A stretch of 64,000 nucleotides of DNA, taken from an uncultured Chloroflexia bacterium. GTDB taxonomy: Bacteria > Chloroflexota > Anaerolineae > Anaerolineales > UBA4823. The position numbers and the translations under genes are program-made. The stretch lies in assembly GCA_963714425.1 (NCBI GenBank), contig CAVQOI010000005.1, forward strand, positions 19,218 to 83,217. Reading direction: 5' to 3'. The notes below the pieces were generated by a model. That model ran no database searches. It was given only the letters and a program-made list of their open reading frames with translations, and was not told where the DNA came from. Within the stretch, counting starts at the first letter, position 1. Every line of letters begins with the position of its first letter. This document shows positions 1 through 64,000 of the stretch, piece after piece.

Positions 1-846
1 CTGCACTTTTTGAATCATCGTATCAAATGCATCACCGTAACTCATTGCTGTGTAATCGTTTACCGCGATATCGCCTTCGTTCAAGCTGATCCGTGTGCGC
101 GATTCTTTGTAAAAGCGAAATGGATCTTGATTTAAATCCACATAGTTATAGCCTGCAGGGATAGGTACAGATGGGTCATCCGATGTGAATAGCAAGCCAT
201 CGCTGCCAAATCCGGAGGGGAAGCTCTGGTTGTCATCCGGCGACCAAACTACAAGCACACCACCAATGATTTCGTCCCCTTGTTCCGGATCGAGGACGGT
301 CGACGCATAGGCGGTTGACCAGCCATGCCCATCACGCTCTTCAAGGAAAGGTCCTCCCCAAATATTGGACCAATACGCTACAGCAAACACCTGGACTCCA
401 GGATCGTCCCGCCCGTTGTTATCCACATCGACCTGTGTCCCTTGAGGAATTGAAGGCAATGCCAGGCTGTAAGTGAGCGGTTCGCCATCCGAATGAACCT
501 GTACTGGACCAATTGCTTGACCTTCGAGGCGAAATACAAAATCTTTATCCCTTTTGATAAAACCTGCTTGGTCCTCTAAGAGCACAAAAGGCTCATTAAT
601 GCTATTCAAGAAAAATGGCGAAGTATAAGTGATTTCTCCGGCGATAAATACCGGCTCATCAGGATTTTCATCCCCTGGCTGAACGGGTATTGGCGGTAAT
701 GGTGTAGGCTCGGGCGTTTGAGTCGGTGTTGGAGGGAGGGGTGACAGGTCTGTTACCTGGCAAGCAATTACACCGATGAGGATGACCGAAATAAAGAAGA
801 GAATCTTTGCTGTTCTTGTTGAGCAAGTCATTCGACCAAACTCCAT
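1..846 (-). CDS. Putative secreted lipoprotein; start in window, C-terminus runs off the left edge
   Basis: Own minus-strand translation from ATG 846-844 gives MEFGRMTCSTRTAKILFFISVILIGVIAC..., a signal peptide ending in a lipobox-like Cys. A Pro/Thr-rich linker (PLPPTPTQTPEPTPLPP) follows. The frame stays open to position 1. It is absent from the ORF track because it is truncated. Confidence 0.55.
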   Translation of the reverse strand, partial: MEFGRMTCSTRTAKILFFISVILIGVIACQVTDLSPLPPTPTQTPEPTPLPPIPVQPGDENPDEPVFIAGEITYTSPFFLNSINEPFVLLEDQAGFIKRDKDFVFRLEGQAIGPVQVHSDGEPLTYSLALPSIPQGTQVDVDNNGRDDPGVQVFAVAYWSNIWGGPFLEERDGHGWSTAYASTVLDPEQGDEIIGGVLVVWSPDDNQSFPSGFGSDGLLFTSDDPSVPIPAGYNYVDLNQDPFRFYKESRTRISLNEGDIAVNDYTAMSYGDAFDTMIQKVQ

Positions 847-847
847 T

Positions 848-1996
848 TTATTTCCCAATTCTTAAGATTAGTCCAGCCAACGCCCCTGCCAGGATCAACC
901 AGGTTGTGTTAATGCGATAGATCAGGAGCATAACACATGAGACCAGGATAATAACCACACTCCAGAATTCCGTCAACAAGGGTGCGGTCAGTTGCCAGGT
1001 GACACCTGCCATCAACCCCAAAGATGCCAGAATGACTCCGTCCAATAGGCTGGCGAGCCATGGGGAGGAGCGAAGGTATGGGATAAGCGAGCTACTCAGT
1101 GCGACGAATACGAATGATGGGAGGAATATTCCAATGGTGGCCAGGATTGCTGCAGGGAATCCCCCTAGTATATAGCCAATGAAAGTAGCAGAGGTAAAAA
1201 CTGGCCCAGGTGTAATCTGGCCAATGGCTATTGCATCGAGCAATTGGCTATCCGTGAGCCATCCGAGGCGAGCGACAAAATCAGCATGAAGGAACGCCAA
1301 AAGAACGTATCCAGAGCCATAAAGGACGGCCCCAATTTTTAGGAAGGTGAGAAATAATAAAGGCAGGCTGAATGGTATGAAAGCTACTGATGGCGAAGCC
1401 AGGCTTCCATAGGAAAGAATAAGGGTTGTGAGATGTGTGTTGTGCAGTCGAGGGGCGTTTTCCACCAGCATCACGACGATCGCACATGAGAGGATGATCA
1501 CGAGAGGGTGTATATTGAAAAGATAAAGGACGAGAGCTGCGACAGCTACCATCCCTGAGAACAGGCTCTTTAGGGCAGTGCGGCTTAACCCCCAAAGCGC
1601 CTGTGCGATGATCGCAACAACCACGGGCTGGACGCCGCCAAACAGCCAGCTGGCTTGGGGCGTAGTGCCGTAGCGAGTATACAGCCAGGCGAGCAAAAGT
1701 ACCATAGCCACTGATGGCAATATGAAACTAAATCCCCCTAAGAAGAACCCTGCCCACCCGGCTCGTCTGAGACCGATATGGAGGACCATCTCGGTGGAAT
1801 TTGGCCCTGGGATCAGATTGGTGATTCCGATTAAATCCAGGAATTGCTGGTCGGTTAGCCACTTACGGCGTTTCACAACCTCATCTTGGTACATGGCGAT
1901 ATGCGCTACAGGTCCCCCAAAGGCGGTAAAACCCAATCGTAAGAAGAGAATGACCACCTCAATTAGAGGGTGAGTACCCGAAGAGTTGTTTTTCAA
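848..1996 (-). CDS. chrA: Chromate ion transporter (CHR family)
   Basis: 382 aa and polytopic. The N-terminal GGPVAHIAMYQDEVVKRRKWLTDQQFLDLIGITNLIPGPNSTEM and the second-half repeat QITPGPVFTSATFIGY are typical duplicated CHR motifs. Confidence 0.85.
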   Translation of the reverse strand: MKNNSSGTHPLIEVVILFLRLGFTAFGGPVAHIAMYQDEVVKRRKWLTDQQFLDLIGITNLIPGPNSTEMVLHIGLRRAGWAGFFLGGFSFILPSVAMVLLLAWLYTRYGTTPQASWLFGGVQPVVVAIIAQALWGLSRTALKSLFSGMVAVAALVLYLFNIHPLVIILSCAIVVMLVENAPRLHNTHLTTLILSYGSLASPSVAFIPFSLPLLFLTFLKIGAVLYGSGYVLLAFLHADFVARLGWLTDSQLLDAIAIGQITPGPVFTSATFIGYILGGFPAAILATIGIFLPSFVFVALSSSLIPYLRSSPWLASLLDGVILASLGLMAGVTWQLTAPLLTEFWSVVIILVSCVMLLIYRINTTWLILAGALAGLILRIGK

Positions 1997-2000
1997 CGGA

Positions 2001-2420
2001 TTAAGTAGCTAGCCCGTCCAGCTGCTCACTAAGGGTATCGAGCTGCGCCAGGATCTTGTCAATATCTTCCCGGGATGGGATATTATGAGTCTGCAAGACT
2101 GACTCAATGAGCTCTTCGCTGGGAGCAGATTTGTGGAGGATATGGGAGAAGAGATTGTGTTGTACGTCGAGAAGCTGATCTCTTCGAGCTTGGATCAGGT
2201 CTGCCAAAAGAGAGCGAGGCATAAACCCAGCCTGCCTTTTCTCCTGATCACAGATCACCTGGGTGAGTGTGAAAGCGGTAAGATCCTCAGCAGATGTGTG
2301 GTCGATTACCTGCACGTCCTGTCCCTGGCGGATCAACTCTGCGATACCGTCGAGCGTGATATATCGTTTCGCTTGCGCATCGTAGAGCTTCCGATTCTCG
2401 TAGCGTTTTATCAGCCGCAT
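2001..2420 (-). CDS. phaR: PHA synthesis repressor PhaR-like DNA-binding protein
   Basis: The N-terminus IKRYENRKLYDAQAKRYITLDGIAELIRQGQDVQVIDHTSAEDLTAFTLTQVI matches the PhaR/PHB accumulation regulator N-terminal domain. Confidence 0.75.
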   Translation of the reverse strand: MRLIKRYENRKLYDAQAKRYITLDGIAELIRQGQDVQVIDHTSAEDLTAFTLTQVICDQEKRQAGFMPRSLLADLIQARRDQLLDVQHNLFSHILHKSAPSEELIESVLQTHNIPSREDIDKILAQLDTLSEQLDGLAT

Positions 2421-2430
2421 GGGTGAGGGT

Positions 2431-2805
2431 TCAGGACGATTGGGATGATTTCTTTAATTCATCCACTTTTTTTGACAAAGTTGCAATTTTGTTCCCGAGT
2501 GCTTCAATATCTGCCTTGGTAGGGACGTTGAGGCGAGTGAGGATCGTCTCGATGCGTTTGGTAAACTCATCCTCCATTTTGGACGAGTTTTTCTTGCGCC
2601 TCTCGATAATCTCGTGCAACAATTGGCGTCCCTCACGGTCGGCAATCTCCCCCCTGTCTACAAGGCGGGTGATAAATTCTTCAATCTCGTCTTGCGCTAG
2701 TGCCATTGCGCCGATTGCAGCAAGCAAAACCTTGCGCGAGGATTCAAATAAAGGGCGTGACGTATCTTCCGATGGTTGTTCTACTCCCTTTGTCTTTGCA
2801 GGCAT
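2431..2805 (-). CDS. Phasin-like PHA granule-associated protein (COG3937-type)
   Basis: 124 aa, helical and charged (LLAAIGAMALAQDEIEEFITRLVDRGEIADREGRQLLHEII...NVPTKADIEALGNKIATLSKKVDEL). It lies immediately upstream of phaR on the same strand. Confidence 0.65.
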   Translation of the reverse strand: MPAKTKGVEQPSEDTSRPLFESSRKVLLAAIGAMALAQDEIEEFITRLVDRGEIADREGRQLLHEIIERRKKNSSKMEDEFTKRIETILTRLNVPTKADIEALGNKIATLSKKVDELKKSSQSS

Positions 2806-2825
2806 GGGTCAACTCCTTTCGTTAA

Positions 2826-2844
2826 TATAACGCAATGCGTTATA
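2826..2844. promoter_or_regulatory. Perfect 9-1-9 palindrome TATAACGCA-A-TGCGTTATA upstream of the phasin gene; candidate operator
   Basis: Read directly from the sequence, 21 nt upstream of the phasin start codon (2805). A third TATAAC half-site follows at 2850-2855. Confidence 0.4.
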
Positions 2845-3026
2845 GCGATTATAACATGTCGCACCATTTGTATCAGCCCTCATGGCACAGGTTATAATCC
2901 TGTAGATCCAGTTGGTCGTTACCTTCTGGGAAAAAACATCGAACAATTCAATAAGAGAGGAATGAGGGTGGGTCGAAATTGGGAAGATTATCTTATTATT
3001 TTATCCACTCATAGTGAACCTGCCTG

Positions 3027-3695
3027 ATGAAGATCCTTAGCATCTCGGACGTAATTGTACCGTTTATATACAGTCCTCAGATTCGCAATCGGTTCCAAGA
3101 CATCGACCTGATCATTGGTTGTGGAGACCTTCCGTATTACTATCAGGAATTCGCTCTCACCATCCTTGAGAAGCCTCTTTTTTATGTGCGCGGCAACCAT
3201 GACAAACGAATTGAGTTCGGAAGGGCTGGCAAGCGCACCGGACCCGATGGAGGTACAGATCTCCATCAAAAGGTGGTCCAATATAACGGTCTACTACTAG
3301 CCGGGGTCGAAGGCAGCCTGCGATACAAAGAAGGCGATTACCAATATACTCAATTTGAGATGTGGTTGAATGTCACGTCAATCATGCCCGCATTGCTAAG
3401 GAATCGGATCCTCTATGGGCGCTACCTGGATGTTTTTGTAACCCACTCACCCGCAAAAGATACGCATGATCGCGATGATCTTACCCACCAGGGCATCAGT
3501 GCGTTCCGGTGGCTGGTGAAGACATTCCAGCCCGAATATCATTTTCATGGACATGTCCACGTTTACCATCCCGAAGAAGTCACTGAAACGCTTGTTGGTC
3601 GCACGCGGGTAATTAACACCTATGGGTTTAAAGAAACCACCATCCCGGACTACCGGCAAATCAGAACAGGTGTTTTCGCTTCCCGCAAAACGTGA
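3027..3695 (+). CDS. Metallophosphoesterase (calcineurin-like)
   Basis: Motifs GCGDLPYY, VRGNHD, VTHSP and GHVHV occur in the canonical order. Confidence 0.75.
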   Translation: MKILSISDVIVPFIYSPQIRNRFQDIDLIIGCGDLPYYYQEFALTILEKPLFYVRGNHDKRIEFGRAGKRTGPDGGTDLHQKVVQYNGLLLAGVEGSLRYKEGDYQYTQFEMWLNVTSIMPALLRNRILYGRYLDVFVTHSPAKDTHDRDDLTHQGISAFRWLVKTFQPEYHFHGHVHVYHPEEVTETLVGRTRVINTYGFKETTIPDYRQIRTGVFASRKT

Positions 3696-5401
3696 TCTAC
3701 CTTACTTCCCAAGATGGATTTCAATCCGGGGTTCAACCCGTACCCACCCATAATGATGATATCAGCTTGAGTCGAATTGACGGTTTTGAGAATCGTTGCG
3801 GCAACAGGACCTGTTTCTGCGACCAGATTGGCCTCAACCTCATGCTCTTCGAGATAGATTTTTGCACGTAACAAAGTTTCAGGGGGGATATCGCTTTCGC
3901 CGAAAACAGTAATGACCGTTAGTGGAATTGACCAGCGAGTTGCACAATATGTGGCGATGAAAAGAGCTTCATCAGCTTTTGGGCTGCCGTCGTATGAGAG
4001 CAAAGCGTGATTTGCAGGCGACACTACTTGCGGCACTGCGAGAATAGGACGAGGACAGCGCCGGATGAGCTCTCTAAATCCCCATTCGCGCCGGGCAAGC
4101 AGGCTCGTGGGGGGTGGGTAAAGTAAGGTGGTGACGACCAGATCTGTCAGGCGGGCTTCGTTTGCGATCGCCCGAGCAATCTCTCCCGATCGGATCATCA
4201 ACCTCCCCTGAATGCCTCGTTCCTGGCACCGCTGCTCAAACTCCAATTTCACTCCCTGGGCAATTTCACTCTCGATCTCGTTTTCAAGAACGAGGTGGAA
4301 CCCAAACAAGCGCGAGCCTTCTTTTTCTGCAATAACCAGCGCTTGATTGAGTGCAAACCAGCCACTTTCCTCTCCATTGACCGGCACGAGAATATCTGGA
4401 AAGATCCGGTCATCGTGATGGGTAGCGGAAACTTCCTGGCGCCACTTCCCAGGAGGCGGTCCAACCTCAAGCGAGCCTAGCGAGACGAATTCGAGAAGGG
4501 CCCCTCCGATACGGCTGATAAGCGATTCTTCATCTGCGTTCTCTTGTTCGCTCAAATCCAGAGCAGCAACTTCTGTAGGGATTTCAATATCCCACTCTTC
4601 TTCAAGGGATGTGCGATGTTCAGTGATCCACAAATATAAATCAGTTTCGGTTCGTCCGGGGAAGTGGCGGAGTATGCCCAACTCGCGGATTGAGCGCACA
4701 ACCGGGAGATACACAGTATCGTACCAATCCTGACCTGATTCTTGCTCTGAGATGAAGCGCATTTGCTCATTCCCCATATGATGGCGATGGACGGCAATAT
4801 GCTCCAGTAGGATAGCGTACTGACCGGGTATTGTAACGCTGAGATTTGAGTCAGGGTACAATTTATCCAGGCTTGTGCGTTCGAGGAACTCTGCGTACTC
4901 TGCTATTACGATAAGATCATCCGGTTGTGTTTCGGGTGTTAGAGGGACACGAGTGCGGACTTCAGTAACATACGCCTGGATAAACTCAGCACCGAGCTGG
5001 CGTGCCACTGAGACGCGATGATTGCCATCCTTGACGAAATATACATCTCCCATCTTGTAAACATCGATCGGAGGAAAACCTCTCGAACCGTCTGCTATGG
5101 CTTTCACACGTGCCCACCGTTCCTTGTCCGAGTCCTGACGGGGTAAAAAATCACGTGTAAAATCGTTATACCTCCCGACGGAACCGACAATAGAGGTGAG
5201 GGGGATGTCCTGAAGGCCACGATCTGAGCTGGCATACGCACGAAGCTTCTGGCGAACATCCTCATAAGAGAGCAATTCGGTCGACTGACCGGTGTAACGG
5301 GAGACAATTTCTCTCAGGAAGGCCTGGCTACGGGCGCGGCGAAAGTCCTGTAATGCTGAGGAATACATTTGTCGCTCGGGAAGATTGTGAAAGTCCGCCA
5401 T
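3650..5401 (-). CDS. Fusion protein: N-terminal ParB/sulfiredoxin-like domain plus C-terminal tandem universal stress protein (UspA) domains
   Basis: YFVKDGNHRVSVARQLG is a ParB/Srx-type motif. The C-terminal ADIIIMGGYGLNPGLKSILGSKVDHVLREAKTPVLICR is a USP signature. Its 3' end overlaps the convergent gene by 46 nt. Confidence 0.6.
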   Translation of the reverse strand: MADFHNLPERQMYSSALQDFRRARSQAFLREIVSRYTGQSTELLSYEDVRQKLRAYASSDRGLQDIPLTSIVGSVGRYNDFTRDFLPRQDSDKERWARVKAIADGSRGFPPIDVYKMGDVYFVKDGNHRVSVARQLGAEFIQAYVTEVRTRVPLTPETQPDDLIVIAEYAEFLERTSLDKLYPDSNLSVTIPGQYAILLEHIAVHRHHMGNEQMRFISEQESGQDWYDTVYLPVVRSIRELGILRHFPGRTETDLYLWITEHRTSLEEEWDIEIPTEVAALDLSEQENADEESLISRIGGALLEFVSLGSLEVGPPPGKWRQEVSATHHDDRIFPDILVPVNGEESGWFALNQALVIAEKEGSRLFGFHLVLENEIESEIAQGVKLEFEQRCQERGIQGRLMIRSGEIARAIANEARLTDLVVTTLLYPPPTSLLARREWGFRELIRRCPRPILAVPQVVSPANHALLSYDGSPKADEALFIATYCATRWSIPLTVITVFGESDIPPETLLRAKIYLEEHEVEANLVAETGPVAATILKTVNSTQADIIIMGGYGLNPGLKSILGSKVDHVLREAKTPVLICR

Positions 5402-5539
5402 GGCAACTATTTTACAGTGAAAATTGAGATCGAGGTAAAATTAGGCTTAGTGGGGTAGACAAACCCACATACGCGACCGAATGAATATATATGCGTATAA
5501 CAATCAGGACCAGGCACCTAAACGAGAGGAGCGCTATTA

Positions 5540-6334
5540 ATGCGAAGAGGTTCATTATTCTGGGGATTGTTGTTGGTGCTCATTGGGCTGATATTAATGC
5601 TGGACAACCTGGGATTACTGGGAAATATCAATATTTGGAACATAATTTGGCCAACGCTTCTTATCATGCTAGGCGCGAGAATCCTGTACGGGACGCTATT
5701 CCGGCAAGCACCAGCGAGTGAGCACAGAAGTATTCCTCTGGATGGCGCTCACCAGGCAAGGATAAAATTTCAGCATGCTGCTGGAAGACTGAACGTCTAT
5801 TCTGGTGGTCAGGTTGATACTCTGGTCGAGGGCGATTTTGGAGGAGGTGTAGAGGTAGATACCCAAAGGCAAGGGGAAACCCTTTCGGTGAAAATGAGTG
5901 TACCGAAGGGTATGTTTCCATTCGATTGGATGCCAGGGGGATCGTTAGACTGGTCAGTCGGACTCAGCGAAAAGATCCCAGTAGCATTGGAATTTGAAAC
6001 CGGTGCGGGGGAAGCGCGCATTGATTTGCGCGATCTGAAGGTTTCCGAGATACACCTGAAATCTGGGGCGAGCTCGACTGAAATCGAATTGCCCGCGAAC
6101 GCGTCAAGCACACGAGTTATCGTGGATGCCGGGGTAGCTTCCGTTCTCATGAGAGTGCCATCAGGCGTGGCTGCGCGTATACGGTCGGAAGGAGGTCTGT
6201 CGTCGATCGATGTGGATCCGAACCGTTTTCCCCTGGTGGGATCTAACCTGCACCAGTCCGCCGGATACGAAACCGCGGAGAACAAGGTCGAGATGGAAAT
6301 CCATATGGGTGTTGGCTCAGTCAAAATCAGCTAA
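5540..6334 (+). CDS. LiaF-like / toastrack envelope-stress membrane protein
   Basis: N-terminal LiaI-LiaF-like TM region (LFWGLLLVLIGLILMLDNLGLL...IWPTLLIMLGARIL) and a beta-rich C-terminal domain. A GAGAGGAG RBS precedes the ATG. Confidence 0.6.
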   Translation: MRRGSLFWGLLLVLIGLILMLDNLGLLGNINIWNIIWPTLLIMLGARILYGTLFRQAPASEHRSIPLDGAHQARIKFQHAAGRLNVYSGGQVDTLVEGDFGGGVEVDTQRQGETLSVKMSVPKGMFPFDWMPGGSLDWSVGLSEKIPVALEFETGAGEARIDLRDLKVSEIHLKSGASSTEIELPANASSTRVIVDAGVASVLMRVPSGVAARIRSEGGLSSIDVDPNRFPLVGSNLHQSAGYETAENKVEMEIHMGVGSVKIS

Positions 6335-6349
6335 TCAGGTGGCATTCTT

Positions 6350-7927
6350 GTGAAACCAGAAGAACAACGTATAGCCGAAGGGATACTCTTTACGGATCAA
6401 TACCAGCTTACTATGGCCCAGCTGTATTTCCGCATGGGATTGCACGAGAAGCAAGTGCAGTTCGACCACTTCTTCCGTCATTACCCAGATTACGGTAATC
6501 ACAAAGCGGGATATTGCATTAACGCTGGCTTGGAATGGCTGGTAGATTGGATGGACAGGGCGAGCTTTGGTGATGAGGAGATCGAATATTTACGAGCCCA
6601 TCAAAGCCTGCAGGGAGGGCAATTATTTGCCGATGACTTCCTCACCTGGCTTAGAAGAAATGGAGATTTCAGCGGGATCAGTCTGCAAGCAATCCCAGAA
6701 GGCCGTGTAATCCATCCAAATGAGCCGGTCACCGTGGTGCAAGGACCACTTGCCATGGCTCAGATCCTCGAGACCTCTCTGCTCAATCATCTAAATTACC
6801 AGATTCTGATCGCCACCAAGGCAGCCCGTATTCGAGAGATTGGCAGAGGCCAGGTCATGCTGGAGTTTGGCCTGCGACGGGCGCACGGCACAGGGGCAAA
6901 TGCAGGTGCGAGAGCTGCTCTGATTGGAGGAGCGGACTTTACGTCCAATGTTGGGATTTCATCGGTACTGGATTTCCCACCCAAAGGCACGCATGCGCAC
7001 AGCATGGTTCAGCTCTACCTGGCATTGGGCATGACTGAGCTGGATGCTTTTCAAGCGTATGCTGATATTTACCCGGATGATTGCTTGTTGCTCGTAGACA
7101 CGATCAATACACTGGAAAGCGGCGTGCCGAATGCAATCCGCGTATTTGAGAGTCTTCGCCGCAAGGGGCACAAACCGATGGGCATCCGATTGGATTCTGG
7201 CGACCTTGCTTACCTGGCGATTCAATCTGCCCGTATGTTGAACAATGCTGGTTTCCCGGATGCATCGATCGTCCTTTCGAATAATTTGGACGAGCTCATC
7301 ATCTGGCAAATTATTACACAGATCGAGGAGGAAGCCCCACGGTACGGGATCGACGCAGAGAGCCTGATCCGCCGGTTAGTATACGGCGTGGGAACTCGGT
7401 TGATAACGTCTTGGGGTGAGCCGGCGCTCGGTGGGGTGTATAAGCTAGTAGCAGTATATGATCAAGGTGGCTGGATACCTGCCATAAAGATTTCTGAAAC
7501 GCCCTCTAAAACACCAAATCCAGGACATAAACAGGTGTGGCGCATCTACGATCAGCGTGGAAAGGCAACGGCAGACCTGCTCAGCCTTGCGCAGGAAGCC
7601 CCGCGGGAAGCCGATCGTCTCACGATGAGACACCCTACTGACCATACCAAATATCGTTTCATGGAGCGGAGAGGAATCTCAGAGATCGAAGGACTGCTTG
7701 TGGACATTTTGAAAGAAGGCAAGCTGGTATACGAGATGCCTCCGATTGATATGATTCGACAGAGAAGAATCGAAGATGTCAACCGGCTGGACTTGGGTGT
7801 TCGCAGGATCATGTTCCCGCATATTTATCATGTCTCCCTGAGCCAACAGTTGTGGGAGTTAAAGCAGAACCTTATCCGGTCATCGATGTCTGGAGATGGT
7901 TCGATAAAGGAGGCTGAGAATGTCTAA
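6350..7927 (+). CDS. pncB: Nicotinate phosphoribosyltransferase
   Basis: 525 aa with a GTG start. Motifs include [32 protein letters not shown] and IRLDSGDL. Confidence 0.85.
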
Positions 7928-8558
7928 GTGGCTTCAATCGCGTGTATTGTGGGGAGTATTATTGATTGTTGCTGGGGTGATTTTTCTCCTTCAAAACCTG
8001 TTCAGCTTTGAGCTGAGCGGGATATTTTGGGGAGTGGTATTTGCTCTTGCGGGATTATTGTTTCTCGTGGTATTTCTCAGCGACCGCATGCATTGGTGGA
8101 GCCTTATCCCTGGGTTCACTCTCTTAGGAATCGCCGCCACGATTATTTCCGATAGTTATCTTCCCACCATAAGCAGTATTTTCGGCGGCGCATTCATTTT
8201 AGGCGGGATAGGGGTTGCTTTTTCTGCGGTGTATCTTTCCGATAGCCGCAACTGGTGGGCATTGATCCCAGCTGGGGTGATGTTTACGCTCACAACCATC
8301 ATTTTCCTGGACAACGCCATGGGGGGTTTTGGGAGCGCAGGGGTCTTATTCTTTGGCTTGGGTCTGACCTTCCTGGTGCTTGCGCTAATACGTACACCAG
8401 AAAACCGCCTGACATGGGCTTGGTACCCGGCGATTATTTTGTTAGTCATCGGAGTGATCATCTCTGCCGCAGCGGAGCAACTATTTGGGTATGTATGGCC
8501 AGTTGCTCTGATTCTTGGAGGGATTGTCTTGATCTACCGAACCTTTCGATCAAGATAG
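7920..8558 (+). CDS. Polytopic membrane protein with repeated LiaI/LiaF-like TM hairpins
   Basis: 212 aa, almost entirely TM segments with a repeated W-W-ALIPG pattern. Its start ATG overlaps the pncB stop (ATGTCTAA, 8-nt overlap). Confidence 0.55.
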
Positions 8559-8567
8559 AGGAGTTAT

Positions 8568-9035
8568 ATGAATCAGAGACTGTATCGAAGTCGTAGCGAT
8601 TCCATGATCGCTGGCGTTTGCGGAGGTCTGGCAGAATATCTGCGAATTGATTCGGTCCTAGTGCGCTTGTTTTTCATTCTGCTCACATTTGGGGGCGGTG
8701 GCGTCGCAATGCTGGTTTACATCCTTCTGTGGATAATTATCCCCCTTGAAGGTCTGGAAGGCGATGCAAACCTGCAAGAGACCGTACTGTTGAGTAGCCA
8801 GGAGATCGCCGAGCGCGCCCGATTGATGGGGGACGACCTTCGTAGTATTGTGCGCAATCCCAATCCACGCGCCGGTCTTTTGATCGGGTCTGCCCTTGTG
8901 ATTCTCGGGATTGCATTCCTGATTCAAAATTTAGAGCTCCCCTGGTTATACTGGCTGGATTTCGATGTGATCTGGCCTGTGCTGATCATCCTGGGGGGGA
9001 TCGCGTTGCTCACGCGTCACTGGAGAGGAGAATAA
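8568..9035 (+). CDS. PspC domain-containing membrane protein
   Basis: LYRSRSDSMIAGVCGGLAEYLRIDSVLVRLFFIL is the PspC domain signature, followed by TM segments. Confidence 0.8.
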   Translation: MNQRLYRSRSDSMIAGVCGGLAEYLRIDSVLVRLFFILLTFGGGGVAMLVYILLWIIIPLEGLEGDANLQETVLLSSQEIAERARLMGDDLRSIVRNPNPRAGLLIGSALVILGIAFLIQNLELPWLYWLDFDVIWPVLIILGGIALLTRHWRGE

Positions 9036-9036
9036 G

Positions 9037-10101
9037 ATGAGCAATTCACAAAGTCAAAAAACACGCAAGCGAGGCAGTTTGTTCGGCCCACTGATACTCA
9101 TCGCGCTGGGAGTGATCTTTTTGCTCAATAATATTAACGTTTTACCGGGGGATTTGTGGGGGACGCTCCTGCAGTTCTGGCCGCTAATACTGGTCGCGAT
9201 TGGATTGGATAATATTTTTCAGCGCGAAGGGCTAGTTGGAGCGACTTTCATGATTGGTTTGGGCGTCGTCTTTCTTCTCTCAAATCTCGGTTATATAAAC
9301 ACAAACATCTGGCAGCTAATTCTTCGCCTGTGGCCTCTTTTGTTAGTCGCTATCGGTCTGGATCTCGTGGTGGGCCGGCGCTCTATCTGGGCATCGCTGG
9401 CAGGGTTGGTAGTTCTACTTGTGCTACTGGTAGGAGCTTTATTGCTGTTCGGTGTGAATGTTGAAACCGGTCAGGTGTTGCAGGGTGAAAGCATCAGCCA
9501 GTCATTTGATGGGGCTCGGAGCGGAGAGGTCATCCTAGATAATGCCGTGGGGGATGTTTACATACAAGCTGGGAATGACCCAGCGCTATTAGTATCTGGA
9601 ACTGTAACCGCCAGACGGGGAGTGGGCACCAGCCAAGAGTTTTCAATACAAGGAGAAGAGGCAGTATACAGGCTGAGACAATCTGGGGCGTATGTCGGAA
9701 TTGGTAATGCTGGCAGTCGCACCTGGGATATCGGACTAAATCGTAACCTCCCGATCAGCCTGCGCTACAACCAGGGAGCAGGACTTTCGATACTGAATCT
9801 TGACCAGGTGCAGATTAGTTATCTGGACGCAAACATAGGCGTTGGGCAGTTACACATCATCTTGCCCCAGAATGGAGATTTTGAGGGCAAAATCAGTGGT
9901 GCTATTGGTCAGATTGTCATCGAGGTTCCAAGCGGGGTTGGTATTCGAATTCGCTCCGACGGTGCGCTGGTAACGGTGCACACACCGGATGGATACGAGA
10001 AGCTGGAGAACAGCTACACATCTCCTGATTATGACAGTGCGGAATTCCGCATGGATTTACAGATTAATTTGGCAATTGGAGATGTACGCGTTACAGATTA
10101 A
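9037..10101 (+). CDS. LiaF-like / toastrack envelope-stress membrane protein (second copy)
   Basis: Repeated N-terminal LiaI-LiaF-like TM units (LFGPLILIALGVIFLLNN...WPLILVAIGLD...WPLLLVAIGLD) and a beta-rich C-terminus. It starts 1 nt after the PspC gene. Confidence 0.6.
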   Translation: MSNSQSQKTRKRGSLFGPLILIALGVIFLLNNINVLPGDLWGTLLQFWPLILVAIGLDNIFQREGLVGATFMIGLGVVFLLSNLGYINTNIWQLILRLWPLLLVAIGLDLVVGRRSIWASLAGLVVLLVLLVGALLLFGVNVETGQVLQGESISQSFDGARSGEVILDNAVGDVYIQAGNDPALLVSGTVTARRGVGTSQEFSIQGEEAVYRLRQSGAYVGIGNAGSRTWDIGLNRNLPISLRYNQGAGLSILNLDQVQISYLDANIGVGQLHIILPQNGDFEGKISGAIGQIVIEVPSGVGIRIRSDGALVTVHTPDGYEKLENSYTSPDYDSAEFRMDLQINLAIGDVRVTD

Positions 10102-12889
10102 GCCATTGTTTTGCGGCACCTGGCAGACCGGTGAGTGGGCCCACTTTGGAAGTGCAAGGAGGCAAGGACTCGAGAAATATTCGCCCATAACGCTTGGAGA
10201 GAACCCGTTTGTCCAGGATTGCGACAACCCCACGATCAAACTGGGTGCGGATCAACCGACCAAAACCCTGGCGGAAACGTAAGATCGCCTCGGGCAAGGA
10301 ATACTGGTAGAAAGGGTCATCGAATGTTTCTGAGCGGGCGGCGACGATGGGGTCGGAAGGTACGGCGAAGGGGAGCTTGACGATGACCAGTACAGAAAGC
10401 GCATCCCCAGGCACATCCACACCTTCCCAGAAAGCGCGCGTCCCAAGCAGCACTGCTCGCGGGCTGGTGCGGAAGGTTTCAAGCAAGCTATGTGGGGATG
10501 CACCCTCTCCCTGCTCGTAAACCAATATATCGTGTTTAGCCAGGGCTGGTGCGATCGCCTGCGAGGTGCGACGAAGCTGGTCGTAAGAGGTAAAGAGTAC
10601 TAATGTGCGACCACCGGTGGCTTTACATAAGTTGATCAAGCCACTCTCTACGGCGCGCTGGTGACCATGCCGGTCACCCGGTTCTGGGATATCGTTAGCA
10701 ACGTAAAGCAGTGCGGCGGTCTCGAAGTCAAACGGTGAACCCAGGGCTAGCTCGTCAGCATCTTCAGCATACAGCCGGCTTCGCAGATAAGAAAATTCTC
10801 CCGCCGCAGTAAGTGTGGCAGAGGTCAGGATAACCGAGTCTTTTTCATGCCACAAATATCGCTGCATCAACTGACCGATGTGGAGCGGAGCAGCATTGAG
10901 GGCAAGCTGCGAGGCACTCGAATTGATCTCAGCCCAATAGATACGGTCGGCTTCTGGCTTGAACACTAATCCTTCAAGATTATCGTGTAGGTCGCTGTAG
11001 CGTCGATACAGATTAGATAATGCGCTGAAAAGCTCGTCATCGCCTTCCGGCAAGGAAGGTAATATTTCTGTCAAGCCCTGGAGTATTTTCCCCTGAATTT
11101 CAATTAACGTGCTCAGGAGATGGCTGGCTTCATCCCAGGCGCTCTCGACATCCGCCCAAGAAGCCAGCGTGCGTGTAGCCGGAACAATTCGCTCTTGCTG
11201 GGAATATGAGCCCAGTGCCCTGCCTTCGCGCTGCTCGGCTAAGAACTCTTCAACCGCTTTGTAGAATTGGCGTGTAGCTTGGTCGAATTGGAAAGCCAGA
11301 TCTGCCGCTTGATGCGCCATATTCTCTGCGGTGATAAACTCTTCCGGTCTCAATGCCTCCTGGGCTGCAGCCAGGAACCAGCCAAGTGCACCTGCACGTG
11401 GTCCTCCGAGCTCGCGCAGCATGCGATCGATCTCCCATTGAGTTACCCGGAAGCTGAGGGCGTTGGTGGTAGCATCTTCAAGATGGTGGGCTTCGTCTAC
11501 GATTAAATTCTGGTATTCAGGGAGCACCCTGTTACCCGTAGCGACATCAGATAACAGCAAGGCGTGGTTTACGATGAGCAAGTGCGCTGATTGGGCTGCC
11601 TGGCGTGCCCGGTAGAATGGACAGATGCCTCCAGTGCTTTTTAGACAATTTTCAGCGGTACAGCCATCATCTTCAGCAGAAATGCGGCTCCACATGCTGC
11701 GCTCGATGGGACCATTCAGATTGAGCTCCGCGCGATCTCCACTGCGAGTTGCTTGCAACCAAACAAGGATCTTGGCGAGCACACGGATTTCGTCTGCTGT
11801 TTCTGCGCCTCTGCGTCGCAGTGTTTCAAGCCTGCGAGGGCATAGGTAGTTAGAGCGGCCTTTTAAGATTACCGAGCGCAGGTCGATCCCTAGAGCATTA
11901 CACAAATCGGGGATATCTTTATTGATCAACTGGTCCTGCAAGTTGATGGTATTCGTGGATATCACTACACGATTCTTATTCTGTATTGCCCAGAGTGCGG
12001 CGGGGATTAAGTATGCCATGCTCTTCCCCGTGCCGGTAGAAGCTTCAACCATGAGATGTTTGCTGTAGGATATGGCGTCGGCGACTGCATGCGCCATGCC
12101 AACCTGTTGAGGGCGGTACTCAAAGTTTGGGAAGTGTTGTGAGAATGCCCCACCATATTCTAGAATAGCCGCCGTCTCCTCCGGATCGATTGGGATGGAT
12201 TTCTCCAGGGGTTGGAGGGGCGACGAGGGCTTCACTGGCGTTTCGGTGAAGATTGGTCCCTGGTAAGCGTAGCGAACTTGCTGGGCAGATACAAGTTCCC
12301 GGCTTCGGGCACGCATTGCCTGGCGAAACGCCCAGGCGCCACCCCATTCAATGGGCTCACTAAGCCTGACGATCTCCGCTAGCAGGTGGATGGGAAGCTC
12401 CATAGCTAGCTCGACCAGCCGGAGGAATACGCCGCGGGTTGCATGAGCATCATCATGAGCGCGGTGCGTAGCAGGCAGCAGGACTCCTAATTCCTGAGTC
12501 AGTGATCCGAGATTGTAGCGGCTGGCGCTCGGGAGAAGTACCGCTGCCAGTTCGTAGGTATCTATGGCATCATTCGCCTGCAGGATTTTGTAACGCCGCA
12601 AGAAGGAAAGATCAAAGCCGATATTATGTCCGAGAACAGGAGTGTTTCCAATAAACTCAACCAACTCCGGGAGAGCTGCCTTGATTGGGGGAGCGCCAAG
12701 CACCATTTGGTCTGTGATGCCGGTCAAATTTGTGATTAATGGGGGTATTCGCCTTGCGGGATTGATCAGGGTTGTCCATTCCCCTTCAATTCGACGGTCA
12801 TTAAAACGCACCGCTCCGATTTCGATGATGGCGTCTTTTTGATAATCGAGCCCGGTCGTCTCGATGTCGAGGGCAACAATAGATGTCAT
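10091..12889 (-). CDS. dinG: Bifunctional DnaQ-type 3'-5' exonuclease / DinG-family ATP-dependent helicase
   Basis: 932 aa. The N-terminus has Exo I (ALDIETTGLD) and later H-x4-D (HRAHDDAH). The helicase part has Walker A (EASTGTGKS), DEAHH and four Cys for the Fe-S cluster region. Confidence 0.85.
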   Translation of the reverse strand: MTSIVALDIETTGLDYQKDAIIEIGAVRFNDRRIEGEWTTLINPARRIPPLITNLTGITDQMVLGAPPIKAALPELVEFIGNTPVLGHNIGFDLSFLRRYKILQANDAIDTYELAAVLLPSASRYNLGSLTQELGVLLPATHRAHDDAHATRGVFLRLVELAMELPIHLLAEIVRLSEPIEWGGAWAFRQAMRARSRELVSAQQVRYAYQGPIFTETPVKPSSPLQPLEKSIPIDPEETAAILEYGGAFSQHFPNFEYRPQQVGMAHAVADAISYSKHLMVEASTGTGKSMAYLIPAALWAIQNKNRVVISTNTINLQDQLINKDIPDLCNALGIDLRSVILKGRSNYLCPRRLETLRRRGAETADEIRVLAKILVWLQATRSGDRAELNLNGPIERSMWSRISAEDDGCTAENCLKSTGGICPFYRARQAAQSAHLLIVNHALLLSDVATGNRVLPEYQNLIVDEAHHLEDATTNALSFRVTQWEIDRMLRELGGPRAGALGWFLAAAQEALRPEEFITAENMAHQAADLAFQFDQATRQFYKAVEEFLAEQREGRALGSYSQQERIVPATRTLASWADVESAWDEASHLLSTLIEIQGKILQGLTEILPSLPEGDDELFSALSNLYRRYSDLHDNLEGLVFKPEADRIYWAEINSSASQLALNAAPLHIGQLMQRYLWHEKDSVILTSATLTAAGEFSYLRSRLYAEDADELALGSPFDFETAALLYVANDIPEPGDRHGHQRAVESGLINLCKATGGRTLVLFTSYDQLRRTSQAIAPALAKHDILVYEQGEGASPHSLLETFRTSPRAVLLGTRAFWEGVDVPGDALSVLVIVKLPFAVPSDPIVAARSETFDDPFYQYSLPEAILRFRQGFGRLIRTQFDRGVVAILDKRVLSKRYGRIFLESLPPCTSKVGPLTGLPGAAKQWLNL

Positions 12890-13107
12890 GAGGAAGATTA
12901 TACTCTGCCTGTTCGATACACCTTGAGTTCCTTCAAAGGTCTAATTGTTGATTCCAGTTCTTCTAACCGAGTTGACCCCCATCACTCCGCCGTGATTGCG
13001 CGTGCGTATTGGTAAGCACCCTGAAATCGAGACTGATGGATTGGTAGGTAAGCGCGCCTGGACGTCGAACCGGGGTTTTGGGACTTGAGAGAATCCACAC
13101 TCGGAAC

Positions 13108-13153
13108 AATAGAAGAAATAAACCTGTTTGACATGGTTTTTGTCAAACAGGTT
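13108..13153 (-). terminator. Intrinsic terminator after the CBS gene
   Basis: Perfect 13-bp inverted repeat AACCTGTTTGACA / TGTCAAACAGGTT (13121-13133 and 13141-13153) with a 7-nt loop. On the minus strand it is followed by UAUUUCUUCUAUU. Confidence 0.55.
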
Positions 13154-13179
13154 CTGCTATCCGCAAATCAGAGGGGCGA

Positions 13180-13827
13180 TTATGGATTAGTGACGCGAAT
13201 ATCTACCAATCCTTCGACAACCGGCTCAACGATTGCCTTGACCTGGTCCATATTTATGCCTTCGACTTTGAATGTAACCAGGCGATTGGTGACATTCTCT
13301 CCCTGAAACATACCAAATGCAACGAAGTTCCCACCTGCGTTTGCAATCGCCTGTGAGAGTTTTGCTAGTTGCCCACGCTCCTCGTGGACAAGGACAGAAA
13401 CACGCACACCAGAATAGCGTGCGCCCATGAGCTCCAAGAAAATCTTGAAGAGATCGGTTTCGGTGATGATGCCGACGATCACACCTTTTCGTGTTACCGG
13501 TAAACCACCGATCTTATTATCAGCCATGATTCTTGCAGCTTCTTCGATTGGAGTATCCTCACTCACAGTTTTCACATCACGCGTCATCACATCGCTCACT
13601 TTTATCTTGCTGAGCAAATAGTTTAACTCCCAGACACTGAGCGATGTTGCCGGTGATGCAGAAGCATTCAATAGATCTTTATCCGAAACAATCCCAACCA
13701 GCTTGCCATCCTTGACTACGGGTGTGCGGCGAATACGCTCACGCTTCATCAAATTTTGGGCGTCTATGATCGGCATCTCGGGCTGGATGGAAATTACAGG
13801 GTGGGACATTCGTTCGCCAATTAGCAT
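13180..13827 (-). CDS. CBS-pair domain protein with C-terminal ACT-like domain (AcuB-like)
   Basis: Two CBS motifs (HPVISIQPEMPIIDAQNLM...VVKDGKLVGIVSDKDLL and VMTRDVKTVSEDTPIEEAARIM...VTRKGVIVGIITETDLF). Confidence 0.75.
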   Translation of the reverse strand: MLIGERMSHPVISIQPEMPIIDAQNLMKRERIRRTPVVKDGKLVGIVSDKDLLNASASPATSLSVWELNYLLSKIKVSDVMTRDVKTVSEDTPIEEAARIMADNKIGGLPVTRKGVIVGIITETDLFKIFLELMGARYSGVRVSVLVHEERGQLAKLSQAIANAGGNFVAFGMFQGENVTNRLVTFKVEGINMDQVKAIVEPVVEGLVDIRVTNP

Positions 13828-13844
13828 ATCAAGCTCCTTCGCTA

Positions 13845-14555
13845 TTATAAACCAAGATAGGTCGTGCGGATATGATCGTTCTTAATAAGCTCACGAGCAG
13901 GGCCTTGCAGTTCGACCCTACCTTCGGACAGAACATAGCCATAATCGCTGATAGCCAAGGCCATCTGGACGTTTTGCTCAACAAGAAGGATGGTGATCCC
14001 CAACGCACGCAATGCTTTGATACTCTCGAATAGACTCAGTATCAGAACCGGTGCTAGCCCCAGCGATAATTCGTCGATCATCAGAACAGTGGGCTCAGCC
14101 ATGATGCCACGCGCAACAGCCAGCATTTGTTGCTCACCGCCACTGAGGGTGCCTGCTTTTTGATCCCGGCGTTCTTTCAAGCGGGGAAACATCTCATAAA
14201 CGCGCTCTAAGTTAATTTTGAACTTAGGCTGAGCACGCTTATTTGATCCGCCCATCTCCAGGTTCTCGTAAACGCTCATATCTGTGAACAACTGGCGACC
14301 TTCGGGAACCAGGATCAAACCCAACTCAGCTTTGGTATAAGCGGGTACCCGACTGACATCCCTTCCATCGAAGGAGATTGACCCCTGCCAGGGATTTAAA
14401 AGGCCAATTATTGTTCGTAATAATGTAGTTTTTCCAACGCCATTCCCGCCAACCAGACAGGTTAATTTACCTTTCTCCAACTTCAAGCTGGATCCCCACA
14501 GGATTTGGACTTCTCCATAGCCGGAGGAAACTTCGTTGATTTCTAAGATCGCCAT
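13845..14555 (-). CDS. livF: Branched-chain amino acid ABC transporter ATP-binding protein
   Basis: Walker A (GGNGVGKTT), signature (LSGGEQQML) and Walker B (LMIDELS). It is the last gene of the liv-type operon. Confidence 0.85.
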   Translation of the reverse strand: MAILEINEVSSGYGEVQILWGSSLKLEKGKLTCLVGGNGVGKTTLLRTIIGLLNPWQGSISFDGRDVSRVPAYTKAELGLILVPEGRQLFTDMSVYENLEMGGSNKRAQPKFKINLERVYEMFPRLKERRDQKAGTLSGGEQQMLAVARGIMAEPTVLMIDELSLGLAPVLILSLFESIKALRALGITILLVEQNVQMALAISDYGYVLSEGRVELQGPARELIKNDHIRTTYLGL

Positions 14556-14557
14556 AT

Positions 14558-15313
14558 CTATTCGTCCTCCTGAAGCAGTTTCTCAGCCAGTTTTGGATCG
14601 CCAAGGTAGGCTTCGATAACTTTTTCGTTGGAAGAAATCTCTTCCGGAGTACCTTCTGCGATTTGTTGGCCGTAATCGAGCACCATGATTCGGTCGGAGA
14701 CGTTCATCACAGCTTTCATTACATGCTCGATCATTATGATCGTGATGCCTCGCTCACGGATTTTCTTCACCGTTTCGACCATTCCCCCAATCTCAGAGGA
14801 ATTGAGCCCAGCCAGCACTTCATCGAGCAGTAACAGGTATGGACGAGCTGCTAATGCACGCGCCATTTCCAGCCTCTTCTTCTGACCGACATTCAAACTG
14901 CCTGCCATTTGGTCAACACGATCTTGCAGACCAAGGAAATTCAAAACTTCTTCTGCAATACCAGCTGCATGACGTAGGCTGTGATTTTCGCGTCCAAAGC
15001 AAGCCCCAACGATAACGTTTTCACGAACCGTGAGCTCATTTAACGGTTGCACTATCTGGTGGGTGCGCGCCATCCCCATACGCGCGTGCTGGTATGTTTT
15101 TGCATGGGTCACATCCTTGTCGCGAAAAATCACTCGGCCTTCTTCAGGTGGATAGACCCCATTAATCGCGTTAAACAGCGTGGTTTTACCAGCACCATTT
15201 GGGCCAATCAGACCCAGAATTTGCCCTTCTGGGAGGTCAAGAGTCACATTCGTGAGGGCTTGCAGACCGCCAAAGCGTTTGGTGACCCCTTGTATTGATA
15301 ACAGAATGGTCAT
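14558..15313 (-). CDS. livG: Branched-chain amino acid ABC transporter ATP-binding protein
   Basis: GPNGAGKTT, LNVGQKKRLEMARAL and LLLDEV motifs. I prefer the internal start MTILLSIQG at 15313, because that ATG overlaps the livM stop (ATGA). The track ORF extends to 15355. Confidence 0.8.
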   Translation of the reverse strand: MTILLSIQGVTKRFGGLQALTNVTLDLPEGQILGLIGPNGAGKTTLFNAINGVYPPEEGRVIFRDKDVTHAKTYQHARMGMARTHQIVQPLNELTVRENVIVGACFGRENHSLRHAAGIAEEVLNFLGLQDRVDQMAGSLNVGQKKRLEMARALAARPYLLLLDEVLAGLNSSEIGGMVETVKKIRERGITIIMIEHVMKAVMNVSDRIMVLDYGQQIAEGTPEEISSNEKVIEAYLGDPKLAEKLLQEDE

Positions 15314-16281
15314 GCCAGTACCCTCCTCATAACTGGGAAGCGTCGACGTAACCAACCGATAGCGCCTGCAGGAATGAACAACACGATCAGCAACAGGAGC
15401 ACCCCAGATACGGATAGCTGGATATCTTTGAAGAAATTGCTCGTCAAGAGATATCCGCGCATGCCCTGGTAGGCAAATGCACCAAGGATTGGCCCCAGAA
15501 CAGTGCCCTGCCCCCCCAACATCACCATAACTAACAACTCGATAGAGGCATGCAGGGGGAAAGCAACGTGGGGTTCCACATTACCGTTCTTGAAGAAAAA
15601 CAATACGCCTACCATGCCCGGGATGATGGCTGAAAGCACATACGCCCATGTCTTTGCATCGGGGGCGACAACGCCCATGACCTCGGCGGCGTCTTCGTTC
15701 TCCCGAATTGCCTGCAGACCCAAGCCGAATTTTGACGTGCGAACCAGGTGGCTGAGGATTATGGCTGCGAACGTAAGCACAGCCATAATGTAGAACGAAA
15801 TGCTCAGAGCCAGGGCTGCACCGCCATAGGATTTGTATACCGAGAAGTTGAGGGTCATGCCGATGGGACCACCGAACAGGTCAAAATTGTTAATGAAGGC
15901 TTTCATAGCTTCATTGATGCCGATCGTGGCCAGAGCAAAGTAAGCGCCACGCAAGCGCAAGATCGCTTTCCCGAGTAAAAAAGCCAGCACTCCTGCTGCA
16001 ATTCCGCCAACCACTATCCCGAACCAGATCGACCACCCTTGCTCATTGATGAAATACAAGCCCACATAGCCGCCAAAACCATAAAAAACGATATGGCCAA
16101 AACTCACATAGCCTGTATATCCTAGCAATATATTCAAGCTCGACGCAAGAGCTACCGCCTTTAATATTGTGAAGGCGATTTCACGATTGGAGACATTTGC
16201 CGTAATGACGGGCCATAGAACTAAACCAGCCACAGCCAGCATCGGCACGAGAAGACCAAGATGATTTCGCCAGTTTTTCAT
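15310..16281 (-). CDS. livM: Branched-chain amino acid ABC transporter permease
   Basis: 323-aa polytopic protein in the LivM position and of LivM size. 4-nt overlaps on both sides. Confidence 0.8.
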   Translation of the reverse strand: MKNWRNHLGLLVPMLAVAGLVLWPVITANVSNREIAFTILKAVALASSLNILLGYTGYVSFGHIVFYGFGGYVGLYFINEQGWSIWFGIVVGGIAAGVLAFLLGKAILRLRGAYFALATIGINEAMKAFINNFDLFGGPIGMTLNFSVYKSYGGAALALSISFYIMAVLTFAAIILSHLVRTSKFGLGLQAIRENEDAAEVMGVVAPDAKTWAYVLSAIIPGMVGVLFFFKNGNVEPHVAFPLHASIELLVMVMLGGQGTVLGPILGAFAYQGMRGYLLTSNFFKDIQLSVSGVLLLLIVLFIPAGAIGWLRRRFPVMRRVLA

Positions 16282-17144
16282 TTCTTCGCTCCGAAGAGTC
16301 CATATGGCCGAACCAAAAGGATGACGACAAACAGGCCGAATTCAATCACTGGGACCCAGGAAGTCTCCATAAAAGCTGGGATAATCCCTTCGAGAACTCC
16401 CAGGATCAGGCCACCCAGCAACGCGCCAATCGGGTTGCCCAGACCGCCGAGCACACCAATGACGAAGCTCTTCAATTCGTAACCGCCTCCCGACAGGATG
16501 TTGAAAGGAAAAAAAGTGGCGATCAACGCACCTGAAACAGCGGCGAGCATTGTGCCTAGCCCAAAGCTCAGCGCAAGGATGCGGGTTGAGGGTACTCCCA
16601 TCAATTCTGCTGCAGCTCGGTTGTTGGTAACAGCACGGATAAATTTTCCAGGCCGGGTTCTGTAGAGGAACAAATAAAGCGCGCCGGTGAATAGGATGGC
16701 GATCGCGGCTGCGATCAAACGAGTTCCAAGAATGGTTGTCGACCCCAGCTTGAAGCTGCCCATGTTGAAATCAACATTATAGGGCGAGGTTGTAAGTGCA
16801 GCCGTACCCAGGCCAATGATGATCATATTGACAGAGAAGGTCGCCAGCAGTGATGATAGGTGAGGCGCATCGATGACGCGATGGACAGCCACAAAATAGA
16901 TCGCGACACCTAATAATAGCCCGAGTATCGCGATCAGAAATAACCCAATGTAAGGATTAATTCCCATCTGGATGAAAATGAAGAATGTACCAAACATACC
17001 CAAGGCGATGATGGGTCCGTGCGATAGGTTGATAACATTCATCACTCCCCAAATCAACGTCAGGCCCATGGCAGCCACGCCATAAACAAACCCGAGCAAA
17101 ATGCCATCCGGCAGGGAAGTCAGTAGCAAGCTTAATTGTTGCAT
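16278..17144 (-). CDS. livH: Branched-chain amino acid ABC transporter permease
   Basis: Polytopic. I prefer the start MQQLSLLLTSLPDGILLGFVYG at 17144, which is preceded by a GGGAG RBS. The track ORF extends to 17237. Confidence 0.75.
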   Translation of the reverse strand: MQQLSLLLTSLPDGILLGFVYGVAAMGLTLIWGVMNVINLSHGPIIALGMFGTFFIFIQMGINPYIGLFLIAILGLLLGVAIYFVAVHRVIDAPHLSSLLATFSVNMIIIGLGTAALTTSPYNVDFNMGSFKLGSTTILGTRLIAAAIAILFTGALYLFLYRTRPGKFIRAVTNNRAAAELMGVPSTRILALSFGLGTMLAAVSGALIATFFPFNILSGGGYELKSFVIGVLGGLGNPIGALLGGLILGVLEGIIPAFMETSWVPVIEFGLFVVILLVRPYGLFGAKK

Positions 17145-17275
17145 GTCCACTCCCGTTAATATGAAAGCAATCTTCCGTAAGAAAATCAACAACCAGGGCG
17201 GTAGTTGATTTCTCCAGATCTCAAAAGTGTTCGCCATCCCCCCAGCAAACCTGGGGGGATGGAATTTTCAAAGCG

Positions 17276-18661
17276 TTAAGGTGCTGGAACAGGGTAGAGC
17301 GGGTCAGCAGTTGCGACATCTGCTGGAGCAATGATCACGCGCACCAGTTCACCAGCTTCATTCTTCTGCCATTGGGCAACAACCATTTTGTGAGCTAATT
17401 GCAACCCGTGGGCTTCTTCGGAAGTGTCGAATTGGATGCCACCGTAGAAGGTGAATAGGTTCATGGCGTTCAATGCGGCTTTGACGGCTTCAGGATCAAC
17501 CGAGTCTGCATCGATGATGGCTTTCTGCAAAACAAGTCCCGCAGCATAACCACCGGCGACATGGTAGGTCGGGGGATCGCCAAACGCCGCTTCGTAAGCA
17601 GCGGCGAATTCTTCACCAGTAGGGCCGAACCATTCTATCCCCTGGTTGCCAGCTTCTTCTTCTGTATGGGTAGCGGCAAGTTCCCATTGGCTGGAAGTTG
17701 CAATGCCCAGGGCAGCATCCCCTAGCTCGGGGAATTTCGTATCGGCGGGGGCTACCAGCAGGTATGCGAAATTGAGGCCGATATTCCGGTCGTAGAGGCT
17801 GCGAGCCAGCGCAGTGCCATCATTGTAGTGTCCACCTCCGAGTAGAACGGTCGCGCCGGACCCGGCGATCTTGTTCACGATGGGGCCAAAATCGGCGGTG
17901 TCTGAAGCATATCCTTCTTCGAGCACGATTTCGAAGCCATTGGCTTCCAGATAGGGCTTGATGCCTTCTGCTACGCCCGTAGAGAACTTGTCGCTTTCAT
18001 GAACGAGGGCGATTTTGGCTTCTGGATCCAATTGTTTCAGCATGTCCACTGTGCTTGCCATGTATAGGCTGCCGGGTGTGTACAGCTGGAACAGGCTGGT
18101 ATTACCGGTTTTGTAGGCATCATCATCCGCTGCACCGGCAGTGATCATGACCTTAGCGTTCTGTTCGGCTACAATCGATGCTGCGGATGTCAGGCCAGAC
18201 GAGTATGGGCTGATCAGGAAATCGGCGTTATCTTCGGTAATTAGGCGAGTATACAGCTCTTGTACCCGTTCGGCGTTAGATTCGTCGTCGTATGTCTTGA
18301 AATCGAACTTGACCACAGTGCCATCGCTTAATGTGATCCCGCCAGCTTCATTGAGCTGATTCATCCATAGAGTAAACCCATTTACCTGTCGCTTTGAAGA
18401 TACTTCCTGCGAGCCGGTTAACGACGATGTGAAGCCGATCACAACGGTTTGTTCGACCATCGGCGGTTCAGCGGGCGCTTCGGTTGGAGCAGGCTCTTCC
18501 ATAGCCTCAGTTTCAACGGGCTCCTCCATTGCCTCGGGTTCGGTGGGTGCTGGCGCTTGTGTCGGCTGTTGGGGTTCGGGCGTTGCTTGTGGCGCGCAGG
18601 CAGCCAGCATCAAACTAGCTAGTACCAGGACCGATAGAATGGAAAACAGAGTTCGTTTCAT
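17276..18661 (-). CDS. ABC transporter substrate-binding lipoprotein (LivK/type I periplasmic binding fold)
   Basis: Signal peptide with lipobox (LMLAAC) and an acidic Pro/Glu-rich linker with a repeated EAMEEP unit, followed by a periplasmic binding domain. Confidence 0.75.
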   Translation of the reverse strand: MKRTLFSILSVLVLASLMLAACAPQATPEPQQPTQAPAPTEPEAMEEPVETEAMEEPAPTEAPAEPPMVEQTVVIGFTSSLTGSQEVSSKRQVNGFTLWMNQLNEAGGITLSDGTVVKFDFKTYDDESNAERVQELYTRLITEDNADFLISPYSSGLTSAASIVAEQNAKVMITAGAADDDAYKTGNTSLFQLYTPGSLYMASTVDMLKQLDPEAKIALVHESDKFSTGVAEGIKPYLEANGFEIVLEEGYASDTADFGPIVNKIAGSGATVLLGGGHYNDGTALARSLYDRNIGLNFAYLLVAPADTKFPELGDAALGIATSSQWELAATHTEEEAGNQGIEWFGPTGEEFAAAYEAAFGDPPTYHVAGGYAAGLVLQKAIIDADSVDPEAVKAALNAMNLFTFYGGIQFDTSEEAHGLQLAHKMVVAQWQKNEAGELVRVIIAPADVATADPLYPVPAP

Positions 18662-18782
18662 TTTTCTTCTCCTTTTTAAGTGGCTATCTTTGAAGTTAAC
18701 AAATCATCCAGCATACTCATTGTATATATTGTTTGAAAATATAGACTAAACAGATATAAAGATTTGTAAAAAAGCTGTAAAT

Positions 18783-18825
18783 AAAAGCAAAAACGTGCCA
18801 ATGGGTCTGGTACGTTTTTGCTTTT
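18783..18825 (-). terminator. Intrinsic terminator immediately 3' of tmRNA
   Basis: Perfect 13-bp inverted repeat AAAAGCAAAAACG / CGTTTTTGCTTTT with a 17-nt loop. It starts 1 nt after the tmRNA CCA end, and the minus-strand flank is U-rich. Confidence 0.6.
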
Positions 18826-18826
18826 A

Positions 18827-19224
18827 TGGTGGAGATGGGGGGATTCGAACCCCCGTCCGAAAGATTCGTCCCGCGAATATCTACGAGCGTAGTCGGTTTA
18901 TGGGTGTCGCCGCCAGCGTCCAGACCGACAAAGGAGGCTGGCAGCCAGCCGCTCGGACCCGAAAGCCCTTCTTTCGCACGGTTAGCGGCGTCTGGTGCGG
19001 CACTCTATCTTTGTTTCGCCCGATCCTACCACCGGATAGAGGGCGGGGCAGGCGGACGCGGTCCTACGTTGAGGACCGGCTACTCTTGCGATCGCTTATG
19101 CAGCGAGCGGAAGGGCAGCGTAGTTTGTGCTTTTGGCACTTATGGTTTGCGCTGATTTAACGATCTCGGCGCCTATCGGCTCGCAATCCGGGGCCAGCTT
19201 CTCCCGTCGAAGCCTGTCATCCCC
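18827..19224 (-). ncRNA. ssrA: tmRNA (transfer-messenger RNA)
   Basis: The minus strand reads 5' GGGGATGACAGGCTTCGACGGG ... GGACGGGGGTTCGAATCCCCCCATCTCCACCA 3', a tRNA-Ala-like acceptor and T-arm. The internal tag frame is ...GCC AAA AGC ACA AAC TAC GCT GCC CTT CCG CTC GCT GCA TAA (..AKSTNYAALPLAA*). The exact resume codon is not certain. Confidence 0.9.
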
Positions 19225-19233
19225 GTGCTGAGG

Positions 19234-19239
19234 ATTATA
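19234..19239 (-). promoter_or_regulatory. Candidate -10 box (TATAAT) for ssrA
   Basis: The minus strand reads TATAAT, then 9 nt, then the GGGG 5' end of tmRNA. No convincing -35 box was seen. Confidence 0.35.
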
Positions 19240-19287
19240 ACATAGCCCAAAAATTTCATAATTGTATGTGTTGATGTTATACTCGCT

Positions 19288-19896
19288 GTGAAACTTTTCT
19301 CTCTAGGCAGGGTTATTATGAATGAACCCTGCCACCATAAGGTGAAGTCTGTGGCAGAGCTCAAAGATGAGGCCATACTAAGTCTGGCGTCACAAGGTGA
19401 CGGAGAAGCCTTCGGAGAACTTTACCAGCGCTACGTCAGCCGGATTTATAACTATATCTATTATCGGACAGGGAACGCCAGCGACGCCGAAGACCTAACT
19501 GCCCGTGTCTTCTACCGGGCTATGCGTCATATTGGAACCTACCGTGATCGTGGTTTACCTTTTTCAGCCTGGCTTTACCGGATCGCCCACAACCTGGTGG
19601 CAAACTGGCACCGCGATAATAGCCGTCGCAAGGAAATTCCTCTCGAGGAAGGCGTGCATGGGAATTTAGGCGGGAGCCATCCAGAGAGTGATCTGCTCAA
19701 ATGGGAAGAAAGGGAACGGTTGATGCGAGTGATCCGTACCCTATCCCCTGAAAGGCAACAACTATTGATCTTAAAATTCGTTGAGCATATGTCCAATTCA
19801 GAGATTGGTCTGATTATGGGACGGTCTGAGGGGGCAGTCAAGAGCCTGTATCACCGGACGCTCCTGGCACTTCGAGATGAGTACAGTCATTTATAA
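19288..19896 (+). CDS. RNA polymerase sigma-70 family (ECF-type) sigma factor
   Basis: Region 2 (YQRYVSRIYNYIYYRTGNASDAEDLTARVF) and region 4 HTH (ERQQLLILKFVEHMSNSEIGLIMGRSEGAVKSLYHRTLLALR). The true start may be the ATG at 19318 (MNEPCHH). Confidence 0.8.
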   Translation: MKLFSLGRVIMNEPCHHKVKSVAELKDEAILSLASQGDGEAFGELYQRYVSRIYNYIYYRTGNASDAEDLTARVFYRAMRHIGTYRDRGLPFSAWLYRIAHNLVANWHRDNSRRKEIPLEEGVHGNLGGSHPESDLLKWEERERLMRVIRTLSPERQQLLILKFVEHMSNSEIGLIMGRSEGAVKSLYHRTLLALRDEYSHL

Positions 19897-19906
19897 GGTA
19901 AGTTGA

Positions 19907-20254
19907 ATGAAACGAGCAGTTAAGTCCATCTTCAAGGGCAACGTACAAGATTTTAGCGAGTTCGAGCGCCAGATTGCGGCTGCCCTCGAGCCCGTTTCGC
20001 CCCCCGATATGTTTGTGCGTGAACTACGCGAAAAATTATTAAATCAAATTGAAGAAACCCGATTTGGGAATAAGATCAGCACAAAGAACATATTCTTGCT
20101 CATCATCGCCGGTTTTCTGAGCATAATATTGGTCATTGCTACTGTTGCACGAGTAATAATTTCCCTTATCGCGGGCATACGTTTGTTCGATAAAGTGCGA
20201 AGCGAACGGGGGAATAAACGAAAACGGGCTACCAGCACGACTGAAGAAGGCTAG
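19907..20254 (+). CDS. Candidate anti-sigma factor (single-pass membrane protein)
   Basis: 115 aa and starts 10 nt after the sigma gene. One TM segment (IFLLIIAGFLSIILVIATVARVIISLIAGI). Position is the only evidence for the function. Confidence 0.4.
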   Translation: MKRAVKSIFKGNVQDFSEFERQIAAALEPVSPPDMFVRELREKLLNQIEETRFGNKISTKNIFLLIIAGFLSIILVIATVARVIISLIAGIRLFDKVRSERGNKRKRATSTTEEG

Positions 20255-20519
20255 GGGCGGCAAGATAGTATTCAGGCGAGTGCTGTGAGGGATTTAAACA
20301 CCGAAGGGTTTCATCCGATGCCAAGTGTGGTCAAGAAAGAGGATTCTAGCCACTGATTAAGCGCAGTAAACCATCCCCGCCTTTCACCCGGTTCGAGGGT
20401 GTTCATGGGTTCAGCGATAACACGCAAACATCCAGAAAACGATCCCAAAAATCAATAAATCAGGACAACTCCCAGGTAGACGAAAGCATTTCGGATAAAC
20501 CAACTGGTGAGCAGAGGCA

Positions 20520-21287
20520 TTATTCGCTTAGATCTCCAGGCGTAAGGTAATTTATACTGCGATGAGGGCGGACTTGGGCTTCGACATCGTCTTTTAAGAC
20601 ATTCCCTGATACGTGCATGAGCGTGTCCCCAAAATCAATATCTTTTCCCATGCTTGCGAGACAGGGGTAGTGATGGTGCAATAGACCAGCTTTTTCGCTA
20701 GCCTCATCCACCGAAACCCCAACCAGCTTTTCTGCAACGTAACGAGCACAGCCACAAACAGCATCTCTTTGTACTTGCACGGAGCTGATAGTACGTGATT
20801 TCTCGTCTACTTCAATTTCTAGATGAGGTTGACCGAAGTAGGACGCGAATTCGGAAATGAGTGGGCTCAGGTAGGTGATTCGCTGGCGGCGGGTGACGCC
20901 ATAATCGGTTTCGGTGAGCGAACATAGCGGTTTAGGCGTCGCGCAGACGACCCCAATATTATCCAGCCATCCTCGCAGCTGGCGTGCAAGGCCGCGGGGC
21001 AGCCAGGCTTCATTATCTACAGAGGCAATTACAGCTTGTGCGCCCGTCATTTTGGCGATATCTGGGATAAGCTCAGCAACTCCACGGTGCTCAGCAAACG
21101 AGAGAATGAGATCACTCTCAGGCAGTTCGGAAGGGAGGTAATCTTCGGGATAATCGAGAATTAGTGGAAATGTGGCAGGCGCCCGCCAGGTAACGATCTC
21201 CCAGGAGGGGGGTGCATGTTTCCGGATATTGTCAGCGTGACGGACCCCGTAATCACCTGAGATAATTGCCAAGATGCGCATAGTCAA
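20520..21287 (-). CDS. DUF166 / COG1810-like uncharacterised protein
   Basis: 255 aa. From memory, MRILAIISGDYGVRHADNIRKH...PKPLCSL...CGCARYVAEKL...HHHYPCLASM resembles the mainly archaeal DUF166 family. Conserved Cys/His suggest metal binding. Confidence 0.45.
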   Translation of the reverse strand: MTMRILAIISGDYGVRHADNIRKHAPPSWEIVTWRAPATFPLILDYPEDYLPSELPESDLILSFAEHRGVAELIPDIAKMTGAQAVIASVDNEAWLPRGLARQLRGWLDNIGVVCATPKPLCSLTETDYGVTRRQRITYLSPLISEFASYFGQPHLEIEVDEKSRTISSVQVQRDAVCGCARYVAEKLVGVSVDEASEKAGLLHHHYPCLASMGKDIDFGDTLMHVSGNVLKDDVEAQVRPHRSINYLTPGDLSE

Positions 21288-22372
21288 ATCCTTTTGGCCA
21301 GAGATTTTTGCCGTTCAATTAAAATCGTAGTGATTACGATTCCCAGAAATAGCAGCACTGCAACGCCATTTACTAAGCCTCCCCAACGACGGAGTACCGC
21401 ATTTGTAGCCAGGTCGCCTGCCAGGCGCATGACCAGAGAGCTGTGTAGGAGAACCAAGGGAAAATAAAAATTATTGGTGAACCCTACTGGAAAACCCAGT
21501 ACTGCAGGAAAGATAATTGGCGCGTGACCGAAGATCATTGAGATGACAAACCCCACCAAAATGGAATGCAAAAAAGCATCGTACCCAAGCCCACCTGCCA
21601 TACCGCCCAGGGTAATCCCCAGCAGACCGCCAATCCCCAGCCAAATAAAACCGGAGAGCAAGCAATACGCTGCATAGCGTGGCAAGCCTGGCTGCCGGAT
21701 TGTTCGTCGGGAGATATCGTTCGCCAGAAACCAGGAAGCCAGAGCAATCAAACCCAGGCCGAATAATCGTGTCCCCAGTGAGTGGGTGATGGCAGCAATG
21801 AACAATCCTACAATCATGAGTGTGATGCAGAAGGTGAAAGCAAGATTGGTAAGGCGCGAGATGCGTTGTAACTTACCCAGCTCCAAACGCTCTCCAGCAA
21901 TGGTCAAAACGAGAAACGCAATCCACCACAAAACCACACGGGGAATTGACCAACCACTTAACCACAAGACATTACCGATAGCAAAAAATAGGGCACCGAG
22001 GGCCATCGTCAAGGTGTACGCTGCAAACTGCTTGCGAAGTATGACATAAAATATGCCCACTAAAAAGAAGCTCCCCGATGTCAGGAGGAGTATTCCCCCA
22101 GTCGAGGAGGTTGCAAAAATTATGAGCAATGCACCAAGGCCACTGAGCAAAGGACCAATATACATCCACGTTGCTCGAAGTGCAACAGCTCTTTCCAATC
22201 CGATCAGGGTGCCAAGGAAGCCAGCGACCATCAACGGACCATGAGATCCCGGTAGGGCGGGCAGCAAGGGAGGCCAGGTCCATCCAATACGGATCAAGCC
22301 CGCCCAGAGTGCAGCTAAAAATGAAAGTAAAGCCAGCGCAAGAAATGGTGCATTTGTTCGGTATCGCGGCAT
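21284..22372 (-). CDS. Polytopic membrane protein with conserved His (possibly NnrS-like)
   Basis: 362 aa with roughly 11-12 TM segments. His-containing TM motifs include SHGPLMVAGFLGTLIGLER and FLHSILVGFVISMIFGHAPIIFP. 4-nt ATGA overlap with the DUF166 gene. The family assignment is tentative. Confidence 0.35.
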   Translation of the reverse strand: MPRYRTNAPFLALALLSFLAALWAGLIRIGWTWPPLLPALPGSHGPLMVAGFLGTLIGLERAVALRATWMYIGPLLSGLGALLIIFATSSTGGILLLTSGSFFLVGIFYVILRKQFAAYTLTMALGALFFAIGNVLWLSGWSIPRVVLWWIAFLVLTIAGERLELGKLQRISRLTNLAFTFCITLMIVGLFIAAITHSLGTRLFGLGLIALASWFLANDISRRTIRQPGLPRYAAYCLLSGFIWLGIGGLLGITLGGMAGGLGYDAFLHSILVGFVISMIFGHAPIIFPAVLGFPVGFTNNFYFPLVLLHSSLVMRLAGDLATNAVLRRWGGLVNGVAVLLFLGIVITTILIERQKSLAKRI

Positions 22373-22378
22373 CTGACA

Positions 22379-22702
22379 TTAATCTTTGAACATTAGTAAA
22401 AGCATTTTTGTGGGGGATTTCGCATAGATGCTATGAGGCAGATTAGCTTGCATGTGAGCCCAGGCTCCGGGTCGTGCATCGAAGGTGTCATTTCCAAGGG
22501 TCACCTTCGACTCACCTTCCAGGATGTGGAGCATAGCAGGCACCGACGCTGTGTGTTCGGAGAGCTCCTGACCTGAATCAAAGGCAAACAAGATTACTTT
22601 AATCCGGTCGTCTGTGAATAGGGTGCGGCTGATGATACTATCACGCTGAATCTCATGGACCTGATCTTGTATTTCGGCGAAGTATTGGTACTCGGAGCTC
22701 AT
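22379..22702 (-). CDS. Cupin-2 domain protein
   Basis: GQELSEHTASVPAMLHILEGESKVTLG...ARPGAWAHMQANLPHSIYA is the two-motif cupin pattern. I prefer the start MSSEYQYF at 22702, which has an AAAGGAAAG RBS. Confidence 0.7.
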   Translation of the reverse strand: MSSEYQYFAEIQDQVHEIQRDSIISRTLFTDDRIKVILFAFDSGQELSEHTASVPAMLHILEGESKVTLGNDTFDARPGAWAHMQANLPHSIYAKSPTKMLLLMFKD

Positions 22703-22724
22703 AATCTTTCCTTTTCGTGAAAAT

Positions 22725-23063
22725 TTATTTTGATAAAAGCTCACGGGCTAACCAGTGAGCTTCAGCAATAAGGTCAGCATCGATGGGGAGCACGTGATCC
22801 GGAGTGATGCGAAGTATAAAGTGACCCATGATTTCCCTAGTCATCGGGGGGATTGTTGGTAGCTCAAGGAATGCTTTCATGTGCACATACGCACTCGGAT
22901 TTGAGAGTTCAACACCTTGTCGCATCAAATACTCCGCCACAATGATGCCAACTGCCCTCCGAGCACAAACGCGCGCCTTACCCTCATTTCCTTGACGCCG
23001 AGCACCTTCAGCCTGATTGATTTCGTGGGTAAAGCGCGAGTCCCAGGATTGCCTGGATGTCAT
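22725..23063 (-). CDS. Hypothetical helical protein with an R-x4-H motif near the C-terminus
   Basis: The track ORF runs to 23177, but I prefer Met39 (23063). A TACAAT box sits 6 nt upstream of it, and the divergent gene starts at 23101. The motif LRITPDH fits Rx4H (HEPN-like), which is weak evidence. Confidence 0.3.
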   Translation of the reverse strand: MTSRQSWDSRFTHEINQAEGARRQGNEGKARVCARRAVGIIVAEYLMRQGVELSNPSAYVHMKAFLELPTIPPMTREIMGHFILRITPDHVLPIDADLIAEAHWLARELLSK

Positions 23064-23100
23064 GTGAAGATTGTACCGTAAAAGACGGTAAAATACATGC

Positions 23101-23325
23101 ATGGCACAAGATCTGCGCAAGTACGCGCGCCAGACTACCACGCGGCTCATCATAGGCGGGATTGCTCTGCTATTCATAATTGGGGACGGTTTAATATATT
23201 TTTTCTATGGAGAAGAGGCAGGGGCGATGGCGACACTATGCTTAATCGTGGGTTTGTCGCCCCTCGTGGTAATTTGGCTGGCACTTGAGGTGATTGGCTT
23301 GATTGCCCGCCGCGCGAACCGATGA
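23101..23325 (+). CDS. Small two-TM membrane protein
   Basis: 74 aa with two hydrophobic segments. ATGA overlap with the downstream esterase gene. Confidence 0.45.
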   Translation: MAQDLRKYARQTTTRLIIGGIALLFIIGDGLIYFFYGEEAGAMATLCLIVGLSPLVVIWLALEVIGLIARRANR

Positions 23326-23990
23326 ATGAACTCGGATCCGCAGAAAAGGTCCAAATTGGGGATTGGAATTTGCGTTTGCGTATCCCTGATGGTTCGGGGC
23401 CTTTTCCAGTAATCTTGATGCTTCATGGTTGGACAGGGGACGAAAACTCGATGTGGGTATTTGCCTCCCGTTTCCCCGAGAACGCAATGCTGATTGCCCC
23501 GCGCGGACCCTTTCCAACACCTCTCGGTGGATTCGGATGGCATGCTTACAAGGCGAAGATATGGCCCTGGCTGGATGAATTCCAGCCTGCCCTAAAAGCG
23601 CTTGATACTCTTCTAACGCCAGAGAACTTTCCGCAAGCGAATATTGGGCACTTGCATTTGGTTGGCTTTAGTCAGGGGGCGGCACTGGCCTTTTCGTTTT
23701 TACTGGAGAATGCCGGCAGAATCGCTTCCGTGGCAAGTTTGTCGGGTTTTTTGCCATACGGCGTGGATGCAATCGAAATCGATGAGTCTCTGGCTGGAAT
23801 TCCAATATTTATCGCACACGGCAGCGAGGACGATCTCGTGCCGGTTGACCGGGCGCGCGGTGCAGTGGCTTTCTTAGAAGCCGCGGGTGCCCGAGTAACC
23901 TATTGCGAGGATGAGGTAGGGCATAAACTCAGCACAAATTGCTTTCGGGGACTCGAATCCTTCTTTACAAAAGGTTTAGATCACTGGTAA
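23322..23990 (+). CDS. Alpha/beta hydrolase (phospholipase/carboxylesterase family)
   Basis: VILMLHGWTGDE, a nucleophile elbow GFSQGA, and HGSEDDLVP...H form a catalytic triad pattern. Confidence 0.7.
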   Translation: MNELGSAEKVQIGDWNLRLRIPDGSGPFPVILMLHGWTGDENSMWVFASRFPENAMLIAPRGPFPTPLGGFGWHAYKAKIWPWLDEFQPALKALDTLLTPENFPQANIGHLHLVGFSQGAALAFSFLLENAGRIASVASLSGFLPYGVDAIEIDESLAGIPIFIAHGSEDDLVPVDRARGAVAFLEAAGARVTYCEDEVGHKLSTNCFRGLESFFTKGLDHW

Positions 23991-25007
23991 CGGCTCTTCT
24001 ATGGAGCGCCCTGCGACATAACTGAATTCAAGAGCCAATTGCTGGCGGATGTGATTGAAAATTGCGCTGAGGGGTTGGTGTTGCGGGCACGATTGCTCAC
24101 ACATACCACAACCTGCACAAGAGATCATCCAGCGCATGACGTCTTGGGGCAAGAGCCGACCAAGAGAATCCCGTCTTGGCGTATCAACCGAGCATATTGG
24201 GCAGGCATCCAGGCAGGATTGGCAGCTCCCACAAGAGTACAACTGCTCGACAAGAGAATCAAGATCGGCTGGCATTACATCTGAGATGCCCTTGACCACT
24301 CTTTCTTGTGTGCGAGCCCTCCGTTCAGCCATTTGATCGAGCAGTTTCTGGCGCTGTTCGATGAGCTTATCCTCTGCTGGACCATCGGTGATTGTTTCCA
24401 GATGCAAACTCTCAGCAATGCTATCATCTGGAGTAAATACGAGCATATACTGGCGTACTGGCACGCCTAGCACACCGATATTGATGTCTGCATATTGGGC
24501 ACCAGGGAATATACACAACTGGCATGCTGAGCGGTAACGGTAAGCCATGATCCCGCCCTGGCGAGCGAATTGGAGGGTTTCATCGGTCAGTTCATCCGAA
24601 GAACCTTTTCGTTTTGAGCGCCAGGAGTACTCAGAAGACGGCAGAGTTCCCAAACAATCGATGCTGATCGTAAGCAAGCTTTTTAGCTGAATATCGGTGC
24701 GCTTTGCCATTTCGACGAGGGCGCGCAATTCGCAAGGGCGGAACATGGCAGCGTAAGAGGCTGATGATTCAGTAAGCAGATCAGGCACCAGTTTCGCCGC
24801 GTTAGTATTCATGATGGGTTTAAAGGGATTGACGGCGTCAAGCTGGGCTGGATTAACGATTAATTTGGGTTGTATGGAAGTTTCTGGCGAGCCGTTAATC
24901 GGCACCAACATTCCGTCTAGGCGGGACTGAAGCCAGACTGTGCGGATGAAATTGCGGAGCGTGTTTACGGGATCACCACGAGTATTCAACACCCAACTGG
25001 TAGACAT
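23976..25007 (-). CDS. FrhB/FdhB-like Fe-S protein with C-terminal 2x[4Fe-4S] ferredoxin motifs
   Basis: MFRPCELRALVEMAK...ISIDCLGT resembles the FrhB_FdhB C-terminal fold. The C-terminus has CGSCQSCLDACP and CAGCGMCEQSCP. It is the last gene of the Rieske/cyt b operon. Confidence 0.5.
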   Translation of the reverse strand: MSTSWVLNTRGDPVNTLRNFIRTVWLQSRLDGMLVPINGSPETSIQPKLIVNPAQLDAVNPFKPIMNTNAAKLVPDLLTESSASYAAMFRPCELRALVEMAKRTDIQLKSLLTISIDCLGTLPSSEYSWRSKRKGSSDELTDETLQFARQGGIMAYRYRSACQLCIFPGAQYADINIGVLGVPVRQYMLVFTPDDSIAESLHLETITDGPAEDKLIEQRQKLLDQMAERRARTQERVVKGISDVMPADLDSLVEQLYSCGSCQSCLDACPICSVDTPRRDSLGRLLPQDVMRWMISCAGCGMCEQSCPQHQPLSAIFNHIRQQLALEFSYVAGRSIEEPLPVI

Positions 25008-25037
25008 GACTGCCTCCTTTGCATTCCATTAAACCTA

Positions 25038-26969
25038 CTACGCACCTTGCTCCTGACCGGGCTCGAGCTGGTGGTCCAGTATTTCTGCGATGTCCAATAC
25101 CTGTACCTGCTCGCCTAAACCCTTGGAGCGAATGGCATCGTCAAACATGAGCAGGCAGTAAGGGCAAGCTGTAGCTATTGCATCCGCCTTAGCACTCAGC
25201 ACTTCATCTAAGCGACGATGATTGATGCGTGTCTCTGCATCCGTTTCCAACCACATCTGACCGCCCCCTCCGCCGCAACAAAAACTATTCTCCCCTTTAC
25301 GTGCGAGCTCTACTCGTTTGACCTTTGATTGATCGAGCAGCTGTCGGGGTTGGGCGTAAATATTGTTATAGCGCCCCAGGTAGCAGGAATCGTGGACAGC
25401 AAACCGGGCTTGTGCTCCATTGCCGTTAGCTGGGGACATCATGCCTGGCAGTTGCAATTCAGCTAAGAATTCGGTATAGTGTTGGACTTTGAAATTCCCG
25501 CCCATTTGCGGATATTCGTTCTTCAGCGTATTGAAGCAGTGTGGGCACTGGGTGACGATCCTATTGAACTTGATTTTTGAGAATACCTCAATGTTCTGTT
25601 CGGCGAAGGTCTGGAATAGATATTCATGTCCCATCCGCCTGGCAGTCTCTCCACAGCACATTTCATCAAAGCCAAGAATACCGAAATCAACACCAGCTTT
25701 GACCAGCAGGCGAGCAAACGATCGGGCAACTTTCTTATTGCGATCGTCGAAAGCGAAAGCGCATCCCAAGAAAAGCAGCACGTCCGTCTCGTCGCCTGGA
25801 GCTAATTCGCGTAATTCGAGCCCTTCCGCCCATGCTAGCCTGTCTTCTGGGGGCATCCCCCAGGGGTTGCCCTGACGCTCCATGTTTCGCAATGTGTCCG
25901 CGACCGATTTAGGTAGTTTTCCGGTTGTCAATGCCTGATAGCGGCGCAAATCGATGATGGCATCTACCGGGTTGACGAAGGCGGGGCACTTCACCAGACA
26001 GGCTCCACAGGTTGTGCACGACCAGGCGAAATCCTCCGGGAGAACCTCTCCTAAGATCTCACTGTCTGGGTGCCCATTAGGGCTGACCAAAGTATCGAGC
26101 ATGCCAGATCTGAGCGATTGGATCAGGTTTTTTGGGGTATATGCCATACCGCTGATGGTGGCGGGACAGGCCTCTTCACAGCGCCCACAGCGCACACAAG
26201 CATCGAAGGATAATAGCTGGATACTCTGGAATTCTGTGATCTTGCCCACACCCAGCTTCTCGGCATCATCAATATTTTCAATCTTGCTTAATGCACCCAA
26301 TTTTCTTCTCGGGTGAACGAGGATCTGTAGCGGTGTGAAAATTAGATGGCGCAGCTTGGTAAATGGGATGCTGGCAACCAAAGCCAAACCCAAGCCTATA
26401 TGGGAGTATAGAAAAACCGGGTGCAGACTGGCTGCCATTTCTGGTGTCATACCAAGGGTGCGTCCGAAGTGCGCAAGTGCGTTGCCAACCGGCGACCAGC
26501 TGGCCCAGGCAGGTGAGGTGGAAAGGAATCTGGCAGCTTCTGTGGCGAAGCCCACAAGCGGAAGAAGACCGAGTAGAGTGAGCGCGTAAGCATCATCCCA
26601 GCTATTTTCTAGCGTTTTCGGGCGTGCAATAAAGCGCCTGATAGCTGCCATGAAAACACCCAAAATTATGGCTACGCCAGCAATATCCATAATCAGCTCA
26701 TACCCAAGGTAGGCAGCGCCGCGTGGAAAAGGCAGCTCAACAAATGGGATAAAGAGCTGCATTTGCATCAAGTTGATGGCGGTTCCTAACACTTGAACGG
26801 TCACGCCCCAGAAGATAAAAGCATGCATGATGCCAGGGTAAATCTTCTTATAGAGGCGTACTTGACCGAGGGTATTGACGAAGAATTCTGATAAATACGG
26901 CTTGAGGGTTTCTAGCGATTTTCTTATATCCCATCTTCTAGGAGTCGTTGATAGCGTCTTTGTGGTCAT
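25038..26969 (-). CDS. Membrane-bound HdrD/DsrK-like Fe-S reductase (NarI-like TM domain, 2x[4Fe-4S], two CCG domains)
   Basis: N-terminal 5-6 TM region with conserved His (IMHAFIFWG, YSHIGLG, LRHLIF). Ferredoxin motifs CVRCGRCEEACP and CTTCGACLVKCP. CCG-type Cys motifs (LGCAFAFD...MCCG...CPHC and FCCGGGGG...CPYC). Confidence 0.75.
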   Translation of the reverse strand: MTTKTLSTTPRRWDIRKSLETLKPYLSEFFVNTLGQVRLYKKIYPGIMHAFIFWGVTVQVLGTAINLMQMQLFIPFVELPFPRGAAYLGYELIMDIAGVAIILGVFMAAIRRFIARPKTLENSWDDAYALTLLGLLPLVGFATEAARFLSTSPAWASWSPVGNALAHFGRTLGMTPEMAASLHPVFLYSHIGLGLALVASIPFTKLRHLIFTPLQILVHPRRKLGALSKIENIDDAEKLGVGKITEFQSIQLLSFDACVRCGRCEEACPATISGMAYTPKNLIQSLRSGMLDTLVSPNGHPDSEILGEVLPEDFAWSCTTCGACLVKCPAFVNPVDAIIDLRRYQALTTGKLPKSVADTLRNMERQGNPWGMPPEDRLAWAEGLELRELAPGDETDVLLFLGCAFAFDDRNKKVARSFARLLVKAGVDFGILGFDEMCCGETARRMGHEYLFQTFAEQNIEVFSKIKFNRIVTQCPHCFNTLKNEYPQMGGNFKVQHYTEFLAELQLPGMMSPANGNGAQARFAVHDSCYLGRYNNIYAQPRQLLDQSKVKRVELARKGENSFCCGGGGGQMWLETDAETRINHRRLDEVLSAKADAIATACPYCLLMFDDAIRSKGLGEQVQVLDIAEILDHQLEPGQEQGA

Positions 26970-27400
26970 GCCTCGCCTCCTACGTAGACCTCATCACCGG
27001 CCACCGATACAGCTAGTGGAGCTAGCGCCTTTGGAGGTGGACCTGAGATTACATGACCGTCCAAAGGATCAAAATATCCTTCATGGCATGGACATACGAT
27101 TTGAGATATTTCTGGATCCCATTTGCAGATGCAGGCGAAGTGCGTACATACTGCTGAATATGCTCGCAGACCCTCAGGGGTATTGACCACCAGGGCTGGA
27201 TAACGCCCAAAACGGACTGTCTTCGCCATCCCGACAGGAAGCTCTGAGACTTTGCTGACCAGCACCGGCTCTGATGGCATCTCCTCCAGATTGGGGGGGT
27301 AGAAGAAGGCAACCACGGGTCCAAATACCGCCGCCAGACCGGTGGCAGAGAGAGCTTTTTTGGCTAAGGAAAGAAATTCGCGGCGTGATATCTGGCTCAT
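26966..27400 (-). CDS. Rieske [2Fe-2S] protein with twin-arginine signal
   Basis: MSQISRREFLSL is a Tat motif. CTHFAC...CPCHEG is the Rieske CxH / CxxH pair. I prefer the start at 27400, which has a GGAGAGGTGA RBS. ATGA overlap with the downstream HdrD-like gene. Confidence 0.85.
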   Translation of the reverse strand: MSQISRREFLSLAKKALSATGLAAVFGPVVAFFYPPNLEEMPSEPVLVSKVSELPVGMAKTVRFGRYPALVVNTPEGLRAYSAVCTHFACICKWDPEISQIVCPCHEGYFDPLDGHVISGPPPKALAPLAVSVAGDEVYVGGEA

Positions 27401-27402
27401 GT

Positions 27403-27804
27403 CTAGCTCACCTCTCCCCAAATCGTTAATGCGATCAGCAGCACCATCCCAACAATGACAGCAATAAGCCGTGTCGTGTAGATTTTTTTGGATGTGTCCG
27501 GCTTACGGTCAAAGAAAGGCCAAAGCGCAATGATTCCGACCCCAATTACGGGTAATACTGCACCAATAGTTTTTGGGATGTATTTCAACAGCTGGTATAG
27601 AGCCAGGAAATACCATTCCGGTTTAACATGAGCGGGAGTGTCCATTGGGTCGGCGGGGTCGCCCAAACCGATCGGGACGAAGAAACCCAGGATTGCTATG
27701 GCAACTATCACGAAGGTAACGCCCAACACAACCCGGAATTCGGTGCGTACGTGATCAGGGTAGAAAGGAATAGATTCTTCTTCGGTCGCGTGGAGTTCAG
27801 CCAT
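27403..27804 (-). CDS. Cytochrome b C-terminal domain (b6f subunit IV-like)
   Basis: 133 aa with three TM segments and the PEWYFLALYQLLKYIP motif. Confidence 0.8.
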   Translation of the reverse strand: MAELHATEEESIPFYPDHVRTEFRVVLGVTFVIVAIAILGFFVPIGLGDPADPMDTPAHVKPEWYFLALYQLLKYIPKTIGAVLPVIGVGIIALWPFFDRKPDTSKKIYTTRLIAVIVGMVLLIALTIWGEVS

Positions 27805-27828
27805 TAATATCTCCTAGAATTTTAGCGC

Positions 27829-28833
27829 TCACAGCGGTTTAGCAACACCTTGACGGCGCACCATCAAGAAATGGGATCCCATAAAGACCAGGGTCATGAT
27901 CGGGATGACGATGACATGCAGACTGTAGAACCGGCTCAGAGTCAAGGCACCCACATCCCAACCCACACGCAGGAAAACAAGCGATAAGTTGCCAATCACT
28001 GGGATTGCTCCGGCGATCTCTGTACCCACCGTGGTTGCCCAAAATGCACGCTGGTCCCAGGGGAGCAGGTAGCCAGTGAAACCGAAGCCCAGGGTCAATA
28101 TAAGCAGGATCACACCACTCACCCAATTAAGCTCCCGAGGAGCCTTGAACGCCCCCATGACAAAGACTCGCAGCATGTGGGCAGTGCACATGACAATCAT
28201 GCCATTAGCTGCCCAATGGTGGATAGCCCGGATGGCAGCCCCAAAGCGCACCTGTGTCTCAATAAAGAGGATGCTTGCGTAAGCAGCCTCAGGTGTGGGT
28301 TTGTAGTAAAAAGCCAGCATGATACCGGTGATAGCCTGGACGACAAAAAGGAATGCGGTAATGCCTCCCAGACAGTACCACCAGCGTAAGGCAAATGTCG
28401 GGACTGGCTTGTTCAGAACTTTGGAAAGCGGATCACGGATGGAGTAGCGTTCATCGACCCACTCGAAGGCACGGAGCTGGAGCGGTTTCCAGGGAGCGCG
28501 GGTGACCCAGGCGCTGGCGCTGCGATAAACTCCCATTACGAACACCAGCCCGACCATTCCGAAGAACGTCCACCGCACCAGTGGTGTCCAGAGACCTTTA
28601 TTCTCTCCGCTGATATGGCAGTGCAAGCACGGGTCTCTTTCCGGCGGCGGGATTGTGGCAGCGGCACTCGGGTCATGAGATACATTCTGAACGATTGACC
28701 AGGCTGGTATGGAGGGGTCTGGCGCGGTCGCCATCGCCTTGCCATGGGCGTTCATGAAGATTGCCCCAGCAAGCCCAAGGACAAGCAAAACAGTGAAGGA
28801 TAGTAGGAGGATGCGCGGGGAACGATTTGTCAT
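27829..28833 (-). CDS. Cytochrome b (b6-like N-terminal domain) with an N-terminal extension carrying a c-type haem motif
   Basis: Cyt b core (WWYCLGGITAFLFVVQAITGIMLAFYY, AIHHWAANGM, GYLLPWDQRAFWATTV, SLHVIVIP). The N-terminal TM helix is followed by CLHCH (CxxCH). Confidence 0.8.
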   Translation of the reverse strand: MTNRSPRILLLSFTVLLVLGLAGAIFMNAHGKAMATAPDPSIPAWSIVQNVSHDPSAAATIPPPERDPCLHCHISGENKGLWTPLVRWTFFGMVGLVFVMGVYRSASAWVTRAPWKPLQLRAFEWVDERYSIRDPLSKVLNKPVPTFALRWWYCLGGITAFLFVVQAITGIMLAFYYKPTPEAAYASILFIETQVRFGAAIRAIHHWAANGMIVMCTAHMLRVFVMGAFKAPRELNWVSGVILLILTLGFGFTGYLLPWDQRAFWATTVGTEIAGAIPVIGNLSLVFLRVGWDVGALTLSRFYSLHVIVIPIMTLVFMGSHFLMVRRQGVAKPL

Positions 28834-29092
28834 GGGCGACTACCTCAATGAATCTGAGCGTTTTTGCAAGTTTTTGTTTGATTCTTATCATAAGGATACT
28901 GGATTTGCACACTGCATGTAAACCCCTGATGGTCTGAACTTATCTCAGGTGCGCGACCTAATTCCATCCACTATGGACCCTAGAAGGCATTGGGGTTATT
29001 TACCCAACGGCAAATAATTACGCTCGTTCATAGTTGTCTGCATTCTATGGTCAGCATATCCAACCTCTCTACAGATTTTGGACCAGGAAGTG

Positions 29093-29139
29093 AAATAAAA
29101 AGTGGGAAATCCGGTCGTATTGCGACCGGATTTCCCACT
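29093..29139 (-). terminator. Strong intrinsic terminator after the response-regulator gene
   Basis: Perfect 17-bp inverted repeat AGTGGGAAATCCGGTCG / CGACCGGATTTCCCACT (29101-29139) with a 5-nt loop. UUUUUAUUU follows on the minus strand. Confidence 0.75.
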
Positions 29140-29173
29140 CTAATTTTAGTTATTCAGCCAGCTATTTGATTAA

Positions 29174-29821
29174 TCAGATCTCGATGATTTTCTTCTGGAT
29201 GGCGTATTTGATCAGGTCGCCACGGTCATGAAGGTCCAATTTGCTCATCAGGTTAGTGCGGTGAGATTGGACCGTCTTGACCGAGATCGTGAGGATGCCG
29301 GCTATCTGTTTGGTGGTGTAGCCTTCCGCGATCAATTGTAAGACTTCATGCTCCCTCGGAGTGAGCCCATCATCAACCTGAGGTTGCAGTTCGCCCCATC
29401 GCAGATAGTCCTCAATAACCATGCGCGTGATGGCGGGCGATAAGACTGCCTCTCCACGATTGACTGTACGGATGGCGCCGATCAGATCGCGCGCAGCAGC
29501 ATCTTTGAGGATATAACCCATAGCTCCACAGGCTAACACCTGGCGGATATATTCTTCGTTTTCGTGCATGGTGAGGATGAGCACCCTGGTTTGGGGATTA
29601 TCGCGCTTGATCTGGCGGGTAGCTTGAAGTCCATTCAACACTGGCATAGCGATATCCATGAGAACAACATCTGGCTCAAGTTGCGAGACCATCTGCACAG
29701 CTATACGACCATCGTCTGCCTCACCCACAACAACCATATCACTCTCACTCTCAAGGAGTGAGCGGATACCATCCCGCAGGATTGTGTGGTCGTCGGCGAT
29801 CAAAATGCGAATCTTTTGCAC
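29174..29821 (-). CDS. NarL/FixJ-family response regulator (REC + LuxR HTH)
   Basis: ILIADDH...DVVLMDIAMP...K in the receiver domain. The C-terminus has LTPREHEVLQLIAEGYTTKQIAGILTISVKTVQSHRTNLMSKL. Confidence 0.85.
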   Translation of the reverse strand: MQKIRILIADDHTILRDGIRSLLESESDMVVVGEADDGRIAVQMVSQLEPDVVLMDIAMPVLNGLQATRQIKRDNPQTRVLILTMHENEEYIRQVLACGAMGYILKDAAARDLIGAIRTVNRGEAVLSPAITRMVIEDYLRWGELQPQVDDGLTPREHEVLQLIAEGYTTKQIAGILTISVKTVQSHRTNLMSKLDLHDRGDLIKYAIQKKIIEI

Positions 29822-29822
29822 G

Positions 29823-30878
29823 TTAGGCTACCTCGCCATTAATCACGGGCATAGTGACCTCGAGGGAAGTTCCCCGTCCGGGTTTTGAGTCCAATCTCAC
29901 ATTGCCACCAACCAGCTCAGCGCGTTCGATAATTCCAACAAGCCCCCACTGCTGCAAACGAACGGCACACGACGAGATTTGTTCCGTATTGAAGCCATGT
30001 CCATCGTCTTCAATGTGCAACCGAATGATATCATCACCTCTTTCCAGAGAGATTTTAGCACTACCAGCATTCGAATGTCTGACGATGTTGGTGACTGCTT
30101 CCTGTGCAATACGAAAGAGTGTGGTTTTGATCTCCTGGGAGAGCTGAGCAAATTCATCGGTGGCATTAAAATCAACACGAATGCCTGCTTCTTCTAATGA
30201 ATTGCGCGCATACCAACGGATTGCAGGTACGAGACCGAGGTCATCGAGAATGGTCGGGCGCAGATCGTGTATGGTCTTGCGCAAATCGCTCAAAGTCACT
30301 TGCGCTATATTGCGTGTATTGGTGAGCTTCTCTCGAATTCCCGAATCCTCTGGGGTCAGCTGATTTTCGAGGTGCTCGAGGTTGATAATCAGCATGCTCA
30401 ACGCTTGTCCTGTGTCGTCATGAAGGCTGCGGGCGATGCGTTTGCGTTCTTCCTCATGCGCATTAATGGCACGTTCTGATAGGTGTCGCAGCTGCCGGTT
30501 TTGGGCCTCAAGCTCAATGACCAATGTGTTGAGACCCGCGGCGATCTGGCTTATGTCTGGCGCTGCAGCCTGTAAGAATTCTGGTGGGATGTAGGTCTCG
30601 CCAGTATGGATTTTTTCAACCGCATTGGACAAGTCGATTAGGGGACGAAGTGCGAGTTTTATCAACCAATAGTTGAGAGTGATCGAAAGCAGCGTACCAA
30701 TGGTGGCAAAGAGGGCGATCAAGCTGATATCTGCAGCCTGGTCGGTCAGCAAGCGAGTCAGCAATGTCCCGCCAATTGCGCCTATAACGATGATTATCGA
30801 ATTACCGATGGCAATTTGCTTGAAGAGGGGTTGGCGGATAAATGGGCGCCGCAGGAAATCGAACAGGGATGAGCGCAT
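29823..30878 (-). CDS. Sensor histidine kinase (2 TM, HAMP, HisKA_3, HATPase_c)
   Basis: H-box ERKRIARSLHDDTGQAL (NarX/DegS type). ATPase N/G boxes (EAVTNIVRHSNA, DDGHGF, GLVGIIERAELVGG). Confidence 0.8.
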   Translation of the reverse strand: MRSSLFDFLRRPFIRQPLFKQIAIGNSIIIVIGAIGGTLLTRLLTDQAADISLIALFATIGTLLSITLNYWLIKLALRPLIDLSNAVEKIHTGETYIPPEFLQAAAPDISQIAAGLNTLVIELEAQNRQLRHLSERAINAHEEERKRIARSLHDDTGQALSMLIINLEHLENQLTPEDSGIREKLTNTRNIAQVTLSDLRKTIHDLRPTILDDLGLVPAIRWYARNSLEEAGIRVDFNATDEFAQLSQEIKTTLFRIAQEAVTNIVRHSNAGSAKISLERGDDIIRLHIEDDGHGFNTEQISSCAVRLQQWGLVGIIERAELVGGNVRLDSKPGRGTSLEVTMPVINGEVA

Positions 30879-31043
30879 ATGACAATAAAGGAGTGTCTAG
30901 GTAGGATAGCTGGTCACCAGGCCCCTACTTTCTTAAAATTATTATACATGAGAAAACCAGTATTCCTGGACAGGTGTGCCACCACAGGGTTGCTTAGGAT
31001 CATGCGCATATTCGTGGTCAAACAATTCAATTCCGCTGATAAT

Positions 31044-31085
31044 GAAAAAGCGGGGTCAGGCAGAGCAATTGAGCTGCTTGACCCC
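31044..31085 (-). terminator. Intrinsic terminator after the Flx/Hdr-like operon
   Basis: The minus strand reads GGGGTCAAGCAG-(10 nt)-CTGCCTGACCCC with one A/C mismatch, followed by GCUUUUUCAUUAUC. It lies 28 nt downstream of the stop at 31113. Confidence 0.5.
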
Positions 31086-31112
31086 ATTTCCCTTCTTATT
31101 CGCTTGCGCAAG

Positions 31113-31967
31113 CTATAGGAAACTTTCTAATAAAGAACCTACCTCAGCCATAGAAAATACAGGACCATCTACACAAACCAGTTTCTCACCCAGGTTGCAG
31201 CGACCGCATTTTCCGATGCCACAATGCATGCGCGCTTCAAGAGTTACATAGTTCTGGTCAGGTGTGAAGCCGAGCTTCTCAACGAGGATCTTGTTCACAA
31301 AGTGAATCATGATGGGCGGGCCGCAAGTAATCGTGATTGCGTTCTCTGGTACGGGTGCGACTCGATCCAGCAAATCCGTAATCAGGCCGACGTGATGGTC
31401 CCAATGGGAATCGGGGACATCTACGGTGAGATGCAATTGGGTGTCGGGAGCAGAGCGCCAGCTTTGGTACTCGTCAGTAAAAACCAGCAAGGAGGGGTGT
31501 CTTGCTGCCCAAAGGATCGTCAGGTGGCCGTAGTCCTGGCGGTTATTCAAGACATGTTGAATAACCGGGCGCAAGGGTGCCCCGCCTATCCCACCACCGA
31601 GGACGACCAGATCTTTGCCTTTAAAATCCTCCATGGGGAACCAATTCCCAAGAGGACCACGCACACCTATGATATCGCCAACACCCAGCTCGTGCATCTC
31701 TGTTGTAACCGATCCCAGGCGTTGAACGGCAAACTCCAGGGGACCACCATTTGGAGCAGAGGCAAAACCAAAAGCTGCCTCACCCACGCCAAATGCAGAT
31801 ACGAACGCGAACTGCCCAGGTTTATAGGAGCGAAAATGCTCGCTCCCTCCGTTTAGCATTTGCACTCCAAAGAGCTTGATCTCGGACCCAAGGTCTCTGG
31901 TGAAAACGAGTTTACCCAGGTAGGGCTTCATCGGATTATCGTGGTTATTTTCCGTATCTCGCGTCAT
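31113..31967 (-). CDS. FAD/NAD(P)-binding oxidoreductase with C-terminal [2Fe-2S] (FlxA / HydG / AsrB-like)
   Basis: Ferredoxin-reductase-type fold (PGQFAFVS, GPLG, VVLGGGIGGAPL). C-terminal CGIGKCGRCNLGEKLVCVDGPVF. Confidence 0.7.
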   Translation of the reverse strand: MTRDTENNHDNPMKPYLGKLVFTRDLGSEIKLFGVQMLNGGSEHFRSYKPGQFAFVSAFGVGEAAFGFASAPNGGPLEFAVQRLGSVTTEMHELGVGDIIGVRGPLGNWFPMEDFKGKDLVVLGGGIGGAPLRPVIQHVLNNRQDYGHLTILWAARHPSLLVFTDEYQSWRSAPDTQLHLTVDVPDSHWDHHVGLITDLLDRVAPVPENAITITCGPPIMIHFVNKILVEKLGFTPDQNYVTLEARMHCGIGKCGRCNLGEKLVCVDGPVFSMAEVGSLLESFL

Positions 31968-32971
31968 GAGGCCACCTCCGCCATGTCAGCAAGCACTTCT
32001 CCAATATCGATATTGACAGGGCACATCTCAATACAGCGTCCACAGCCGGTACATGCCATTGGACCGTACTGCTCTGCATAGTAGTGAAACTTACACATAA
32101 AGCGATTACGCAGACGTTGGCTTGTGGAGGCGCGTGGGTTATGACCCCCAGCAATCCGACGATAGGAGGGACTGGTGCAAGTATCCCAACAGCGAATGCG
32201 CTCGTATTCGGATTTACCGTCACCACCCGTTAGCGCTTCATCGCGCACGATGAAACACCTGCAGGTAGGACATACATAACCACATATGCGGCAGCTCAGA
32301 CATCGCTCTGCCAAACGCTCCCAGTAAGCATCCGTGAAACGCGCAGACCAGCTTATCGTCTGGGGAGATGGGATCTTGGATAGATCCCGCCTATCGATGA
32401 TGGGTGGTACAACCACCTCGCCAGTAACTGGTTTGAGGCGATCTGATAGGAGCTGGTTGCCTTTTTCAGTCACAATTTGGGCGAGGTAACCTCCATCAGT
32501 TTCGGTAAGCATGATGTCCATGTCCTGAGGATCATCTGGAAACCCTCCAACACTGGTACAAAAGCAGGTTTCGCCCATCTCGCGGCATGCGAGGCCAATC
32601 AGGGTTGTATTTTCCCGACGCTTGGCATAGTACGGATCAGATGGCTCCATCAGGAACATCTCATCCAGGATCTTCATCCCCCTGGCGTCACATGGGCGGA
32701 CACCAAAGATGACGACCTCACCTTCAGGCAAGGTCTCGGTAAGCTGAAGCTCTTGCCCGTTTATGTGGATATGTAGCAGCGCCTCCGTTGCAGGGAAGAA
32801 CACTTCTTTTATGGATAGTGCAGGGCGCGAAAACTTCCAGGCGATTTCCGACGTGGTTCCCACCTGGCGGTAACGAAGGACACCTTCATCCCGGGTGGGA
32901 GCAACAAGATTCGATTCTTGTGCTAAGTTATCGAGTATTGCGGAGAGATCTGCTTGGGATAGGAACTTCAT
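31964..32971 (-). CDS. 4Fe-4S dicluster protein (FlxB/C, HydB, AsrA-like)
   Basis: CLSCRICGYVCPTCRCF and CTGCGRCIEMCPVNI. 4-nt overlaps with both neighbours. Confidence 0.65.
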   Translation of the reverse strand: MKFLSQADLSAILDNLAQESNLVAPTRDEGVLRYRQVGTTSEIAWKFSRPALSIKEVFFPATEALLHIHINGQELQLTETLPEGEVVIFGVRPCDARGMKILDEMFLMEPSDPYYAKRRENTTLIGLACREMGETCFCTSVGGFPDDPQDMDIMLTETDGGYLAQIVTEKGNQLLSDRLKPVTGEVVVPPIIDRRDLSKIPSPQTISWSARFTDAYWERLAERCLSCRICGYVCPTCRCFIVRDEALTGGDGKSEYERIRCWDTCTSPSYRRIAGGHNPRASTSQRLRNRFMCKFHYYAEQYGPMACTGCGRCIEMCPVNIDIGEVLADMAEVAS

Positions 32972-34329
32972 GGCAGCTGCTCCTCTCCGTTCAGGATTGT
33001 GACGAATGGTGATGGGACTGGCTCCAGACCGGCACGGTGCCCGAATACTGTCTGCATCTCCTGGATGAGTTTCCCGTTGAGCAAGCTAATCGGGATCTCC
33101 ATCGGACACACACGCTCGCACTCGTGGCAATCCACGCAACGACCAGCCAGATGATATGCTCTTCCCAGGTGGAAGGTGCGTTTCTCATTTGCATTGATGC
33201 CCATGCCTACCCAGAGAGAGTCATCTCGCTCGTACAAGCAGGTGGGGCAGGCACACATCGGACAGACCTGGCGACAAGCATAGCAGCGGATACATCGATC
33301 GAACTGCGACAGCCAATATTCCATACGCTCTGGAGCTGACTTAGCATCCAGCTCGGAAAGCCGCGGGGGAATCACAAGCTGAGGATGCACTTCTGGGGCA
33401 TCGCCGACCAGGGTGTCGTATACAATGGGTATACGCTGATCACATTCCTGGCATCGCTCCTGGAGACTGCAATTGTCGCTGTTCACTTCTCGCATCCCCT
33501 GGCAGGCCACTCCAATCACATGAACCTGACCCCGCTCAAACCGATTTTCAGCGAGCAACACGTTTATCGCCCGGCTGTCACACGGTTTTGCCACGATGGC
33601 GATGGGTTTTTTGGGTTCTGATCCTGCCTTTGTCCCCGGAGGGTAGAGGGTCGAGTGCAGGTAAGTCGTCAGGTTATGGGAGCAGTCCTGGTTCCAAACT
33701 AGGCGCTGGACCTCTGCCGGATTGCGGACAAACGCTGGGCGTGTGCGCCCATGCGTACCAGACTCATAGCCTATTACAACGCTCACTTCGCCTGTGGAAA
33801 GCAACTGGCGCGCTGTATCCTGGATCAACACGGCCACATGGGATTCATCAGGAGGCGCAACCAGTCTGGCTGTCGAAGTCTCTGTATTGAAATTAGTTCT
33901 TACTGGATCGTGGTCTCGCTGGCTTAATCTCCATTTCACTGGTCCAAGTGAACGCACCTTGTCTGTGAACTCGTTTACGATGCGACTGAAGCGCTCACCT
34001 TCAGAAGCGGAAACGTAATCGAGCCGCAGCCTTTCGGGCTCCAGCCCGGTAAAAGCCATGAGCGATTGGAGAATTGGCAGGCGCTTGGCTGTGCGATGAT
34101 TGCCAGTGTCATAATGGCATTCACCGACGTGGCAGGCGAGGACAAGCACACCATCTGCCCCTTGGTCAAAGGTACGCATGATTATCTCGGGAGCGACACG
34201 TCCAGAACAGGGGACGCGCACAGCACGCACATTTGCTGGAGATTTCAGCCGAGCGATACCAGCTGTATCAGCGCCTGTATAGCTACACCAGGTACATAGA
34301 AATGCAATGATCTTAGGTTCGTATGGCAT
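32968..34329 (-). CDS. MvhD/FlxD-domain protein fused to an Fe-S (2x[4Fe-4S]) module
   Basis: The N-terminus KIIAFLCTWCSYTGADTAG...VRVPCSGRVAPEIIMRTF..GADGVLVLACHVGECHY is an MvhD/FlpD domain. The C-terminus has CIRCYACRQVCPMCACPTC and CVDCHECERVCP. Confidence 0.7.
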   Translation of the reverse strand: MPYEPKIIAFLCTWCSYTGADTAGIARLKSPANVRAVRVPCSGRVAPEIIMRTFDQGADGVLVLACHVGECHYDTGNHRTAKRLPILQSLMAFTGLEPERLRLDYVSASEGERFSRIVNEFTDKVRSLGPVKWRLSQRDHDPVRTNFNTETSTARLVAPPDESHVAVLIQDTARQLLSTGEVSVVIGYESGTHGRTRPAFVRNPAEVQRLVWNQDCSHNLTTYLHSTLYPPGTKAGSEPKKPIAIVAKPCDSRAINVLLAENRFERGQVHVIGVACQGMREVNSDNCSLQERCQECDQRIPIVYDTLVGDAPEVHPQLVIPPRLSELDAKSAPERMEYWLSQFDRCIRCYACRQVCPMCACPTCLYERDDSLWVGMGINANEKRTFHLGRAYHLAGRCVDCHECERVCPMEIPISLLNGKLIQEMQTVFGHRAGLEPVPSPFVTILNGEEQLP

Positions 34330-34340
34330 TCCACGACCTC

Positions 34341-37300
34341 CTAAGTACTTACGATTCCCGGGACTATCGGCATGGAAGTGGCAGGCACATCCATATCCAG
34401 AGCTCCGAGCATCTCATTAATGATCTGGCGATCATCGTAGTGGATCAGGCTCATGGCTTTATTTGGACAAGCTGCAGCGCAAGTACCACAGCCTTTGCAC
34501 AGGAAGCCTTTCACTACAGCGACTCCATCCTGAAGCTCGACCGCCCCATAAGGGCAAGCGTAGGTGCATTGCCCGCAACCCGCACAGCGGACTTGATTGA
34601 CAACAGCAATGGATGGATCCAAAGCGATCGTACCCTGGTCTATCAGCGAGAGAGCAGCAGCGGCTGCGGCTCCTGCCTGGGCGACACTATCGGGGATATC
34701 CTTCGGGCTCTGGCAGGCGCCGGCCAGGTAGATCCCTTCGTTCGCCGTTTCAACGGGAGCGAGCTTGGGGTGGCGCTCGAGAAAGAAACCATCGCGGCTG
34801 CGGCTAAGACCAAAAGTGTTGGCGACGCGGGAGGAATCATCGCGCGGCTCGAAACCGGTAGCGAGGATAACCATATCCACTTCGACATGGTCTGGCTGGT
34901 TATAGAAACTCTCATCCCAGGAGACACGTAGCTTTCCATTCACACGCTCGACGCTCCGTACTCTCCCGTGGTAGAAGTTGACACCCTTCTTTCGTGTGCG
35001 GTTATAGAACTCCTCATAATCTTTGCCGAAGGTGCGCATATCTCGATAAACTTCGTGGACTTCGGCGTCCACATAGTCATGTACCAGCTGGGCAAATTTC
35101 AAGGAATACATGCAACATGCACGCGAGCAATACTCATTGGTTTCCGTGTCGCGGCTACCAATACAATGCACAATGGCGACACTTTTCGGAGGCTTGCCAT
35201 CGGTAAGCAGCACTTTTCCACTGGTTGGACCGCTGGCGTTGATCAGTCGCTCAAATTCCATCGCAGAGACAATGTTGTCAAGCTTGCCATAGCCAAGTTC
35301 GGGAATGCGGGCAGGATCGAAATCCTTAAAGCCAGTCGCCAGAATGATCGTACCGACCTTAATGTCGATGGTCTCATCCTGCATATTGTGATCGATTGCG
35401 CCGCGCTCGCACGCTGCCAGGCACTCCAGGCACTCTGAACAGATGCCACAGCGCAAACATCGCTCAGCCTCGCTCAGCGCCTCTTCCTCGCTCATGGTCA
35501 GGTCGACCTCGCGGAAATTGTGAACGCGTTCTTGCACGGGGATGCTTCGTATGGGGACACGCCCAGCCAAGGAGGCCTCCCCGTTGTCAAACTTTTGCTC
35601 GATCTCTTCCTGGGTCAACTGGACTGTAGGCAGCTTGCGTGGTTCCTGAAGGCCGTTTTCGCCGCGCAGATAACGGTCAATACTGCGTGCGACGCGGTGA
35701 CCTTCGCCGATGGCATCGACAACAAAGAAAGTAACGCCGCGATGGACGTCGCCAGCGACAAATACACCTCGTTGTGTGGTCATCATATCCGCATTGCTCT
35801 GGATGCCCACGGGGTAGCGTGTATTGATGCTGCCATCGGGTGGCAGGAAGGAGAAATCCGGTCCCTGACCAATTGCCCATATGACCAGGTCGGCGGGAAG
35901 AATATGCTCGGTGCCAGGGATTTCATCCATATCCGGACGCCCCTGCTTGAAGCCTCGGAAGTTGACCTCGACACTGCGCACACCAAGAATCTTATCTTCT
36001 TTCACCACAATTTCTTTGAAGGTCCTGGAGGGGCATAAGATCACGCCTTCCTCTTCAGCAACACCGACCTCCCAGTCGAAACCAGGCATCTCGCCGCGCG
36101 GTTCCAAACAAGCCATACGTACCTCATCCGCGCCTAGACGCAGGACAGTTCGGGCAGTGTCTAGGGCGACATTTCCGCCACCCAGGACCACGACTTTCTT
36201 ACCGCTTAAGTCGATCTTCTCACCGAGTGTAACCTGGCGAAGCAGTTTCAAGCTGAGCCAGTTGTCCGGATGGTTCGAGTTACGGATAGGCAGCTTTTTG
36301 GCGGAATGAGCGCCAGTCGCAACAAGAACGGAGTGATAGCCGTTCTCGAGTAGGGAGGGGATGTCATCTACCCAGGCGTTCAGGCGAAGATCGACGCCCT
36401 CCTCAATTACCTGCTTGATCTCCCAATCGAGCATATCTGTTGGCAGCCGGTGAGGGGGGATACCGACGCGCATCATCCCGCCTGCAACGGGGAGTGCATC
36501 GAAGACGGTAACCTGGTGTCCTAATCGCACCAAGTCAAGAGCGGCAGTAAGCCCTGCTGGACCTGCCCCGATAATGGCGACCTTTTTCCCAGATTGTGGG
36601 TGGTTGTGCTGGAACGGGGTGCCAACCAAACTTTTATCACGCATCTGGGGTAATTCATGCCTGTGCTCGTACGCCCAGTCTGAGACGAAGCGCTTTAAGC
36701 CCATGATGTTCACGGATTCATCATACTTGCCTCGGCTGCACATATCCTCGCAGTGGTGATTGCAGACCCGCCCGCAGACAGATGGGAAAGGATGCTCCCT
36801 GCGAATCGCCCAATAGGCGTCTGCATAGCGTTTTTGACCAATGAGAGCGATATATCCCTGCGCGCGCTGGTCGGTAGGGCAGGCACTCCTACAAGGAGCA
36901 ACGCCTAGTTTTTGGATGGCGTAAGCCCCCGGAACTGCCTGGGCGGAGAATCGGTAAGATGCTTTGCGTGTGCTGAGGCCCATATCGAACGGGTTGGAGA
37001 TGTCAACAGGGCAAACTTCTGCGCATTTCCCGCATCCAGTGCATTGGGATTCATCGATATAACGTGATTTGCGGTGCACGCGCACATCGAAATTCCCAAC
37101 ATAACCAGAAACCGATTGGACCTCGCTGTAGCTCAGTAAGCTGATGTTTTCGTGGCGTCCAACGGACACCATTTTTGGTGTGAGTATTCAAGCCGCGCAG
37201 TCAAGCGTGGGGAAGGTCTTATATAGCTGAGCCATATGCCCACCGATGCTTGGCTCACGCTCTACAAGGTATACGTGCTTCCCAGCGTCTGCGAGCCTGA

Positions 37301-37781
37301 GGGCAGCCTCGATCCCAGCAATGCCTCCACCAACCACTAGAGTAGATGGGAGCATGTCAACATTGCGCTGCTCCAGCGGCTCGTGATAGCGTACTCGCCG
37401 GACAGCAGCTTCGACCAAACTCATGGCTTTATTGGTCGCCATATCCCGGTCGTCGATCACCCAGGAGCAATGCTCACGGATATTTGCCATCTGGAAGAAG
37501 AAAGGATTGAGTCCGCCTTCCATGCAGGCTTTTCTAAAGGTCGGCTCATGCATCAACGGGGTGCAAGAAGCCACCACAACCCGGTTCAAACCGTACTCAC
37601 GAATATCCTCTTTGATCAGATCCTGGCCCGGATCGGAGCACATATAGGTGTAATCTTTAGCTAGAATGACACCATCCAGAGTCCGGGCGTGGTCAGCGAC
37701 CGACTTCACGTCCACCGTGGCGGCAATATTGGTGCCGCAATGACAGACGTACACGCCGGTTCTGATTTTGGAGAGGTTCAT
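34341..37781 (-). CDS. hdrA: HdrA-like flavoprotein with in-frame UGA (predicted Sec198) and an inserted GltD/NfnB-like NAD(P)H module; read-through product 1146 aa
   Basis: Track ORFs 37188..37781 and 34341..37172 are in the same frame, separated only by TGA (37188-37190): TLDCAA-TGA-ILTPKMVSVGRHENI. The N-terminus has VVGGGIAGIEAAL (FAD). An insert at about 35460-36930 has CRSACP...CGRVCNHHCEDMC plus IIGAGPAGLTAA and VVLGGGNVALD, which is GltD-like. Confidence 0.7.
37153..37171 (-). promoter_or_regulatory. Candidate bacterial SECIS hairpin for the long hdrA
   Basis: The minus strand reads U GGUGUCC GUU GGACGCC A, an 8-bp stem with a 3-nt G-containing loop, starting 16 nt after the UGA. Confidence 0.5.
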
Positions 37782-39820
37782 GCCGGCACCTCCTCTAAAG
37801 GCATTGTGCGCAATGAGTTGAGCAACGCGCCTTCTATTTCAGCCATAACCTGCTCATAAGTAAACCCATGCTGGAGAGCAGCGCCAGCCGGACAAGCGCC
37901 CGCACATGCGCCGCATCCCTTGCAAAGAACTTCATTGATGAGAGCCACCTGCCTCCCTTCAAAGTCAACCATCTCGATGGCACCGTATGGGCAAAGCCCC
38001 TCGCAGGTGCGGCAGCCACCGCATTTTTCAGGGATTACGTAAGTAGTAAATGGCTCCAATGTGACATGCCCAGCATCCAGCATGGATAAGACACCCGCAG
38101 CAGCGGCACCACCCTGGGCAACGCTATCGGGGATATCCTTAGGTCCCTGGCAGGTCCCCGCAAGGAATACTCCATCGGTGGCAGTTTCCACGGGGGCTAG
38201 CTTGGGATGCTTCTCTAAGAAGTACCCGTCGGGGCTTAGACTAATGCCGAAAGTCTTGGCTACCTCAAGCTGGTCGCTATGCGGTTCGAGCCCAGTGCTA
38301 AGCACCACCATATCCACCAGGACATCATCAGGCTGCCCGGTAAAAATATCTATGGTTGAGACTTTCAGGTGCCCATTCTGCTGCGAGACATGAATTTTCT
38401 CTTCGAAGCGATGGAAATGAACACCATTTTGGGCAGCGCGAGTGTAGAAACCTTCATAATCCTTACCGAAGGTACGCATATCCCGGTAAAACTGGTAGAC
38501 TTCCGCATCCACGTAATGACGGATAAGCTCTGCCAGTTTGAGTGAGTACATACAGCAAACCCGCGAGCAGTATTCATGATGTTGCAGATCGCGGCTGCCG
38601 ACACAATGCAGGATTGCGATCCGCTCAGGCTTGCGCCCGTCTTTGAGCACCACTTGACCATTTGTGGGTCCACCGGTATTGATCATGCGTTCGAATTCCA
38701 TGCCGGAGACTACATTGTCGAGCTCTTTATAACCATATTGGGGAGCTTTGTGGGGGTCGAAATCTTGAAATCCAGTTGCCAGGACAATGCCACCGACTTC
38801 GACATCTATTAATTCATCCTTTTGCTCAAAGTCGATCGCCTGGCGTTGGCAGAACTTCTCGCAGGCACGACATTTGCCTCGTAGGAAATATGCACAGTTC
38901 TCAGTATCGATTATCGGTACGCGCGGCACAGCTTGGGCAAAGGGGAAGTAGATCGCCGGGCGATTGCCTAATCCCATATCAAATTCGGAGGGGATCTTTT
39001 TCCATGGGCATTTTTCAACGCATGCGCCGCAGCCAGTGCAATTTTCTTCGTTTACATAGCGCGCTTTTTTACGGATCTTCACGTTGAAATTTCCCACATA
39101 TCCCGATACCGATTCAACCTCACTGTTGCTCAGCAGAGTGATGTTTTCGTGGCGTCCCACGGACACCATCTTCGGAGTGAGAATTCAAGCCGCGCAGTCT
39201 AAGGTTGGAAATGTTTTGTACAACTGCGCCATGTGCCCGCCGATACTGGGCTGGCGCTCAACTAGATAGACATGCTTACCTGCGTCCGCCATGCGAAGGG
39301 CAGCTTCAATACCGGCGATCCCGCCACCAACGACTAACGCTGCCTGCTTGACGGTAACCTGCCGGCTGGTGAGCTCTTGGTTTAAGGCTACCCGGCGCAC
39401 GGCTGCAGACACGAGGGCTTTTGCTTTCTGGGTTGCCAGGACCATATCATCGGAAACCCAGGAGCAATGCTCGCGTATGTTTGTCATCTGGAAGAGAAAT
39501 GGGTTGAGCCCTCCCTCAGCGCATGCCCGCCGAAAGGTGGTCTCGTGCATCAGGGGTGAGCATGAGGCAACCACAACTCGATCTAAGCCCTCATTTTGTA
39601 TATCATCCTTGATGAGAGCCTGACCTGGATCAGAACACATGTAGGCGTAGTGGCGCGAGACTGCAACACCGTCGAGCGTGGATGCAAAATCAGCGACTGC
39701 AGCAACATCCACCATGCCTGCGATGTTTGTACCGCAGTGGCAGACATAAACGCCGATCTTTTCCCCGCAACCAGCGCGCAGAGAGGGTGGTCCGGTTTGG
39801 GAGCTCTGCTTTGGCTTCAT
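37778..39820 (-). CDS. hdrA: HdrA-like flavoprotein with in-frame UGA (predicted Sec212); read-through product 680 aa
   Basis: Track ORFs 39185..39820 and 37778..39169 share one frame, separated only by TGA (39185-39187): TLDCAA-TGA-ILTPKMVSVGRHENI. It has VVGGGIAGIEAAL, four ferredoxin-type Cys motifs, and an AAGGAGG RBS upstream of the ATG at 39820. Confidence 0.7.
39150..39168 (-). promoter_or_regulatory. Candidate bacterial SECIS hairpin for the short hdrA
   Basis: The minus strand reads U GGUGUCC GUG GGACGCC A. Stem and spacing (16 nt after the UGA) are identical to the paralog; only the loop base differs. Confidence 0.5.
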
Positions 39821-39909
39821 CCGGCTGACCTCCTTAAATGGGTATTGTGTTGTTGGTCATAATTGGGCATTGGTGCACCGTTAACTCGCTACAATAATTC
39901 TTAACGATG

Positions 39910-39918
39910 ATTATACCA
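39910..39918 (-). promoter_or_regulatory. Candidate extended -10 promoter (TGGTATAAT) for the hdrA/flx-like operon
   Basis: The minus strand reads TGGTATAAT about 90 nt upstream of the ATG at 39820, in an AT-rich divergent region. No clear -35 box. Confidence 0.3.
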
Positions 39919-40110
39919 AAGCTTGTGAAAAAAAGCACTAATTACTTTAGTTATTTATCTTTTTACCAATTGGAAATCAAGACATCTGGTCTCAACATCC
40001 AACCAGTAGCATGTCGTTTCGATGAGAAGCTAGATAAACATTCATCCTTTCTTTAGAGTGCGTCGCAGCAAGTGCGGTAAAATTAATTGACACCTATGCC
40101 AAGGAAAATT

Positions 40111-41502
40111 ATGAAGCTTCGATTATATGACACCTATACACGCAGTTTGAGGGAGTTCGAGCCGATCAAGGCGCCGGAAGTGGGACTTTACACTTGCGGG
40201 CCGACAGTATACGACTACGCCCATATCGGCAATTTGCGATCCTACATTTTTGAGGATATCTTACGGCGAGTCCTGATGCTGAACGGCTACTCAGTCAGGC
40301 ATGTGATGAACATCACGGATGTAGGACATCTGACCTCAGACGCTGATGAGGGGGAAGATCGCATGGAGAAGGGCTCCCAGCGAACGGGATTGTCTGCCTG
40401 GGAAATTGCTGAGCTGTACACTGAAGAATTCAAGACGGATCTCAACCATCTCAATATTTACCTGCCCACGGTCTGGTGCCGGGCTACCGATCACATCCCA
40501 GAGCAAATCGATTTGATCCAATGCATTGAAGACAAAGGTTTTACCTACCGTACTTCTGATGGAATATATTTCGATACTTCGAAGCTAGAAGACTATGGAT
40601 ATCTCGGCAGACTGGATATCGAAGGATTACAAGCTGGGGCACGCATCGATATCGGTGAGAAACGCAACCTGACGGATTTTGCATTATGGAAATTTAGCCC
40701 GTCTGACAGCACACGCCAGATGGAATGGGAGAGTCCCTGGGGAGTGGGGTTTCCCGGTTGGCATATTGAATGCTCTGCGATGTCGGCGAAATACCTCAGC
40801 CCCTGGTTTGACATCCACTGCGGCGGGGAAGACCACATCAATGTGCATCACACCAATGAGATTGCACAAACCCAAGCCTGCTACGGTACAAGACTTGCGA
40901 ATTTCTGGATGCATGGGTATTTCTTGCAGATCGACGAAGCGCGCATGGGCAAGTCCGAAGGCAATTTCTTAAGGGTGCAGACGCTGATTGATAAGGGTTA
41001 CGATCCACTCGTATGGCGTCTATTCTGCTTAAACGCTCACTACCGAACGAAATTAAATTTCACCTGGGATGGCGTGGATGGCGCAGCGATCTCGTTGGAA
41101 AGGCTTCGAAATGCTGTCTATGAATGGGGAGATGCCGGCGACGCTGATGAAGAATTTATTGACAAATTTGTTGAAACAGTCAATGAGGATTTAAATATGC
41201 CACGTGCGATGGCTATAACCTGGGAGCTGGTCAAGAGCGACCTGCCTCCCGCCATGAAAAAAGCGACGATTCTCTATTTCGACCGGGTACTGGGTCTGCG
41301 CCTGGGAGAATGGCAACCGAAAGAGGAGCGCGTACCCGCGGAGATCCAGTTGATGGTAAATGAGCGGCAAACTGCACGCCAGGAGAAACGCTGGGCAGAC
41401 GCTGACGCACTGCGCGACCAGGTCATCGCAGCCGGATATGAGGTGGAGGACACGCCACAAGGGCCGCGCGTGAAGCAGAGAAGAATGAAGTTTGAAGGAT
41501 AA
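40111..41502 (+). CDS. cysS: Cysteine--tRNA ligase
   Basis: HIGN (HIGH) and RMGKSEGN (KMSKS) motifs, and WHIECSAM for the zinc site. I prefer ATG 40111 (MKLRLYDTYT), preceded by AAGGA. The track ORF begins at a TTG at 40087. Confidence 0.9.
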   Translation: MKLRLYDTYTRSLREFEPIKAPEVGLYTCGPTVYDYAHIGNLRSYIFEDILRRVLMLNGYSVRHVMNITDVGHLTSDADEGEDRMEKGSQRTGLSAWEIAELYTEEFKTDLNHLNIYLPTVWCRATDHIPEQIDLIQCIEDKGFTYRTSDGIYFDTSKLEDYGYLGRLDIEGLQAGARIDIGEKRNLTDFALWKFSPSDSTRQMEWESPWGVGFPGWHIECSAMSAKYLSPWFDIHCGGEDHINVHHTNEIAQTQACYGTRLANFWMHGYFLQIDEARMGKSEGNFLRVQTLIDKGYDPLVWRLFCLNAHYRTKLNFTWDGVDGAAISLERLRNAVYEWGDAGDADEEFIDKFVETVNEDLNMPRAMAITWELVKSDLPPAMKKATILYFDRVLGLRLGEWQPKEERVPAEIQLMVNERQTARQEKRWADADALRDQVIAAGYEVEDTPQGPRVKQRRMKFEG

Positions 41503-41562
41503 AAGTCCTTCATGAATCTTGGAACTGGGATGGATAAAAATGCAATATAGAGGTAGGTTGAG

Positions 41563-42336
41563 ATGAAAATAGCGATCACTGGTAAAGGTGGGGTTGGAAA
41601 GACAACACTGGCGGCGCTCTTGGCGCAGTCCTATGCAGATGCAGGCCGTCAGGTACTGGCAGTTGACGCTGACCCATCACCGTGCCTGGCTGGTGCCTTG
41701 GGATTTCCAGACACTCTCCGCACACGCCTGCACCCAATTTCTGAGATGGATGAGCTGATATTTGAACGGACTGGTGCAAAACCAGGCAGCATTGGAGGGT
41801 TTTTTACATTAAACCCGCAAGTGGATGATATCCCTGAGCGTTTTAGCATTGCAAATCGAAATGTAAGTCTGCTGGAAATGGGCGCGGTGGATATAGGTGG
41901 CACTGGGTGCATCTGTCCCGAAAGCGCATTACTTAAGACGCTCTTTACCCACCTGCTCTTTCGTAAAGAAGATGTTCTCATTCTTGATATGTACGCGGGT
42001 GTGGAACATCTGGGCAGGGCGACGGTGGATTTCGTGGACGCCATGCTGGTTGTCGTGGAACCGACGCGACGCAGCCTGGGCACCGCAGCTCAGATCAAAA
42101 AGCTGGCGAACGATATCGGCTTAACACAGCTCTGGCTTGTAGGGAACAAGGTCCGAAGTCCGGAGGAAGTGACATTTCTCGAGACAGAAACACCCGGTCT
42201 ACCCGTCCTGGGCTTTATGCCAGCTGATATGGCGGTTCAGGAGGCAGACCGGTTGGGCATCGCGGTTTATGACTATGTGCCATCATTGCGGCAGGCAGCT
42301 GAACAGATGGCAGCAATGCTGGTAGAGACGGTTTAA
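41563..42336 (+). CDS. cooC: CooC-type (MinD/ParA-fold) nickel-insertion ATPase
   Basis: MKIAITGKGGVGKTT deviant Walker A, DADPS, a CxC metal motif (GCICPE), and VGNKV. Confidence 0.7.
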   Translation: MKIAITGKGGVGKTTLAALLAQSYADAGRQVLAVDADPSPCLAGALGFPDTLRTRLHPISEMDELIFERTGAKPGSIGGFFTLNPQVDDIPERFSIANRNVSLLEMGAVDIGGTGCICPESALLKTLFTHLLFRKEDVLILDMYAGVEHLGRATVDFVDAMLVVVEPTRRSLGTAAQIKKLANDIGLTQLWLVGNKVRSPEEVTFLETETPGLPVLGFMPADMAVQEADRLGIAVYDYVPSLRQAAEQMAAMLVETV

Positions 42337-42352
42337 TGATCGAGGTGAAAGT

Positions 42353-43138
42353 ATGTCTACAACAATAGCTTTAGCGGGAAAAGGGGGTGTGGGTAAGACG
42401 ACAATTGCCGGCATGGTAGTTAAATATCTTGTTAGACAAAAGGATGGAGCTGTGATTGCCATCGATGCAGACCCAAGTAGCAATTTAAATATGGTCTTGG
42501 GTTTGGATCTGGAATGGACGGTTGGGGATATCCGCGAGGATATGCTCTCACAAGTGAAAGACTCATTGACCACTGGCGGGGCAGCCATGGGCAGCATGCC
42601 CGGAGGCGTTTCTAAGCGGGATTATCTGGATTACCAGATTCGCTCTTCACTGGCGGAAGGCGATCATGTAGACTTGATCGCTATGGGGCGATCGGAGGGA
42701 CCGGGGTGTTACTGCGCTGTAAATCACAACTTGAGGGAAGTGATTGACACCATCAGCAAGAACTACAGCTACGTGGTGATCGATAACGAGGCAGGCATGG
42801 AACACCTTAGCCGCAGGACGACAAGGGACGTGGATCACCTTCTCATCGTATCTGACCCGACGCAGCGCGGCATTATGGCAGCACAGCGTATTAGTGATCT
42901 GCGGAATGAGCTGGATGTCCAGGTGAAAAACGCCTACCTAATACTGAACCGCCTGAACGGCAATATGCCTGAGCCATTACGACAGCGCATTGAAACGCTA
43001 GATATACCCCTTTTAGGTATTGTGCCGGCTGACGGCGATATCGCAGAATATGAGTTTAGCGGGCGACCTCTGGTCGAAATGAAGGAAGATGCTCCAATTT
43101 ATAGAGCTGTAGCTGGGATGATGGAGAAGATCTTATAG
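42353..43138 (+). CDS. Second CooC/AcsF-type ATPase paralog
   Basis: IALAGKGGVGKTT, IDADPSSNL, CxC (GCYCAVN) and VIDNEAGMEHL. Confidence 0.65.
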   Translation: MSTTIALAGKGGVGKTTIAGMVVKYLVRQKDGAVIAIDADPSSNLNMVLGLDLEWTVGDIREDMLSQVKDSLTTGGAAMGSMPGGVSKRDYLDYQIRSSLAEGDHVDLIAMGRSEGPGCYCAVNHNLREVIDTISKNYSYVVIDNEAGMEHLSRRTTRDVDHLLIVSDPTQRGIMAAQRISDLRNELDVQVKNAYLILNRLNGNMPEPLRQRIETLDIPLLGIVPADGDIAEYEFSGRPLVEMKEDAPIYRAVAGMMEKIL

Positions 43139-43188
43139 TTATGCAGGTGGGTTCACCCGCCTCCATTAATTTTCGACAAATTCGCGGG

Positions 43189-44719
43189 TCAGTCTCCGAA
43201 TTTAATCCCCTGCGCAAGGGGTAAATCCTTCGACCAGTTGATTGTATTGGTCTGGCGGCGCATGTAGGCTTTCCATGCATCCGACCCGGATTCTCTACCT
43301 CCACCTGTCTCTTTCTCACCACCGAAAGCACCGCCAATCTCCGCGCCCGAAGTACCGATATTTACGTTGGCGATGCCACAATCCGAACCAGCGACAGAGA
43401 GGAATTGCTCGACCTGGCGCATTGAATCTGTAAATATGGCGCTTGAGAGACCCTGGGGGACATCGTTATGTATTTGGATGGCTTCGTCTAATGATTGGTA
43501 TTCTAATAAATATAGGATAGGCGCGAAGGTCTCTCGGCGGACAATATCTGTCTGAGCGGGCATTCTAATGATTGTAGGCTCAACGAAATTTGGTCCGACC
43601 TCGGGGAGCATGTTCCCGCCAAATAACACTTCCCCGCCATCCGCTCTCGCCTGATCAATCGCATCCATCATCTCTTCTACGGATGTGTTTACTACCAGAG
43701 GCCCCATGAGGACATCGGGGTGAAACGGATCACCGATATTTACTTGTTTGTAGGCTGCGACCAGACGCTTTTCCAGCTCTTTTTCAATGGATTTGTGAAC
43801 AATGATGCGGCGCGTGGAAGTGCAGCGCTGCCCGGCGGTCCCCACAGCGCCAAACAGGATCGCGCGAGTTGCCAATGCCAGGTCTGCATCTTCCGCTATG
43901 ATGATTGCATTGTTTCCGCCAAGCTCGAGGATTGACCGCCCAAAACGACGGGCGACTACTTCGGAAACGTGCCGTCCAATCTGCGTGGAGCCTGTAAATG
44001 AGATTATCGGCAAGCGTGGATCATTGAGGAGCAACTCGCCAACCTCCCGCCCCGAGCCGATGACTAGGTGTAAAAATGCCATGCAAGCCATGATCGGCCA
44101 TCACCTGGTTGCAGATATGCTGGGTAGCGATTGCGGTAAGAGGTGTATAGGAGGACGGTTTCCACACAACGGTATCACCGCAAACAGCTGCTAAGGCAGC
44201 ATTCCAGGACCACACTGCGGTGGGAAAATTGAATGAAGTGATTAATCCCAGGACGCCTGCAGGATGCCACTGCTCGTACATGCGGTGGGAAGGGCGCTCT
44301 GAATGCATGGTCAGGCCATAGAGCTGGCGGGAAAGTCCGACAGCGAAATCTGAGATATCGATCATCTCCTGAATTTCGCCAGAGCCTTCGACGCGGATCT
44401 TGCCCATTTCCAAGGTAACCAGCTCCGCCAACGGCTCTTTGAGCTGGCGCAATGCATTCCCAAGATCTCGTACGAAATCCCCCCGCTTCGGTGCAGGAGT
44501 CTCCCGCCAGGTAAGGAAAGCTTCGTGTGCTGTTCTTGCAACGGTCTCATACGTGCTTGGCGTAGCCTGAAGGACGTTCGCGAGCGGCTCACCTGTGGTC
44601 GGATTGAAGGATACCAGTACTTTTCCATTCGGGTCAGATAGCCAGCCGTCTTGACCGGTGCAAGCACCGGGGTTTGTCTCATTGAGATTGAGTTTCTTCA
44701 GCAGTGGATGCATGATCAC
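43189..44719 (-). pseudogene. ALDH7-type aldehyde dehydrogenase (alpha-aminoadipic semialdehyde / piperideine-6-carboxylate dehydrogenase-like) interrupted by a 1-nt frameshift
   Basis: The N-terminal part (44021..44719) and the C-terminal part (43189..44091; [22 protein letters not shown], ...[10 protein letters not shown]) are in different frames. The shift maps to a T5 run in the coding strand (A5 at 44072-44076). Removing one base restores [16 protein letters not shown]. Confidence 0.75.
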
Positions 44720-44795
44720 CTCGTGCGGGTATTATACTGGTATCTTATTTTCTCACCATATTACTGCCCTTAATAGAAAAAATAGTATTAAAAAG

Positions 44796-44833
44796 AACTG
44801 TGCGCACGGACCAGGTGGTCTGTGCGCACAGTT
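44796..44833 (-). terminator. Intrinsic (bidirectional-looking) terminator after the 423-aa ORF
   Basis: AACTGTGCGCAC(G)GACC-AGGT-GGTC(T)GTGCGCACAGTT is a 16-bp stem with one mismatch. On the minus strand it is followed by CUUUUUAAUACUAUUUUUU. Confidence 0.6.
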
Positions 44834-44854
44834 TTGTGTGAATTAGCCTTGTGG

Positions 44855-46126
44855 TTATTCCAGCTTGTGCAAATTCTGTGCGGCGACGAACGAGAGACCT
44901 TTCTGGGTTAGCGCCCAGGCAGTTTTGTTAAGCGCCTCGAATTTGTCCAAGAAGTTGGTTGTCAGGGAGTCCCAATCACCTGAGGCCATCACTTCACTCT
45001 TATCACGGAAGTAATCCAGGATGTCGGATGGGTGGGAGCGGGTGCTGTCAATCTCAGGATCGCCGCCTTCGTGTTTGGCAGAAATATTGGGGACATGGTC
45101 AGCAATTTCAACTAGCTCATCTCGGCGGTTATACGGCTGGCGAACGATGCTCTTGTAGGTCTCAGTAATATGGTGCTCGAAGCGTACGATGTCTTCAAAC
45201 CCCAGGGCTTTCCGGAACTGAGCGGTTAGCTCCATGCTCTGGTTGTTCACTGAGTTGCTCCAATTAAATCCCACCAACGGCGATGACCCATCGTCACGCG
45301 AGAACAGCTTGGCACCAATGAGGGTCCACAATGCGGCATATGGGTTGTCATTGCCCATAAATACCGAGATTTTGAATTCGATATCCACACCCAGGCGGTG
45401 TAGCAAATAGCCTACAAGAACGGTTCCTGGGTTGATGTTGAGCACCTGCTGAACTCCGTAGGTTGTGTAGTAGTACAGGTATTCGTCCAGCCATTTCAAG
45501 GCATAGTGATTGGGCTGACCGACGCCTCCGAAGTATCCTGTGATTGTCTCAGGTCCACCTAGATGCACATTTGAGCCATCTGTGCCTTTGGTATCCAATG
45601 TTTCCACATAAGTGGCGCCAATTATCTGCATGGCAGCGATCATGGCAGGAAGATCGCCATCTGCTTCCTGCTCTTTCATCTTGCGCACTTTTATAAAGCG
45701 CCCCGGCACCAACATTTGGTTTTCAATGGCTTTCTTCGCGATCATGCTGACCCATGGGAAGTATTGCGCCGCGCTAATCTCAAGAGTAACGGCAAACTCG
45801 TCTTTGAACTGGATCGTGTCAGCTTCAGAGCCGAGCACTTTGCGGCGGTAATCAGGAACGGTGATAAACGCATTCCTGTCGCGCTGCTCCTGAAGCCATT
45901 CAAGGTCAGCTACGTATTCTGGTTTGGTAGATGCCACCCGGCTGAGTAAAGCAGGCAAGTAGCGAGCTGCGGAGGCTTTTTGATTAATCTCCTCAGGAGT
46001 ACCGTATTTCGCTACAATATTCAAGAAATCTTTTATAACCTGGGTCTCAGGATCGAGGAGTACAGCATTAATTTCATCTAGCCGGGCGTAGGGGATCTTG
46101 AGTAAATTATGGTGGTTGCCAGTCAT
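44855..46126 (-). CDS. Conserved-looking hypothetical protein (423 aa), family not recognised
   Basis: Long clean ORF with no TM segments and no cofactor motif that I can name. It has its own terminator. Confidence 0.4.
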   Translation of the reverse strand: MTGNHHNLLKIPYARLDEINAVLLDPETQVIKDFLNIVAKYGTPEEINQKASAARYLPALLSRVASTKPEYVADLEWLQEQRDRNAFITVPDYRRKVLGSEADTIQFKDEFAVTLEISAAQYFPWVSMIAKKAIENQMLVPGRFIKVRKMKEQEADGDLPAMIAAMQIIGATYVETLDTKGTDGSNVHLGGPETITGYFGGVGQPNHYALKWLDEYLYYYTTYGVQQVLNINPGTVLVGYLLHRLGVDIEFKISVFMGNDNPYAALWTLIGAKLFSRDDGSSPLVGFNWSNSVNNQSMELTAQFRKALGFEDIVRFEHHITETYKSIVRQPYNRRDELVEIADHVPNISAKHEGGDPEIDSTRSHPSDILDYFRDKSEVMASGDWDSLTTNFLDKFEALNKTAWALTQKGLSFVAAQNLHKLE

Positions 46127-46208
46127 AACTGCCCTCCAGTGTGCGCCTTCTCAATAAGTAGCATTCTGCTCTACCCGAAGCTTGGTGTGGTAGAGCAGGA
46201 GAATGGTA

Positions 46209-47063
46209 TTAATCTAACATATCAAGGAGCTCGTCATACTCGCTGTCAGGCATGGTAAACCAGTGCTCGGGCTGTGGGAAAGTATGCGTGGTTACCTCTT
46301 CAACGTACTGTTGCAATCCTTGTAAGATCACCGTTCCCGCTTCGGCGAACACTTTTGCCATGCGAGGCTTAAAGCGCGGGTAAAGACCAAACATATCGTG
46401 ATAGATAAGCAGCTGACCGTGCGCATGCGGTCCAGAGCCTAAGCTCATGATGATGCAATCCTTGGCACGCTCGGTGATGAGCTTGCAAACCCGGTCTGGG
46501 ACCATCTCAAGTAAGATCGCAAAGGCGCCGGCCTCTTCTAATGCTTTTGCATCAGCGAGTATTTTCTTCGCTTGCAGGGCGCCCTTGCCCTGAACGCGAA
46601 ATCCGCCGAGAGCGCTGACGCTCTGAGGCGTGAGCCCGAGATGGCCAATGGCAGGTATGCCAGCAGAAACGATACCGTGGATGCGGTCAGCCATTTCGGC
46701 GCCACCTTCAAGCTTGATACAATCGCAGCTTGCTTCAGCCATAAAACGCCCAGCGTTGCGTATAGCCGATTCCACGCTTGGTTGGTAACTCATGTAGGGC
46801 ATATCGCCTACAAGAAAAACGTTTGGTGCACCCCGACGCACAGCCTGGCTGTGACGGATCATATCCTCCATGGTTACAGGAAGGGTGCTCTCATATCCCA
46901 GCATGGTCATACCCAGGCTGTCGCCAACCAGGATCATATCGATGCCTGCTTGGTCTTGAAGATATGCTGTCGGGTAGTCGTAGCAGGTTAGCCAGGTGAT
47001 CGGTTTCCCTTCCGTGACTTTCTTAAATAACGATGGTAAGGTTACTTTCTTGCGTTCAGTCAA
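46209..47063 (-). CDS. panB: 3-methyl-2-oxobutanoate hydroxymethyltransferase
   Basis: ITWLTCYDYPTAYLQDQAGIDMILVGDSLGMTMLGY and DMPYMSY motifs. TTG start preceded by GGAGG. Confidence 0.85.
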   Translation of the reverse strand: MTERKKVTLPSLFKKVTEGKPITWLTCYDYPTAYLQDQAGIDMILVGDSLGMTMLGYESTLPVTMEDMIRHSQAVRRGAPNVFLVGDMPYMSYQPSVESAIRNAGRFMAEASCDCIKLEGGAEMADRIHGIVSAGIPAIGHLGLTPQSVSALGGFRVQGKGALQAKKILADAKALEEAGAFAILLEMVPDRVCKLITERAKDCIIMSLGSGPHAHGQLLIYHDMFGLYPRFKPRMAKVFAEAGTVILQGLQQYVEEVTTHTFPQPEHWFTMPDSEYDELLDMLD

Positions 47064-47185
47064 GGCAGCCTCCGAGGTTAAACGGACGATATTTCAGATA
47101 GCTTATCAGTATTTTACGTGAAAGATGGCACAAATGCAATGTGAAGAACGACCCCAATCGAAAGGAAGGGGATCACATGTTTGCG

Positions 47186-47524
47186 TTAAAAAATTCGTTT
47201 GCGATTAAGTACGATACCGAGAAGGATCACCAGCACAATTAGCATCCCCGAAAGGATGATCAAGCCGGTTGTTCTTGGATTTGTTGGAGGTGGAAAGGCT
47301 GGAGGCACCGGAGTGCTGAGGACGGATAGAGTCGCCTCCGGGGTGGTTTGTTGGAAACTTGTGAAGAATCTGGGAGGTAATTGGCTATCTTTAGATATGG
47401 CTTGCATTCTTCCGGCTTCTTTAACAAATCGCGTCATTTGCGCCTGAACTGCTCTGGTGCTCATGGCGCCCAGGAGCAGGCCAGCTAATACGAACGTCAA
47501 TACGAGAAGGGATCTATGCTTCAT
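47186..47524 (-). CDS. Small secreted/anchored protein with a C-terminal sorting-signal-like tail
   Basis: N-terminal signal peptide (LLVLTFVLAGLLLGAMSTRAVQA). The C-terminus is Pro-rich, then NPRTTG, a hydrophobic helix and the basic tail NRKRIF. Confidence 0.45.
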   Translation of the reverse strand: MKHRSLLVLTFVLAGLLLGAMSTRAVQAQMTRFVKEAGRMQAISKDSQLPPRFFTSFQQTTPEATLSVLSTPVPPAFPPPTNPRTTGLIILSGMLIVLVILLGIVLNRKRIF

Positions 47525-47532
47525 GTAGTCTC

Positions 47533-48691
47533 TCAGCTTGCCTTGAGGATATGTGTGATGATAGTAGCCCCGCTTCCGCCGATATTTTGAGCCATGCCAA
47601 TCTTAGCGCCATCGACCTGCGTCGCACCGGCTTCACCGCGCAACTGTTGGACAACTTCAACTATTTGGTAAATCCCTGTCGCACCGACTGGGTGTCCGCG
47701 CGCTTTCAAGCCACCGCGGGTGGTGATTGGGATGCGACCCGAAATACTAATCTCGCCCTCCTGCGCCAGACGGGGTCCCTGCCCGCGCTCTGCAAAACCA
47801 CACGCCTCTAGGGAAAGCGCTGACATGATCGAAAAAGCATCGTGCAGCTCGAACAGGTCAATGTCCTCAGGTTTCACTCCCGCCTGAGTATATGCTCGCT
47901 CGGCAGAGCGGGCAGCGGCTGCGAGCCAGAGCGGATCTGGCCGATCGTGTACAGCCAGGGTGTCGGTTGCGGAAGCTGAGCCAGCGATCGTGATCACTGG
48001 GCTCCTGGAGCCATTCGCGCGCAGGCTCTGGGCAGGGACGATTAGGGCAGCGGCAGCGCCATCCCCAATCGGGGATGCATCCAGCAAGTTAATGGGGTTG
48101 GATATCATGCGAGATTGTTGGTAATCGTGATCCGTGATGGCTTCTTGGAGACGAGCGCAGGGGTTGTGCACAGCATTCGCATGTGCATTGATCGAAAACG
48201 GGGCGAAATCGGTGTGCTTCCAGCCGTACTCAAACAAATAGCGCTGCATTACCAGGGCATTGATCGCTACAAAGGAGAGACCCATTGCAGCTTCATAATC
48301 GGCGTCAGCAGCAGTTGCCAGTGCGGCTGTCGTGTCCACACCTTTGGTATCGGTCATTTTCTCAAGTCCCAGGGCGATGGCGCTATCCATCTCGCCAGAG
48401 CTCACAGCCATAAGGGCGACCCGCAAAGCAGCCGCGCCTGAGCCACAGGCAGCTTCAACTTTGTAAGCTTCCACGCCTCGCATGCCAACCCAATCAGAAA
48501 CCAGCGCGCCCAGGTTTTCCTGATGCGAGATCAATCCTGAGAGCATATTACCGATGAAGATTCCGTCCACATGCTCGCGCTTTGCATCGGCAAGCGTTTT
48601 CATGAGAGCTTCCCCCTAGCTCACGCAGGGACTTCTCCCAGTGTTCATCAACTCGTGTCTGACCGATGCCGATAATGGCAATTTCACGCAT
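47533..48691 (-). pseudogene. Thiolase-fold protein (archaeal/SCP2-type acetyl-CoA acyltransferase-like) with a 1-nt frameshift near the 5' end
   Basis: The main ORF (47533..48603) has the active-site EAACGSGAAAL but lacks the N-terminal strand. Own translation from ATG 48691 gives MREIAIIGIGQTRVDEHWEKSLRELGG in another frame. The frames meet at a G5 run (C5 at 48612-48616). Deleting one base gives ...SLRELGEALMKTLADAK. Confidence 0.7.
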
Positions 48692-48812
48692 AATTTTGTT
48701 TATCAAAAAGGATTTGTACCAGTGAACGCGGTCAAGAAGTACTATGAATTTCCATTTATAAATGAAAACCGTATATATTTTAACTTGCCCTGCTATCAGA
48801 AGCTATCCACAT

Positions 48813-49700
48813 CTAATGAGGAGCTATCGTTTCGAGGTGTAAGATCGTAATCTCAGGGCGGCAATTCCAACGCATCTGCAGCTCGGCGGTACCAAGGCCG
48901 CGATTTGTGTATTGCAACATCCCATTGATATTGTAGAGGCCGGAGGGATATTTGCGTGCATACCCGGGTAGAAAAGGCGCCCCGATAAATGGAAGTACGA
49001 TCTGCCCTCCGTGGGAATGACCAGAAATCTGCAAGTCAAATCTACCGGTCGAAGCGCTGACCTCTGCAAAGTCGGGTTCGTGGGAGAGCAGAATTGCAGA
49101 TCCATCCTCCGGCAGCATCTGTAGGACTGCCCCCAGATTGTCTTTGGCATTCATGTAATCATCAACCCCACAGAGATGAAGTTTGCCATTGCCACGTTTC
49201 AGAGTGAGCAAAGTATTGCTGAGATCATGAATACCCGCTTGAGCGATCACCTGGCGGACTATCTCAGGGTCACTCCAATGATCGTGATTGCCTAGGACGG
49301 CCACGACCCCCTCTCGAGCATCCAGCTCGCTCAGTTTGGCTACCAGGTCATCAAAATAACGTTCAGGGTTGTAGGTTACGAAATCCCCTGTTATGGCTAC
49401 CAGATCAGGATTTTCCTGGTTTACAAGCTTGACCGCCTGGGCGAGATACTCGGAAGAGAGCCAGGTGCCAATGTGAAAATCGCTAATCTGGGCCAGCTTG
49501 AAGCCATGAAAATCACCAGAAAGGCGCGGCAATGGCAAGTGGATATGGGTTATGTCTACCCATGACCTTCCGTTTTGCCGGTTCAGCAAGCGTGTACTGG
49601 CAGAGAGGGCGATGCCGACAGGGTTGTGCAATAAGTATTTTACAGCCGTCTGGGTAATCCGTTTAACCAGACTGGGACCATTACGGTGATTGAAACTCAT
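48813..49700 (-). CDS. Metallophosphoesterase (YkuE/LpxH-like fold)
   Basis: QISDFHIG, ITGDF, LGNHDHW, LSHEP and SGHSHGGQ motifs in order. Confidence 0.75.
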   Translation of the reverse strand: MSFNHRNGPSLVKRITQTAVKYLLHNPVGIALSASTRLLNRQNGRSWVDITHIHLPLPRLSGDFHGFKLAQISDFHIGTWLSSEYLAQAVKLVNQENPDLVAITGDFVTYNPERYFDDLVAKLSELDAREGVVAVLGNHDHWSDPEIVRQVIAQAGIHDLSNTLLTLKRGNGKLHLCGVDDYMNAKDNLGAVLQMLPEDGSAILLSHEPDFAEVSASTGRFDLQISGHSHGGQIVLPFIGAPFLPGYARKYPSGLYNINGMLQYTNRGLGTAELQMRWNCRPEITILHLETIAPH

Positions 49701-49842
49701 TAAATCCTATCGTAACACAATCAAGGATTGCTCTGGAAGCACGCCTCCCAATGCGCTTTACGTATACAGCAAGCACACTTGCTCCCACGTATGCAAAAAT
49801 TATAAACATCTCTTGGGATGGGTAATCGCCATCTACCTATTT

Positions 49843-50886
49843 TCAATTGAGCGTGATGGCGTTCTGGGGGCAGGTAGTAACGCATTCACCGCAGAAAGTG
49901 CATCGGGACGGCAGCACGGCGTGAGCAAGCCATTCAGCAGCGTTTTGACCTGTCTCCCGCCCAGATTGGGGCGCGATGACAAATACCTGTGCTGGACAGG
50001 CTTCCACGCACCGCCGGCACTCTCTGGCGTCCTGGCAGCCTTGCACGCGTACGCGATATTTTCCAGGTTGGGCGGAGCGACGCTGCCAGCTGAATTCTCG
50101 TACACGTTGCTCCAGAGAAATTGCGTCTTTCTTACAGATGGCGCGGCAAATGCCACACCCATAGCAAAGATTCGGATCGACCAAACATTTATCGTTGGCG
50201 GCAGAATATCGGATCGCTCCAAATGGACAATGACCTCGGCACAACTTACAGCCTGAGCAGTCATCCCAATTAATTGCTGCAACATATTCCGCTGGAAAGA
50301 ATACTTGAAGCATGCCCGTTCCGATTTGCATTCGGTAAGCCATACAATCCTGGTCGCAGTTGCATAAACCACCGATGAATGGTGTGTCAAAAGTCCAGAC
50401 AGAGTGAACCAGACCTTCCTGATCTAACCTGTGGATAGCCTGGCGAGCATCCTCTCGACTGAGCCATTCCAGGTTATCCCCATAATCTGGGAAATCGCCG
50501 ATTAATCCAGTTGGGTCGATGGAGAGACCATAACAATAGCGGGTCTCTTGCCTACCGGTTGTCAGGCTGCGACACACGCATGGGATTCGAACAACAGTGG
50601 TGACATCATCGAGGATGGTGTCTACATCTTCAATCGGCACGACTTGCCCGAAATGGCTTTTCTTCTGGCGGTTGGTTGCTACTCTGCTTACAATGGATGA
50701 TACGAACGGAAGAGCCTGGACTTTATCCAGCATGGATAACGATCTGGCTGTACGAGCTTCGAAATCCTGAAAGAATTCGCGGATATGTGCTTTCCTGCCA
50801 TTCATTGAAAGCAGCTCCTGGCCGTAATTCTTCATAGTCAGGTACCAGACTTTGCCTTCACCATGTTCAGTACAGAATTCACACAT
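49843..50886 (-). CDS. Cys-rich Fe-S protein with at least three ferredoxin-type [4Fe-4S] motifs; family not recognised
   Basis: N-terminal CEFC. Later motifs are CSGCKLCRGHCP, CYGCGICRAICKKD, CRRCVEACP and CTFCGECVTTCP. Confidence 0.55.
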   Translation of the reverse strand: MCEFCTEHGEGKVWYLTMKNYGQELLSMNGRKAHIREFFQDFEARTARSLSMLDKVQALPFVSSIVSRVATNRQKKSHFGQVVPIEDVDTILDDVTTVVRIPCVCRSLTTGRQETRYCYGLSIDPTGLIGDFPDYGDNLEWLSREDARQAIHRLDQEGLVHSVWTFDTPFIGGLCNCDQDCMAYRMQIGTGMLQVFFPAEYVAAINWDDCSGCKLCRGHCPFGAIRYSAANDKCLVDPNLCYGCGICRAICKKDAISLEQRVREFSWQRRSAQPGKYRVRVQGCQDARECRRCVEACPAQVFVIAPQSGRETGQNAAEWLAHAVLPSRCTFCGECVTTCPQNAITLN

Positions 50887-50970
50887 AGATTACCAGCACC
50901 TATAGGTTTAGGCCAGCTCTTCTAGAAAATCGAGCGGGGAAATACTTTGCCACCCAATTATTGTATCGTA

Positions 50971-52257
50971 TCAACGAACGAAGTAGTTCAGGCAAGCCTC
51001 ATCAATGATATCAGGTGACAAGCGGGGGGGTGTATCGTCGTATTCACATAATGAAGTGATCGTGCGGAGGATATCCCGTGGATGGACAGCCTGCATCACA
51101 CGTCCATTTTGACGATACCAGGTGTGGATAAAATGGACAAAAGATTCTTTGTTGAACTGGATATTATATTCTTTGCACATCATCACAAAGATCTGGAAAA
51201 ACAACTTTTCATCTGGTGGGCTGACCTCAACCTTAATTTGAATGCGGCGCAGGAAAGCGTCATCGACCAACTCGTAAGGGTCCAGGTTTGTGCTGAAGAT
51301 GGTGAGCATGCGGAAAGGGACGACGATCGTCTGCCCGCTGAGCAAGCGAAGGATATCAACTTTCTCTTCGAGAGGAACGATCCACCGGTTGAGCAGATCG
51401 CTTGGTTTGACTTGCTGCCTGCCAAAATCGTCGATGAGCAGCATGCCTCCATTTGCTTTCAGCTGGAGTGGAGCTTCATATATTTTCGCCACCGGGTCGA
51501 AGCGCAGATCGAGCGCCTCCATTTTCAATTCACCTCCAACCATAACGCTAGGGCGAGTGAAAAAACTCCAGCGCTGATCGATACGTCCCATACCCTCGGC
51601 GCGAACGCCGTTAGTGGGCGGGGGCTTGTGTGTAATGCGATCATATACCTGGATAATTTGACCGCCACTGGTGAGCGCGTACGGTAGCCAGATGGGGTCT
51701 GTACCAGAAATAAGTTTGCCGATTGCTTGCGCGATTGTGGTTTTTCCGTTCCCGGGTGGACCATACAAGAAGAGAGATGTTCCGGATATAAGTGCTGGCC
51801 CAATATGGCGGTGGAAGTTACTTGGAAGAACTAAAGATGCCAGAGCTTCTTTCACCTGTGCGGGAGTAACGCGCCGGCGCTCCATGGTTTGAAGCTCCAA
51901 GCCACGCTGGTAGAAGTTGATGGCTACTGGGACAGGTCCCACATACAGGCTGCGTTCTAGTGCATCCCTGGCGCGTTGCCTCCCAGCGTCTGATAATGTA
52001 TACACATATCCCAGGCGCCCCAGCTCCGAGCTGGCTTTGGATACCTCGATCAGGTGCTCTTTCTGCATCCAGAGGGTGACTTCATCGATGATCCGGCTCG
52101 ATATTTTCATCACTTCGACAAAGCGACTTAATGCAACATTGCCCTCGTTGAATAATAATCGAAACATAATGTCGATAACAATACTGTGGGTGATATGCAG
52201 GTCATCGATATTCTGCGGCTCCACTAGTATTTGCTTCATACTCATATCGTCAAGCAT
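50971..52257 (-). CDS. AAA+ ATPase with an N-terminal helical (winged-helix-like) domain
   Basis: Walker A (GPPGNGKTT), Walker B (MLLIDDFG), sensor-1-like FSTN, and DDAFLRRI. Confidence 0.65.
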   Translation of the reverse strand: MLDDMSMKQILVEPQNIDDLHITHSIVIDIMFRLLFNEGNVALSRFVEVMKISSRIIDEVTLWMQKEHLIEVSKASSELGRLGYVYTLSDAGRQRARDALERSLYVGPVPVAINFYQRGLELQTMERRRVTPAQVKEALASLVLPSNFHRHIGPALISGTSLFLYGPPGNGKTTIAQAIGKLISGTDPIWLPYALTSGGQIIQVYDRITHKPPPTNGVRAEGMGRIDQRWSFFTRPSVMVGGELKMEALDLRFDPVAKIYEAPLQLKANGGMLLIDDFGRQQVKPSDLLNRWIVPLEEKVDILRLLSGQTIVVPFRMLTIFSTNLDPYELVDDAFLRRIQIKVEVSPPDEKLFFQIFVMMCKEYNIQFNKESFVHFIHTWYRQNGRVMQAVHPRDILRTITSLCEYDDTPPRLSPDIIDEACLNYFVR

Positions 52258-52404
52258 AAATGCTCCTTGGTCAGGCTTAGAGCCTCATCTTAAACCACAG
52301 TCGATTTTACCATTCCGGCAGGGATTCGAATGAGCAGAGATGATTAACTAACAATAAAGTAAGGGTTATTTCGATAGTTATTTTAAATATGAAATGCTCA
52401 GGTC

Positions 52405-52433
52405 TTGACCGATCGTGCATTTTGACGTAGACT
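52405..52433 (+). promoter_or_regulatory. Candidate sigma-70 promoter for the FHA-GAF-cyclase gene
   Basis: TTGACC, a 17-nt spacer, then TAGACT, located 34 nt upstream of the ATG at 52467. A GGAGGG RBS lies between. Confidence 0.4.
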
Positions 52434-52466
52434 TTATCACACAGGAGGGCGAGCTGGATTAATCAA

Positions 52467-53957
52467 ATGTGGAGTCTCACTCTTCGATCCCCTGAGGGAA
52501 AACCACGCGAGTTCACTGTCAGATCTCCCAGGACTACTATTGGGCGAAGAGCTGACAATGACATCGTCGTTGCTGATATCTCTGCCTCTCGCTTGCATGC
52601 AGAAATCGAATACGATCTTCGCGATGATGCTCTAATCATTCGTGATCTTGGAAGCACAAACGGGACATTCGTCAACCGTGAGCGCTTAACGAATGATCGC
52701 CGTCTAGAGCACCACGACATTATTCGTATTGGAGAGCATGTGATCTATATTGCCCGGTACCATACTGGGGAGAAGCTAGGTCCAGGGCGTTCGGTCACCC
52801 ATCCCTTAACGCGTGATATTGTCCTCGAGTTGATCGACCAACACGCAGTGCTGTTGTACGAGATTGCTGGGAAGCTAAACAACATTTTGGATATCGACAC
52901 TGCCCTCAAAGAAGTCTCCCATATGATGCGCGTAACCCTAGGCGCAGACCGGTGCGAGTTGATCGTTGCAGAACAATTCAGCTCGTTGAGCGATATGGGA
53001 TTTCCAACCTCTATCGCAAATATGGTCATCGATCGCAAGTCAGCAATTATCATTCCGGATATCGGGGAAGAGGAAGAGCGATATGGAAAAAGCGCCTTTC
53101 TCTACCGTGTGCGTTCTGTGTTATGTGTGCCCATCATTCACAGTGACGAAGTCCTCGGTTTGATCTATATGTATAAGACAGACCCTCGCGAGCGTCCTTT
53201 CGACCAAAGGGATTTTCAGCTCGCAGTAGCCATCAGTCACCAGACTGCATTAACGATTCAGCGTATGAAGCTATTGGATAAATTCCAGGAAGAACAGCGC
53301 ATTCGGCTCTTGCTTCAACGATTTGTATCGCCAGCCGAGGCAGATTTTATCCTGAGCGAATACCAACCTTCGGGGCAGCTGCCTGAATTGGCGGAACATG
53401 TGCTTACAGTACTGTTTGCGGATATCGCTGATTCAACTGGAATGGCAGAGCGCTTAGGTGCGACAGCTTTCGGTAACATTTTGACCCGCTATTATATGGA
53501 AATGACAGATGTAATCTTCAATCACGGGGGAATGGTGGATAAATTCTTGGGAGATGGGATTATGGCCATCTTCGGGATGGCGGGCGATAAACATGATCCT
53601 GAGGGACGGGCAGTTACAGCAGGATTACATATGCTCGAACGGCTGGACAAGATCAACGAAGAATTCAAAGAACCAATGGAAATCGGAATCGGTGTAAACA
53701 CTGGCCTTGTAATGGCAGGTTACGTTGGTACCAAGCAACAGGTCGAGCTCACAGTTGTTGGGGATACGGTCAACGTTGCAGCAGGACTTCAAAACATGGC
53801 GCGCCCCAATCGCTTATTTGTTGGACCGGCGACGGTCGCCTCGGTCGTGGGTAGATTTTCCACACAGCGCGTCGGCGCGCTTGTAGTTAAAGGTAGGACG
53901 CGCAAAATCCAGGTACACGAGATATTACATCAAGCCGAACCCGAGCAGGGCAGTTGA
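52467..53957 (+). CDS. FHA-GAF-class III adenylate/guanylate cyclase
   Basis: N-terminal FHA (TIGRRADNDIVVADISASRLHAEI...LGSTNGTFVN), a central GAF domain, and a C-terminal cyclase (VLFADIADSTGMAERLG...GDGIMAIFG...IGVNTG). Confidence 0.8.
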   Translation: MWSLTLRSPEGKPREFTVRSPRTTIGRRADNDIVVADISASRLHAEIEYDLRDDALIIRDLGSTNGTFVNRERLTNDRRLEHHDIIRIGEHVIYIARYHTGEKLGPGRSVTHPLTRDIVLELIDQHAVLLYEIAGKLNNILDIDTALKEVSHMMRVTLGADRCELIVAEQFSSLSDMGFPTSIANMVIDRKSAIIIPDIGEEEERYGKSAFLYRVRSVLCVPIIHSDEVLGLIYMYKTDPRERPFDQRDFQLAVAISHQTALTIQRMKLLDKFQEEQRIRLLLQRFVSPAEADFILSEYQPSGQLPELAEHVLTVLFADIADSTGMAERLGATAFGNILTRYYMEMTDVIFNHGGMVDKFLGDGIMAIFGMAGDKHDPEGRAVTAGLHMLERLDKINEEFKEPMEIGIGVNTGLVMAGYVGTKQQVELTVVGDTVNVAAGLQNMARPNRLFVGPATVASVVGRFSTQRVGALVVKGRTRKIQVHEILHQAEPEQGS

Positions 53958-54018
53958 GAGCACACTCTTAAGGCTTGAATTTTCCACAGTCAAGCTCTTT
54001 GTGAAATACTATGATCGG

Positions 54019-55146
54019 TTACAGGGTGCGAGTATACACCCTGTGATTTTTATAAGCTTTCCCGCCAATATTTTCAAGGTCACTGCGCATCTGCGTGGCT
54101 GTCTCAGCCACCTGGGTTAAATCTGCGTGGAGGAAATTGTACTCCCGGATGGTTTTTTCCATTTCAGAATACAATAATGCATTGCCTCCACGCCCTTGAA
54201 ACTCAGGCAATATACCAGCCCCGTTCAATGCTACCCATTTCGTTCGGCGCATCTCAAGGAGGATGTCAATGATCCCGAAGGGGAGTAGTCGACCCCTCGC
54301 ACGCTGTAGCGCTGCAGATAAATCCGGAAATCCAAACAAGAATCCCACCGCCATATCATCGTGTGTGATAATTTTGATCAGCCGGGGATCAGCGACTGTG
54401 AGTAAATTCTCGAGTAGAAAGGCTATCTCTCGGTCGGTGAGTGGATAGTACTCCCAGTTGTTCACGAACGCATTGTTGTATGCTTCACCGATACGCCCAG
54501 CCCAAGCTTTCAACTCAGCTTTGGTGCGGAATCTTTGTACTTTTAAAGTGCCACGCTCTTGGATCCGCTCAGCAATGCGGTGAATACGTTCCGGTAGGCG
54601 GAAAGAATCGGCGCTCAGGTAACAGGAGACAAAGTCAACTTCTTTGGTGAAACTGTTCGCTTCTACGAGCCGGACATAATAGGGCTCGTTGTAATTCATC
54701 ATGGTCATGATTTGTCTTTGGTCATAGCCTTCTACCAGCAGCCCATAGCCATCGAGCACCCCGAAGCCTTTAGGGCCAACGACAGTATCCAGATTGCGCT
54801 GCCGTGCCCATTCAAATACCGCCTCGAACAATTTTGTAGCCGCTTCTAGGTCATCCTCACACTCAAAGAGGTAGAATTGTGCCTGGCGCGTGTTGTGGTA
54901 CTCGTTGAAGCGCCGATTTTGAAGCGCTGCAATGCGACCGATATCCGTTCCGTGGCGCGATGCGACAAAGAAATCAGCCTCCGAATGCTCATAAAATGGA
55001 TGTTTTCTTCGGTTGAGCTGCATCTCCGAGTCAATACGTAAAGGCGGTACCCAAAATTTGTGTGAAGCATATAAACGATAAGGGATTTCTACGAAGCGAC
55101 GTACCTGAGCTTTCAAATTAGTGTCTAACTTTTCGATAGATACCAT
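54019..55146 (-). CDS. Uncharacterised protein, probably GNAT-fold acyltransferase-like
   Basis: 375 aa. The C-terminal segment LNGAGILPEFQGRGGNALLYSEM resembles the GNAT acyl-CoA binding loop (Q/RxxGxG/A). Confidence 0.4.
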   Translation of the reverse strand: MVSIEKLDTNLKAQVRRFVEIPYRLYASHKFWVPPLRIDSEMQLNRRKHPFYEHSEADFFVASRHGTDIGRIAALQNRRFNEYHNTRQAQFYLFECEDDLEAATKLFEAVFEWARQRNLDTVVGPKGFGVLDGYGLLVEGYDQRQIMTMMNYNEPYYVRLVEANSFTKEVDFVSCYLSADSFRLPERIHRIAERIQERGTLKVQRFRTKAELKAWAGRIGEAYNNAFVNNWEYYPLTDREIAFLLENLLTVADPRLIKIITHDDMAVGFLFGFPDLSAALQRARGRLLPFGIIDILLEMRRTKWVALNGAGILPEFQGRGGNALLYSEMEKTIREYNFLHADLTQVAETATQMRSDLENIGGKAYKNHRVYTRTL

Positions 55147-55155
55147 GATGACCTC

Positions 55156-56130
55156 TCACTGCGTGTAATGCTGGCTGGCATCATCGAGTGCGGAGACTTC
55201 AGCCTCGGTTAACCGCCATCCTAATGCACCAAGATTCTCAACGGCTTGCTCAACAGTCTTTACGCCCGGGATTGGGACGGCGCCTTTGCAGATTACCCAA
55301 TTGATGGCGACCTGGGAGGCTGTCTTGCCCTCATGGGCTGCCCCGATTTCGTGCAGTAGGCGGATGAGTGGGTCAATTTTAGAGAGCAATTTTGCAGGAT
55401 ACCTGCGACCACGTATGCCAGGGAGCGGATTCCTTGCGCTGTACTTTCCTGATAAAACACCTTGTGCGATAGGACCGTAGGCAATGCAAGTTATTTCGAG
55501 ATCTTTGCAGAGTTCAAGCATCCCATTTCTTTCGATTCTGCGGTCTAACAGGCTGTACTCGACTTGATTTGAAGAAAGGAAATACCCGCGTTTTATCAGT
55601 ACGGCGTGGGTGCGATTCATCTGTTTGGCGTTGTAATTTGAAACACCAACGGCTCCCACTAGACCTTCATCCATAGCATCTGCCAGCGCTGAAGCCCAGC
55701 TCTCGATTGGGATGGGTGGAAAAGGTTGGTGAATCTGGTACAAATCAATTATGGGTATTTTTAGCCGTCTCAAGCTGCCCTGTAAGGCATTGATCAGGCT
55801 CCTGTTTCTCAGTCGCCACGGGTAAGGATAGAATTTACTCGCCACAATTATGGGAGGTGCTTCATCTGGGAGAGATTGGATAAATTGTCCCAACAATCTT
55901 TCCGATCGTCCCTGCCCATATATCTCAGCTGTATCGAAGAAGTTAATACCAGCATCGACGCAGGTTTCAAAAGCCTTTTTTACGTGAGATTCGCCATAAT
56001 CCTTTCCGTACCCCCAATAAAAGCGGTCCCCCCATGCCCAGGCACCTATCCCCATTAGAGGGATCTGGATGGTTGATTTTCCCAGGAATATCTCGCCAAA
56101 CTCAGGGTTCAAATTGTGGGCTCCTTGCAT
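55156..56130 (-). CDS. Aldo/keto reductase
   Basis: GIGAWAWG, FFDTAEIYG, KF...P and LYQIHQP motifs. I prefer the start MQGAHNL at 56130. The track ORF extends to 56292, inside the upstream gene. Confidence 0.8.
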   Translation of the reverse strand: MQGAHNLNPEFGEIFLGKSTIQIPLMGIGAWAWGDRFYWGYGKDYGESHVKKAFETCVDAGINFFDTAEIYGQGRSERLLGQFIQSLPDEAPPIIVASKFYPYPWRLRNRSLINALQGSLRRLKIPIIDLYQIHQPFPPIPIESWASALADAMDEGLVGAVGVSNYNAKQMNRTHAVLIKRGYFLSSNQVEYSLLDRRIERNGMLELCKDLEITCIAYGPIAQGVLSGKYSARNPLPGIRGRRYPAKLLSKIDPLIRLLHEIGAAHEGKTASQVAINWVICKGAVPIPGVKTVEQAVENLGALGWRLTEAEVSALDDASQHYTQ

Positions 56131-57649
56131 GCAACTTTGTCTGCCATTTCGAGAAATGGTATGATTTCCGTCCATCCTGATCGATGATCTGCCTGGCAAC
56201 CCGCATCCCACCAAGGGCGGTGGCTGCGGTGGATTGACCGGGAAAAATACTGTCTCCAACCATCCATAATTGTGGAGCAAGACGAGGAGCATGCGTGCGA
56301 AATAGATGCGTCTGAGGAAAGCCCCCTACCCACCCATATTCGCGGCGTGTAAAGCGCTGGAAAGTTACCGGAGTACCAGGCATGACCAGTTTGGAAGCCT
56401 GACGCAATCCCGGCAGGGCAATTTCTGCAGTCTGAAGTATTTTATCGGCCAGGAGGGTTTTTTGCTGATCATACGCGACACGGTCATTATGGTAATAGTG
56501 CCACCAACGCCGCAGGTCTGTGTGCGTACTTATCGTCGCTGCGCGCTGACCCGCTGGGGCCCGGCTAGAATCCCACCCAGGGTTGGCAGAAATGAATATC
56601 GAGTTACCTTCGCCTAAAGGTTCGCCGGCGATAACTTGATGGTGAAGTGAACTCTCGTCCGGCAATATCATGCTGTCAAAACCGACGTATATTATAAACG
56701 CACCCCATCCATCTTGCGGGATTTGGTAGCGACTCTTGTTCTGTGGAAGCGAGTGCTCTTCCATCAATCTATATATATTCGGAGGAGGCAGGTTAAGAAT
56801 AAGAACATCCAGTGGGAATTTCTCCCCCCGCCGGGTTTCAACGGAAATTGGCTTGCCGGATTTTAGCAGGATACGTGTGACTTGTTGGCGATAATGCACT
56901 TGCCCACCTGATTTGTGGATGGACTGCACGAGAGCCTCAGCAATTGAACCCATCCCGCCCTCTAAGTGCATAACGCCTCGCCGGGCGATATCCAATGCAG
57001 CGGCCCCATACAATGCGTTGGTCTGTTTGCTGGTAGCTTGTGCGGAGATGAGCAGCTGGGCATCGACAAACTGCCGCAATCGATCGGGGGCTCCCTTTAA
57101 GTGCGTCGCCACCGGAAGGATTGCATCTATTAAGAAGTTTGGGGACAACCTGTAGAAAGGATCGACCTTGATCCATGGGAGTGCCTGGCGTAGCAGCTGG
57201 AGGCCATCGCCAACATTTTGTAGAGGCCAAATTGGCGAGCGTAGCGCCAGATCCCAGAGCGCATCTGCAGTTCGTTCCTGCCACACCCAAAACGCCTCAG
57301 ATTGGGAGCCAAAAGCTGCCTGTCGCGCTGACCAGCGTCGATCATCACTCCACAGCTTGAGTTCTTCGCCGCCCGGTTGGTGGACAGTCATTGCCAATTC
57401 TGCGGGAAGACCATTCCAATGAGGGATGCCTACTGCCTGCGCCAGTTGGTCCATTGGCCCACCGGGGTAGAATCCAGCAGCCATTGTCGCGCCGCTATCA
57501 AAACGGTATCCCTGATGAAAAAACGTGGCTGCACAACCACCGGGATAGACCTGGGCTTCTAATACTACAACATCGTATCCTGCGCGGGCTAGTACAGCAG
57601 CTGCGGATAGTCCTCCTACGCCAGCACCTACAACGATGCAGCGGGGCAT
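56102..57649 (-). CDS. Phytoene desaturase-family (CrtI/CrtD-like) FAD-dependent oxidoreductase
   Basis: IVVGAGVGGLSAAAVLARAGYDVVVLEAQVYPGGCA is a dinucleotide-binding motif, and the C-terminus has WMVGDSIFPGQS. I prefer the start MPRC at 57649, 2 nt after the upstream stop. Confidence 0.7.
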   Translation of the reverse strand: MPRCIVVGAGVGGLSAAAVLARAGYDVVVLEAQVYPGGCAATFFHQGYRFDSGATMAAGFYPGGPMDQLAQAVGIPHWNGLPAELAMTVHQPGGEELKLWSDDRRWSARQAAFGSQSEAFWVWQERTADALWDLALRSPIWPLQNVGDGLQLLRQALPWIKVDPFYRLSPNFLIDAILPVATHLKGAPDRLRQFVDAQLLISAQATSKQTNALYGAAALDIARRGVMHLEGGMGSIAEALVQSIHKSGGQVHYRQQVTRILLKSGKPISVETRRGEKFPLDVLILNLPPPNIYRLMEEHSLPQNKSRYQIPQDGWGAFIIYVGFDSMILPDESSLHHQVIAGEPLGEGNSIFISANPGWDSSRAPAGQRAATISTHTDLRRWWHYYHNDRVAYDQQKTLLADKILQTAEIALPGLRQASKLVMPGTPVTFQRFTRREYGWVGGFPQTHLFRTHAPRLAPQLWMVGDSIFPGQSTAATALGGMRVARQIIDQDGRKSYHFSKWQTKLHARSPQFEP

Positions 57650-57651
57650 GT

Positions 57652-58125
57652 TTACACTTGGTCCAGATAGGATGTCTGCTTCGACATTTCTCTGATTAGC
57701 TTGCGCGTTTTCCACCCTCGATATGCGAACAATAGTGGCAGACTTAGACCCATGACAAGTCCAACCAAACCCCAGAGCAGGTGTTTTTTTACTCGGAATT
57801 GGATTTCGTCGACGACAAGCGTTTCACCAGTATCGAGCTGGTGATATTTATGGGCATGGGACCATGTTTCGAACGGACCGGAGGTCTGCCGGTCGGTAAA
57901 CCCATTGAGTGAGACGTCTTCAATATTCGCAACCCAGTGGATCGGCAACGGTCCCAACCACAAGGTGAAATCCATCACATCTCCCTCCCCTAATTTTTGC
58001 TTGGCAGAGTGAATCTGCACTTTTACAGGTGGGGGTGTGATTGCAGCCATACTTGTAGAGTTGGAGTGGAAAGCACTCACAACATTGATTGGCGCTGGGA
58101 CCAGAAACTCGTGACGGTATTTCAT
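57652..58125 (-). CDS. SRPBCC-fold protein with C-terminal TM helix
   Basis: 157 aa. This arrangement is commonly paired with TIGR01777-type SDR genes. ATGA overlap with the upstream gene. Confidence 0.5.
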   Translation of the reverse strand: MKYRHEFLVPAPINVVSAFHSNSTSMAAITPPPVKVQIHSAKQKLGEGDVMDFTLWLGPLPIHWVANIEDVSLNGFTDRQTSGPFETWSHAHKYHQLDTGETLVVDEIQFRVKKHLLWGLVGLVMGLSLPLLFAYRGWKTRKLIREMSKQTSYLDQV

Positions 58126-59060
58126 GCGTTAAACAGATTGTTTACAGCTGACTCAGCGGTCGGGTACTGAAATTTGAAGCCAAGATCCAACAAACGGGCG
58201 GGGATTTGCCTTTGGCTGCACAGCAAAATATTCGCTTTTTCTCCGAAAAGAAAGCGCAAAGCGAACGCAGGCACAGGAAGCCAATAGGGGCGATGGAGCA
58301 CTTTTGCCAGGATGCGGCTAAATTGTGCGTTCGGGAGGGGCTCGGGGGAACTCAGATTGAATGCTCCGCTTGCCTCAGGATTTTCAATAAGGAATCGGAT
58401 GGCACGGACATGATCTTTTATATGTATCCACGAAAACCAATGCTTTCCCGCGCCCAAAGGGCCGCCAACAAATAGTCGGAAAGGCAGGAGCATAAACGGG
58501 AAGGCACCAGATTTTAAGCTCAGTGCAACACCAGCAGTACGGATGACAGCGCGGCGGACACCTAGTTTCTCCACCGGTGCAGTGGTCGCCTCCCATTGTT
58601 TGCAAATCTCAGCCAGAAAGTCATCTGTTGGGGGAGAGAATTCATTCAGCTCTACGTCCTCGCGACACCCGTAATAACCCACGGCAGATGCTTGAATGAC
58701 CACTTTGGGCTTATCAACAGCTTGTTGCACAGCCTGAAGGACAGCTTCTCCGGCATTCAGCCTGCTCTCAAGCAGCACACGCTTTTGGTCTGTTGTCCAG
58801 CGTTTCAAGATCAACGAAGGAAAATTATCGCCAGCGATCGATTCGCCAGCCAGATTTACAATTGCATCAGCACCATCCGCAAGCTGACCCCAACCCGCGG
58901 ATGTCTTTGCATCCCAACCTACTATTTGCATGCCTTCAGGGAGGGCGCCCAACTTTTTCGGATTGCGACTCAGGAGAACAATCTCGTAGCCATTTTCGTG
59001 CAACTCTTGTGAAAGGGCTCGCCCAATTAGACCAGTGCCACCGGTGATGATTACCCGCAT
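58122..59060 (-). CDS. TIGR01777/YfcH-type NAD-dependent epimerase/dehydratase-family protein
   Basis: MRVIITGGTGLIGRAL Rossmann motif, and a DUF1731-like C-terminus (RQIPARLLDLGFKFQYP). Confidence 0.75.
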   Translation of the reverse strand: MRVIITGGTGLIGRALSQELHENGYEIVLLSRNPKKLGALPEGMQIVGWDAKTSAGWGQLADGADAIVNLAGESIAGDNFPSLILKRWTTDQKRVLLESRLNAGEAVLQAVQQAVDKPKVVIQASAVGYYGCREDVELNEFSPPTDDFLAEICKQWEATTAPVEKLGVRRAVIRTAGVALSLKSGAFPFMLLPFRLFVGGPLGAGKHWFSWIHIKDHVRAIRFLIENPEASGAFNLSSPEPLPNAQFSRILAKVLHRPYWLPVPAFALRFLFGEKANILLCSQRQIPARLLDLGFKFQYPTAESAVNNLFNA

Positions 59061-59117
59061 AACAACCTCCGTTTCTTGAATAGATTATACTCCGTAACAT
59101 CCACGCCGTCAATGTAT

Positions 59118-59161
59118 TGTACAGTTAATGTCTAAACCCTTGACAATCCATGTGGATATTG
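59118..59161. repeat. Four tandem 11-bp units (TGTACAGTTAA / TGTCTAAACCC / TTGACAATCCA / TGTGGATATTG); candidate CarH-type operator
   Basis: Read directly from the sequence. The T-G-T-n-n-A phase recurs every 11 nt at 59118, 59129, (59140, degenerate) and 59151. The block overlaps the -35 box of the regulator's own promoter. Confidence 0.45.
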
Positions 59162-59168
59162 GTAAACT
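59140..59168 (+). promoter_or_regulatory. Sigma-70 promoter of the CarH-like gene
   Basis: TTGACA (59140-59145), a 17-nt spacer, then TAAACT (59163-59168). An AGGA RBS is followed by ATG 59206. Confidence 0.6.
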
Positions 59169-59205
59169 TAGTTGTTCAATAATTAGACAGAAGATAGGAA
59201 TATCT

Positions 59206-60210
59206 ATGACATCACTCGTGGAAATACGGACGGGTAGCACGGAGCCCTTATATAACATTGGAGTCGTCTCTCGTATGACAGGGATATCCATGGCAACCCT
59301 GCGAGCCTGGGAGCGGAGATACGATTTTCCAGATTCCAAGCGCACTTTGGGTGGTCACCGGCTTTATACTGAGCAAGATATCTTGCGTTTGAGGTGGGTC
59401 AAAGAAAGAATCGATAAGGGCATGCAAACAGCTCAGTCCATCCGTGCCTTACACCACCAGGAAGAAACCGGTGAATCAATTCTTACTGAGAGTGCACTTG
59501 CCCAAGGGAAACTGCAACGCGAGCAGTATTTCGTTGGATCTGGAAAACTCGAAACTGATGGACACCAACCTTTCTTCGCCAATGCGATTGATCGCTTGAT
59601 AGGCGCCCTAATAAATCGAAAGATCGAAGAGGCAGATGAGGTACTGGCAGATGCATTAGTGCTGTTTCCACCGGAGGCCTTGATATTACATTTGATCCGC
59701 CCAGTGATGAACGAAATCGGATGTATGTGGGAAAATGGAAAAATTAATGTTTCCACGGAACACCTTGCGACGAATTATTTGAGGCAACGGATGTTAATGT
59801 GGATGGTGAGCGGACCTCCTCCACGAACAAGAAGCTCAATTCTATTGGCTTGCGCCCCGGATGAATGGCACGAAGGTAGCTTGCTGATCATGGGTGCGTT
59901 GTTACGCCGCAGGCAGTGGCCCGTGCTCTACCTTGGCCAGGCGGTGCCGCTCCCGGATCTTGCTGCGTTTGTGGAGGACGCAAAACCAGCATTGGTTATA
60001 TTGATCGCCATGACAGAAGAGGCAGCGCAGAATCTCTCGAGCTGGCAGCAATACCTACCGGATACTGCGACAAAAGGCACGCCAATTGTGTGCTTTGGCG
60101 GGTTGGTTTTCGTGGAGAAACCAGAGTGGCGCATGAAGGTGCCGGGGATCTACCTTGGGGATACCTTTGAAGAAGGGATCACCGCAGTTGAGAAGTTGTT
60201 AACCAGCTAG
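59206..60210 (+). CDS. MerR-family, B12-binding light-responsive regulator (CarH/LitR-like)
   Basis: MerR HTH (YNIGVVSRMTGISMATLRAWERRYDFP). Wx9EH motif (WENGKINVSTEH). B12-binding domain with DEWHEG followed by an alpha/beta Rossmann-like region. I prefer the start at Met27 because the track's upstream codons contain the promoter. Confidence 0.75.
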   Translation: MTSLVEIRTGSTEPLYNIGVVSRMTGISMATLRAWERRYDFPDSKRTLGGHRLYTEQDILRLRWVKERIDKGMQTAQSIRALHHQEETGESILTESALAQGKLQREQYFVGSGKLETDGHQPFFANAIDRLIGALINRKIEEADEVLADALVLFPPEALILHLIRPVMNEIGCMWENGKINVSTEHLATNYLRQRMLMWMVSGPPPRTRSSILLACAPDEWHEGSLLIMGALLRRRQWPVLYLGQAVPLPDLAAFVEDAKPALVILIAMTEEAAQNLSSWQQYLPDTATKGTPIVCFGGLVFVEKPEWRMKVPGIYLGDTFEEGITAVEKLLTS

Positions 60211-60235
60211 ACGTGGGATTTGATTCTCTCTATCA

Positions 60236-60271
60236 GCAAAGCGCCCCAATATTTAGGGCGCTTTGCTTTTT
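60236..60271 (+). terminator. Intrinsic terminator after the CarH-like gene
   Basis: GCAAAGCGCCC-(9 nt)-GGGCGCTTTGC followed by TTTTT. Confidence 0.75.
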
Positions 60272-60276
60272 ACAAA

Positions 60277-60352
60277 TGGGGTGCCTGAGGAGATTTGAAC
60301 TCCCAACCACCTGATCCACAGTCAGGTGCTCTGCCATTGAGCTACAGGCACC
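60277..60352 (-). tRNA. tRNA-His (GTG anticodon) with genomically encoded G-1 and CCA
   Basis: Manual cloverleaf: G(-1) GTGCCTG TA GCTC AATGGCA GAGC A CCTGA CTGTGGA TCAGG TGGTT GGGAG TTCAAAT CTCCT CAGGCAC C CCA. Confidence 0.9.
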
Positions 60353-60370
60353 ATGGCACGCCGGATTCTA

Positions 60371-61660
60371 TCATGGAGAGTGGGGCTTTTCAAGCATCTC
60401 TCGCAGGACATTGGGCGCCTCTGTCCTGGGAACAGCACGCTGCTCCCCAGAGTCCAAACTCTTGATCGATACCTCTCCGTTTTTCTTCTCGTCAGGTCCG
60501 AGCACGATTGCAAGGCGGATTCCTACGCGATCAGCGAATTTGAATTGCTTACCAAGCTTACTCGCCTCAGGGTAGCAATTGACCTTCAAGCCCGCCCGGC
60601 GGAGTTCCGCGGCAAGGGTGAAGGAATCTAGAAGAAACGTGTCGTCAAATACGGTGACCAATACTGGAGCAGGGGGTTTCAATAGATCGGCGGGAATACG
60701 TTGGTACTGCTCTAAGAGCAGCGAGATAACTACGTCCCCCATAGCGAAGCCGACACTGGGCAATTGATCGCCGCCGACATCCGCCAGAAGGTTGTCATAG
60801 CGCCCGCCGCCTAGGATTGATCGGCGCAGTTCTCCCTGCATGTCTACAGCTTCAAAGACGATGCCGGTGTAATAATCCAGCCCCCGCACGATATTGGCGT
60901 CGAAGCGGACGTACTCCTGGAAGCCCATGGATTTTATAGCGGCGAAAAAACGGATGAGCTCGTTAGATTTGCGCCACAACTCTGCGTCTGAGAGCATATC
61001 TTTTATGCTGCTTAGCTGGCGATCCGTGAGGCCAATGTCTTTGCCGTAAGCTTCCCATTCCAGCGGAGACATCTTGCCGCGCCGGTCGATCCAACGCAGG
61101 ACTTCAGGCCGAATTTCAGGAGCTACGCCTTGCGACGACAACTGGGCATCAACAAGGCGACGATCGTTAACCAGCAGGTTGACCTCGTCGGGACGGAGAC
61201 CGACGTCTGCGATAAAGGCGCAGGCGATCGCGACCAGCTCGGCATCAGCCTCGGGTGACTCAACCCCAAACAGGTCGATATTCCATTGAAAAAATTCCCT
61301 AGAGCGGCCCTTCTGGGGGCGCTCATACCGCCAGAAAGGACCAAAAGACCACCAGCGCACTGGGTAAACCAGTTGTTTCTGGCGCTGGGCGACCATGCGC
61401 GCTAATGAAGGCGTCAATTCCGGACGGAGTGTAATTAGGTCGCCACTACGGTCTGGAAAGACGAAGGATTGCTCCTTTACCAGCTCTTCCCCGGATTTCG
61501 CTGCATAGAGCTCAATCAACTCAAGAAAAGGGGCTTCATACTCCTGGTAACCATAAGCTTCGGACACTCTACGCGCAGTGGCATACAACCATGTACGGAG
61601 CGCCATCTCCTCCGGATAAAAATCGCGCGTGCCTTTGATCGATTGAATAATAGTCTTCAT
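60371..61660 (-). CDS. hisS: Histidine--tRNA ligase
   Basis: GTRDFYPEEM, LRPELT, YFGPFWRYERPQKGRSREF-type motif 2, and GGGRYD motif 3. Confidence 0.9.
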   Translation of the reverse strand: MKTIIQSIKGTRDFYPEEMALRTWLYATARRVSEAYGYQEYEAPFLELIELYAAKSGEELVKEQSFVFPDRSGDLITLRPELTPSLARMVAQRQKQLVYPVRWWSFGPFWRYERPQKGRSREFFQWNIDLFGVESPEADAELVAIACAFIADVGLRPDEVNLLVNDRRLVDAQLSSQGVAPEIRPEVLRWIDRRGKMSPLEWEAYGKDIGLTDRQLSSIKDMLSDAELWRKSNELIRFFAAIKSMGFQEYVRFDANIVRGLDYYTGIVFEAVDMQGELRRSILGGGRYDNLLADVGGDQLPSVGFAMGDVVISLLLEQYQRIPADLLKPPAPVLVTVFDDTFLLDSFTLAAELRRAGLKVNCYPEASKLGKQFKFADRVGIRLAIVLGPDEKKNGEVSIKSLDSGEQRAVPRTEAPNVLREMLEKPHSP

Positions 61661-61694
61661 AACGAATGGATTTTAGCATAAAATAGATGACGTT

Positions 61695-62459
61695 ATGAAG
61701 ATTATCACATGGAACGTCAATGGACTACGAGCAGTGCTGAAGAAAGGCGCGTTGGCATGGTTGCTTGAGCAAGAGGCAGATGCGATTTGCCTGCAGGAGA
61801 TTAAAGCCAGGCCTGAGCAACTGGAGCCGCAAGACCATCAGACTTTTGCGGGATATCACGCATACTGGAACCCCGCAGATCGGCTTGGATATAGCGGCGT
61901 GCTGACGCTCTGCAGGGATGAGCCGAGGGAAGTGACAATGGGGCTGGATCGACTCGAGTTCGATGAGGAAGGCAGGGTGATCTGCACGCGTCACCCTGGA
62001 TTTATGCTCTTTAATATCTATTTCCCCAATGGTCAGCGTAGCCAGGAACGAGTGGATTACAAGCTAAAATTCTATGCCCGCCTATTAGAAATGTGTGGAG
62101 AACTGCACGCTTCCGGCGAGAAGATTGTGCTGTGTGGGGATTTCAATACGGCACACCAGGAAATTGACCTGAAAAACGCAAAGCAAAATGTAAACACTTC
62201 CGGCTTTCTGCCTGAGGAGCGTGCCTGGATCGACCGGTATCTAGAAAATGATTTTGTGGATATCTTCCGCCAGCGCTACCCAGAGCGAGTCCAATACTCG
62301 TGGTGGACTTATATTGGGAAGGCACGCGAGCGCAATACGGGCTGGCGATTGGATTACTTCCTGGTTTCGAACACGCTCGTACCTGATGTCCAGGACACGA
62401 TCATCCACGATGAAGTGCTTGGATCAGACCACTGCCCGGTATCGTTATCGATCACTTGA
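61695..62459 (+). CDS. xth: Exodeoxyribonuclease III
   Basis: MKIITWNVNGLRA, CLQEIK, GDFNTAH and SDHCPV motifs. Confidence 0.9.
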   Translation: MKIITWNVNGLRAVLKKGALAWLLEQEADAICLQEIKARPEQLEPQDHQTFAGYHAYWNPADRLGYSGVLTLCRDEPREVTMGLDRLEFDEEGRVICTRHPGFMLFNIYFPNGQRSQERVDYKLKFYARLLEMCGELHASGEKIVLCGDFNTAHQEIDLKNAKQNVNTSGFLPEERAWIDRYLENDFVDIFRQRYPERVQYSWWTYIGKARERNTGWRLDYFLVSNTLVPDVQDTIIHDEVLGSDHCPVSLSIT

Positions 62460-63033
62460 AGCTTGGGTCGTTTGCCATAGAATGCAGCACTGCTCTTGCA
62501 AGAAGGGTGTCATCGCGGGCGTGATGGGTGTTGGGCAGCGGGATGCGAAAGTGACGACCGGCATCTTCGAGTGAACGCCAGCGGTAGGAGCCTCGGGTCC
62601 GATTCCATTCCCCAGAGTATTGCGCGTATAGCTTCATAATACAAAAAGATGAAAAGCTATGTGGAGCCGTGGTGGGGATGCTGTAGCGGGCGTGAGTTTG
62701 CTGGATTAAGCGCAGATCGAACTCGGCGTTATATATGCCAACCGTGTGTCCAGCGAGTGCCTGCTCGAGCTCGGGCCAGACATCCAGCCAGTTGGGCGCG
62801 TTTAGAACATGCGCATCGGTAATCCCGTGGATGCGTGTGGCGTCTCGAGGAATTGAGCGCGTAGGCTTTACAAGCAATTCAAAGACAACGCTGCCGAGAT
62901 GATCAACCACACAGACCTCAACAATCTCACTGATGCGATCGACCCCCGTGGTTTCGGTGTCCAGATAACAGGGATTATCCGCCAATCTATCACGAGCGAT
63001 CTTGATTGCCTCAAGGCGTGGTGAGAGCATCAT
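62452..63033 (-). CDS. DnaQ/DEDDh-family 3'-5' exonuclease
   Basis: YLDTETTG (Exo I), YNAEFD (Exo II) and HHARDD (Exo III, H-x4-D). Confidence 0.75.
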   Translation of the reverse strand: MMLSPRLEAIKIARDRLADNPCYLDTETTGVDRISEIVEVCVVDHLGSVVFELLVKPTRSIPRDATRIHGITDAHVLNAPNWLDVWPELEQALAGHTVGIYNAEFDLRLIQQTHARYSIPTTAPHSFSSFCIMKLYAQYSGEWNRTRGSYRWRSLEDAGRHFRIPLPNTHHARDDTLLARAVLHSMANDPSFK

Positions 63034-64000
63034 TTCGTTTTGAGCTGAATGCGAAGGTCGAGAGGAGTGGTGACAGGCAGATTACACACGAAATTTTGGC
63101 AAACGTATGCGGTGGGCAGATCATTTAGCATTGGTCGCTCAAACAGAAGGGGAGGGGAGCCTGGGGGAGCGGGCACAGATGAGCGGGCAGCAATGAGATG
63201 AGGGCGGTAAGTTTCCCACAGCACGCTCTCGAGAGCTACGGTAGCTGGATTGGAATCCGCACCCAGGATGGCAACTTCGTGGACAGGCTGGAGAGCAAAA
63301 TCAAGTGCGCATAGCCAATTTGCGAAAGACGTTGGATAGCGTATTGCCAGCTCTTGAATGGGACGGAGAGCAGCTTCTGCATGATCACGCATGTCACTTA
63401 GCCCAGAAAAAGCTGCAAGCTGTAAAAGTGCCGTTGCTGCCAGCGAGCTGCCACAGGGCGTGGCATTGTCCTGGAGATCCTTGGGGCGAGTAAGCAACGG
63501 ACCGTGATCGTCTCGCGTGTCATAAAAACCACCAGCGGGATCCGAGAAATGTACCAGCATTTCTTCAAGCAGTGCCTTGGCGGAGTTGTACCAGCTGGGC
63601 TTAGGGTCAGTCTGGTAAAGGGCAAGTAACCCAAGCGCCAATGCGGAATGATCTTCTAAGAAGGCGTTATGTTGTGCAGAACCACGTCTCCACGAACGCA
63701 AGAGTCTATCGTGGGGACGAAGCTGTTCTAAGAGAAATGAAGCATTGCGTATAGCCACCTGGGTGTAGTCTGCACGCTTAAGATATCTGCCAGCCTCTGC
63801 GAAGGCAATCAATGCCAGGGCATTCCAGGAAGTCAACACCTTATCATCTGTTTGTGGTCGTATCCTCTTTTGACGATAAACAAGGAGTTTGCTGTGGAGC
63901 TGCGAGAGGGTAGTGCTAATCTCGCTTTCAGGGATGCCGAACATGGCGGCAATTTCATTGTCAGTAAGGGCACGCTGGAGTACGTTATTTCCTTCGAAAT
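63030..64000 (-). CDS. Thioredoxin-domain/YyaL (DUF255) family protein, C-terminal six-hairpin part; N-terminus lies beyond the right window edge
   Basis: The frame stays open to position 64000 (..FEGNNVLQRALTDNEIAAMFGIPESE..). The AGE/glycosidase-like helical repeat region fits the YyaL C-terminus. ATGA overlap with the downstream exonuclease gene. Confidence 0.6.
   Translation of the reverse strand, partial: FEGNNVLQRALTDNEIAAMFGIPESEISTTLSQLHSKLLVYRQKRIRPQTDDKVLTSWNALALIAFAEAGRYLKRADYTQVAIRNASFLLEQLRPHDRLLRSWRRGSAQHNAFLEDHSALALGLLALYQTDPKPSWYNSAKALLEEMLVHFSDPAGGFYDTRDDHGPLLTRPKDLQDNATPCGSSLAATALLQLAAFSGLSDMRDHAEAALRPIQELAIRYPTSFANWLCALDFALQPVHEVAILGADSNPATVALESVLWETYRPHLIAARSSVPAPPGSPPLLFERPMLNDLPTAYVCQNFVCNLPVTTPLDLRIQLKTK

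Follow-up and report, generated by a model that had tools for sequence, protein, structure and literature searches.

Putative SECIS hairpins downstream of in-frame UGAs in a tandem pair of hdrA genes from Chloroflexota

Two adjacent hdrA genes on the minus strand of the 64-kb stretch of DNA analysed here (referred to below as the window) each contain one in-frame UGA codon, and a preliminary description of the locus had drawn attention to a SECIS-like hairpin that follows both UGAs. The question is whether these codons are decoded as Sec with the help of the hairpins or whether codons and hairpins have another explanation. The relevant features are listed in Table 1. The upstream gene, copy B, encodes Pyr_redox_2/FAD/Fer4 domains (Pfam), its product can be aligned with HdrA 5ODC_A over residues 21-666 (E = 4.7e-214), and its TGA stop codon overlaps the ATG of copy A. 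The HdrA encoded by copy A is interrupted by a GltD/NfnB-like module (Fer4_20 and Pyr_redox_2 according to Pfam, ca. amino acids 294-693), a type of fusion that recurs, at 1132-1136 amino acids, in orthologous operons. In both genes homology to HdrA is unbroken on either side of the TGA, and the reading frame past the UGA is intact for 469 codons in copy B and 949 codons in copy A. The three genes that follow (31113..34329, minus strand) probably share an operon with the hdrA pair; all three are free of in-frame TGA codons, and the same five-gene order is found in the Cys-type operons L242, L243 and L245. The encoded complex looks like a flavin-based electron-bifurcating complex of the Hdr/Flx type.

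Table 1. Features of the hdrA locus (window coordinates; RNA sequences are read 5' to 3' on the minus strand)
Feature	Coordinates	Strand	Description
hdrA copy B (upstream gene)	37778..39820	-	680 codons including one in-frame UGA; translation, Pfam and 5ODC_A match
Sec codon UGA, copy B	39185..39187	-	motif DCAAU; aligns with Cys197 of M. thermolithotrophicus HdrA (5ODC_A)
16-nt spacer, copy B	39169..39184	-	codons I-L-T-P-K and A of AUG; synonymous sites free to vary
SECIS hairpin, copy B	39150..39168	-	5' arm 39168..39161 (UGGUGUCC), loop 39160..39158 (GUG), 3' arm 39157..39150 (GGACGCCA)
UGA-to-hairpin segment, copy B	39187..39150	-	UGA AUU CUC ACU CCG AAG AUG GUG UCC GUG GGA CGC CA(C)
hdrA copy A (downstream gene)	34341..37781	-	1146 codons including one in-frame UGA; translation and Pfam
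Sec codon UGA, copy A	37188..37190	-	motif DCAAU; in-frame reading of minus strand
16-nt spacer, copy A	37172..37187	-	minus-strand reading
SECIS hairpin, copy A	37153..37171	-	5' arm 37171..37164 (UGGUGUCC), loop 37163..37161 (GUU), 3' arm 37160..37153 (GGACGCCA)
UGA-to-hairpin segment, copy A	37190..37153	-	UGA AUA CUC ACA CCA AAA AUG GUG UCC GUU GGA CGC CA(C)
MvhD/FlpD+Fer4 gene, downstream of copy A	34329..32968	-	Pfam
Fer4_22 protein gene	32971..31964	-	Pfam
NAD_binding_1/DHODB Fe-S protein gene	31967..31113	-	Pfam

The position of the UGAs within the protein is informative. The DCAAU motif aligns with DCSIC at residues 193-197 of 5ODC HdrA (Cys194/Cys197), so that the predicted Sec corresponds to the U of the CxxU motif, and in all 117 of 117 full-length relatives the residue at the TGA position is Cys. 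A CxxU motif is listed for HdrA (PMC9312934, PMC13188914), and bacterial as well as archaeal HdrA proteins are established as CxxU selenoproteins (PMC1794560, PMC9312934, PMC13188914). In the structurally solved HdrA, Cys197 is donated by one subunit to the N-terminal [4Fe-4S] cluster of its partner. Reassignment of the genetic code was ruled out, since TGA, these two sites apart, serves as a normal stop more often than any other codon in the window (24 of 54 long ORFs). Other in-frame TGAs in the window belonged to spurious antisense frames or gene boundaries (for example, 55158..55156).

Upon rereading of the minus strand, a hairpin with the same stem was seen 16 nt 3' of both UGAs, as had been described. 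The stem, UGGUGUCC/GGACGCCA, is made of eight pairs, one of them a U.G wobble, and is identical in the two copies; all five differences between them, four at third codon positions of the spacer and one at the last base of the loop, lie outside it. The interval originally given for copy A, 37153-37190, does contain the hairpin; it is 38 nt long and ends in CCA, so that the final C of the CAC assigned to it falls outside. When both segments were folded, the same hairpin was obtained from each, with energies of -11.6 kcal/mol for the 38-mers and -11.3 kcal/mol for the 19-nt hairpin. Shuffling of the 38-mers gave z-scores of -2.9 and, for copy B, -1.2, and in a thermodynamic fold of 135 nt the pair probability of the hairpin was 0.42 for copy A and 0.24 for copy B. 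RNAalifold analysis of the region from -45 to +90 did not reveal a lower helix including the UGA; the shared structure is the 8-bp hairpin only. The fraction of identical residues encoded by the same codon in A and B is 0.40, from which a probability of ca. 0.01 follows for five unchanged stem codons. As far as the sequences go, the two copies by themselves are modest evidence, and the strength of the case lies in the comparison with other genomes.

We compared the hairpins with the bSECIS consensus model of Zhang and Gladyshev as summarised in PMC13188914. In that model the upper stem has 4-16 bp and carries an apical loop of 3-9 nt; one or both of the two leading loop bases are G (usually G[G|U]), the loop lies 16-37 nt from the UGA, and the MFE does not exceed -7.5 kcal/mol. 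As can be seen from Table 1, both copies have a 3-nt loop on an 8-bp stem, and the loops GUU and GUG start with GU. In each, 24 nt separate the UGA from the loop, in agreement with the earlier remark that a loop G ca. 24 nt from the UGA fits the bSECIS range, and the folding energies given above are below the limit. The hairpins are located within the ORF directly 3' of an in-frame, Cys-aligned UGA, and their stems bear the mark of selection at the RNA level, a freeze of synonymous positions that is confined to Sec-type genes (see below). Thus, the pattern check that had been proposed showed both hairpins to agree with the published consensus on every point. Rfam scans, with the gathering score as well as with a permissive limit of E <= 10, returned no match to a SECIS family. 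Since bSECIS elements are without sequence resemblance to one another according to reviews (PMC13188914), a missing Rfam match says little. The local Rfam matches that did appear were chance hits to snoRNA and miRNA models with E > 2. A covariance model from whose training set the window sequences had been left out was run on the 64 kb and retrieved copy B (39147-39171, 44.6 bits, E = 1e-13) and copy A (37150-37174, 44.1 bits); the next best match in the window scored 11.8 bits, and Cys-type sites scored 10-35 bits.

No Cys-type hdrA paralogues were found within 120 Sec-type loci; because a control from the same genome was thus not available, a set of Cys-type genes from metagenomes and matched operons were used instead. 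The comparison included 28 unique Sec-type relatives and 62 Cys-type genes encoding the M-V-S-V-G peptide. In the Sec-type genes the stem codons are nearly invariant (GTG in 26/26, TCC in 28/28, GGA in 27/28 and CGC in 22/23), with a third-position entropy of 0-0.2 bits, whereas in Cys-type genes for that peptide every synonymous codon occurs at the stem positions (1.9-2.0 bits). In the very same Sec-type sequences, third positions vary freely in the spacer (0.9-1.8 bits; 1.6-1.8 for the Thr/Pro codons) and in the Val codon of the loop (1.33). The three free pairs are all formed in 26 of 26 Sec-type sequences and in 2 of 61 Cys-type ones (Fisher p = 3.7e-20), the mean number of pairs out of eight is 7.8 and 5.2, respectively, and the mean MFE of the 19-nt segment is -10.5 versus -2.8 kcal/mol. 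Plain MFE over nt 10-54 differs significantly and modestly (-11.8 for Sec versus -9.05 kcal/mol for Cys), because GC-rich coding sequence folds anyway; we therefore relied on position-specific pairing and a contiguous-stem metric.

These data bear directly on the possibility that the stem reflects protein constraint or codon bias only, i.e., that a conserved MVSVGRH peptide and preferred codons produce an incidental hairpin with no RNA function. The preliminary description had regarded the stem codons as free to vary synonymously. This holds for only half of the eight pairs; the highly conserved peptide M-V-S-V-G-R-H alone dictates the remaining four, as this explanation would have it. The 5.2 pairs averaged by Cys-type genes point the same way, as does the Cys-type sequence L182, which carries the exact hairpin codons and scores 35 bits, though one such sequence in about 60 is close to chance level. 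However, neither the saturation of the stem codons in Cys-type genes nor the freedom of spacer and loop in Sec-type genes is expected from a constraint on the peptide, and codon bias cannot explain the choice of stem codons, since window codon usage gives the four of them a joint probability of 0.0047 per copy. The Cys-type genes had been named beforehand as the test of the SECIS-like reading, the same invariant nucleotides in them being the result that would count against it. Their codons proved to be saturated and the hairpin lost, and the reading came through this test. We consider an incidental hairpin extremely unlikely. The codon counts indicate that the stem is under purifying selection at the RNA level and that this selection is confined to genes with UGA at the site.

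A search for compensatory changes, also proposed earlier, gave a divided answer. The rare stem variants keep pairing: U-G is replaced with C-G in L028, U-A with U-G in L071, and in L082 a G-C pair is changed to A-U on both sides along with a U-G to C-G replacement, so that the natural stem variant UGACGUCC/GGACGUCA results. Formal covariation within the class, on the other hand, is weak, with this one double-sided change, five of eight pairs being invariant and the observed values being reached in 18/500 and 10/500 shuffles.

An identical stem in adjacent paralogues might also be due to recent duplication or gene conversion, and the 15 nt 5' of the UGA are identical in the two copies as well. 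Yet the copies share only ca. 55% of amino acids around the site, with 40% identical codons at identical residues, and they differ in spacer and loop. Across genomes, orthologues are 76-82% identical at the amino acid level, compared to ca. 55% between copies within a genome, so each copy is nearer to its orthologue elsewhere than to its neighbour. The same stem is kept in more than 20 other genomes, and neither an extended tract of high identity beyond the stem nor grouping by genome was seen. The probability of recent homogenisation is, in our opinion, close to nil. Judged by these identities, the hdrA copies are old paralogues. Synonymous sites are saturated; it follows from this saturation, together with the closer relationship of orthologues than of neighbours, that the hairpin was conserved independently in both genes and not via gene conversion.

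The Cys-type operons mentioned above (L242, L243 and L245; P0002, P0003 and P0005) are the closest natural counterpart of the window. They share with it the gene order, 69-72% protein identity and a nearly identical peptide after the Cys, MV[SA][VA]GRH; unlike the window, they have TGC or TGT in place of TGA, show a jumbled choice of stem codons and have lost the hairpin (6/8 pairs). Together with the single gene L241, they form 6-7 of the eight pairs with an MFE of -2.8 to -7.8 kcal/mol. The Arg of this peptide is otherwise rare in Cys-type genes, and its retention in the three operons suggests that they are Sec-to-Cys revertants.

Outside this class, hairpins are found at the same place in other phyla. 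At +22..+36, 94% of 121 bacterial Sec-type hdrA genes and 6% of 111 Cys-type genes have a hairpin whose stem is 6 bp or longer and whose loop has G as its first or second base (Mann-Whitney p = 1e-36). Stem sequences differ clade by clade, for example GGAUGUC-GGUC-GACAUCC in Desulfobacterota, UGACGC-GGC-GCGUCA in other Anaerolineales and UGGCCUC-GGU-GAGGUCA in Dehalococcoidia, and the loops among the 121 Sec-type genes are GGUC, GGC, GUN, GGU, GGA and AGGN.

The 64-kb window contains no recognisable selA, selB, selD or tRNA-Sec, and no tRNA-Sec was found in 54 related 8-kb loci. The former result is in line with two further explanations. According to one, the UGA terminates translation and HdrA is made in two pieces, with the hairpin involved in termination-reinitiation, pausing or mRNA stability; or else the hairpin stimulates near-cognate suppression (Cys/Trp) without Sec machinery. 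There is indeed an AUG 16 nt past the UGA, from which gene callers start a 463-aa product (P0004, P0019, P0070). However, this Met is conserved to the same degree throughout the Cys-type genes and so is not a dedicated start, and no purine-rich Shine-Dalgarno-like stretch precedes it (CACACCAAAAAUG). Furthermore, the UGA falls on a cluster-ligand Cys in a family known for Sec at this position, a small loop that starts with G and the spacing are typical of SelB-dependent elements, and analogous hairpins lie 3' of the UGA in each bacterial clade. We find termination or suppression very unlikely. The other explanation is a decaying relic, in which the lineage has given up Sec decoding and both genes have become pseudogenes that still carry what is left of a SECIS; the literature does describe SECIS-like remnants in genes that once encoded selenoproteins. 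Since both frames stay intact and strongly homologous for hundreds of codons past the UGA, the stem is under purifying selection across 28 sequences with saturated neutral sites, and stems have decayed in lineages that switched to Cys, a relic is very unlikely.

We conclude that each hairpin is very probably a bSECIS element that lies within the ORF of a selenoprotein-encoding hdrA. The SECIS-like reading put forward at the outset is thereby supported by the Cys-aligned UGA, the fit to the bSECIS model, the UGA-specific freeze of the stem and the hairpins in other phyla. The hairpin, 16 nt downstream, would still be folded on arrival of a ribosome at the UGA. By analogy with the known bacterial Sec pathway, the GU-containing apical triloop on its 8-bp stem would be bound by the C-terminal domain of SelB, which would place Sec-tRNA(Sec) in the A site and thereby compete with release factor 2. 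After insertion of Sec, translation would run on through the remaining codons of either gene, and the residue installed would be the U of CxxU, equivalent to Cys197 of the solved HdrA.

Gene callers split both hdrA genes at the UGA, and only the 463-aa fragment is present in the database; the same mis-splitting was met in considerably more than 100 of the hdrA genes retrieved here, from Anaerolineae, Dehalococcoidia, Desulfobacterota and other phyla. Recognition of the SECIS elements would restore two full-length selenoproteins of 680 and 1146 residues and mark the organism as a selenium user, which confirms known biology and does not change it. The same peptide with and without UGA provides a clean natural control for RNA-level selection on a coding-region SECIS, and the clade-specific set of hairpins could improve bSECIS models. 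More tentatively, the hairpin class may record the birth and loss of a SECIS with almost no change in protein. The M-V-S-V-G-Q/R-H peptide is already present in Cys-type HdrA of Chloroflexota, so four pairs would come free with the peptide and three or four from synonymous choice. Replacement of one Gln with Arg (CAG to CGC) would close the last mismatch. Sec-type variants with MVSVGQH (5+2-bp stem) would be intermediates, and Arg-bearing Cys-type operons (L241-L245) would be revertants whose protein still bears the RNA imprint. As part of the same possible, rather doubtful scenario, the tandem copies, both of which have retained the Sec197 ligand and the cluster domain at the N-terminus, would form an HdrA heterodimer; a bacterial flavin-based bifurcating complex would then contain two [4Fe-4S] clusters with reciprocal Se ligation.

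The prototype bSECIS element, that of E. coli fdhF, has a GGUC-containing loop with critical G and U at about +23/+24 and a bulged U. The window hairpins are similar to bSECIS elements of this kind in being stem-loops within the ORF, 3' of a Cys-aligned UGA, with a small loop in which G is followed by U. They differ from the fdhF element in having a 3-nt GUN triloop with the loop G at +28 and no bulged U, and do not resemble it in primary sequence. Sec-containing HdrA (CxxU) has been described in Deltaproteobacteria/Firmicutes and Methanococcales, with tandem hdrA-hdrA and hdrA_N-insert-hdrA_C arrangements (PMC1794560). The window pair belongs to the same family and has the same Sec position, the tandem Sec-hdrA arrangement and an inserted module in one copy. 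In contrast to the published cases, the host is a member of Chloroflexota (Anaerolineae-type), the hairpin sequence is class-specific, and instead of frhD-frhG-frhA/glpC the probable operon contains genes for MvhD/FlpD-Fer4, Fer4_22 and an NAD-binding Fe-S protein. Our literature search retrieved no published description of Sec-HdrA in Chloroflexota. The mechanism and the selenoprotein family are already known; the Anaerolineae member is new.

Two hdrA genes lie in tandem on the minus strand of the window, with the TGA stop of the upstream gene (copy B) overlapping the ATG of the downstream one (copy A), and each is interrupted by one in-frame TGA. Both TGAs are found in the shared context TLDCAA*ILTPKMVSVGRHENI, and Pfam and PDB searches revealed uninterrupted HdrA homology on either side of them. 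Reassignment of the genetic code can be ruled out, since TGA ends 24 of the window's 54 long ORFs and is its most frequent ordinary stop codon. Copy A contains a GltD/NfnB-like insertion of ~400 amino acids (Fer4_20 and Pyr_redox_2, about residues 294-693); an MvhD/FlpD-Fer4 gene, a Fer4_22 gene and an NAD-binding Fe-S gene are located downstream (Pfam).

In alignment with the solved M. thermolithotrophicus HdrA, the TGA falls on Cys197 and the Cys before it on Cys194, which makes a CxxU motif. One HdrA subunit supplies Cys197 as a ligand for its partner's N-terminal [4Fe-4S] cluster (PMC9012536). Among the best 120 protein relatives, all 117 full-length proteins carry a Cys opposite the TGA; the other three are 463-aa fragments, namely the window itself and two Sec-type relatives (UGA at this site) shortened by gene callers. 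Both tandem copies retain the domain of the N-terminal cluster as well as the Sec197 ligand, and a heterodimer of the two with reciprocal Se ligation would be possible.

The preliminary description reported an identical hairpin 16 nt downstream of both UGAs, and the minus-strand RNA reads exactly as written there: each TGA is followed by a 16-nt spacer, the 5' stem UGGUGUCC, a loop (GUU in copy A, GUG in copy B) and the 3' stem GGACGCCA. As had also been stated, the copies differ at five positions, all of them in third codon positions of the spacer or at the final base of the loop, and none in the stem. When folded, as that description had proposed, both form an 8-bp hairpin including one U.G pair (-11.6 kcal/mol as 38-mers, -11.3 as the 19-nt hairpin). 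The stem codons, said to be free to vary synonymously, are so only for some pairs, as 4 of the 8 are dictated by the encoded peptide. The copies use the same codon at 40% of identical residues, which gives P ~0.01 for five unchanged stem codons; shuffle z-scores are -2.9 and -1.2. The evidence from the two copies alone is modest, and, with half of the pairs forced, the case must come from other genomes.

Consensus folding over positions -45 to +90 found the 8-bp hairpin as the only structure. In the equilibrium fold of 135 nt it is rivalled by other pairings (pair probability 0.24 in copy B and 0.42 in copy A), which presumably matter less during translation, because the ribosome holds the upstream sequence. 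Both copies satisfy all four constraints set for bacterial selenocysteine insertion sequences, or bSECIS (PMC13188914): an apical loop of 3-9 nt on an upper stem of 4-16 bp (here 3 nt and 8 bp), G within the first two loop positions, mostly GG or GU (here GU), a UGA-to-loop distance of 16-37 nt (here 24 nt, bearing out the earlier estimate) and an MFE <= -7.5 kcal/mol (here -11.3). No Rfam family matched the window hairpins, which carries little weight, since bSECIS elements share no sequence resemblance (PMC13188914).

A scan of genome collections with the degenerate context D-C-x-x-TGA-[IV]-L-x-P-[KR]-M retrieved at least 120 loci, those among the matches listed coming from Anaerolineae, Dehalococcoidia, Desulfobacterota, Firmicutes, several candidate phyla and a few archaea; with the window they form a Sec-type set of 127 segments. 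The window's class, defined by the peptide M[VAT]SVG[RQ]H, comprises 28 unique sequences from the matches listed and the window. Their stem codons are near-frozen (GTG 26/26, TCC 28/28, GGA 27/28 and CGC 22/23 among the matches listed); the same sequences do vary at the spacer codons for Thr and Pro (entropy of the third position 1.6-1.8 bits) and at the Val codon of the loop (1.33 bits). Scanning metagenomes for TGY upstream of the same peptide yielded 120 Cys-type loci; 62 unique sequences among them encode M-V-S-V-G, and there the entropy of those stem codons is 1.9-2.0 bits. Among the matches listed, all three freely choosable pairs are formed in 26/26 Sec-type versus 2/61 Cys-type sequences (Fisher p = 3.7e-20), with means of 7.8 versus 5.2 pairs out of 8 and a 19-nt MFE of -10.5 versus -2.8 kcal/mol. 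Under the window's own codon usage, the joint probability of the four stem codons is 0.0047.

Pure protein-level constraint, the alternative named in the preliminary description, predicts the same invariant nucleotides in orthologous Cys-type genes, and these do not have them. The closest Cys-type proteins are 69-73% identical, and their operons L242, L243 and L245 have the same five-gene order; at homologous nucleotides these loci and L241, a further single-gene Cys-type locus, form 6-7 of the 8 pairs at -2.8 to -7.8 kcal/mol, compared to -11.3 in the window. A covariance model trained on 25 relatives, window sequences excluded, retrieved exactly two strong matches in the 64-kb window, at the two hdrA sites, the next best scoring 11.8 bits. 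Homologous Cys-type sites scored 10-35 bits, the top one being L182, a TGC locus with the exact hairpin codons (chance expectation ~1 in 60). Arg (CGN) is retained in the Cys-type operons at a residue that is Gln in most Cys-type genes, which suggests that these operons are Sec-to-Cys revertants; L242 keeps part of the 3' arm (GGACGCCAC). L241-L245 and L182 could be revertants carrying a SECIS remnant, of the kind reported in other families (PMC1794560).

A search for compensatory changes in relatives revealed substitutions that preserve pairing, only one of them double-sided. In L082 (UGACGUCC...GGACGUCA), G-C is replaced by A-U on both sides and U-G by C-G; in L028 (UGGCGUCC), U-G becomes C-G at the cost of a Val to Ala change; in L071, GGG replaces GGA, turning U-A into U-G, still a standard pair. 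A single G.G mismatch is present in each of the five MVSVGQH sequences. Cell pairing in the class is 97.7%, 5 of 8 pairs are invariant, and the observed covariation values were reached by 18/500 and 10/500 shuffles. Formal covariation is therefore weak, and the argument rests on suppressed synonymous change instead.

Codons flanking the UGA also appear constrained. The codon after it is AUA or AUU and never AUC in Sec-type members of the class (AUC in 42/62 Cys-type genes), codon -1 is GCU or GCC only, codon -3 is UGU in 23/28, and the 12 nt 5' of the UGA are identical between the window copies. This may reflect an effect of UGA context on recoding versus termination.

Among the matches listed, every bacterial Sec-type hdrA clade forms a hairpin at this site, but both its sequence and the peptide it encodes differ: GGAUGUC-GGUC-GACAUCC in Desulfobacterota (MLDVGRH), UGACGC-GGC-GCGUCA in other Anaerolineales (MVDAAR[HQ]) and UGGCCUC-GGU-GAGGUCA in Dehalococcoidia (MASVRSH). 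Of 121 bacterial Sec-type loci among the matches listed, 94% have an uninterrupted stem of 6 bp or more at +22 to +36, with a G among the first two loop bases, versus 6% of 111 Cys-type loci (Mann-Whitney p = 1e-36). Two of the four archaeal loci among the matches listed are essentially unfolded here, in agreement with the location of archaeal SECIS elements in 3' UTRs. Locus L029 (JAPDJY010000052.1, a MAG labelled Thermoproteota archaeon) has a TGA at the Sec position of hdrA (about 1974-1976) with no hairpin after it; reviews confine archaeal Sec use to Methanococcales, Methanopyrales and Asgard (PMC13188914), and L029 points either to mis-binning of the contig or to a Sec-using lineage not yet reported.

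Across tandem-pair genomes, identity to the corresponding window copy is 76-82% for upstream copies and 75-77% for downstream ones, while the two copies inside one genome are ~55% identical. It thus follows that the duplication is old and that the stem was kept in both lineages; the same figures rule out gene conversion between copies. Identical-codon fractions are 0.33-0.47 in all tandem-pair comparisons. Unlike this old pair, L068 and L023 (CAZNMJ010000034.1), Sec-type hdrA sites 3.3 kb apart and 100% identical over 177 flanking codons, result either from very recent duplication or from an artefact of assembly.

Coordinates of hdrA features and other elements in the window
Feature	Position	Strand	Detail
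hdrA copy B	39820..37778	-	680 codons
In-frame TGA, copy B	39187..39185	-	sole one in gene
Covariance-model match, copy B site	39147-39171		44.6 bits
hdrA copy A	37781..34341	-	1146 codons
In-frame TGA, copy A	37190..37188	-	sole one in gene
Covariance-model match, copy A site	37150-37174		44.1 bits
UGA-flanking codons, apparently constrained	37176-37202 and 39173-39199	-	also in class-1 relatives
Aldehyde dehydrogenase, whole	43189-44719	-	two ORFs, different frames
Aldehyde dehydrogenase ORF 1	44719..44021	-	NF050084 profile positions 2-176
Aldehyde dehydrogenase ORF 2	44091..43189	-	NF050084 profile positions 181-474
DfsP-like ORF	20523-21287	-	NF041372, 60 bits (cut-off 200)
Second redox cluster	25041-28833	-	
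tmRNA	18827-19224	-	tag AKSTNYAALPLAA
tRNA-His(GUG)	60277-60351	-	

Elsewhere in the window, the split L-piperidine-6-carboxylate dehydrogenase-like gene is a frameshift, either a pseudogene or an assembly error. The weak match to the DUF166 family (seleno)protein DfsP has a putative link to selenium and no in-frame TGA. The second redox cluster encodes a 643-aa HdrD/TfrB-like protein weakly matching NF045663 ('dicluster-binding protein near Sec'), a 151-aa unknown ORF and a cytochrome b6/ExtP-like protein (258 bits, cut-off 290; 'selenite/tellurite reduction operon' cytochrome). No structured RNA genes other than the tmRNA and tRNA-His were detected in the window.

We conclude that the hairpins of copies A and B are very probably SECIS elements. 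SelB would bind the G-U loop and hand Sec-tRNA(Sec) to the UGA, which lies 24 nt upstream, as in other bacteria; no Sec machinery was found within the 64-kb window or in the related loci. The bSECIS as a kind of element and HdrA (CxxU) as a selenoprotein family, found in bacteria and archaea (PMC9312934, PMC13188914), are already known. Zhang et al. 2006 counted 16 bacterial Sec-HdrA (PMC1794560), and those of Deltaproteobacteria include tandem hdrA-hdrA and hdrA_N-insert-hdrA_C arrangements (PMC1794560). We found no published Sec-HdrA from Anaerolineae-type Chloroflexota in the literature; this lineage, the particular GUN-triloop hairpin and the clean Sec/Cys natural control are new.

Follow-up and report, generated by a model that had tools for sequence, protein, structure and literature searches.

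Described HdrA proteins and inserted GltD-type modules

For methanogens, sulfate reducers, acetogens and syntrophs alike, energy conservation depends centrally on flavin-based electron bifurcation of the HdrA type. In HdrA, a Cys-Sec pair lies beside the FAD and the low-potential branch passes through an inserted ferredoxin domain (PMC13518236), and the role of a lysine at N5 of the FAD (Lys409) has been described for the protein of M. thermolithotrophicus (PMC6405883). Some members of the family carry an additional pyridine-nucleotide module. The name HdrL was introduced in 2009 for such proteins of Desulfobacterium autotrophicum (PMC2702500), and an HdrL has been detected in the proteome of S. 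fumaroxidans (PMC5947623). According to the published descriptions, HdrL1-3 of D. autotrophicum HRM2 and Sfum_0824 of Syntrophobacter fumaroxidans are soluble, large HdrA proteins with an inserted NAD(P)H domain resembling the glutamate synthase small subunit, with Sec in some members and an adjacent mvhD gene (PMC2702500, PMC5947623); these genes belong to sulfate reducers and lie by dsr or hdrABC/fdh genes. In ANME-1, a fusion of HdrA and NfnB (NfnB') was described in 2022 (PMC9012536), and in 2025 structure predictions accompanied the definition of a "type III HdrA" class (PMC12054007). The type III proteins of ANME-1 and Bathyarchaeota, which include HdrA9-11, are archaeal and have been reported as rare (nine sequences); they contain a GltD/NfnB-like insertion of about 500 residues, which the predicted structures place on the ferredoxin-reducing domain (PMC9012536, PMC12054007).

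Two groups of structurally solved proteins are relevant to the inserted module itself. NfnB/NfnL (T. maritima, 4ylf; P. furiosus, 5jca) is an unpermuted, stand-alone protein that requires an NfnA/S partner and whose FAD is the bifurcation site. StnC of the S. ovata StnABC complex (8oh5) and NfnA of the Bfu-type NfnABC (9bov, 9n5u; Nfn-BfuA below) hold a related module within a larger, NuoG/Fdh-like Fe-S protein that feeds an FMN-based Bfu bifurcation core; the FAD of StnC is a non-bifurcating entry point for NADPH, and the significance of a Lys rather than a Glu at the FAD-proximal cluster has been discussed (PMC10482914, PMC12018979).

Here we describe a further member of the HdrL / type III HdrA group, encoded in the window, which is the whole stretch of 64,000 nucleotides of Anaerolineae (Chloroflexota) DNA that was analysed. 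We put at roughly 85% the probability that this protein is an intact HdrA core extended by a permuted GltD/NfnL-type cassette, likely acting as a non-bifurcating nucleotide port. The features on which this reading is based are collected in Table 1.

Table 1. Features of hdrL and of the neighbouring operon genes; positions are those of the window and residue numbers those of HdrL unless another protein is named.
Feature	Position	Strand	Basis
hdrL, 1146-aa selenoprotein (HdrA with inserted GltD-type cassette)	34341..37781, including stop codon	(-)	read-through translation; matches to HdrA and GltD families; Cys at 198 in full-length homologues
Residues 1-284: HdrA N-terminal domain, first part of thioredoxin-reductase-like FAD domain, first half of inserted ferredoxin domain	36930..37781	(-)	NF040770 match 7-304; alignment to 5odc_A residues 4-290
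UGA read as Sec198 (DCAAU)	37188..37190	(-)	Cys in aligned homologues; Sec197 in methanococcal HdrA
8-bp SECIS-like hairpin, beginning 19 nt past the UGA	37153..37171	(-)	RNA fold, z = -2.3
First ferredoxin motif of HdrA inserted ferredoxin domain, C247xxC250xxC253xxxC257P	37008..37043	(-)	invariant in 42 aligned HdrL sequences; Pfam Fer4 241-260
Inserted GltD/NfnL-family cassette, residues ~285-780	35442..36929	(-)	missing in paralog; PRK12771 match 288-810; PDB and Foldseek matches
Cassette Fe-S subdomain, residues 295-366 (C297, C301, C336/C340/C344/C348, Lys363 in GLKRFV)	36684..36899	(-)	Pfam Fer4_20 294-373
FAD dinucleotide fold IIGAGPAGLT, residues 403-412	36546..36575	(-)	Pfam and motif comparison
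NAD(P)H dinucleotide fold VVLGGGNVALD ... VRMAC-LE-PRGEMPG, residues 531-567	36081..36191	(-)	motif comparison, 42 and 72 sequences
Permuted segment, residues 740-778, ending C775xxC778	35448..35564	(-)	equivalent of N-terminal ~45 residues of NfnL/GltD (helix, then CxxC); phmmer
Second ferredoxin motif of HdrA inserted ferredoxin domain, C781xxC784xxC787xxxC791	35409..35441	(-)	C784/C787/C791 align with paralog KCRACEKFC
Second part of HdrA FAD domain (including K895) and C-terminal 2x[4Fe-4S] ferredoxin domain	34344..35408	(-)	5odc_A alignment
Upstream plain hdrA, 680 aa, Sec212	37778..39820	(-)	stop overlaps hdrL start (ATGA)
mvhD fused to FdhB-C-terminal-like Fe-S domain, 453 aa	32968..34329	(-)	Pfam FlpD 7-129, Fer4_8 343-412; PDB MvhD 5odc_D 3-134, FdhB 7bkb_E 333-440
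HydB/ShyB/AsrA/FlxB-C-like Fe-S protein, 335 aa	31964..32971	(-)	family matches
HydG/AsrB/FlxA-like FAD/NAD(P)H/[2Fe-2S] protein, 284 aa; second pyridine-nucleotide site in operon	31113..31967	(-)	family matches

A single selenoprotein gene

The hdrL frame contains only one UGA and, translated with TGA as Sec, yields one continuous protein; the aligned homologues have Cys at the position of this UGA. A hairpin follows the codon, and the same stem is also found 3' of the UGA in the upstream hdrA. The genome contains a tRNA-Sec, and its SelB scores above the cut-off. A scan of positions 34000-40000 against Rfam (E <= 1) returned neither SECIS elements nor any other RNA family, so that the Sec reading rests on the alignment, the hairpin, tRNA-Sec and SelB.

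Gene callers break hdrL at the UGA, and most database homologues are entries of about 940 residues that start past it, which would also be expected if the long frame were spurious, whether through chimeric assembly of hdrA with a gltD/nfnB gene or through the joining of two genes across a real stop. This explanation is practically negligible: in genome searches that included a related-locus search with a 6-sequence alignment, more than 60 independent genomes and MAGs, spread over many bacterial and archaeal phyla, showed the domains in the same collinear order and joined at identical points, and because of this conservation a false fusion or misassembly was rejected. The Cys at the UGA position of full-length homologues, the Sec machinery of the genome and the invariance of all six junction cysteines across the aligned HdrL sequences likewise speak against it.

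An apparently intact HdrA core interrupted by a GltD-type cassette

The initial annotation had proposed that one of the two HdrA paralogs of the operon contains a GltD/NfnB-like NAD(P)H module of about 480 residues (35460-36930). A MAFFT alignment bears this out: the paralogs align together up to ...AQAVP (residue 284) and rejoin at the Cys-rich motif before ATGF(K/Q)DFDP, with about 495 extra residues measured between these points (window ~35442-36929). All the motifs quoted for the insert are found (APCRSACP at 295-302, CGRVCNHHCEDMC at 336-348, IIGAGPAGL at 403-411 and VVLGGGNVALD at 531-541). Domain annotation of the read-through protein splits HdrA around a GltD-family match, with NF040770 (E 2.9e-247) matching at 7-304 and 780-1129, NF041778 matching too, and NF009410 (PRK12771) covering residues 288-810 (E 2.8e-139); within the latter, Pfam places Fer4_20 at 294-373 and Pyr_redox_2 at 399-693. 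Matches of this strength lie far outside chance expectation. The GltD/NfnB-like domain thus lies within the inserted ferredoxin domain, between C247-C257 and C781-C791, where the second ferredoxin motif begins two residues past the CxxC of the cassette. Together with the PDB and Foldseek matches, these results agree with the proposal that an NAD(P)H flavoprotein of this kind is housed in an HdrA of the bifurcation type, and that the same polypeptide contains Sec.

The surrounding HdrA core is complete, with the N-terminal Cys-cluster, FAD and C-terminal ferredoxin domains recognised in alignments to 5odc_A and 8rvu and by Foldseek (TMt 0.85). In the AF2 model of HdrL (pLDDT 86, pTM 0.77), the two halves of the protein superpose by Foldseek on HdrA 5odc_A (TMt 0.85) and on the GltD-like domain of Nfn-BfuA 9bov_A (rmsd 3.4 A over 490 columns), respectively. 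The C195/C198 pair (Sec198 here) is invariant in the aligned HdrL sequences, as is K895, the equivalent of Lys409 of M. thermolithotrophicus HdrA. Judged from its sequence, the core looks intact, with the Fe-S cysteines, Cys195/Sec198 and K895 all kept. It is 45-60% identical to the HdrA of the methanogen MvhADG-HdrABC complex (5odc) and to that of the genome's own hdrCBA-mvhDGA locus, with which it shares every cofactor ligand as well as the Cys/Sec pair and the lysine at the FAD. Unlike HdrL, these systems have no GltD cassette, so that ferredoxin or polyferredoxin has free access to their inserted ferredoxin domain, and they include HdrBC and a hydrogenase.

The cassette is circularly permuted and carries a Lys ligand

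The Fe-S motifs originally noted at the start of the insert are present, but they comprise only part of the GltD cluster ligands. Circular permutation of the module with respect to NfnL/GltD puts the first GltD CxxC (C775/C778) at the opposite, C-terminal end of the insert. In phmmer alignments, residues 7-47 (5jca_L) and 6-42 (4ylf_B) of NfnL match HdrL at about 740-780, whereas NfnL residues 49-473 match 294-708. Both C775 and C778 are invariant in the aligned HdrL sequences. The GltD-like domain of StnC/Nfn-BfuA is collinear with the cassette in phmmer alignments and shares its permuted order, with a 'PC..CP' Fe-S entry and an exit after 'ER.NFREV...RCL.C'. These proteins are also its best sequence and fold matches: the PDB entries rank 9bov_A, 9n5u_A and 8oh5_C first, followed by NfnL and then by GltD, with E values of 5e-82 for the StnC/Nfn-BfuA domains against 4e-59 for NfnL. 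GltD proper was rejected as an assignment, since the cassette reaches 217 bits for TIGR01317 (cut-off 447.7) and 216 for TIGR01318 (cut-off 483) and is embedded in HdrA. As in StnC/Nfn-BfuA, the module is built into a larger Fe-S protein, for which it would serve as a nucleotide port, although the host is HdrA here; Cys114 of StnC is replaced by Ala in the window HdrL.

At the FAD-proximal cluster, K363 aligns with K170 of StnC and is nearly invariant among the HdrL sequences compared, whereas NfnL has a Glu in the same position (LERFV). The presence of Lys, as in StnC, argues for a non-bifurcating nucleotide port. The conserved Arg is also kept (R445, in IPPHRL), and it is found in both the bifurcating and the non-bifurcating classes. 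Non-bifurcating behaviour is no more than correlated with the choice of ligand, Lys or Glu, and with the Arg/N5 geometry.

The same comparisons bear on the idea that the cassette is a true equivalent of NfnB/NfnL, in which case one polypeptide would hold two bifurcating flavins coupled via their low-potential Fe-S branches, with the PyrK-like HydG protein of the operon serving as NfnA/NfnS. Chadwick et al. raised a second bifurcation site for HdrA9-11 of ANME-1 (PMC9012536). The cassette and NfnL share the fold (5jca_L, TMt 0.78, rmsd 2.8 A), the FAD, two [4Fe-4S] clusters, the dinucleotide folds and the conserved Arg, and the operon does encode an FAD/[2Fe-2S] protein of the PyrK family. Nevertheless, this equivalence appears improbable, as the cassette has neither the Glu ligation, nor the canonical order of a stand-alone protein, nor the YRR motif, nor an NfnA/NfnS partner, and its nearest solved relatives are the non-bifurcating StnC/Nfn-BfuA domains with the same permutation. 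The NfnS [2Fe-2S] cluster has an Asp ligand, whereas the motif of the HydG-like protein is all-Cys (CGIGKCGRC...C); this protein scores 206 and 165 bits as HydG/AsrB but only 72 bits against the NfnA-type PRK06222 (cut-off 220), and it is missing from most HdrL operons. From this analysis, the cassette most likely resembles StnC/Nfn-BfuA in serving as a pyridine-nucleotide port that does not bifurcate, and is less likely to hold a second bifurcating flavin of the NfnL type.

Nucleotide preference of the cassette

In the Anaerolineae clade of the window, the NAD(P)H fold has 'CLE' where NADPH-type relatives have 'YRR' (42 and 72 sequences compared). YRR occurs in NfnL, in StnC and Nfn-BfuA, which use NADPH, and in most of the distant HdrLs. 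As a general rule for Rossmann folds, a beta-2 strand that ends in an acidic residue marks NADH binding, and the substitution of CLE for YRR suggests, at the level of sequence, the use of NADH in this clade. A third variant, CRGMR...ASFN, is found in two close relatives (G175 and G226), in which nucleotide binding may be different or absent. The window HdrL differs from the ANME-1/Bathyarchaeota type III proteins, with which it shares the site of insertion, in having Sec and CLE instead of YRR.

An operon with two HdrA paralogs and no HdrBC

The hdrL gene is the second of five in the order hdrA-hdrL-mvhD::fdhB-C-hydB-hydG, and the plain HdrA encoded upstream is the probable heterodimer partner of HdrL. 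Promoter and terminator scans gave no excess of sites over shuffled sequence. The same five-gene operon recurs in Anaerolineae, Dehalococcoidia and Hadarchaeota, where plain HdrA always adjoins HdrL. The majority of other HdrL genes belong instead to hdrCB-hdrL-mvhD operons, in which the solitary HdrL genes lie; MvhD, whose gene directly follows hdrL here, is co-located in 22 of the 28 HdrL loci. Compared with HdrL1-3 and Sfum_0824, the window HdrL has an Anaerolineae host and is accompanied by plain HdrA and a HydBG/Flx-like module, with no HdrBC. The FlxABCD-HdrABC system of Desulfovibrio vulgaris also has HydG-like (FlxA), HydB-like (FlxB/C) and MvhD-like (FlxD) proteins beside hdrA; its subunit make-up was reportedly given by Ramos et al. 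in 2015, a study that PMC10553843 cites. Flx-like and HdrA genes are present in the window operon too, but domain matches place a CCG domain (HdrB) or an HdrC part in none of the five proteins, two HdrA paralogs occur, one of them with an NAD(P)H cassette, and MvhD is fused to the FdhB-C-like domain.

This gene content has to be weighed for a more ambitious proposal, by which the HdrBC-less complex would be a third, HdrA-based class of bifurcating NAD(P)H/ferredoxin transhydrogenase and a functional analogue of NfnAB and StnABC. The two pyridine nucleotides would bind at the HdrL cassette and at the HydG/FlxA-like subunit, and ferredoxin at the free inserted ferredoxin domain of plain HdrA, within an HdrA/HdrL heterodimer. 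Two different pyridine-nucleotide modules with no CCG/HdrB thiol-disulfide module would suit such an enzyme, as would the five-gene order with plain HdrA kept across the three groups and the sister clades of tandem HdrA and HdrL in the core tree, as expected of co-evolving partners. Moreover, no stand-alone GltD/NfnB homologue was found in the genome, which is 95% complete; both such modules sit within HdrA-like proteins. The nearest CCG protein, on the other hand, is a membrane HdrD/DsrK-like protein in a separate operon about 5 kb downstream (25038-26969), and the acceptor could be a thiol carrier in soluble form. Furthermore, no co-variation of nucleotide-specificity motifs was found between the cassette and the HydG-like subunit, in an alignment that was uninformative on this point, and cassettes of the same operon type have YRR in Dehalococcoidia and Hadarchaeota but CLE here. 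The arguments in favour of the proposal are all drawn from genomic context. On balance, we regard a transhydrogenase of this kind as rather unlikely, though worth keeping in view.

Distribution and history of the architecture

The initial annotation had not recognised the architecture as characterised. It is already named and common; the part that stands is that a literature search found no purification or assay of any HdrL. A claim of novelty for GltD insertion into HdrA does not survive the genome survey, in which the architecture is widespread in Bacteria, against the rarity reported for type III HdrA, and which included a Bathyarchaeia HdrL (locus L025). In the tree of the HdrA core, the plain, tandem HdrA proteins form a clade sister to the HdrL clade. 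A single clean history of one insertion followed by vertical descent was rejected, as the tree of the core contradicts that of the insert, and does so with strong support; the cassette has been exchanged between HdrA paralogue types.

A proposed electron path

The cassette extends the inserted ferredoxin domain, at which the low-potential, ferredoxin-facing branch of methanogen HdrA ends, and adds to it an FAD, a pair of [4Fe-4S] clusters and a site for NAD(P)H. Electrons would pass from NAD(H), NADH being the probable nucleotide in the Anaerolineae clade, to the cassette FAD and the proximal cluster (C301, C340, C344, K363), then to the distal cluster (C297, C348, C775, C778), and finally through the clusters bound by C781/784/787 with C257 and by C247/250/253 with C791 to the HdrA FAD. 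Only three residues separate the final ligand of the cassette from the first one of HdrA, so that the two Fe-S chains must abut. With the cassette as a nucleotide port, pyridine nucleotide would replace, or join, ferredoxin at the low-potential branch. The transfer of low-potential electrons onto NAD+ would waste energy, which counts against this reading. More speculatively, the hdrA-hdrL-mvhD-hydB-hydG complex may move electrons back and forth between ferredoxin and the two sites for pyridine nucleotide.

Implications for anaerobic energy metabolism

Anoxic sediments and uncultured phyla are rich in HdrL-type proteins, whose reaction is a gap in models of anaerobic energy metabolism. The window HdrL does not open a new category; it offers a well-defined member for study, with Sec, a compact five-gene operon and a probable NADH-type site. 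At the level of sequence, a permuted, Lys-ligated, 'insertable' GltD module is common to HdrL and StnC/Nfn-BfuA, and within HdrL this cassette occurs in two operon classes, either with HdrBC or with a HydBG/Flx-like module and plain HdrA. Should the HdrBC-less class prove to be a transhydrogenase, it would represent a new enzyme class balancing NADH, NADPH and ferredoxin, and would provide the sole Nfn-like activity of this genome.

Architecture of the selenocysteine-containing HdrL

The two hdrL ORFs are divided by a single in-frame TGA, and reading this codon as selenocysteine yields one protein of 1146 aa. The upstream hdrA, a paralog without the insert, encodes 680 aa with the equivalent TGA at Sec212. 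HdrL U198 aligns opposite a Cys of full-length homologues, an 8-bp hairpin begins 19 nt past the UGA in both genes, and the genome carries a tRNA-Sec and a SelB scoring above the curated cut-off; no match to the Rfam SECIS model was obtained. The same FAD-adjacent Cys-x2-Sec pair has been described for Methanococcus HdrA (PMC13518236).

MAFFT alignment of the two paralogs is collinear up to AQAVP284 and restarts at the cysteine-rich segment ahead of ATGF(K/Q)DFDP, which leaves ~495 residues exclusive to HdrL. These map to window ~35442-36929, and the location of the insert in the initial annotation was therefore right. Its structural reading, a GltD/NfnB-like module within HdrA, is borne out by Pfam and NCBIfam annotation of the read-through protein, where HdrA models cover residues 7-304 and 780-1129 (E 2.9e-247) and are split by the GltD-family model PRK12771 (288-810, E 2.8e-139), with Fer4_20 at 294-373 and Pyr_redox_2 at 399-693. 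Because all Fe-S cysteines of the core, the C195/U198 pair and K895, which aligns with the FAD-N5 lysine (Lys409) in M. thermolithotrophicus HdrA, are conserved, the bifurcation-type core looks functional.

The architecture, which the initial annotation had not recognised, is widespread in the genomes surveyed here and already in the literature under three names. HdrL was introduced for Desulfobacterium autotrophicum (PMC2702500) and is also used in S. fumaroxidans, where HdrABC/HdrL are abundant with sulfate (PMC5947623), and for Desulfurivibrio; the other two names are HdrA-NfnB fusion, in ANME-1 (PMC9012536), and type III HdrA (PMC12054007). For the latter, structure prediction led to the proposal that ferredoxin is kept from its site by the cassette and replaced by NADH (PMC12054007). 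No purification or assay of any HdrL-type protein was found in the literature searched. The window protein, identified as HdrL with high confidence, is a fresh member of a known, widespread and biochemically uncharacterised family.

Coordinates of hdrL-related features (window positions unless a contig is named; C8 and C15 are contigs of the same genome)
Feature	Position	Strand	Remarks
hdrL, two ORFs	37188-37781; 34341-37172	-	together 34341-37781; TGA at 37188-37190
hdrA	37778-39820	-	without insert
MvhD fusion	32968-34329	-	MvhD = residues 3-134, plus ~320-aa extension
HisKA_3 kinase, LuxR-type regulator	29174-30878		adjoin hdrL
Cytochrome b	27829-28833	-	same operon as CCG protein
Rieske protein	26966-27421	-	same operon as CCG protein
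NarI-like membrane domain, Fer4, two CCG domains	25038-26969	-	643 aa, HdrDE/DsrMK-like
Two tandem CooC/CbiA-family P-loop ATPases	41563-43138	+	adjoin cysS
hdrC-hdrB-hdrA-mvhD-mvhG-mvhA	C8:598416-604893		canonical; Cys-type HdrA
Second cassette-bearing HdrA-like gene	C15:133357-136170		double type, Sec; locus L016, C15:131515-139798
CCG protein near L016	C15:127404-128102		
Locus L009 (G025:C5)	13079-19364		HdrA N-part 13079-13855; GltD-like 16145-17587 (35% identity); HdrA C-part 18105-19364

Cassette identity and junction

The closest PDB sequences to the insert are the GltD/NfnL-like domains within the NfnA subunit of Bfu-type NfnABC (9bov_A, E 5e-82; 9n5u_A, 5e-79) and StnC of S. ovata (8oh5_C, 2e-66), followed by NfnL (5jca_L, 4e-59; 4ylf_B, 4e-58), GltD (~1e-45) and DPD. 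In an AlphaFold2 model (42 input sequences; pLDDT 86.2, pTM 0.77), Foldseek relates the HdrA part to 5odc_A (TMt 0.85) and the insert to 9bov_A (rmsd 3.4 A over 490 columns) and NfnL (TMt 0.78). The cassette is circularly permuted relative to NfnL/GltD, as NfnL ~7-47, which comprises a helix and then the first CxxC, aligns to HdrL 740-780, beyond the body (294-708); unlike these, StnC and Nfn-BfuA are collinear with HdrL throughout. Lys363 (GLKRFV) aligns at the position ligating the FAD-proximal cluster, as does Lys170 of StnC, whereas NfnL has Glu. The structural papers on StnC and Nfn-BfuA, which do not use the word permutation, describe the FAD of those two domains as a non-bifurcating NADPH entry point (PMC10482914, PMC12018979).

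Only two residues separate the cassette motif C775xxC778 from C781xxC784xxC787xxxC791, the second motif of the HdrA inserted ferredoxin domain, and the six cysteines are invariant in 42/42 HdrL sequences. The constancy of this junction argues for reuse of a single permuted cassette over independent captures of GltD genes.

Nucleotide site

After the second GxGxxA/G fold, distant HdrLs, NfnL, StnC and Nfn-BfuA carry V-x-Y-R-R-x-R-x-E-M-P-A; in the window HdrL and in Anaerolineae relatives sharing >=73% identity with it, this stretch reads M-A-C-L-E-P-R-G-E-M-P-G-F instead. This CLE type occurs in ~20 of 72 cassettes, including the second copy in the same genome. In Rossmann folds, preference for NADH over NADPH is classically marked by an acidic residue where beta-2 ends, in place of the Arg pair. 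Applied to the CLE cassettes, we infer from this rule that the nucleotide of the window clade is probably NADH.

Locus L077, from an uncultured Chloroflexota MAG, appears to hold one plain HdrA and two HdrL-type units, one with the CLE motif and the other with a CRGMR...ASFN variant. The variant, also present in two relatives (G175, G226), is without the EMP motif and may represent an altered or degenerate nucleotide site.

Operon and genome context

The window operon reads hdrA(Sec)-hdrL(Sec)-mvhD::fdhB-C-like-hydB-like-hydG-like; neighbouring genes overlap by 4 nt or stand 11 nt apart, and a CCG (HdrB) domain is absent from all five products. Two operon classes were found across 28 HdrL loci. 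At least 10 loci, from many phyla, are of the class hdrC-hdrB-hdrL-mvhD, while the five-gene class without HdrBC, which includes plain HdrA in every case, comprises the window, L008, L017 and L077 (Anaerolineae), L019 (Dehalococcoidia) and L036 (Hadarchaeota). The latter class retains the MvhD fusion; the last ~110 residues of its extension are similar to the Fe-S portion at the C-terminus of FdhB from F420-dependent formate dehydrogenase (7bkb_E, 9t1s_M), and nothing matched residues ~140-330.

The CCG protein nearest to the hdrL operon lies downstream, past the two-component system, in a Rieske/cytochrome b operon that could connect the Hdr-like complex to thiols/disulfides or quinones. The kinase/regulator pair also adjoins hdrL in two distant Chloroflexota (L012, L014; 35-44% identity; genus g58, complete genomes of 1.7-1.9 Mb), which hints at a conserved regulatory association. 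Beside the CooC/CbiA-family ATPases and cysS, the ORFs annotated here include no CODH/ACS gene.

From the canonical locus on C8, the genome is also predicted to encode a methanogen-like H2-dependent Hdr complex. By tblastn across this genome (95% complete), no stand-alone GltD, NfnB or SudA homologue was found, and its only two GltD/NfnL-family modules both lie within HdrA-like proteins. The second one, in L016, belongs to a double HdrA of ~1400-1500 aa that likewise has an in-frame TGA and carries a CLE-type motif; its cluster also comprises two mvhD genes, a CCG protein and additional genes for HdrA-like proteins.

Distribution and evolution

At least 8000 of 5.8 billion proteins match the window HdrL. 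The best 120 share 73-83% identity and are mostly ~940 aa, gene calls that begin past the UGA; named proteins among the matches listed come from Anaerolineales or Anaerolineaceae MAGs. When representatives at 50% identity are compared, full-length matches to HdrL come from dozens of clusters, and matches to HdrL 146-1049 from dozens of others, whose proteins are ~1500 aa long; in 301 genomes of the phylum, these forms occur in ~14 and ~25, respectively.

The survey of public genomes for HdrAs with GltD insertions, suggested in the initial annotation, places them in many phyla of Bacteria and Archaea. In 185,579 species genomes, the 80 best-matching loci include 18 with the strict N-insert-C architecture (Chloroflexota, Desulfobacterota, Bacillota, Bacteroidota, Acetothermia, WOR-3, Bathyarchaeia, Hadarchaeota), and ~40 more of the 80 encode a 'double HdrA' that carries this cassette at the identical site, in hosts including Smithella, Desulfococcus, Acidobacteriota, Gemmatimonadota, Planctomycetota, Actinomycetota and Promethearchaeota. 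The pieces of L009, scattered across 6.3 kb, could be an HdrA with a larger or composite insertion, or separate genes.

In a quick ML tree of FAD cores, the sister group of the window HdrL clade is formed by its own tandem plain HdrAs (SH-aLRT 99), and the clade lies within an HdrA/HdrL group apart from the double type; in the corresponding cassette tree, its sister group is formed by Chloroflexota double-type cassettes (99). Since the two trees place the same clade differently, either the cassette appears to have passed from one paralogue type to another or the cores to have been homogenised.

Proposed electron wiring

In methanogen HdrA, the inserted ferredoxin domain terminates the low-potential branch that faces ferredoxin (PMC13518236). 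The HdrL inserted ferredoxin domain joins the distal cluster of the FAD/NAD(P)H cassette without a linker. A transhydrogenase-type function of the five-gene complex lacking HdrBC is a speculative reading of low probability. Best supported is the exchange of a pyridine nucleotide, probably NADH in the window clade, at the ferredoxin-facing branch via a non-bifurcating flavin; this wiring and the cassette role are proposed with moderate confidence.

Follow-up and report, generated by a model that had tools for sequence, protein, structure and literature searches.

Sulfate reducers have NAD(P)H-dependent electron-bifurcating complexes of the FlxABCD-HdrABC type. HdrA belongs to the recognized selenoprotein families with a CxxU motif (PMC13188914; PMC1794560), and in M. 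maripaludis the protein carries Sec197, the Cys-Sec197 pair being visible in cryo-EM density (PMC13518236). Among bacteria, Sec-containing HdrA has been reported from Deltaproteobacteria and Clostridia (Syntrophobacter fumaroxidans, Syntrophus, Moorella and others), including cases of tandem hdrA-hdrA (PMC1794560). In Desulfobacterium autotrophicum HRM2, the HdrL proteins are HdrA/glutamate-synthase fusions, of which HdrL1 and HdrL3 are selenoproteins, and one locus of this genome carries hdrL and hdrA in tandem (PMC2702500). Here, we describe a locus from Anaerolineae (Chloroflexota) in which a UGA is almost certainly decoded as selenocysteine, at the position known for this residue in the HdrA family. 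As Sec-HdrA, tandem hdrA-hdrA and Sec-HdrL fusions have all been described in Deltaproteobacteria, this is a correct but ordinary finding, and it leaves the established picture of selenocysteine decoding unchanged.

The analysed DNA is a stretch of 64 kb, referred to below as the window. On its minus strand lies hdrA1 (37778..39820), a gene for an HdrA-family flavo-iron-sulfur protein of 680 residues with a predicted Sec at residue 212. Gene callers divide it into two ORFs, 39820..39185 and 39169..37778. An earlier sequence-only reading had placed both in one frame with the TGA as codon 212, and this was borne out when 39820..37778 was translated on the minus strand, giving a single frame of 681 codons with one internal stop. 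The junction quoted in that reading, ACC TTA GAC TGC GCG GCT TGA ATT CTC ACT CCG AAG ATG GTG, agrees exactly with the minus strand. The start ATG (39820) is preceded by a Shine-Dalgarno sequence, AAGGAGG, at 39835..39829. The internal UGA (39185..39187, minus strand) would provide the U of a CxxU redox motif (C-A-A-U), whose partner cysteine, Cys209, is read from the sequence as TGC at 39194..39196 of the same strand. FAD/Pyr_redox and Fer4 domains were assigned by Pfam on either side of the TGA. The translated protein matches HdrA of M. thermolithotrophicus (PDB 5ODC) from end to end (E=4.7e-214; query 21-666, chain 5-650), with the TGA in the column of Cys197. The fold and domain order of hdrA1 match both this Cys form and the Sec-HdrA of Methanococcales (Sec197 of M. 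maripaludis and M. jannaschii), where Sec occupies the same CxxU column beside the FAD as the Sec predicted here. The reading that we hold with high confidence is that 39820..37778 (minus strand) is a single HdrA-family FAD/[4Fe-4S] gene in which codon 212, the internal UGA, specifies selenocysteine through recoding.

In order to follow codon 212 among relatives, we compared the window with loci of 80 species-level Chloroflexota MAGs, most of them labelled Anaerolineae, and with two metagenome contigs. The window's own genome is absent from the GTDB species representatives, and the best locus shows 80% identity over a partial match and 77% at full length. Over the 80 genome loci, the two contigs and the window, 155 copies have TGA at this codon, 8 have TGC and 1 has TGT. 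Only four of the 80 genomes (JAIOAU01, JBEULG01, CALGPL01 and JAIOAQ01) use TGC or TGT; they encode Cys in both tandem copies, and their gene is uninterrupted. In every locus where both tandem copies were recovered, the two share the codon type. Thus, the alternation that the sequence-only reading had proposed looking for in orthologous loci is found, with TGA against TGC/TGT at exactly codon 212 of hdrA1. Such TGA-bearing orthologs in other organisms are among the criteria for a selenoprotein gene. At the protein level the picture is different, as Cys stands in the TGA column in 116 of the best 120 homologs. The closest complete relatives therefore look like Cys forms in a protein search, whereas at the DNA level 76 of the 80 related species use TGA. 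In the deposited gene calls, hdrA1, its paralog and many Anaerolineae orthologs are each cut into two ORFs, so that Sec forms are under-represented in protein databases.

The same gene calls could also be taken at face value. Translation would then stop at the UGA and restart at the ATG 15 nt past it (termination-reinitiation), yielding two fragments that assemble non-covalently, the N-terminal one binding FAD and the C-terminal one carrying Fe-S. Public annotations do give two ORFs (the 463-aa products P0004, P0019 and P0070), and some HdrA proteins are encoded by two or three genes (Strittmatter et al., PMC2702500). However, the presumed restart ATG has no Shine-Dalgarno sequence and encodes the Met that is conserved in the family motif (I/L)xPKMV and that unsplit Cys forms have as well. 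The five codons between the UGA and this ATG, the linker ILTPK (39170..39184, minus strand), evolve as codons: in the 155 TGA copies, changes within these 15 nt are 3-periodic, almost confined to third codon positions, and ILTPK is retained in nearly all copies, bar a few. It can thus be concluded that the linker is translated and is no intergenic spacer. Termination at the UGA would, moreover, deprive the product of the catalytic residue of the CxxC/U pair, and the continuity of the gene in the Cys genomes also speaks against two separate genes. The three 463-aa protein matches begin with MVSVGRH and are C-terminal fragments, namely other Sec forms cut by gene callers. We consider a genuinely split gene very improbable.

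Recoding of hdrA1 as a single selenoprotein gene calls for a signal. As the gene is bacterial, this signal is expected inside the coding region, right past the UGA, and not in the 3'-UTR, where the SECIS of archaea resides (PMC13188914). A predicted bacterial SECIS hairpin, 5'-UGGUGUCC-GUG-GGACGCCA-3', is located at 39150..39168 on the minus strand, with a stem of 8 bp and a 3-nt loop starting with GU. The published bSECIS model allows a loop of 3-9 nt with G in its first two positions, a stem of 4-16 bp, a UGA-to-loop distance of 16-37 nt and an MFE of -7.5 kcal/mol or lower (PMC13188914). All four rules are satisfied by the hdrA1 hairpin, with its GUG loop, 8 bp, a loop starting 24 nt past the UGA and an energy of -11.3 kcal/mol. 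Folding of single sequences gave modest z-scores (-1.5 to -1.9), not significant alone, and the unconstrained MFE structure of the hdrA1 junction is an alternative fold different from the hairpin; we therefore relied on comparative evidence. At the junction of the second paralog, hdrA2, the MFE structure is exactly the hairpin.

Across copies the element reads UGGUGUCC-GUN-GGACGCCA. Of the 155 TGA copies, all share one base at each of the stem wobbles +23 and +26, 154 do so at +32 and 150 at +35, whereas the loop wobble +29 is free (G75/T61/C18/A1), and so are the wobbles of the five upstream codons. Pairing of the stem is kept in 99.4% of cells over 145 distinct sequences, and at one pair 4 distinct sequences have A-U in place of G-C, a compensatory double change. 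The mean hairpin energy is -11.25 kcal/mol in TGA copies versus -4.8 kcal/mol in Cys copies, in which the stem is disrupted and the hairpin lost. A hairpin fitting the SECIS model is thus conserved in TGA forms and absent from Cys forms. Judged from these alignments, the hairpin is under selection, a conclusion resting mainly on suppressed synonymous change, while the covariation is thin. No SECIS family of Rfam matched the window at gathering thresholds, nor 37000..39300 at E up to 10. General bacterial SECIS elements apparently have no Rfam family, and this null result is therefore uninformative.

A further possibility is that near-cognate or suppressor decoding places cysteine or tryptophan, and not selenocysteine, at the UGA. 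We know of no precedent for efficient non-Sec read-through at a catalytic residue kept in more than 70 species. In favour of such decoding, most homologs tolerate Cys at this position, and a search of the 64-kb window gave no selA, selB, selC or selD. Likewise, neither tRNA-Sec nor selA, selB or selD was detected in roughly 1.5 Mb of related loci. For selC, ARAGORN was applied to the window and to 60 loci. SelA, SelB and SelD were searched for with NCBIfam among 45 window proteins outside the hdr operon, leaving out five ORFs (13845..17237 and 62452..63033), none of which is of SelA/SelB size, and by motif scans covering six-frame translations of all loci. Against non-Sec read-through, however, stands the SECIS-model hairpin, which is strongly selected in TGA forms only. 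TGA also serves often as a true stop codon in the window, ending 22 of 52 long ORFs, hdrA1 included; the code is therefore not reassigned, and reassignment of UGA was rejected on this ground. Furthermore, the class is reported to possess SelB and enzymes with Sec: in Anaerolineales these are SelB and formate dehydrogenases containing Sec, with SelB present in Anaerolineales SAGs and in A. thermophila (PMC4959059). As to UGA-to-Cys recoding systems in Chloroflexi, nothing relevant was found in Mukai et al. 2017 (PMC5424206). Taken together, non-Sec read-through has very little chance of being correct. In the same window, DfsP (a DUF166 selenoprotein) was considered for ORF 20520..21287 and rejected, the match being weak and far below the cut-off.

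The selenocysteine predicted at codon 212 of hdrA1 has a counterpart in the next gene, hdrA2 (34341..37781, minus strand), a long paralog of HdrL type. It has one internal TGA, codon 198 (37190..37188), for which Sec198 is predicted, with the same hairpin at 37171..37153. Its product is an HdrA into which a GltD/NfnB-like module of about 500 residues, binding NAD(P)H, is inserted (Pfam, NCBIfam); the part following the Sec contains Fer4_20 and Pyr_redox_2 at residues 96-495, with PRK12771/GltD matches. A scan of the window for in-frame TGA junctions, requiring at least 80 codons on each side, gave no further one that carries a redox motif. The two proteins are 74% identical before the TGA and 54-67% identical after it. 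The observation that both paralogs keep the TGA at the same codon despite synonymous divergence held up: there are many synonymous differences near the junction, and the codon lies in both genes within an identical 14-residue motif, composed of LYKTFPTLDCAA, the TGA position and ILTPKMVSVGRHENI. This recurrence had been put forward as an argument against a random nonsense mutation, and the wider data reinforce it. An aldehyde dehydrogenase gene of the window is apparently frameshifted and split at 44091/44021, so disrupted genes or errors do occur in the assembly, but for codon 212 nonsense mutation, pseudogenization and misassembly are all effectively refuted by the comparative codon and selection data, since the same codon is TGA in two paralogs and in 150 further copies from the 80 independently assembled species genomes, with purifying selection on both halves.

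The two recoded genes, hdrA1 and hdrA2, overlap by an ATGA at 37778..37781 (minus strand), read from the sequence as the stop of hdrA1 (37780..37778) and the start of the long paralog (37781..37779). This overlap, noted previously, is confirmed, and 66 short copies in the fetched loci and the window have it. A Shine-Dalgarno sequence, GAGGAGG, stands ahead of the hdrA2 start at 37795..37789. The ATGA arrangement suggests that hdrA1 and hdrA2 may be translationally coupled.

These data are consistent with the following mechanism. At the UGA of hdrA1, the 8-bp hairpin with its GUN loop, acting as a bacterial SECIS, would recruit SelB-GTP-Sec-tRNASec, and Sec would be inserted instead of termination. 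Cys209 and Sec212 would then form a CxxU redox pair beside the bifurcating FAD, at the site of the methanococcal Sec197. The true stop of hdrA1, which is also a UGA, is hairpin-free and overlaps the ATG of the second gene predicted to contain Sec, the HdrA/GltD fusion. The sequence-only prediction of Sec at this UGA is thus supported by the catalytic CxxU/CxxC site, the Sec/Cys alternation and the conserved hairpin, the insertion itself being what we infer from them. In metabolic reconstructions of the abundant Anaerolineae of sediment, soil and digesters, the locus should be entered as an intact one that depends on selenium. [quoted passage not shown]

With respect to family membership, hdrA1 shows full-length similarity to characterised HdrA, which takes in the N-terminal Fe-S domain, the FAD domain of thioredoxin-reductase type and two ferredoxin domains, one inserted and one C-terminal (5ODC_A, Pfam). 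It scored 812 bits against NCBIfam NF040770 (equivalog cut-off 1100) and 598 bits against NF041778 (cut-off 1400). It is, accordingly, a member of the HdrA family and not an equivalog of methanogen HdrA/HdrA2; part of the shortfall comes from the fact that these models span a fused MvhD domain, encoded here by a separate gene. This gene follows hdrA2 and encodes an MvhD/FlpD and Fe-S fusion (34329..32968). Next come an AsrA/ShyB-like Fe-S beta subunit (32971..31964) and an AsrB/ShyC-like FAD/NAD(P) and 2Fe-2S gamma subunit (31967..31113), all three on the minus strand and assigned by Pfam and NCBIfam. The MvhD-like gene contains no in-frame TGA. The gene order of the operon is shared with metagenome contig L001.

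The HdrA core of hdrA2, its inserted GltD-like module and the FlpD domain in the following gene together characterize HdrL. By description, the architecture is the same as in D. autotrophicum, with a GltD-like module, Sec, then mvhD, in tandem with hdrA (PMC2702500). HdrL was deemed unique to that organism in 2009 (PMC2702500), whereas the HdrL type is widespread in the Anaerolineae studied here. The locus also resembles the Sec-HdrA loci of Deltaproteobacteria and Clostridia in having an in-frame UGA and tandem hdrA near an mvhD/frhD-like gene (PMC1794560). However, the partners there are glpC-frhD-frhG-frhA hydrogenase genes, while the Anaerolineae operon has Flx/Asr-like NAD(P)H modules. 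Compared by domain content only, the operon shares with FlxABCD-HdrABC the HdrA, MvhD-like (FlxD), Fe-S and FAD/NAD(P)+2Fe-2S subunits; it differs in being devoid of HdrB and HdrC, neither of which was found in 39820..31113 by Pfam or NCBIfam. Unlike in methanogens, hdrA1 has no adjacent hdrB/hdrC, Vhu hydrogenase or Fwd genes, and CoM-S-S-CoB is therefore unlikely as a substrate.

The products of hdrA1 and hdrA2 probably join the MvhD-like and Flx/Asr-like subunits in a flavin-based electron-bifurcating complex linked to NAD(P)H. A bolder idea, which we regard as doubtful, is that tandem Sec-HdrA/Sec-HdrL constitutes a distinct, Anaerolineae-wide NAD(P)H-dependent bifurcating complex without HdrBC, with a Cys-Sec selenylsulfide relay at both flavin sites and one nearly invariant minimal SECIS (8-bp stem, GUN triloop), identical in the two paralogs across more than 70 species, serving both genes. 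If true, the locus would provide a small natural SECIS and a bacterial system in which to probe what Sec197 does in HdrA. The nearest CCG-domain protein, which is HdrD/TfrB-like, is encoded at 25038..26969, about 4 kb past the operon end, and belongs to a separate Rieske/cytochrome b cluster.

Translation of the minus strand gives hdrA1 (39820..37778) as a single frame of 681 codons, whose sole internal stop is a TGA at 39187..39185, codon 212, predicted to be read as selenocysteine (Sec212). The ORF table splits the gene into 39185..39820 (211 aa) and 37778..39169 (463 aa). The sequence-only reading had placed both ORFs in one frame, with the junction ACC TTA GAC TGC GCG GCT TGA ATT CTC ACT CCG AAG ATG GTG, and was accurate in every detail. 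AAGGAGG lies upstream of the start ATG at 39820, and the terminal TGA (37780..37778) shares bases with the ATG start codon (37781..37779) of hdrA2, the long paralog (37781..34341, minus strand), whose start is preceded by GAGGAGG at 37795..37789. This ATGA overlap at 37778-37781, already pointed out from the sequence, recurs at 66 short copies among the fetched loci and the window, which fits translational coupling of the two genes. The hdrA2 frame also has a single internal TGA (37190..37188, codon 198, predicted Sec198) in an identical peptide context, LYKTFPTLDCAA before the stop and ILTPKMVSVGRHENI after it. Identity between the paralogs is 74% ahead of the TGA and 54-67% beyond it, hdrA2 carries an insertion of about 500 residues, and synonymous differences are numerous around the junction in the nucleotide alignment; both nevertheless keep TGA at the same codon, as had been claimed.

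Pfam places FAD/NAD Rossmann signatures before the TGA of hdrA1, and Pyr_redox_2 with several 4Fe-4S ferredoxin domains after it. When Cys is put in for the TGA, residues 21-666 of the product match the solved Methanothermococcus thermolithotrophicus HdrA (5ODC_A, E = 4.7e-214), and four further solved HdrA chains match almost equally well. The TGA column falls on the second Cys in KTFPTNDCSICILAPKMV; counting back from the printed alignment coordinate makes this residue Cys197 of 5ODC_A. In the 2026 cryo-EM structure of M. maripaludis Hdr-Vhu-Fwd, Sec197 of HdrA lies between cluster A3 and FAD as the partner of a cysteine, and the authors leave its role unresolved (PMC13518236). The heterodisulfide reductase alpha subunit is among the selenoprotein families of a 2026 review, where its motif is given as CxxU (PMC13188914); the counterpart here is C-A-A-U. 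Since the NCBIfam methanogen HdrA models match strongly but under the equivalog cut-off (812 vs 1100 bits), and no hdrB or hdrC is present in the operon, the product is an HdrA-family protein and not a demonstrated CoB-CoM heterodisulfide reductase.

A protein search with hdrA1 returned 8000 matches, and 116 of the best 120 have Cys in the TGA column. Three others of these 120 (P0004, the window's own product, P0019 and P0070) are 463-aa fragments starting MVSVGRH, thus other genes are cut at the same place. P0070 is encoded on the metagenome contig L001, where the gene order is that of the window: divergent cysS, hdrA split 212+463, long hdrA split 197+938, a FlpD gene and a Fer4_22 gene. Both hdrA copies of L001 contain TGA, and so does a second contig, L002. 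We then scanned at the DNA level, with one genome per GTDB species, and obtained 80 loci at 65-80% identity, all from Chloroflexota MAGs labelled mostly Anaerolineae or Anaerolineales. TGA is used by 76 of these 80 species. Cys forms appear as the closest full-length relatives in the protein search because gene callers cut the Sec genes, a systematic bias of predicted proteomes when Sec/Cys distribution is judged. Over all fetched loci plus the window, a motif scan gave 155 TGA, 8 TGC and 1 TGT codons, the alternation sought by the sequence-only reading. Both tandem copies encode Cys in four genomes (L057, L059, L061, L066), Sec and Cys are mixed within a pair at no locus, and the remaining TGC belongs to a third, more distant Cys-type hdrA in L007 (FPTNDCAMCIMSPK). 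A third TGA-containing hdrA lies within 4-6 kb of the pair in L009, L013, L047, L048, L074, L075 and L076.

The 155 TGA copies were placed in an ungapped alignment numbered from the U of UGA (position 0). In the five codons after UGA the wobbles (+5, +8, +11, +14, +17) vary freely while codon positions 1 and 2 are almost fixed, and thus ILTPK is translated. That the gene is split, with translation restarting at the ATG 15 nt past the TGA, is unlikely, since this linker evolves as coding sequence, the downstream Met belongs to the family motif and no Shine-Dalgarno precedes the ATG.

From +19 to +37 the copies read UGGUGUCC-GUN-GGACGCCA. Here the fourfold-degenerate stem wobbles are frozen (+23 G 155/155, +26 C 155/155, +32 A 154/155, +35 C 150/155), the loop wobble +29 is G75/T61/C18/A1, and the nine Cys copies vary at exactly the four stem wobbles. 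In 145 distinct sequences the eight stem pairs are formed in 99.4% of cells, and pairing falls to 25-61% when the partner strand is slid. Covariation is thin: a double change from G-C to A-U affects one pair, in 4 sequences, and one-sided changes that preserve pairing occur at two pairs. For the 19-nt segment the folding energy is -11.3 kcal/mol in each of the two window copies, and averages -11.25 over TGA copies vs -4.8 over Cys copies. The bacterial SECIS model has a loop of 3-9 nt on a stem of 4-16 bp, a G within the first two loop positions and often a G or U next to it, a UGA-loop distance of 16-37 nt and an MFE <= -7.5 kcal/mol (PMC13188914); with its GUN loop, 8-bp stem, 24-nt spacing and -11.3 kcal/mol, the hairpin agrees with all four rules. 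Its single-sequence z-scores are modest, the unconstrained fold of hdrA1 favours an alternative structure, and no Rfam family matches it. A variant class, AUGACGUCC...GGACGUCA, occurs in L009 (7345 and 10780), L013 (12228), L016 (12586), L064 (12586) and L079 (12591). In it Thr replaces the Val after the conserved Met, which is itself replaced by Thr in L016 and L064, and along with this protein change a C-to-U on the 3' arm compensates the stem, except in L013, an uncompensated intermediate with an A-C mismatch.

The hairpin, under selection solely in TGA forms, argues for predicted SelB-dependent decoding of the hdrA UGA. Read-through without Sec could be considered, as selA/B/C/D and tRNA-Sec were not found in the 64-kb window or the fetched loci; however, we regard it as very improbable given this TGA-restricted hairpin and the SelB and Sec-containing formate dehydrogenases reported from Anaerolineales single-cell genomes and A. 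thermophila (PMC4959059). The TGA/TGC alternation excludes an assembly error and also a nonsense mutation, against which the sequence-only reading had argued. UGA reassignment is excluded too, as 22 of the window's 52 long ORFs, hdrA1 included, terminate in TGA.

Sec-HdrA belongs to the classical selenoprotein families of prokaryotes. Zhang et al. (2006) found 16 such genes in bacteria and archaea, and described hdrA-hdrA tandems in Deltaproteobacteria (PMC1794560). Strittmatter et al. (2009) reported forms with selenocysteine both of HdrA and of HdrL, in which HdrA is fused to glutamate synthase; mvhD comes next to each of these genes on the downstream side, and one locus is an hdrL/hdrA tandem (PMC2702500). 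The window shares with these systems the family, the Sec position, the kind of tandem and the kind of fusion. In the Anaerolineae literature we found reports of Sec-FDH and SelB and none of Sec-HdrA. What is new is modest: Anaerolineae as a lineage of Sec-HdrA, the near-universal Sec form in this clade, and a compact, strongly conserved SECIS common to both paralogs. The practical value of the finding is in annotation.

In the operon, hdrA1 and hdrA2, the latter with a GltD/NfnB-like NAD(P)H module, are followed by genes assigned by Pfam and NCBIfam to an MvhD/FlpD plus Fe-S fusion, an AsrA/ShyB-like Fe-S subunit and an AsrB/ShyC-like FAD/NAD(P) plus 2Fe-2S subunit; a two-component system (Pfam) comes after it. 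Domain content and the analogy to Flx-Hdr and HdrL systems make it probable that the complex carries out NAD(P)H-linked, flavin-based electron bifurcation. Apart from this operon, an unusual minus-strand cluster (25038..28833) encodes a cytochrome b6/ExtP-like protein (28833..27829), a Rieske Fe-S protein (27421..26966) and a 643-aa HdrD/TfrB-like protein with CCG domains (26969..25038), and may be a membrane quinol-linked Hdr-like module.

A tmRNA gene (18827..19224, minus strand, Rfam 158.9 bits) encodes the tag peptide AKSTNYAALPLAA; L003 and L006 have similar genes some 9 kb downstream of their hdr locus, and synteny thus reaches that far. For the 255-aa ORF at 20520..21287 (minus strand), the match to DfsP, a (seleno)protein of the DUF166 family, is partial and weak (60 bits vs a cut-off of 200), and an in-frame TGA is not evident in the ORF. 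The L-piperidine-6-carboxylate/aldehyde dehydrogenase gene (43189..44719, minus strand) is interrupted by a probable frameshift, the mark of either a pseudogene or an assembly error: its two parts, 44719..44021 (profile positions 2-176) and 44091..43189 (181-474), are ORFs that overlap and differ in frame. Carotenoid and light-response genes are found at 56102..60210 in this presumed anaerobe, with a CrtD-like carotenoid desaturase (57715..56102) near a CarH-like B12/light-dependent MerR regulator (59128..60210).
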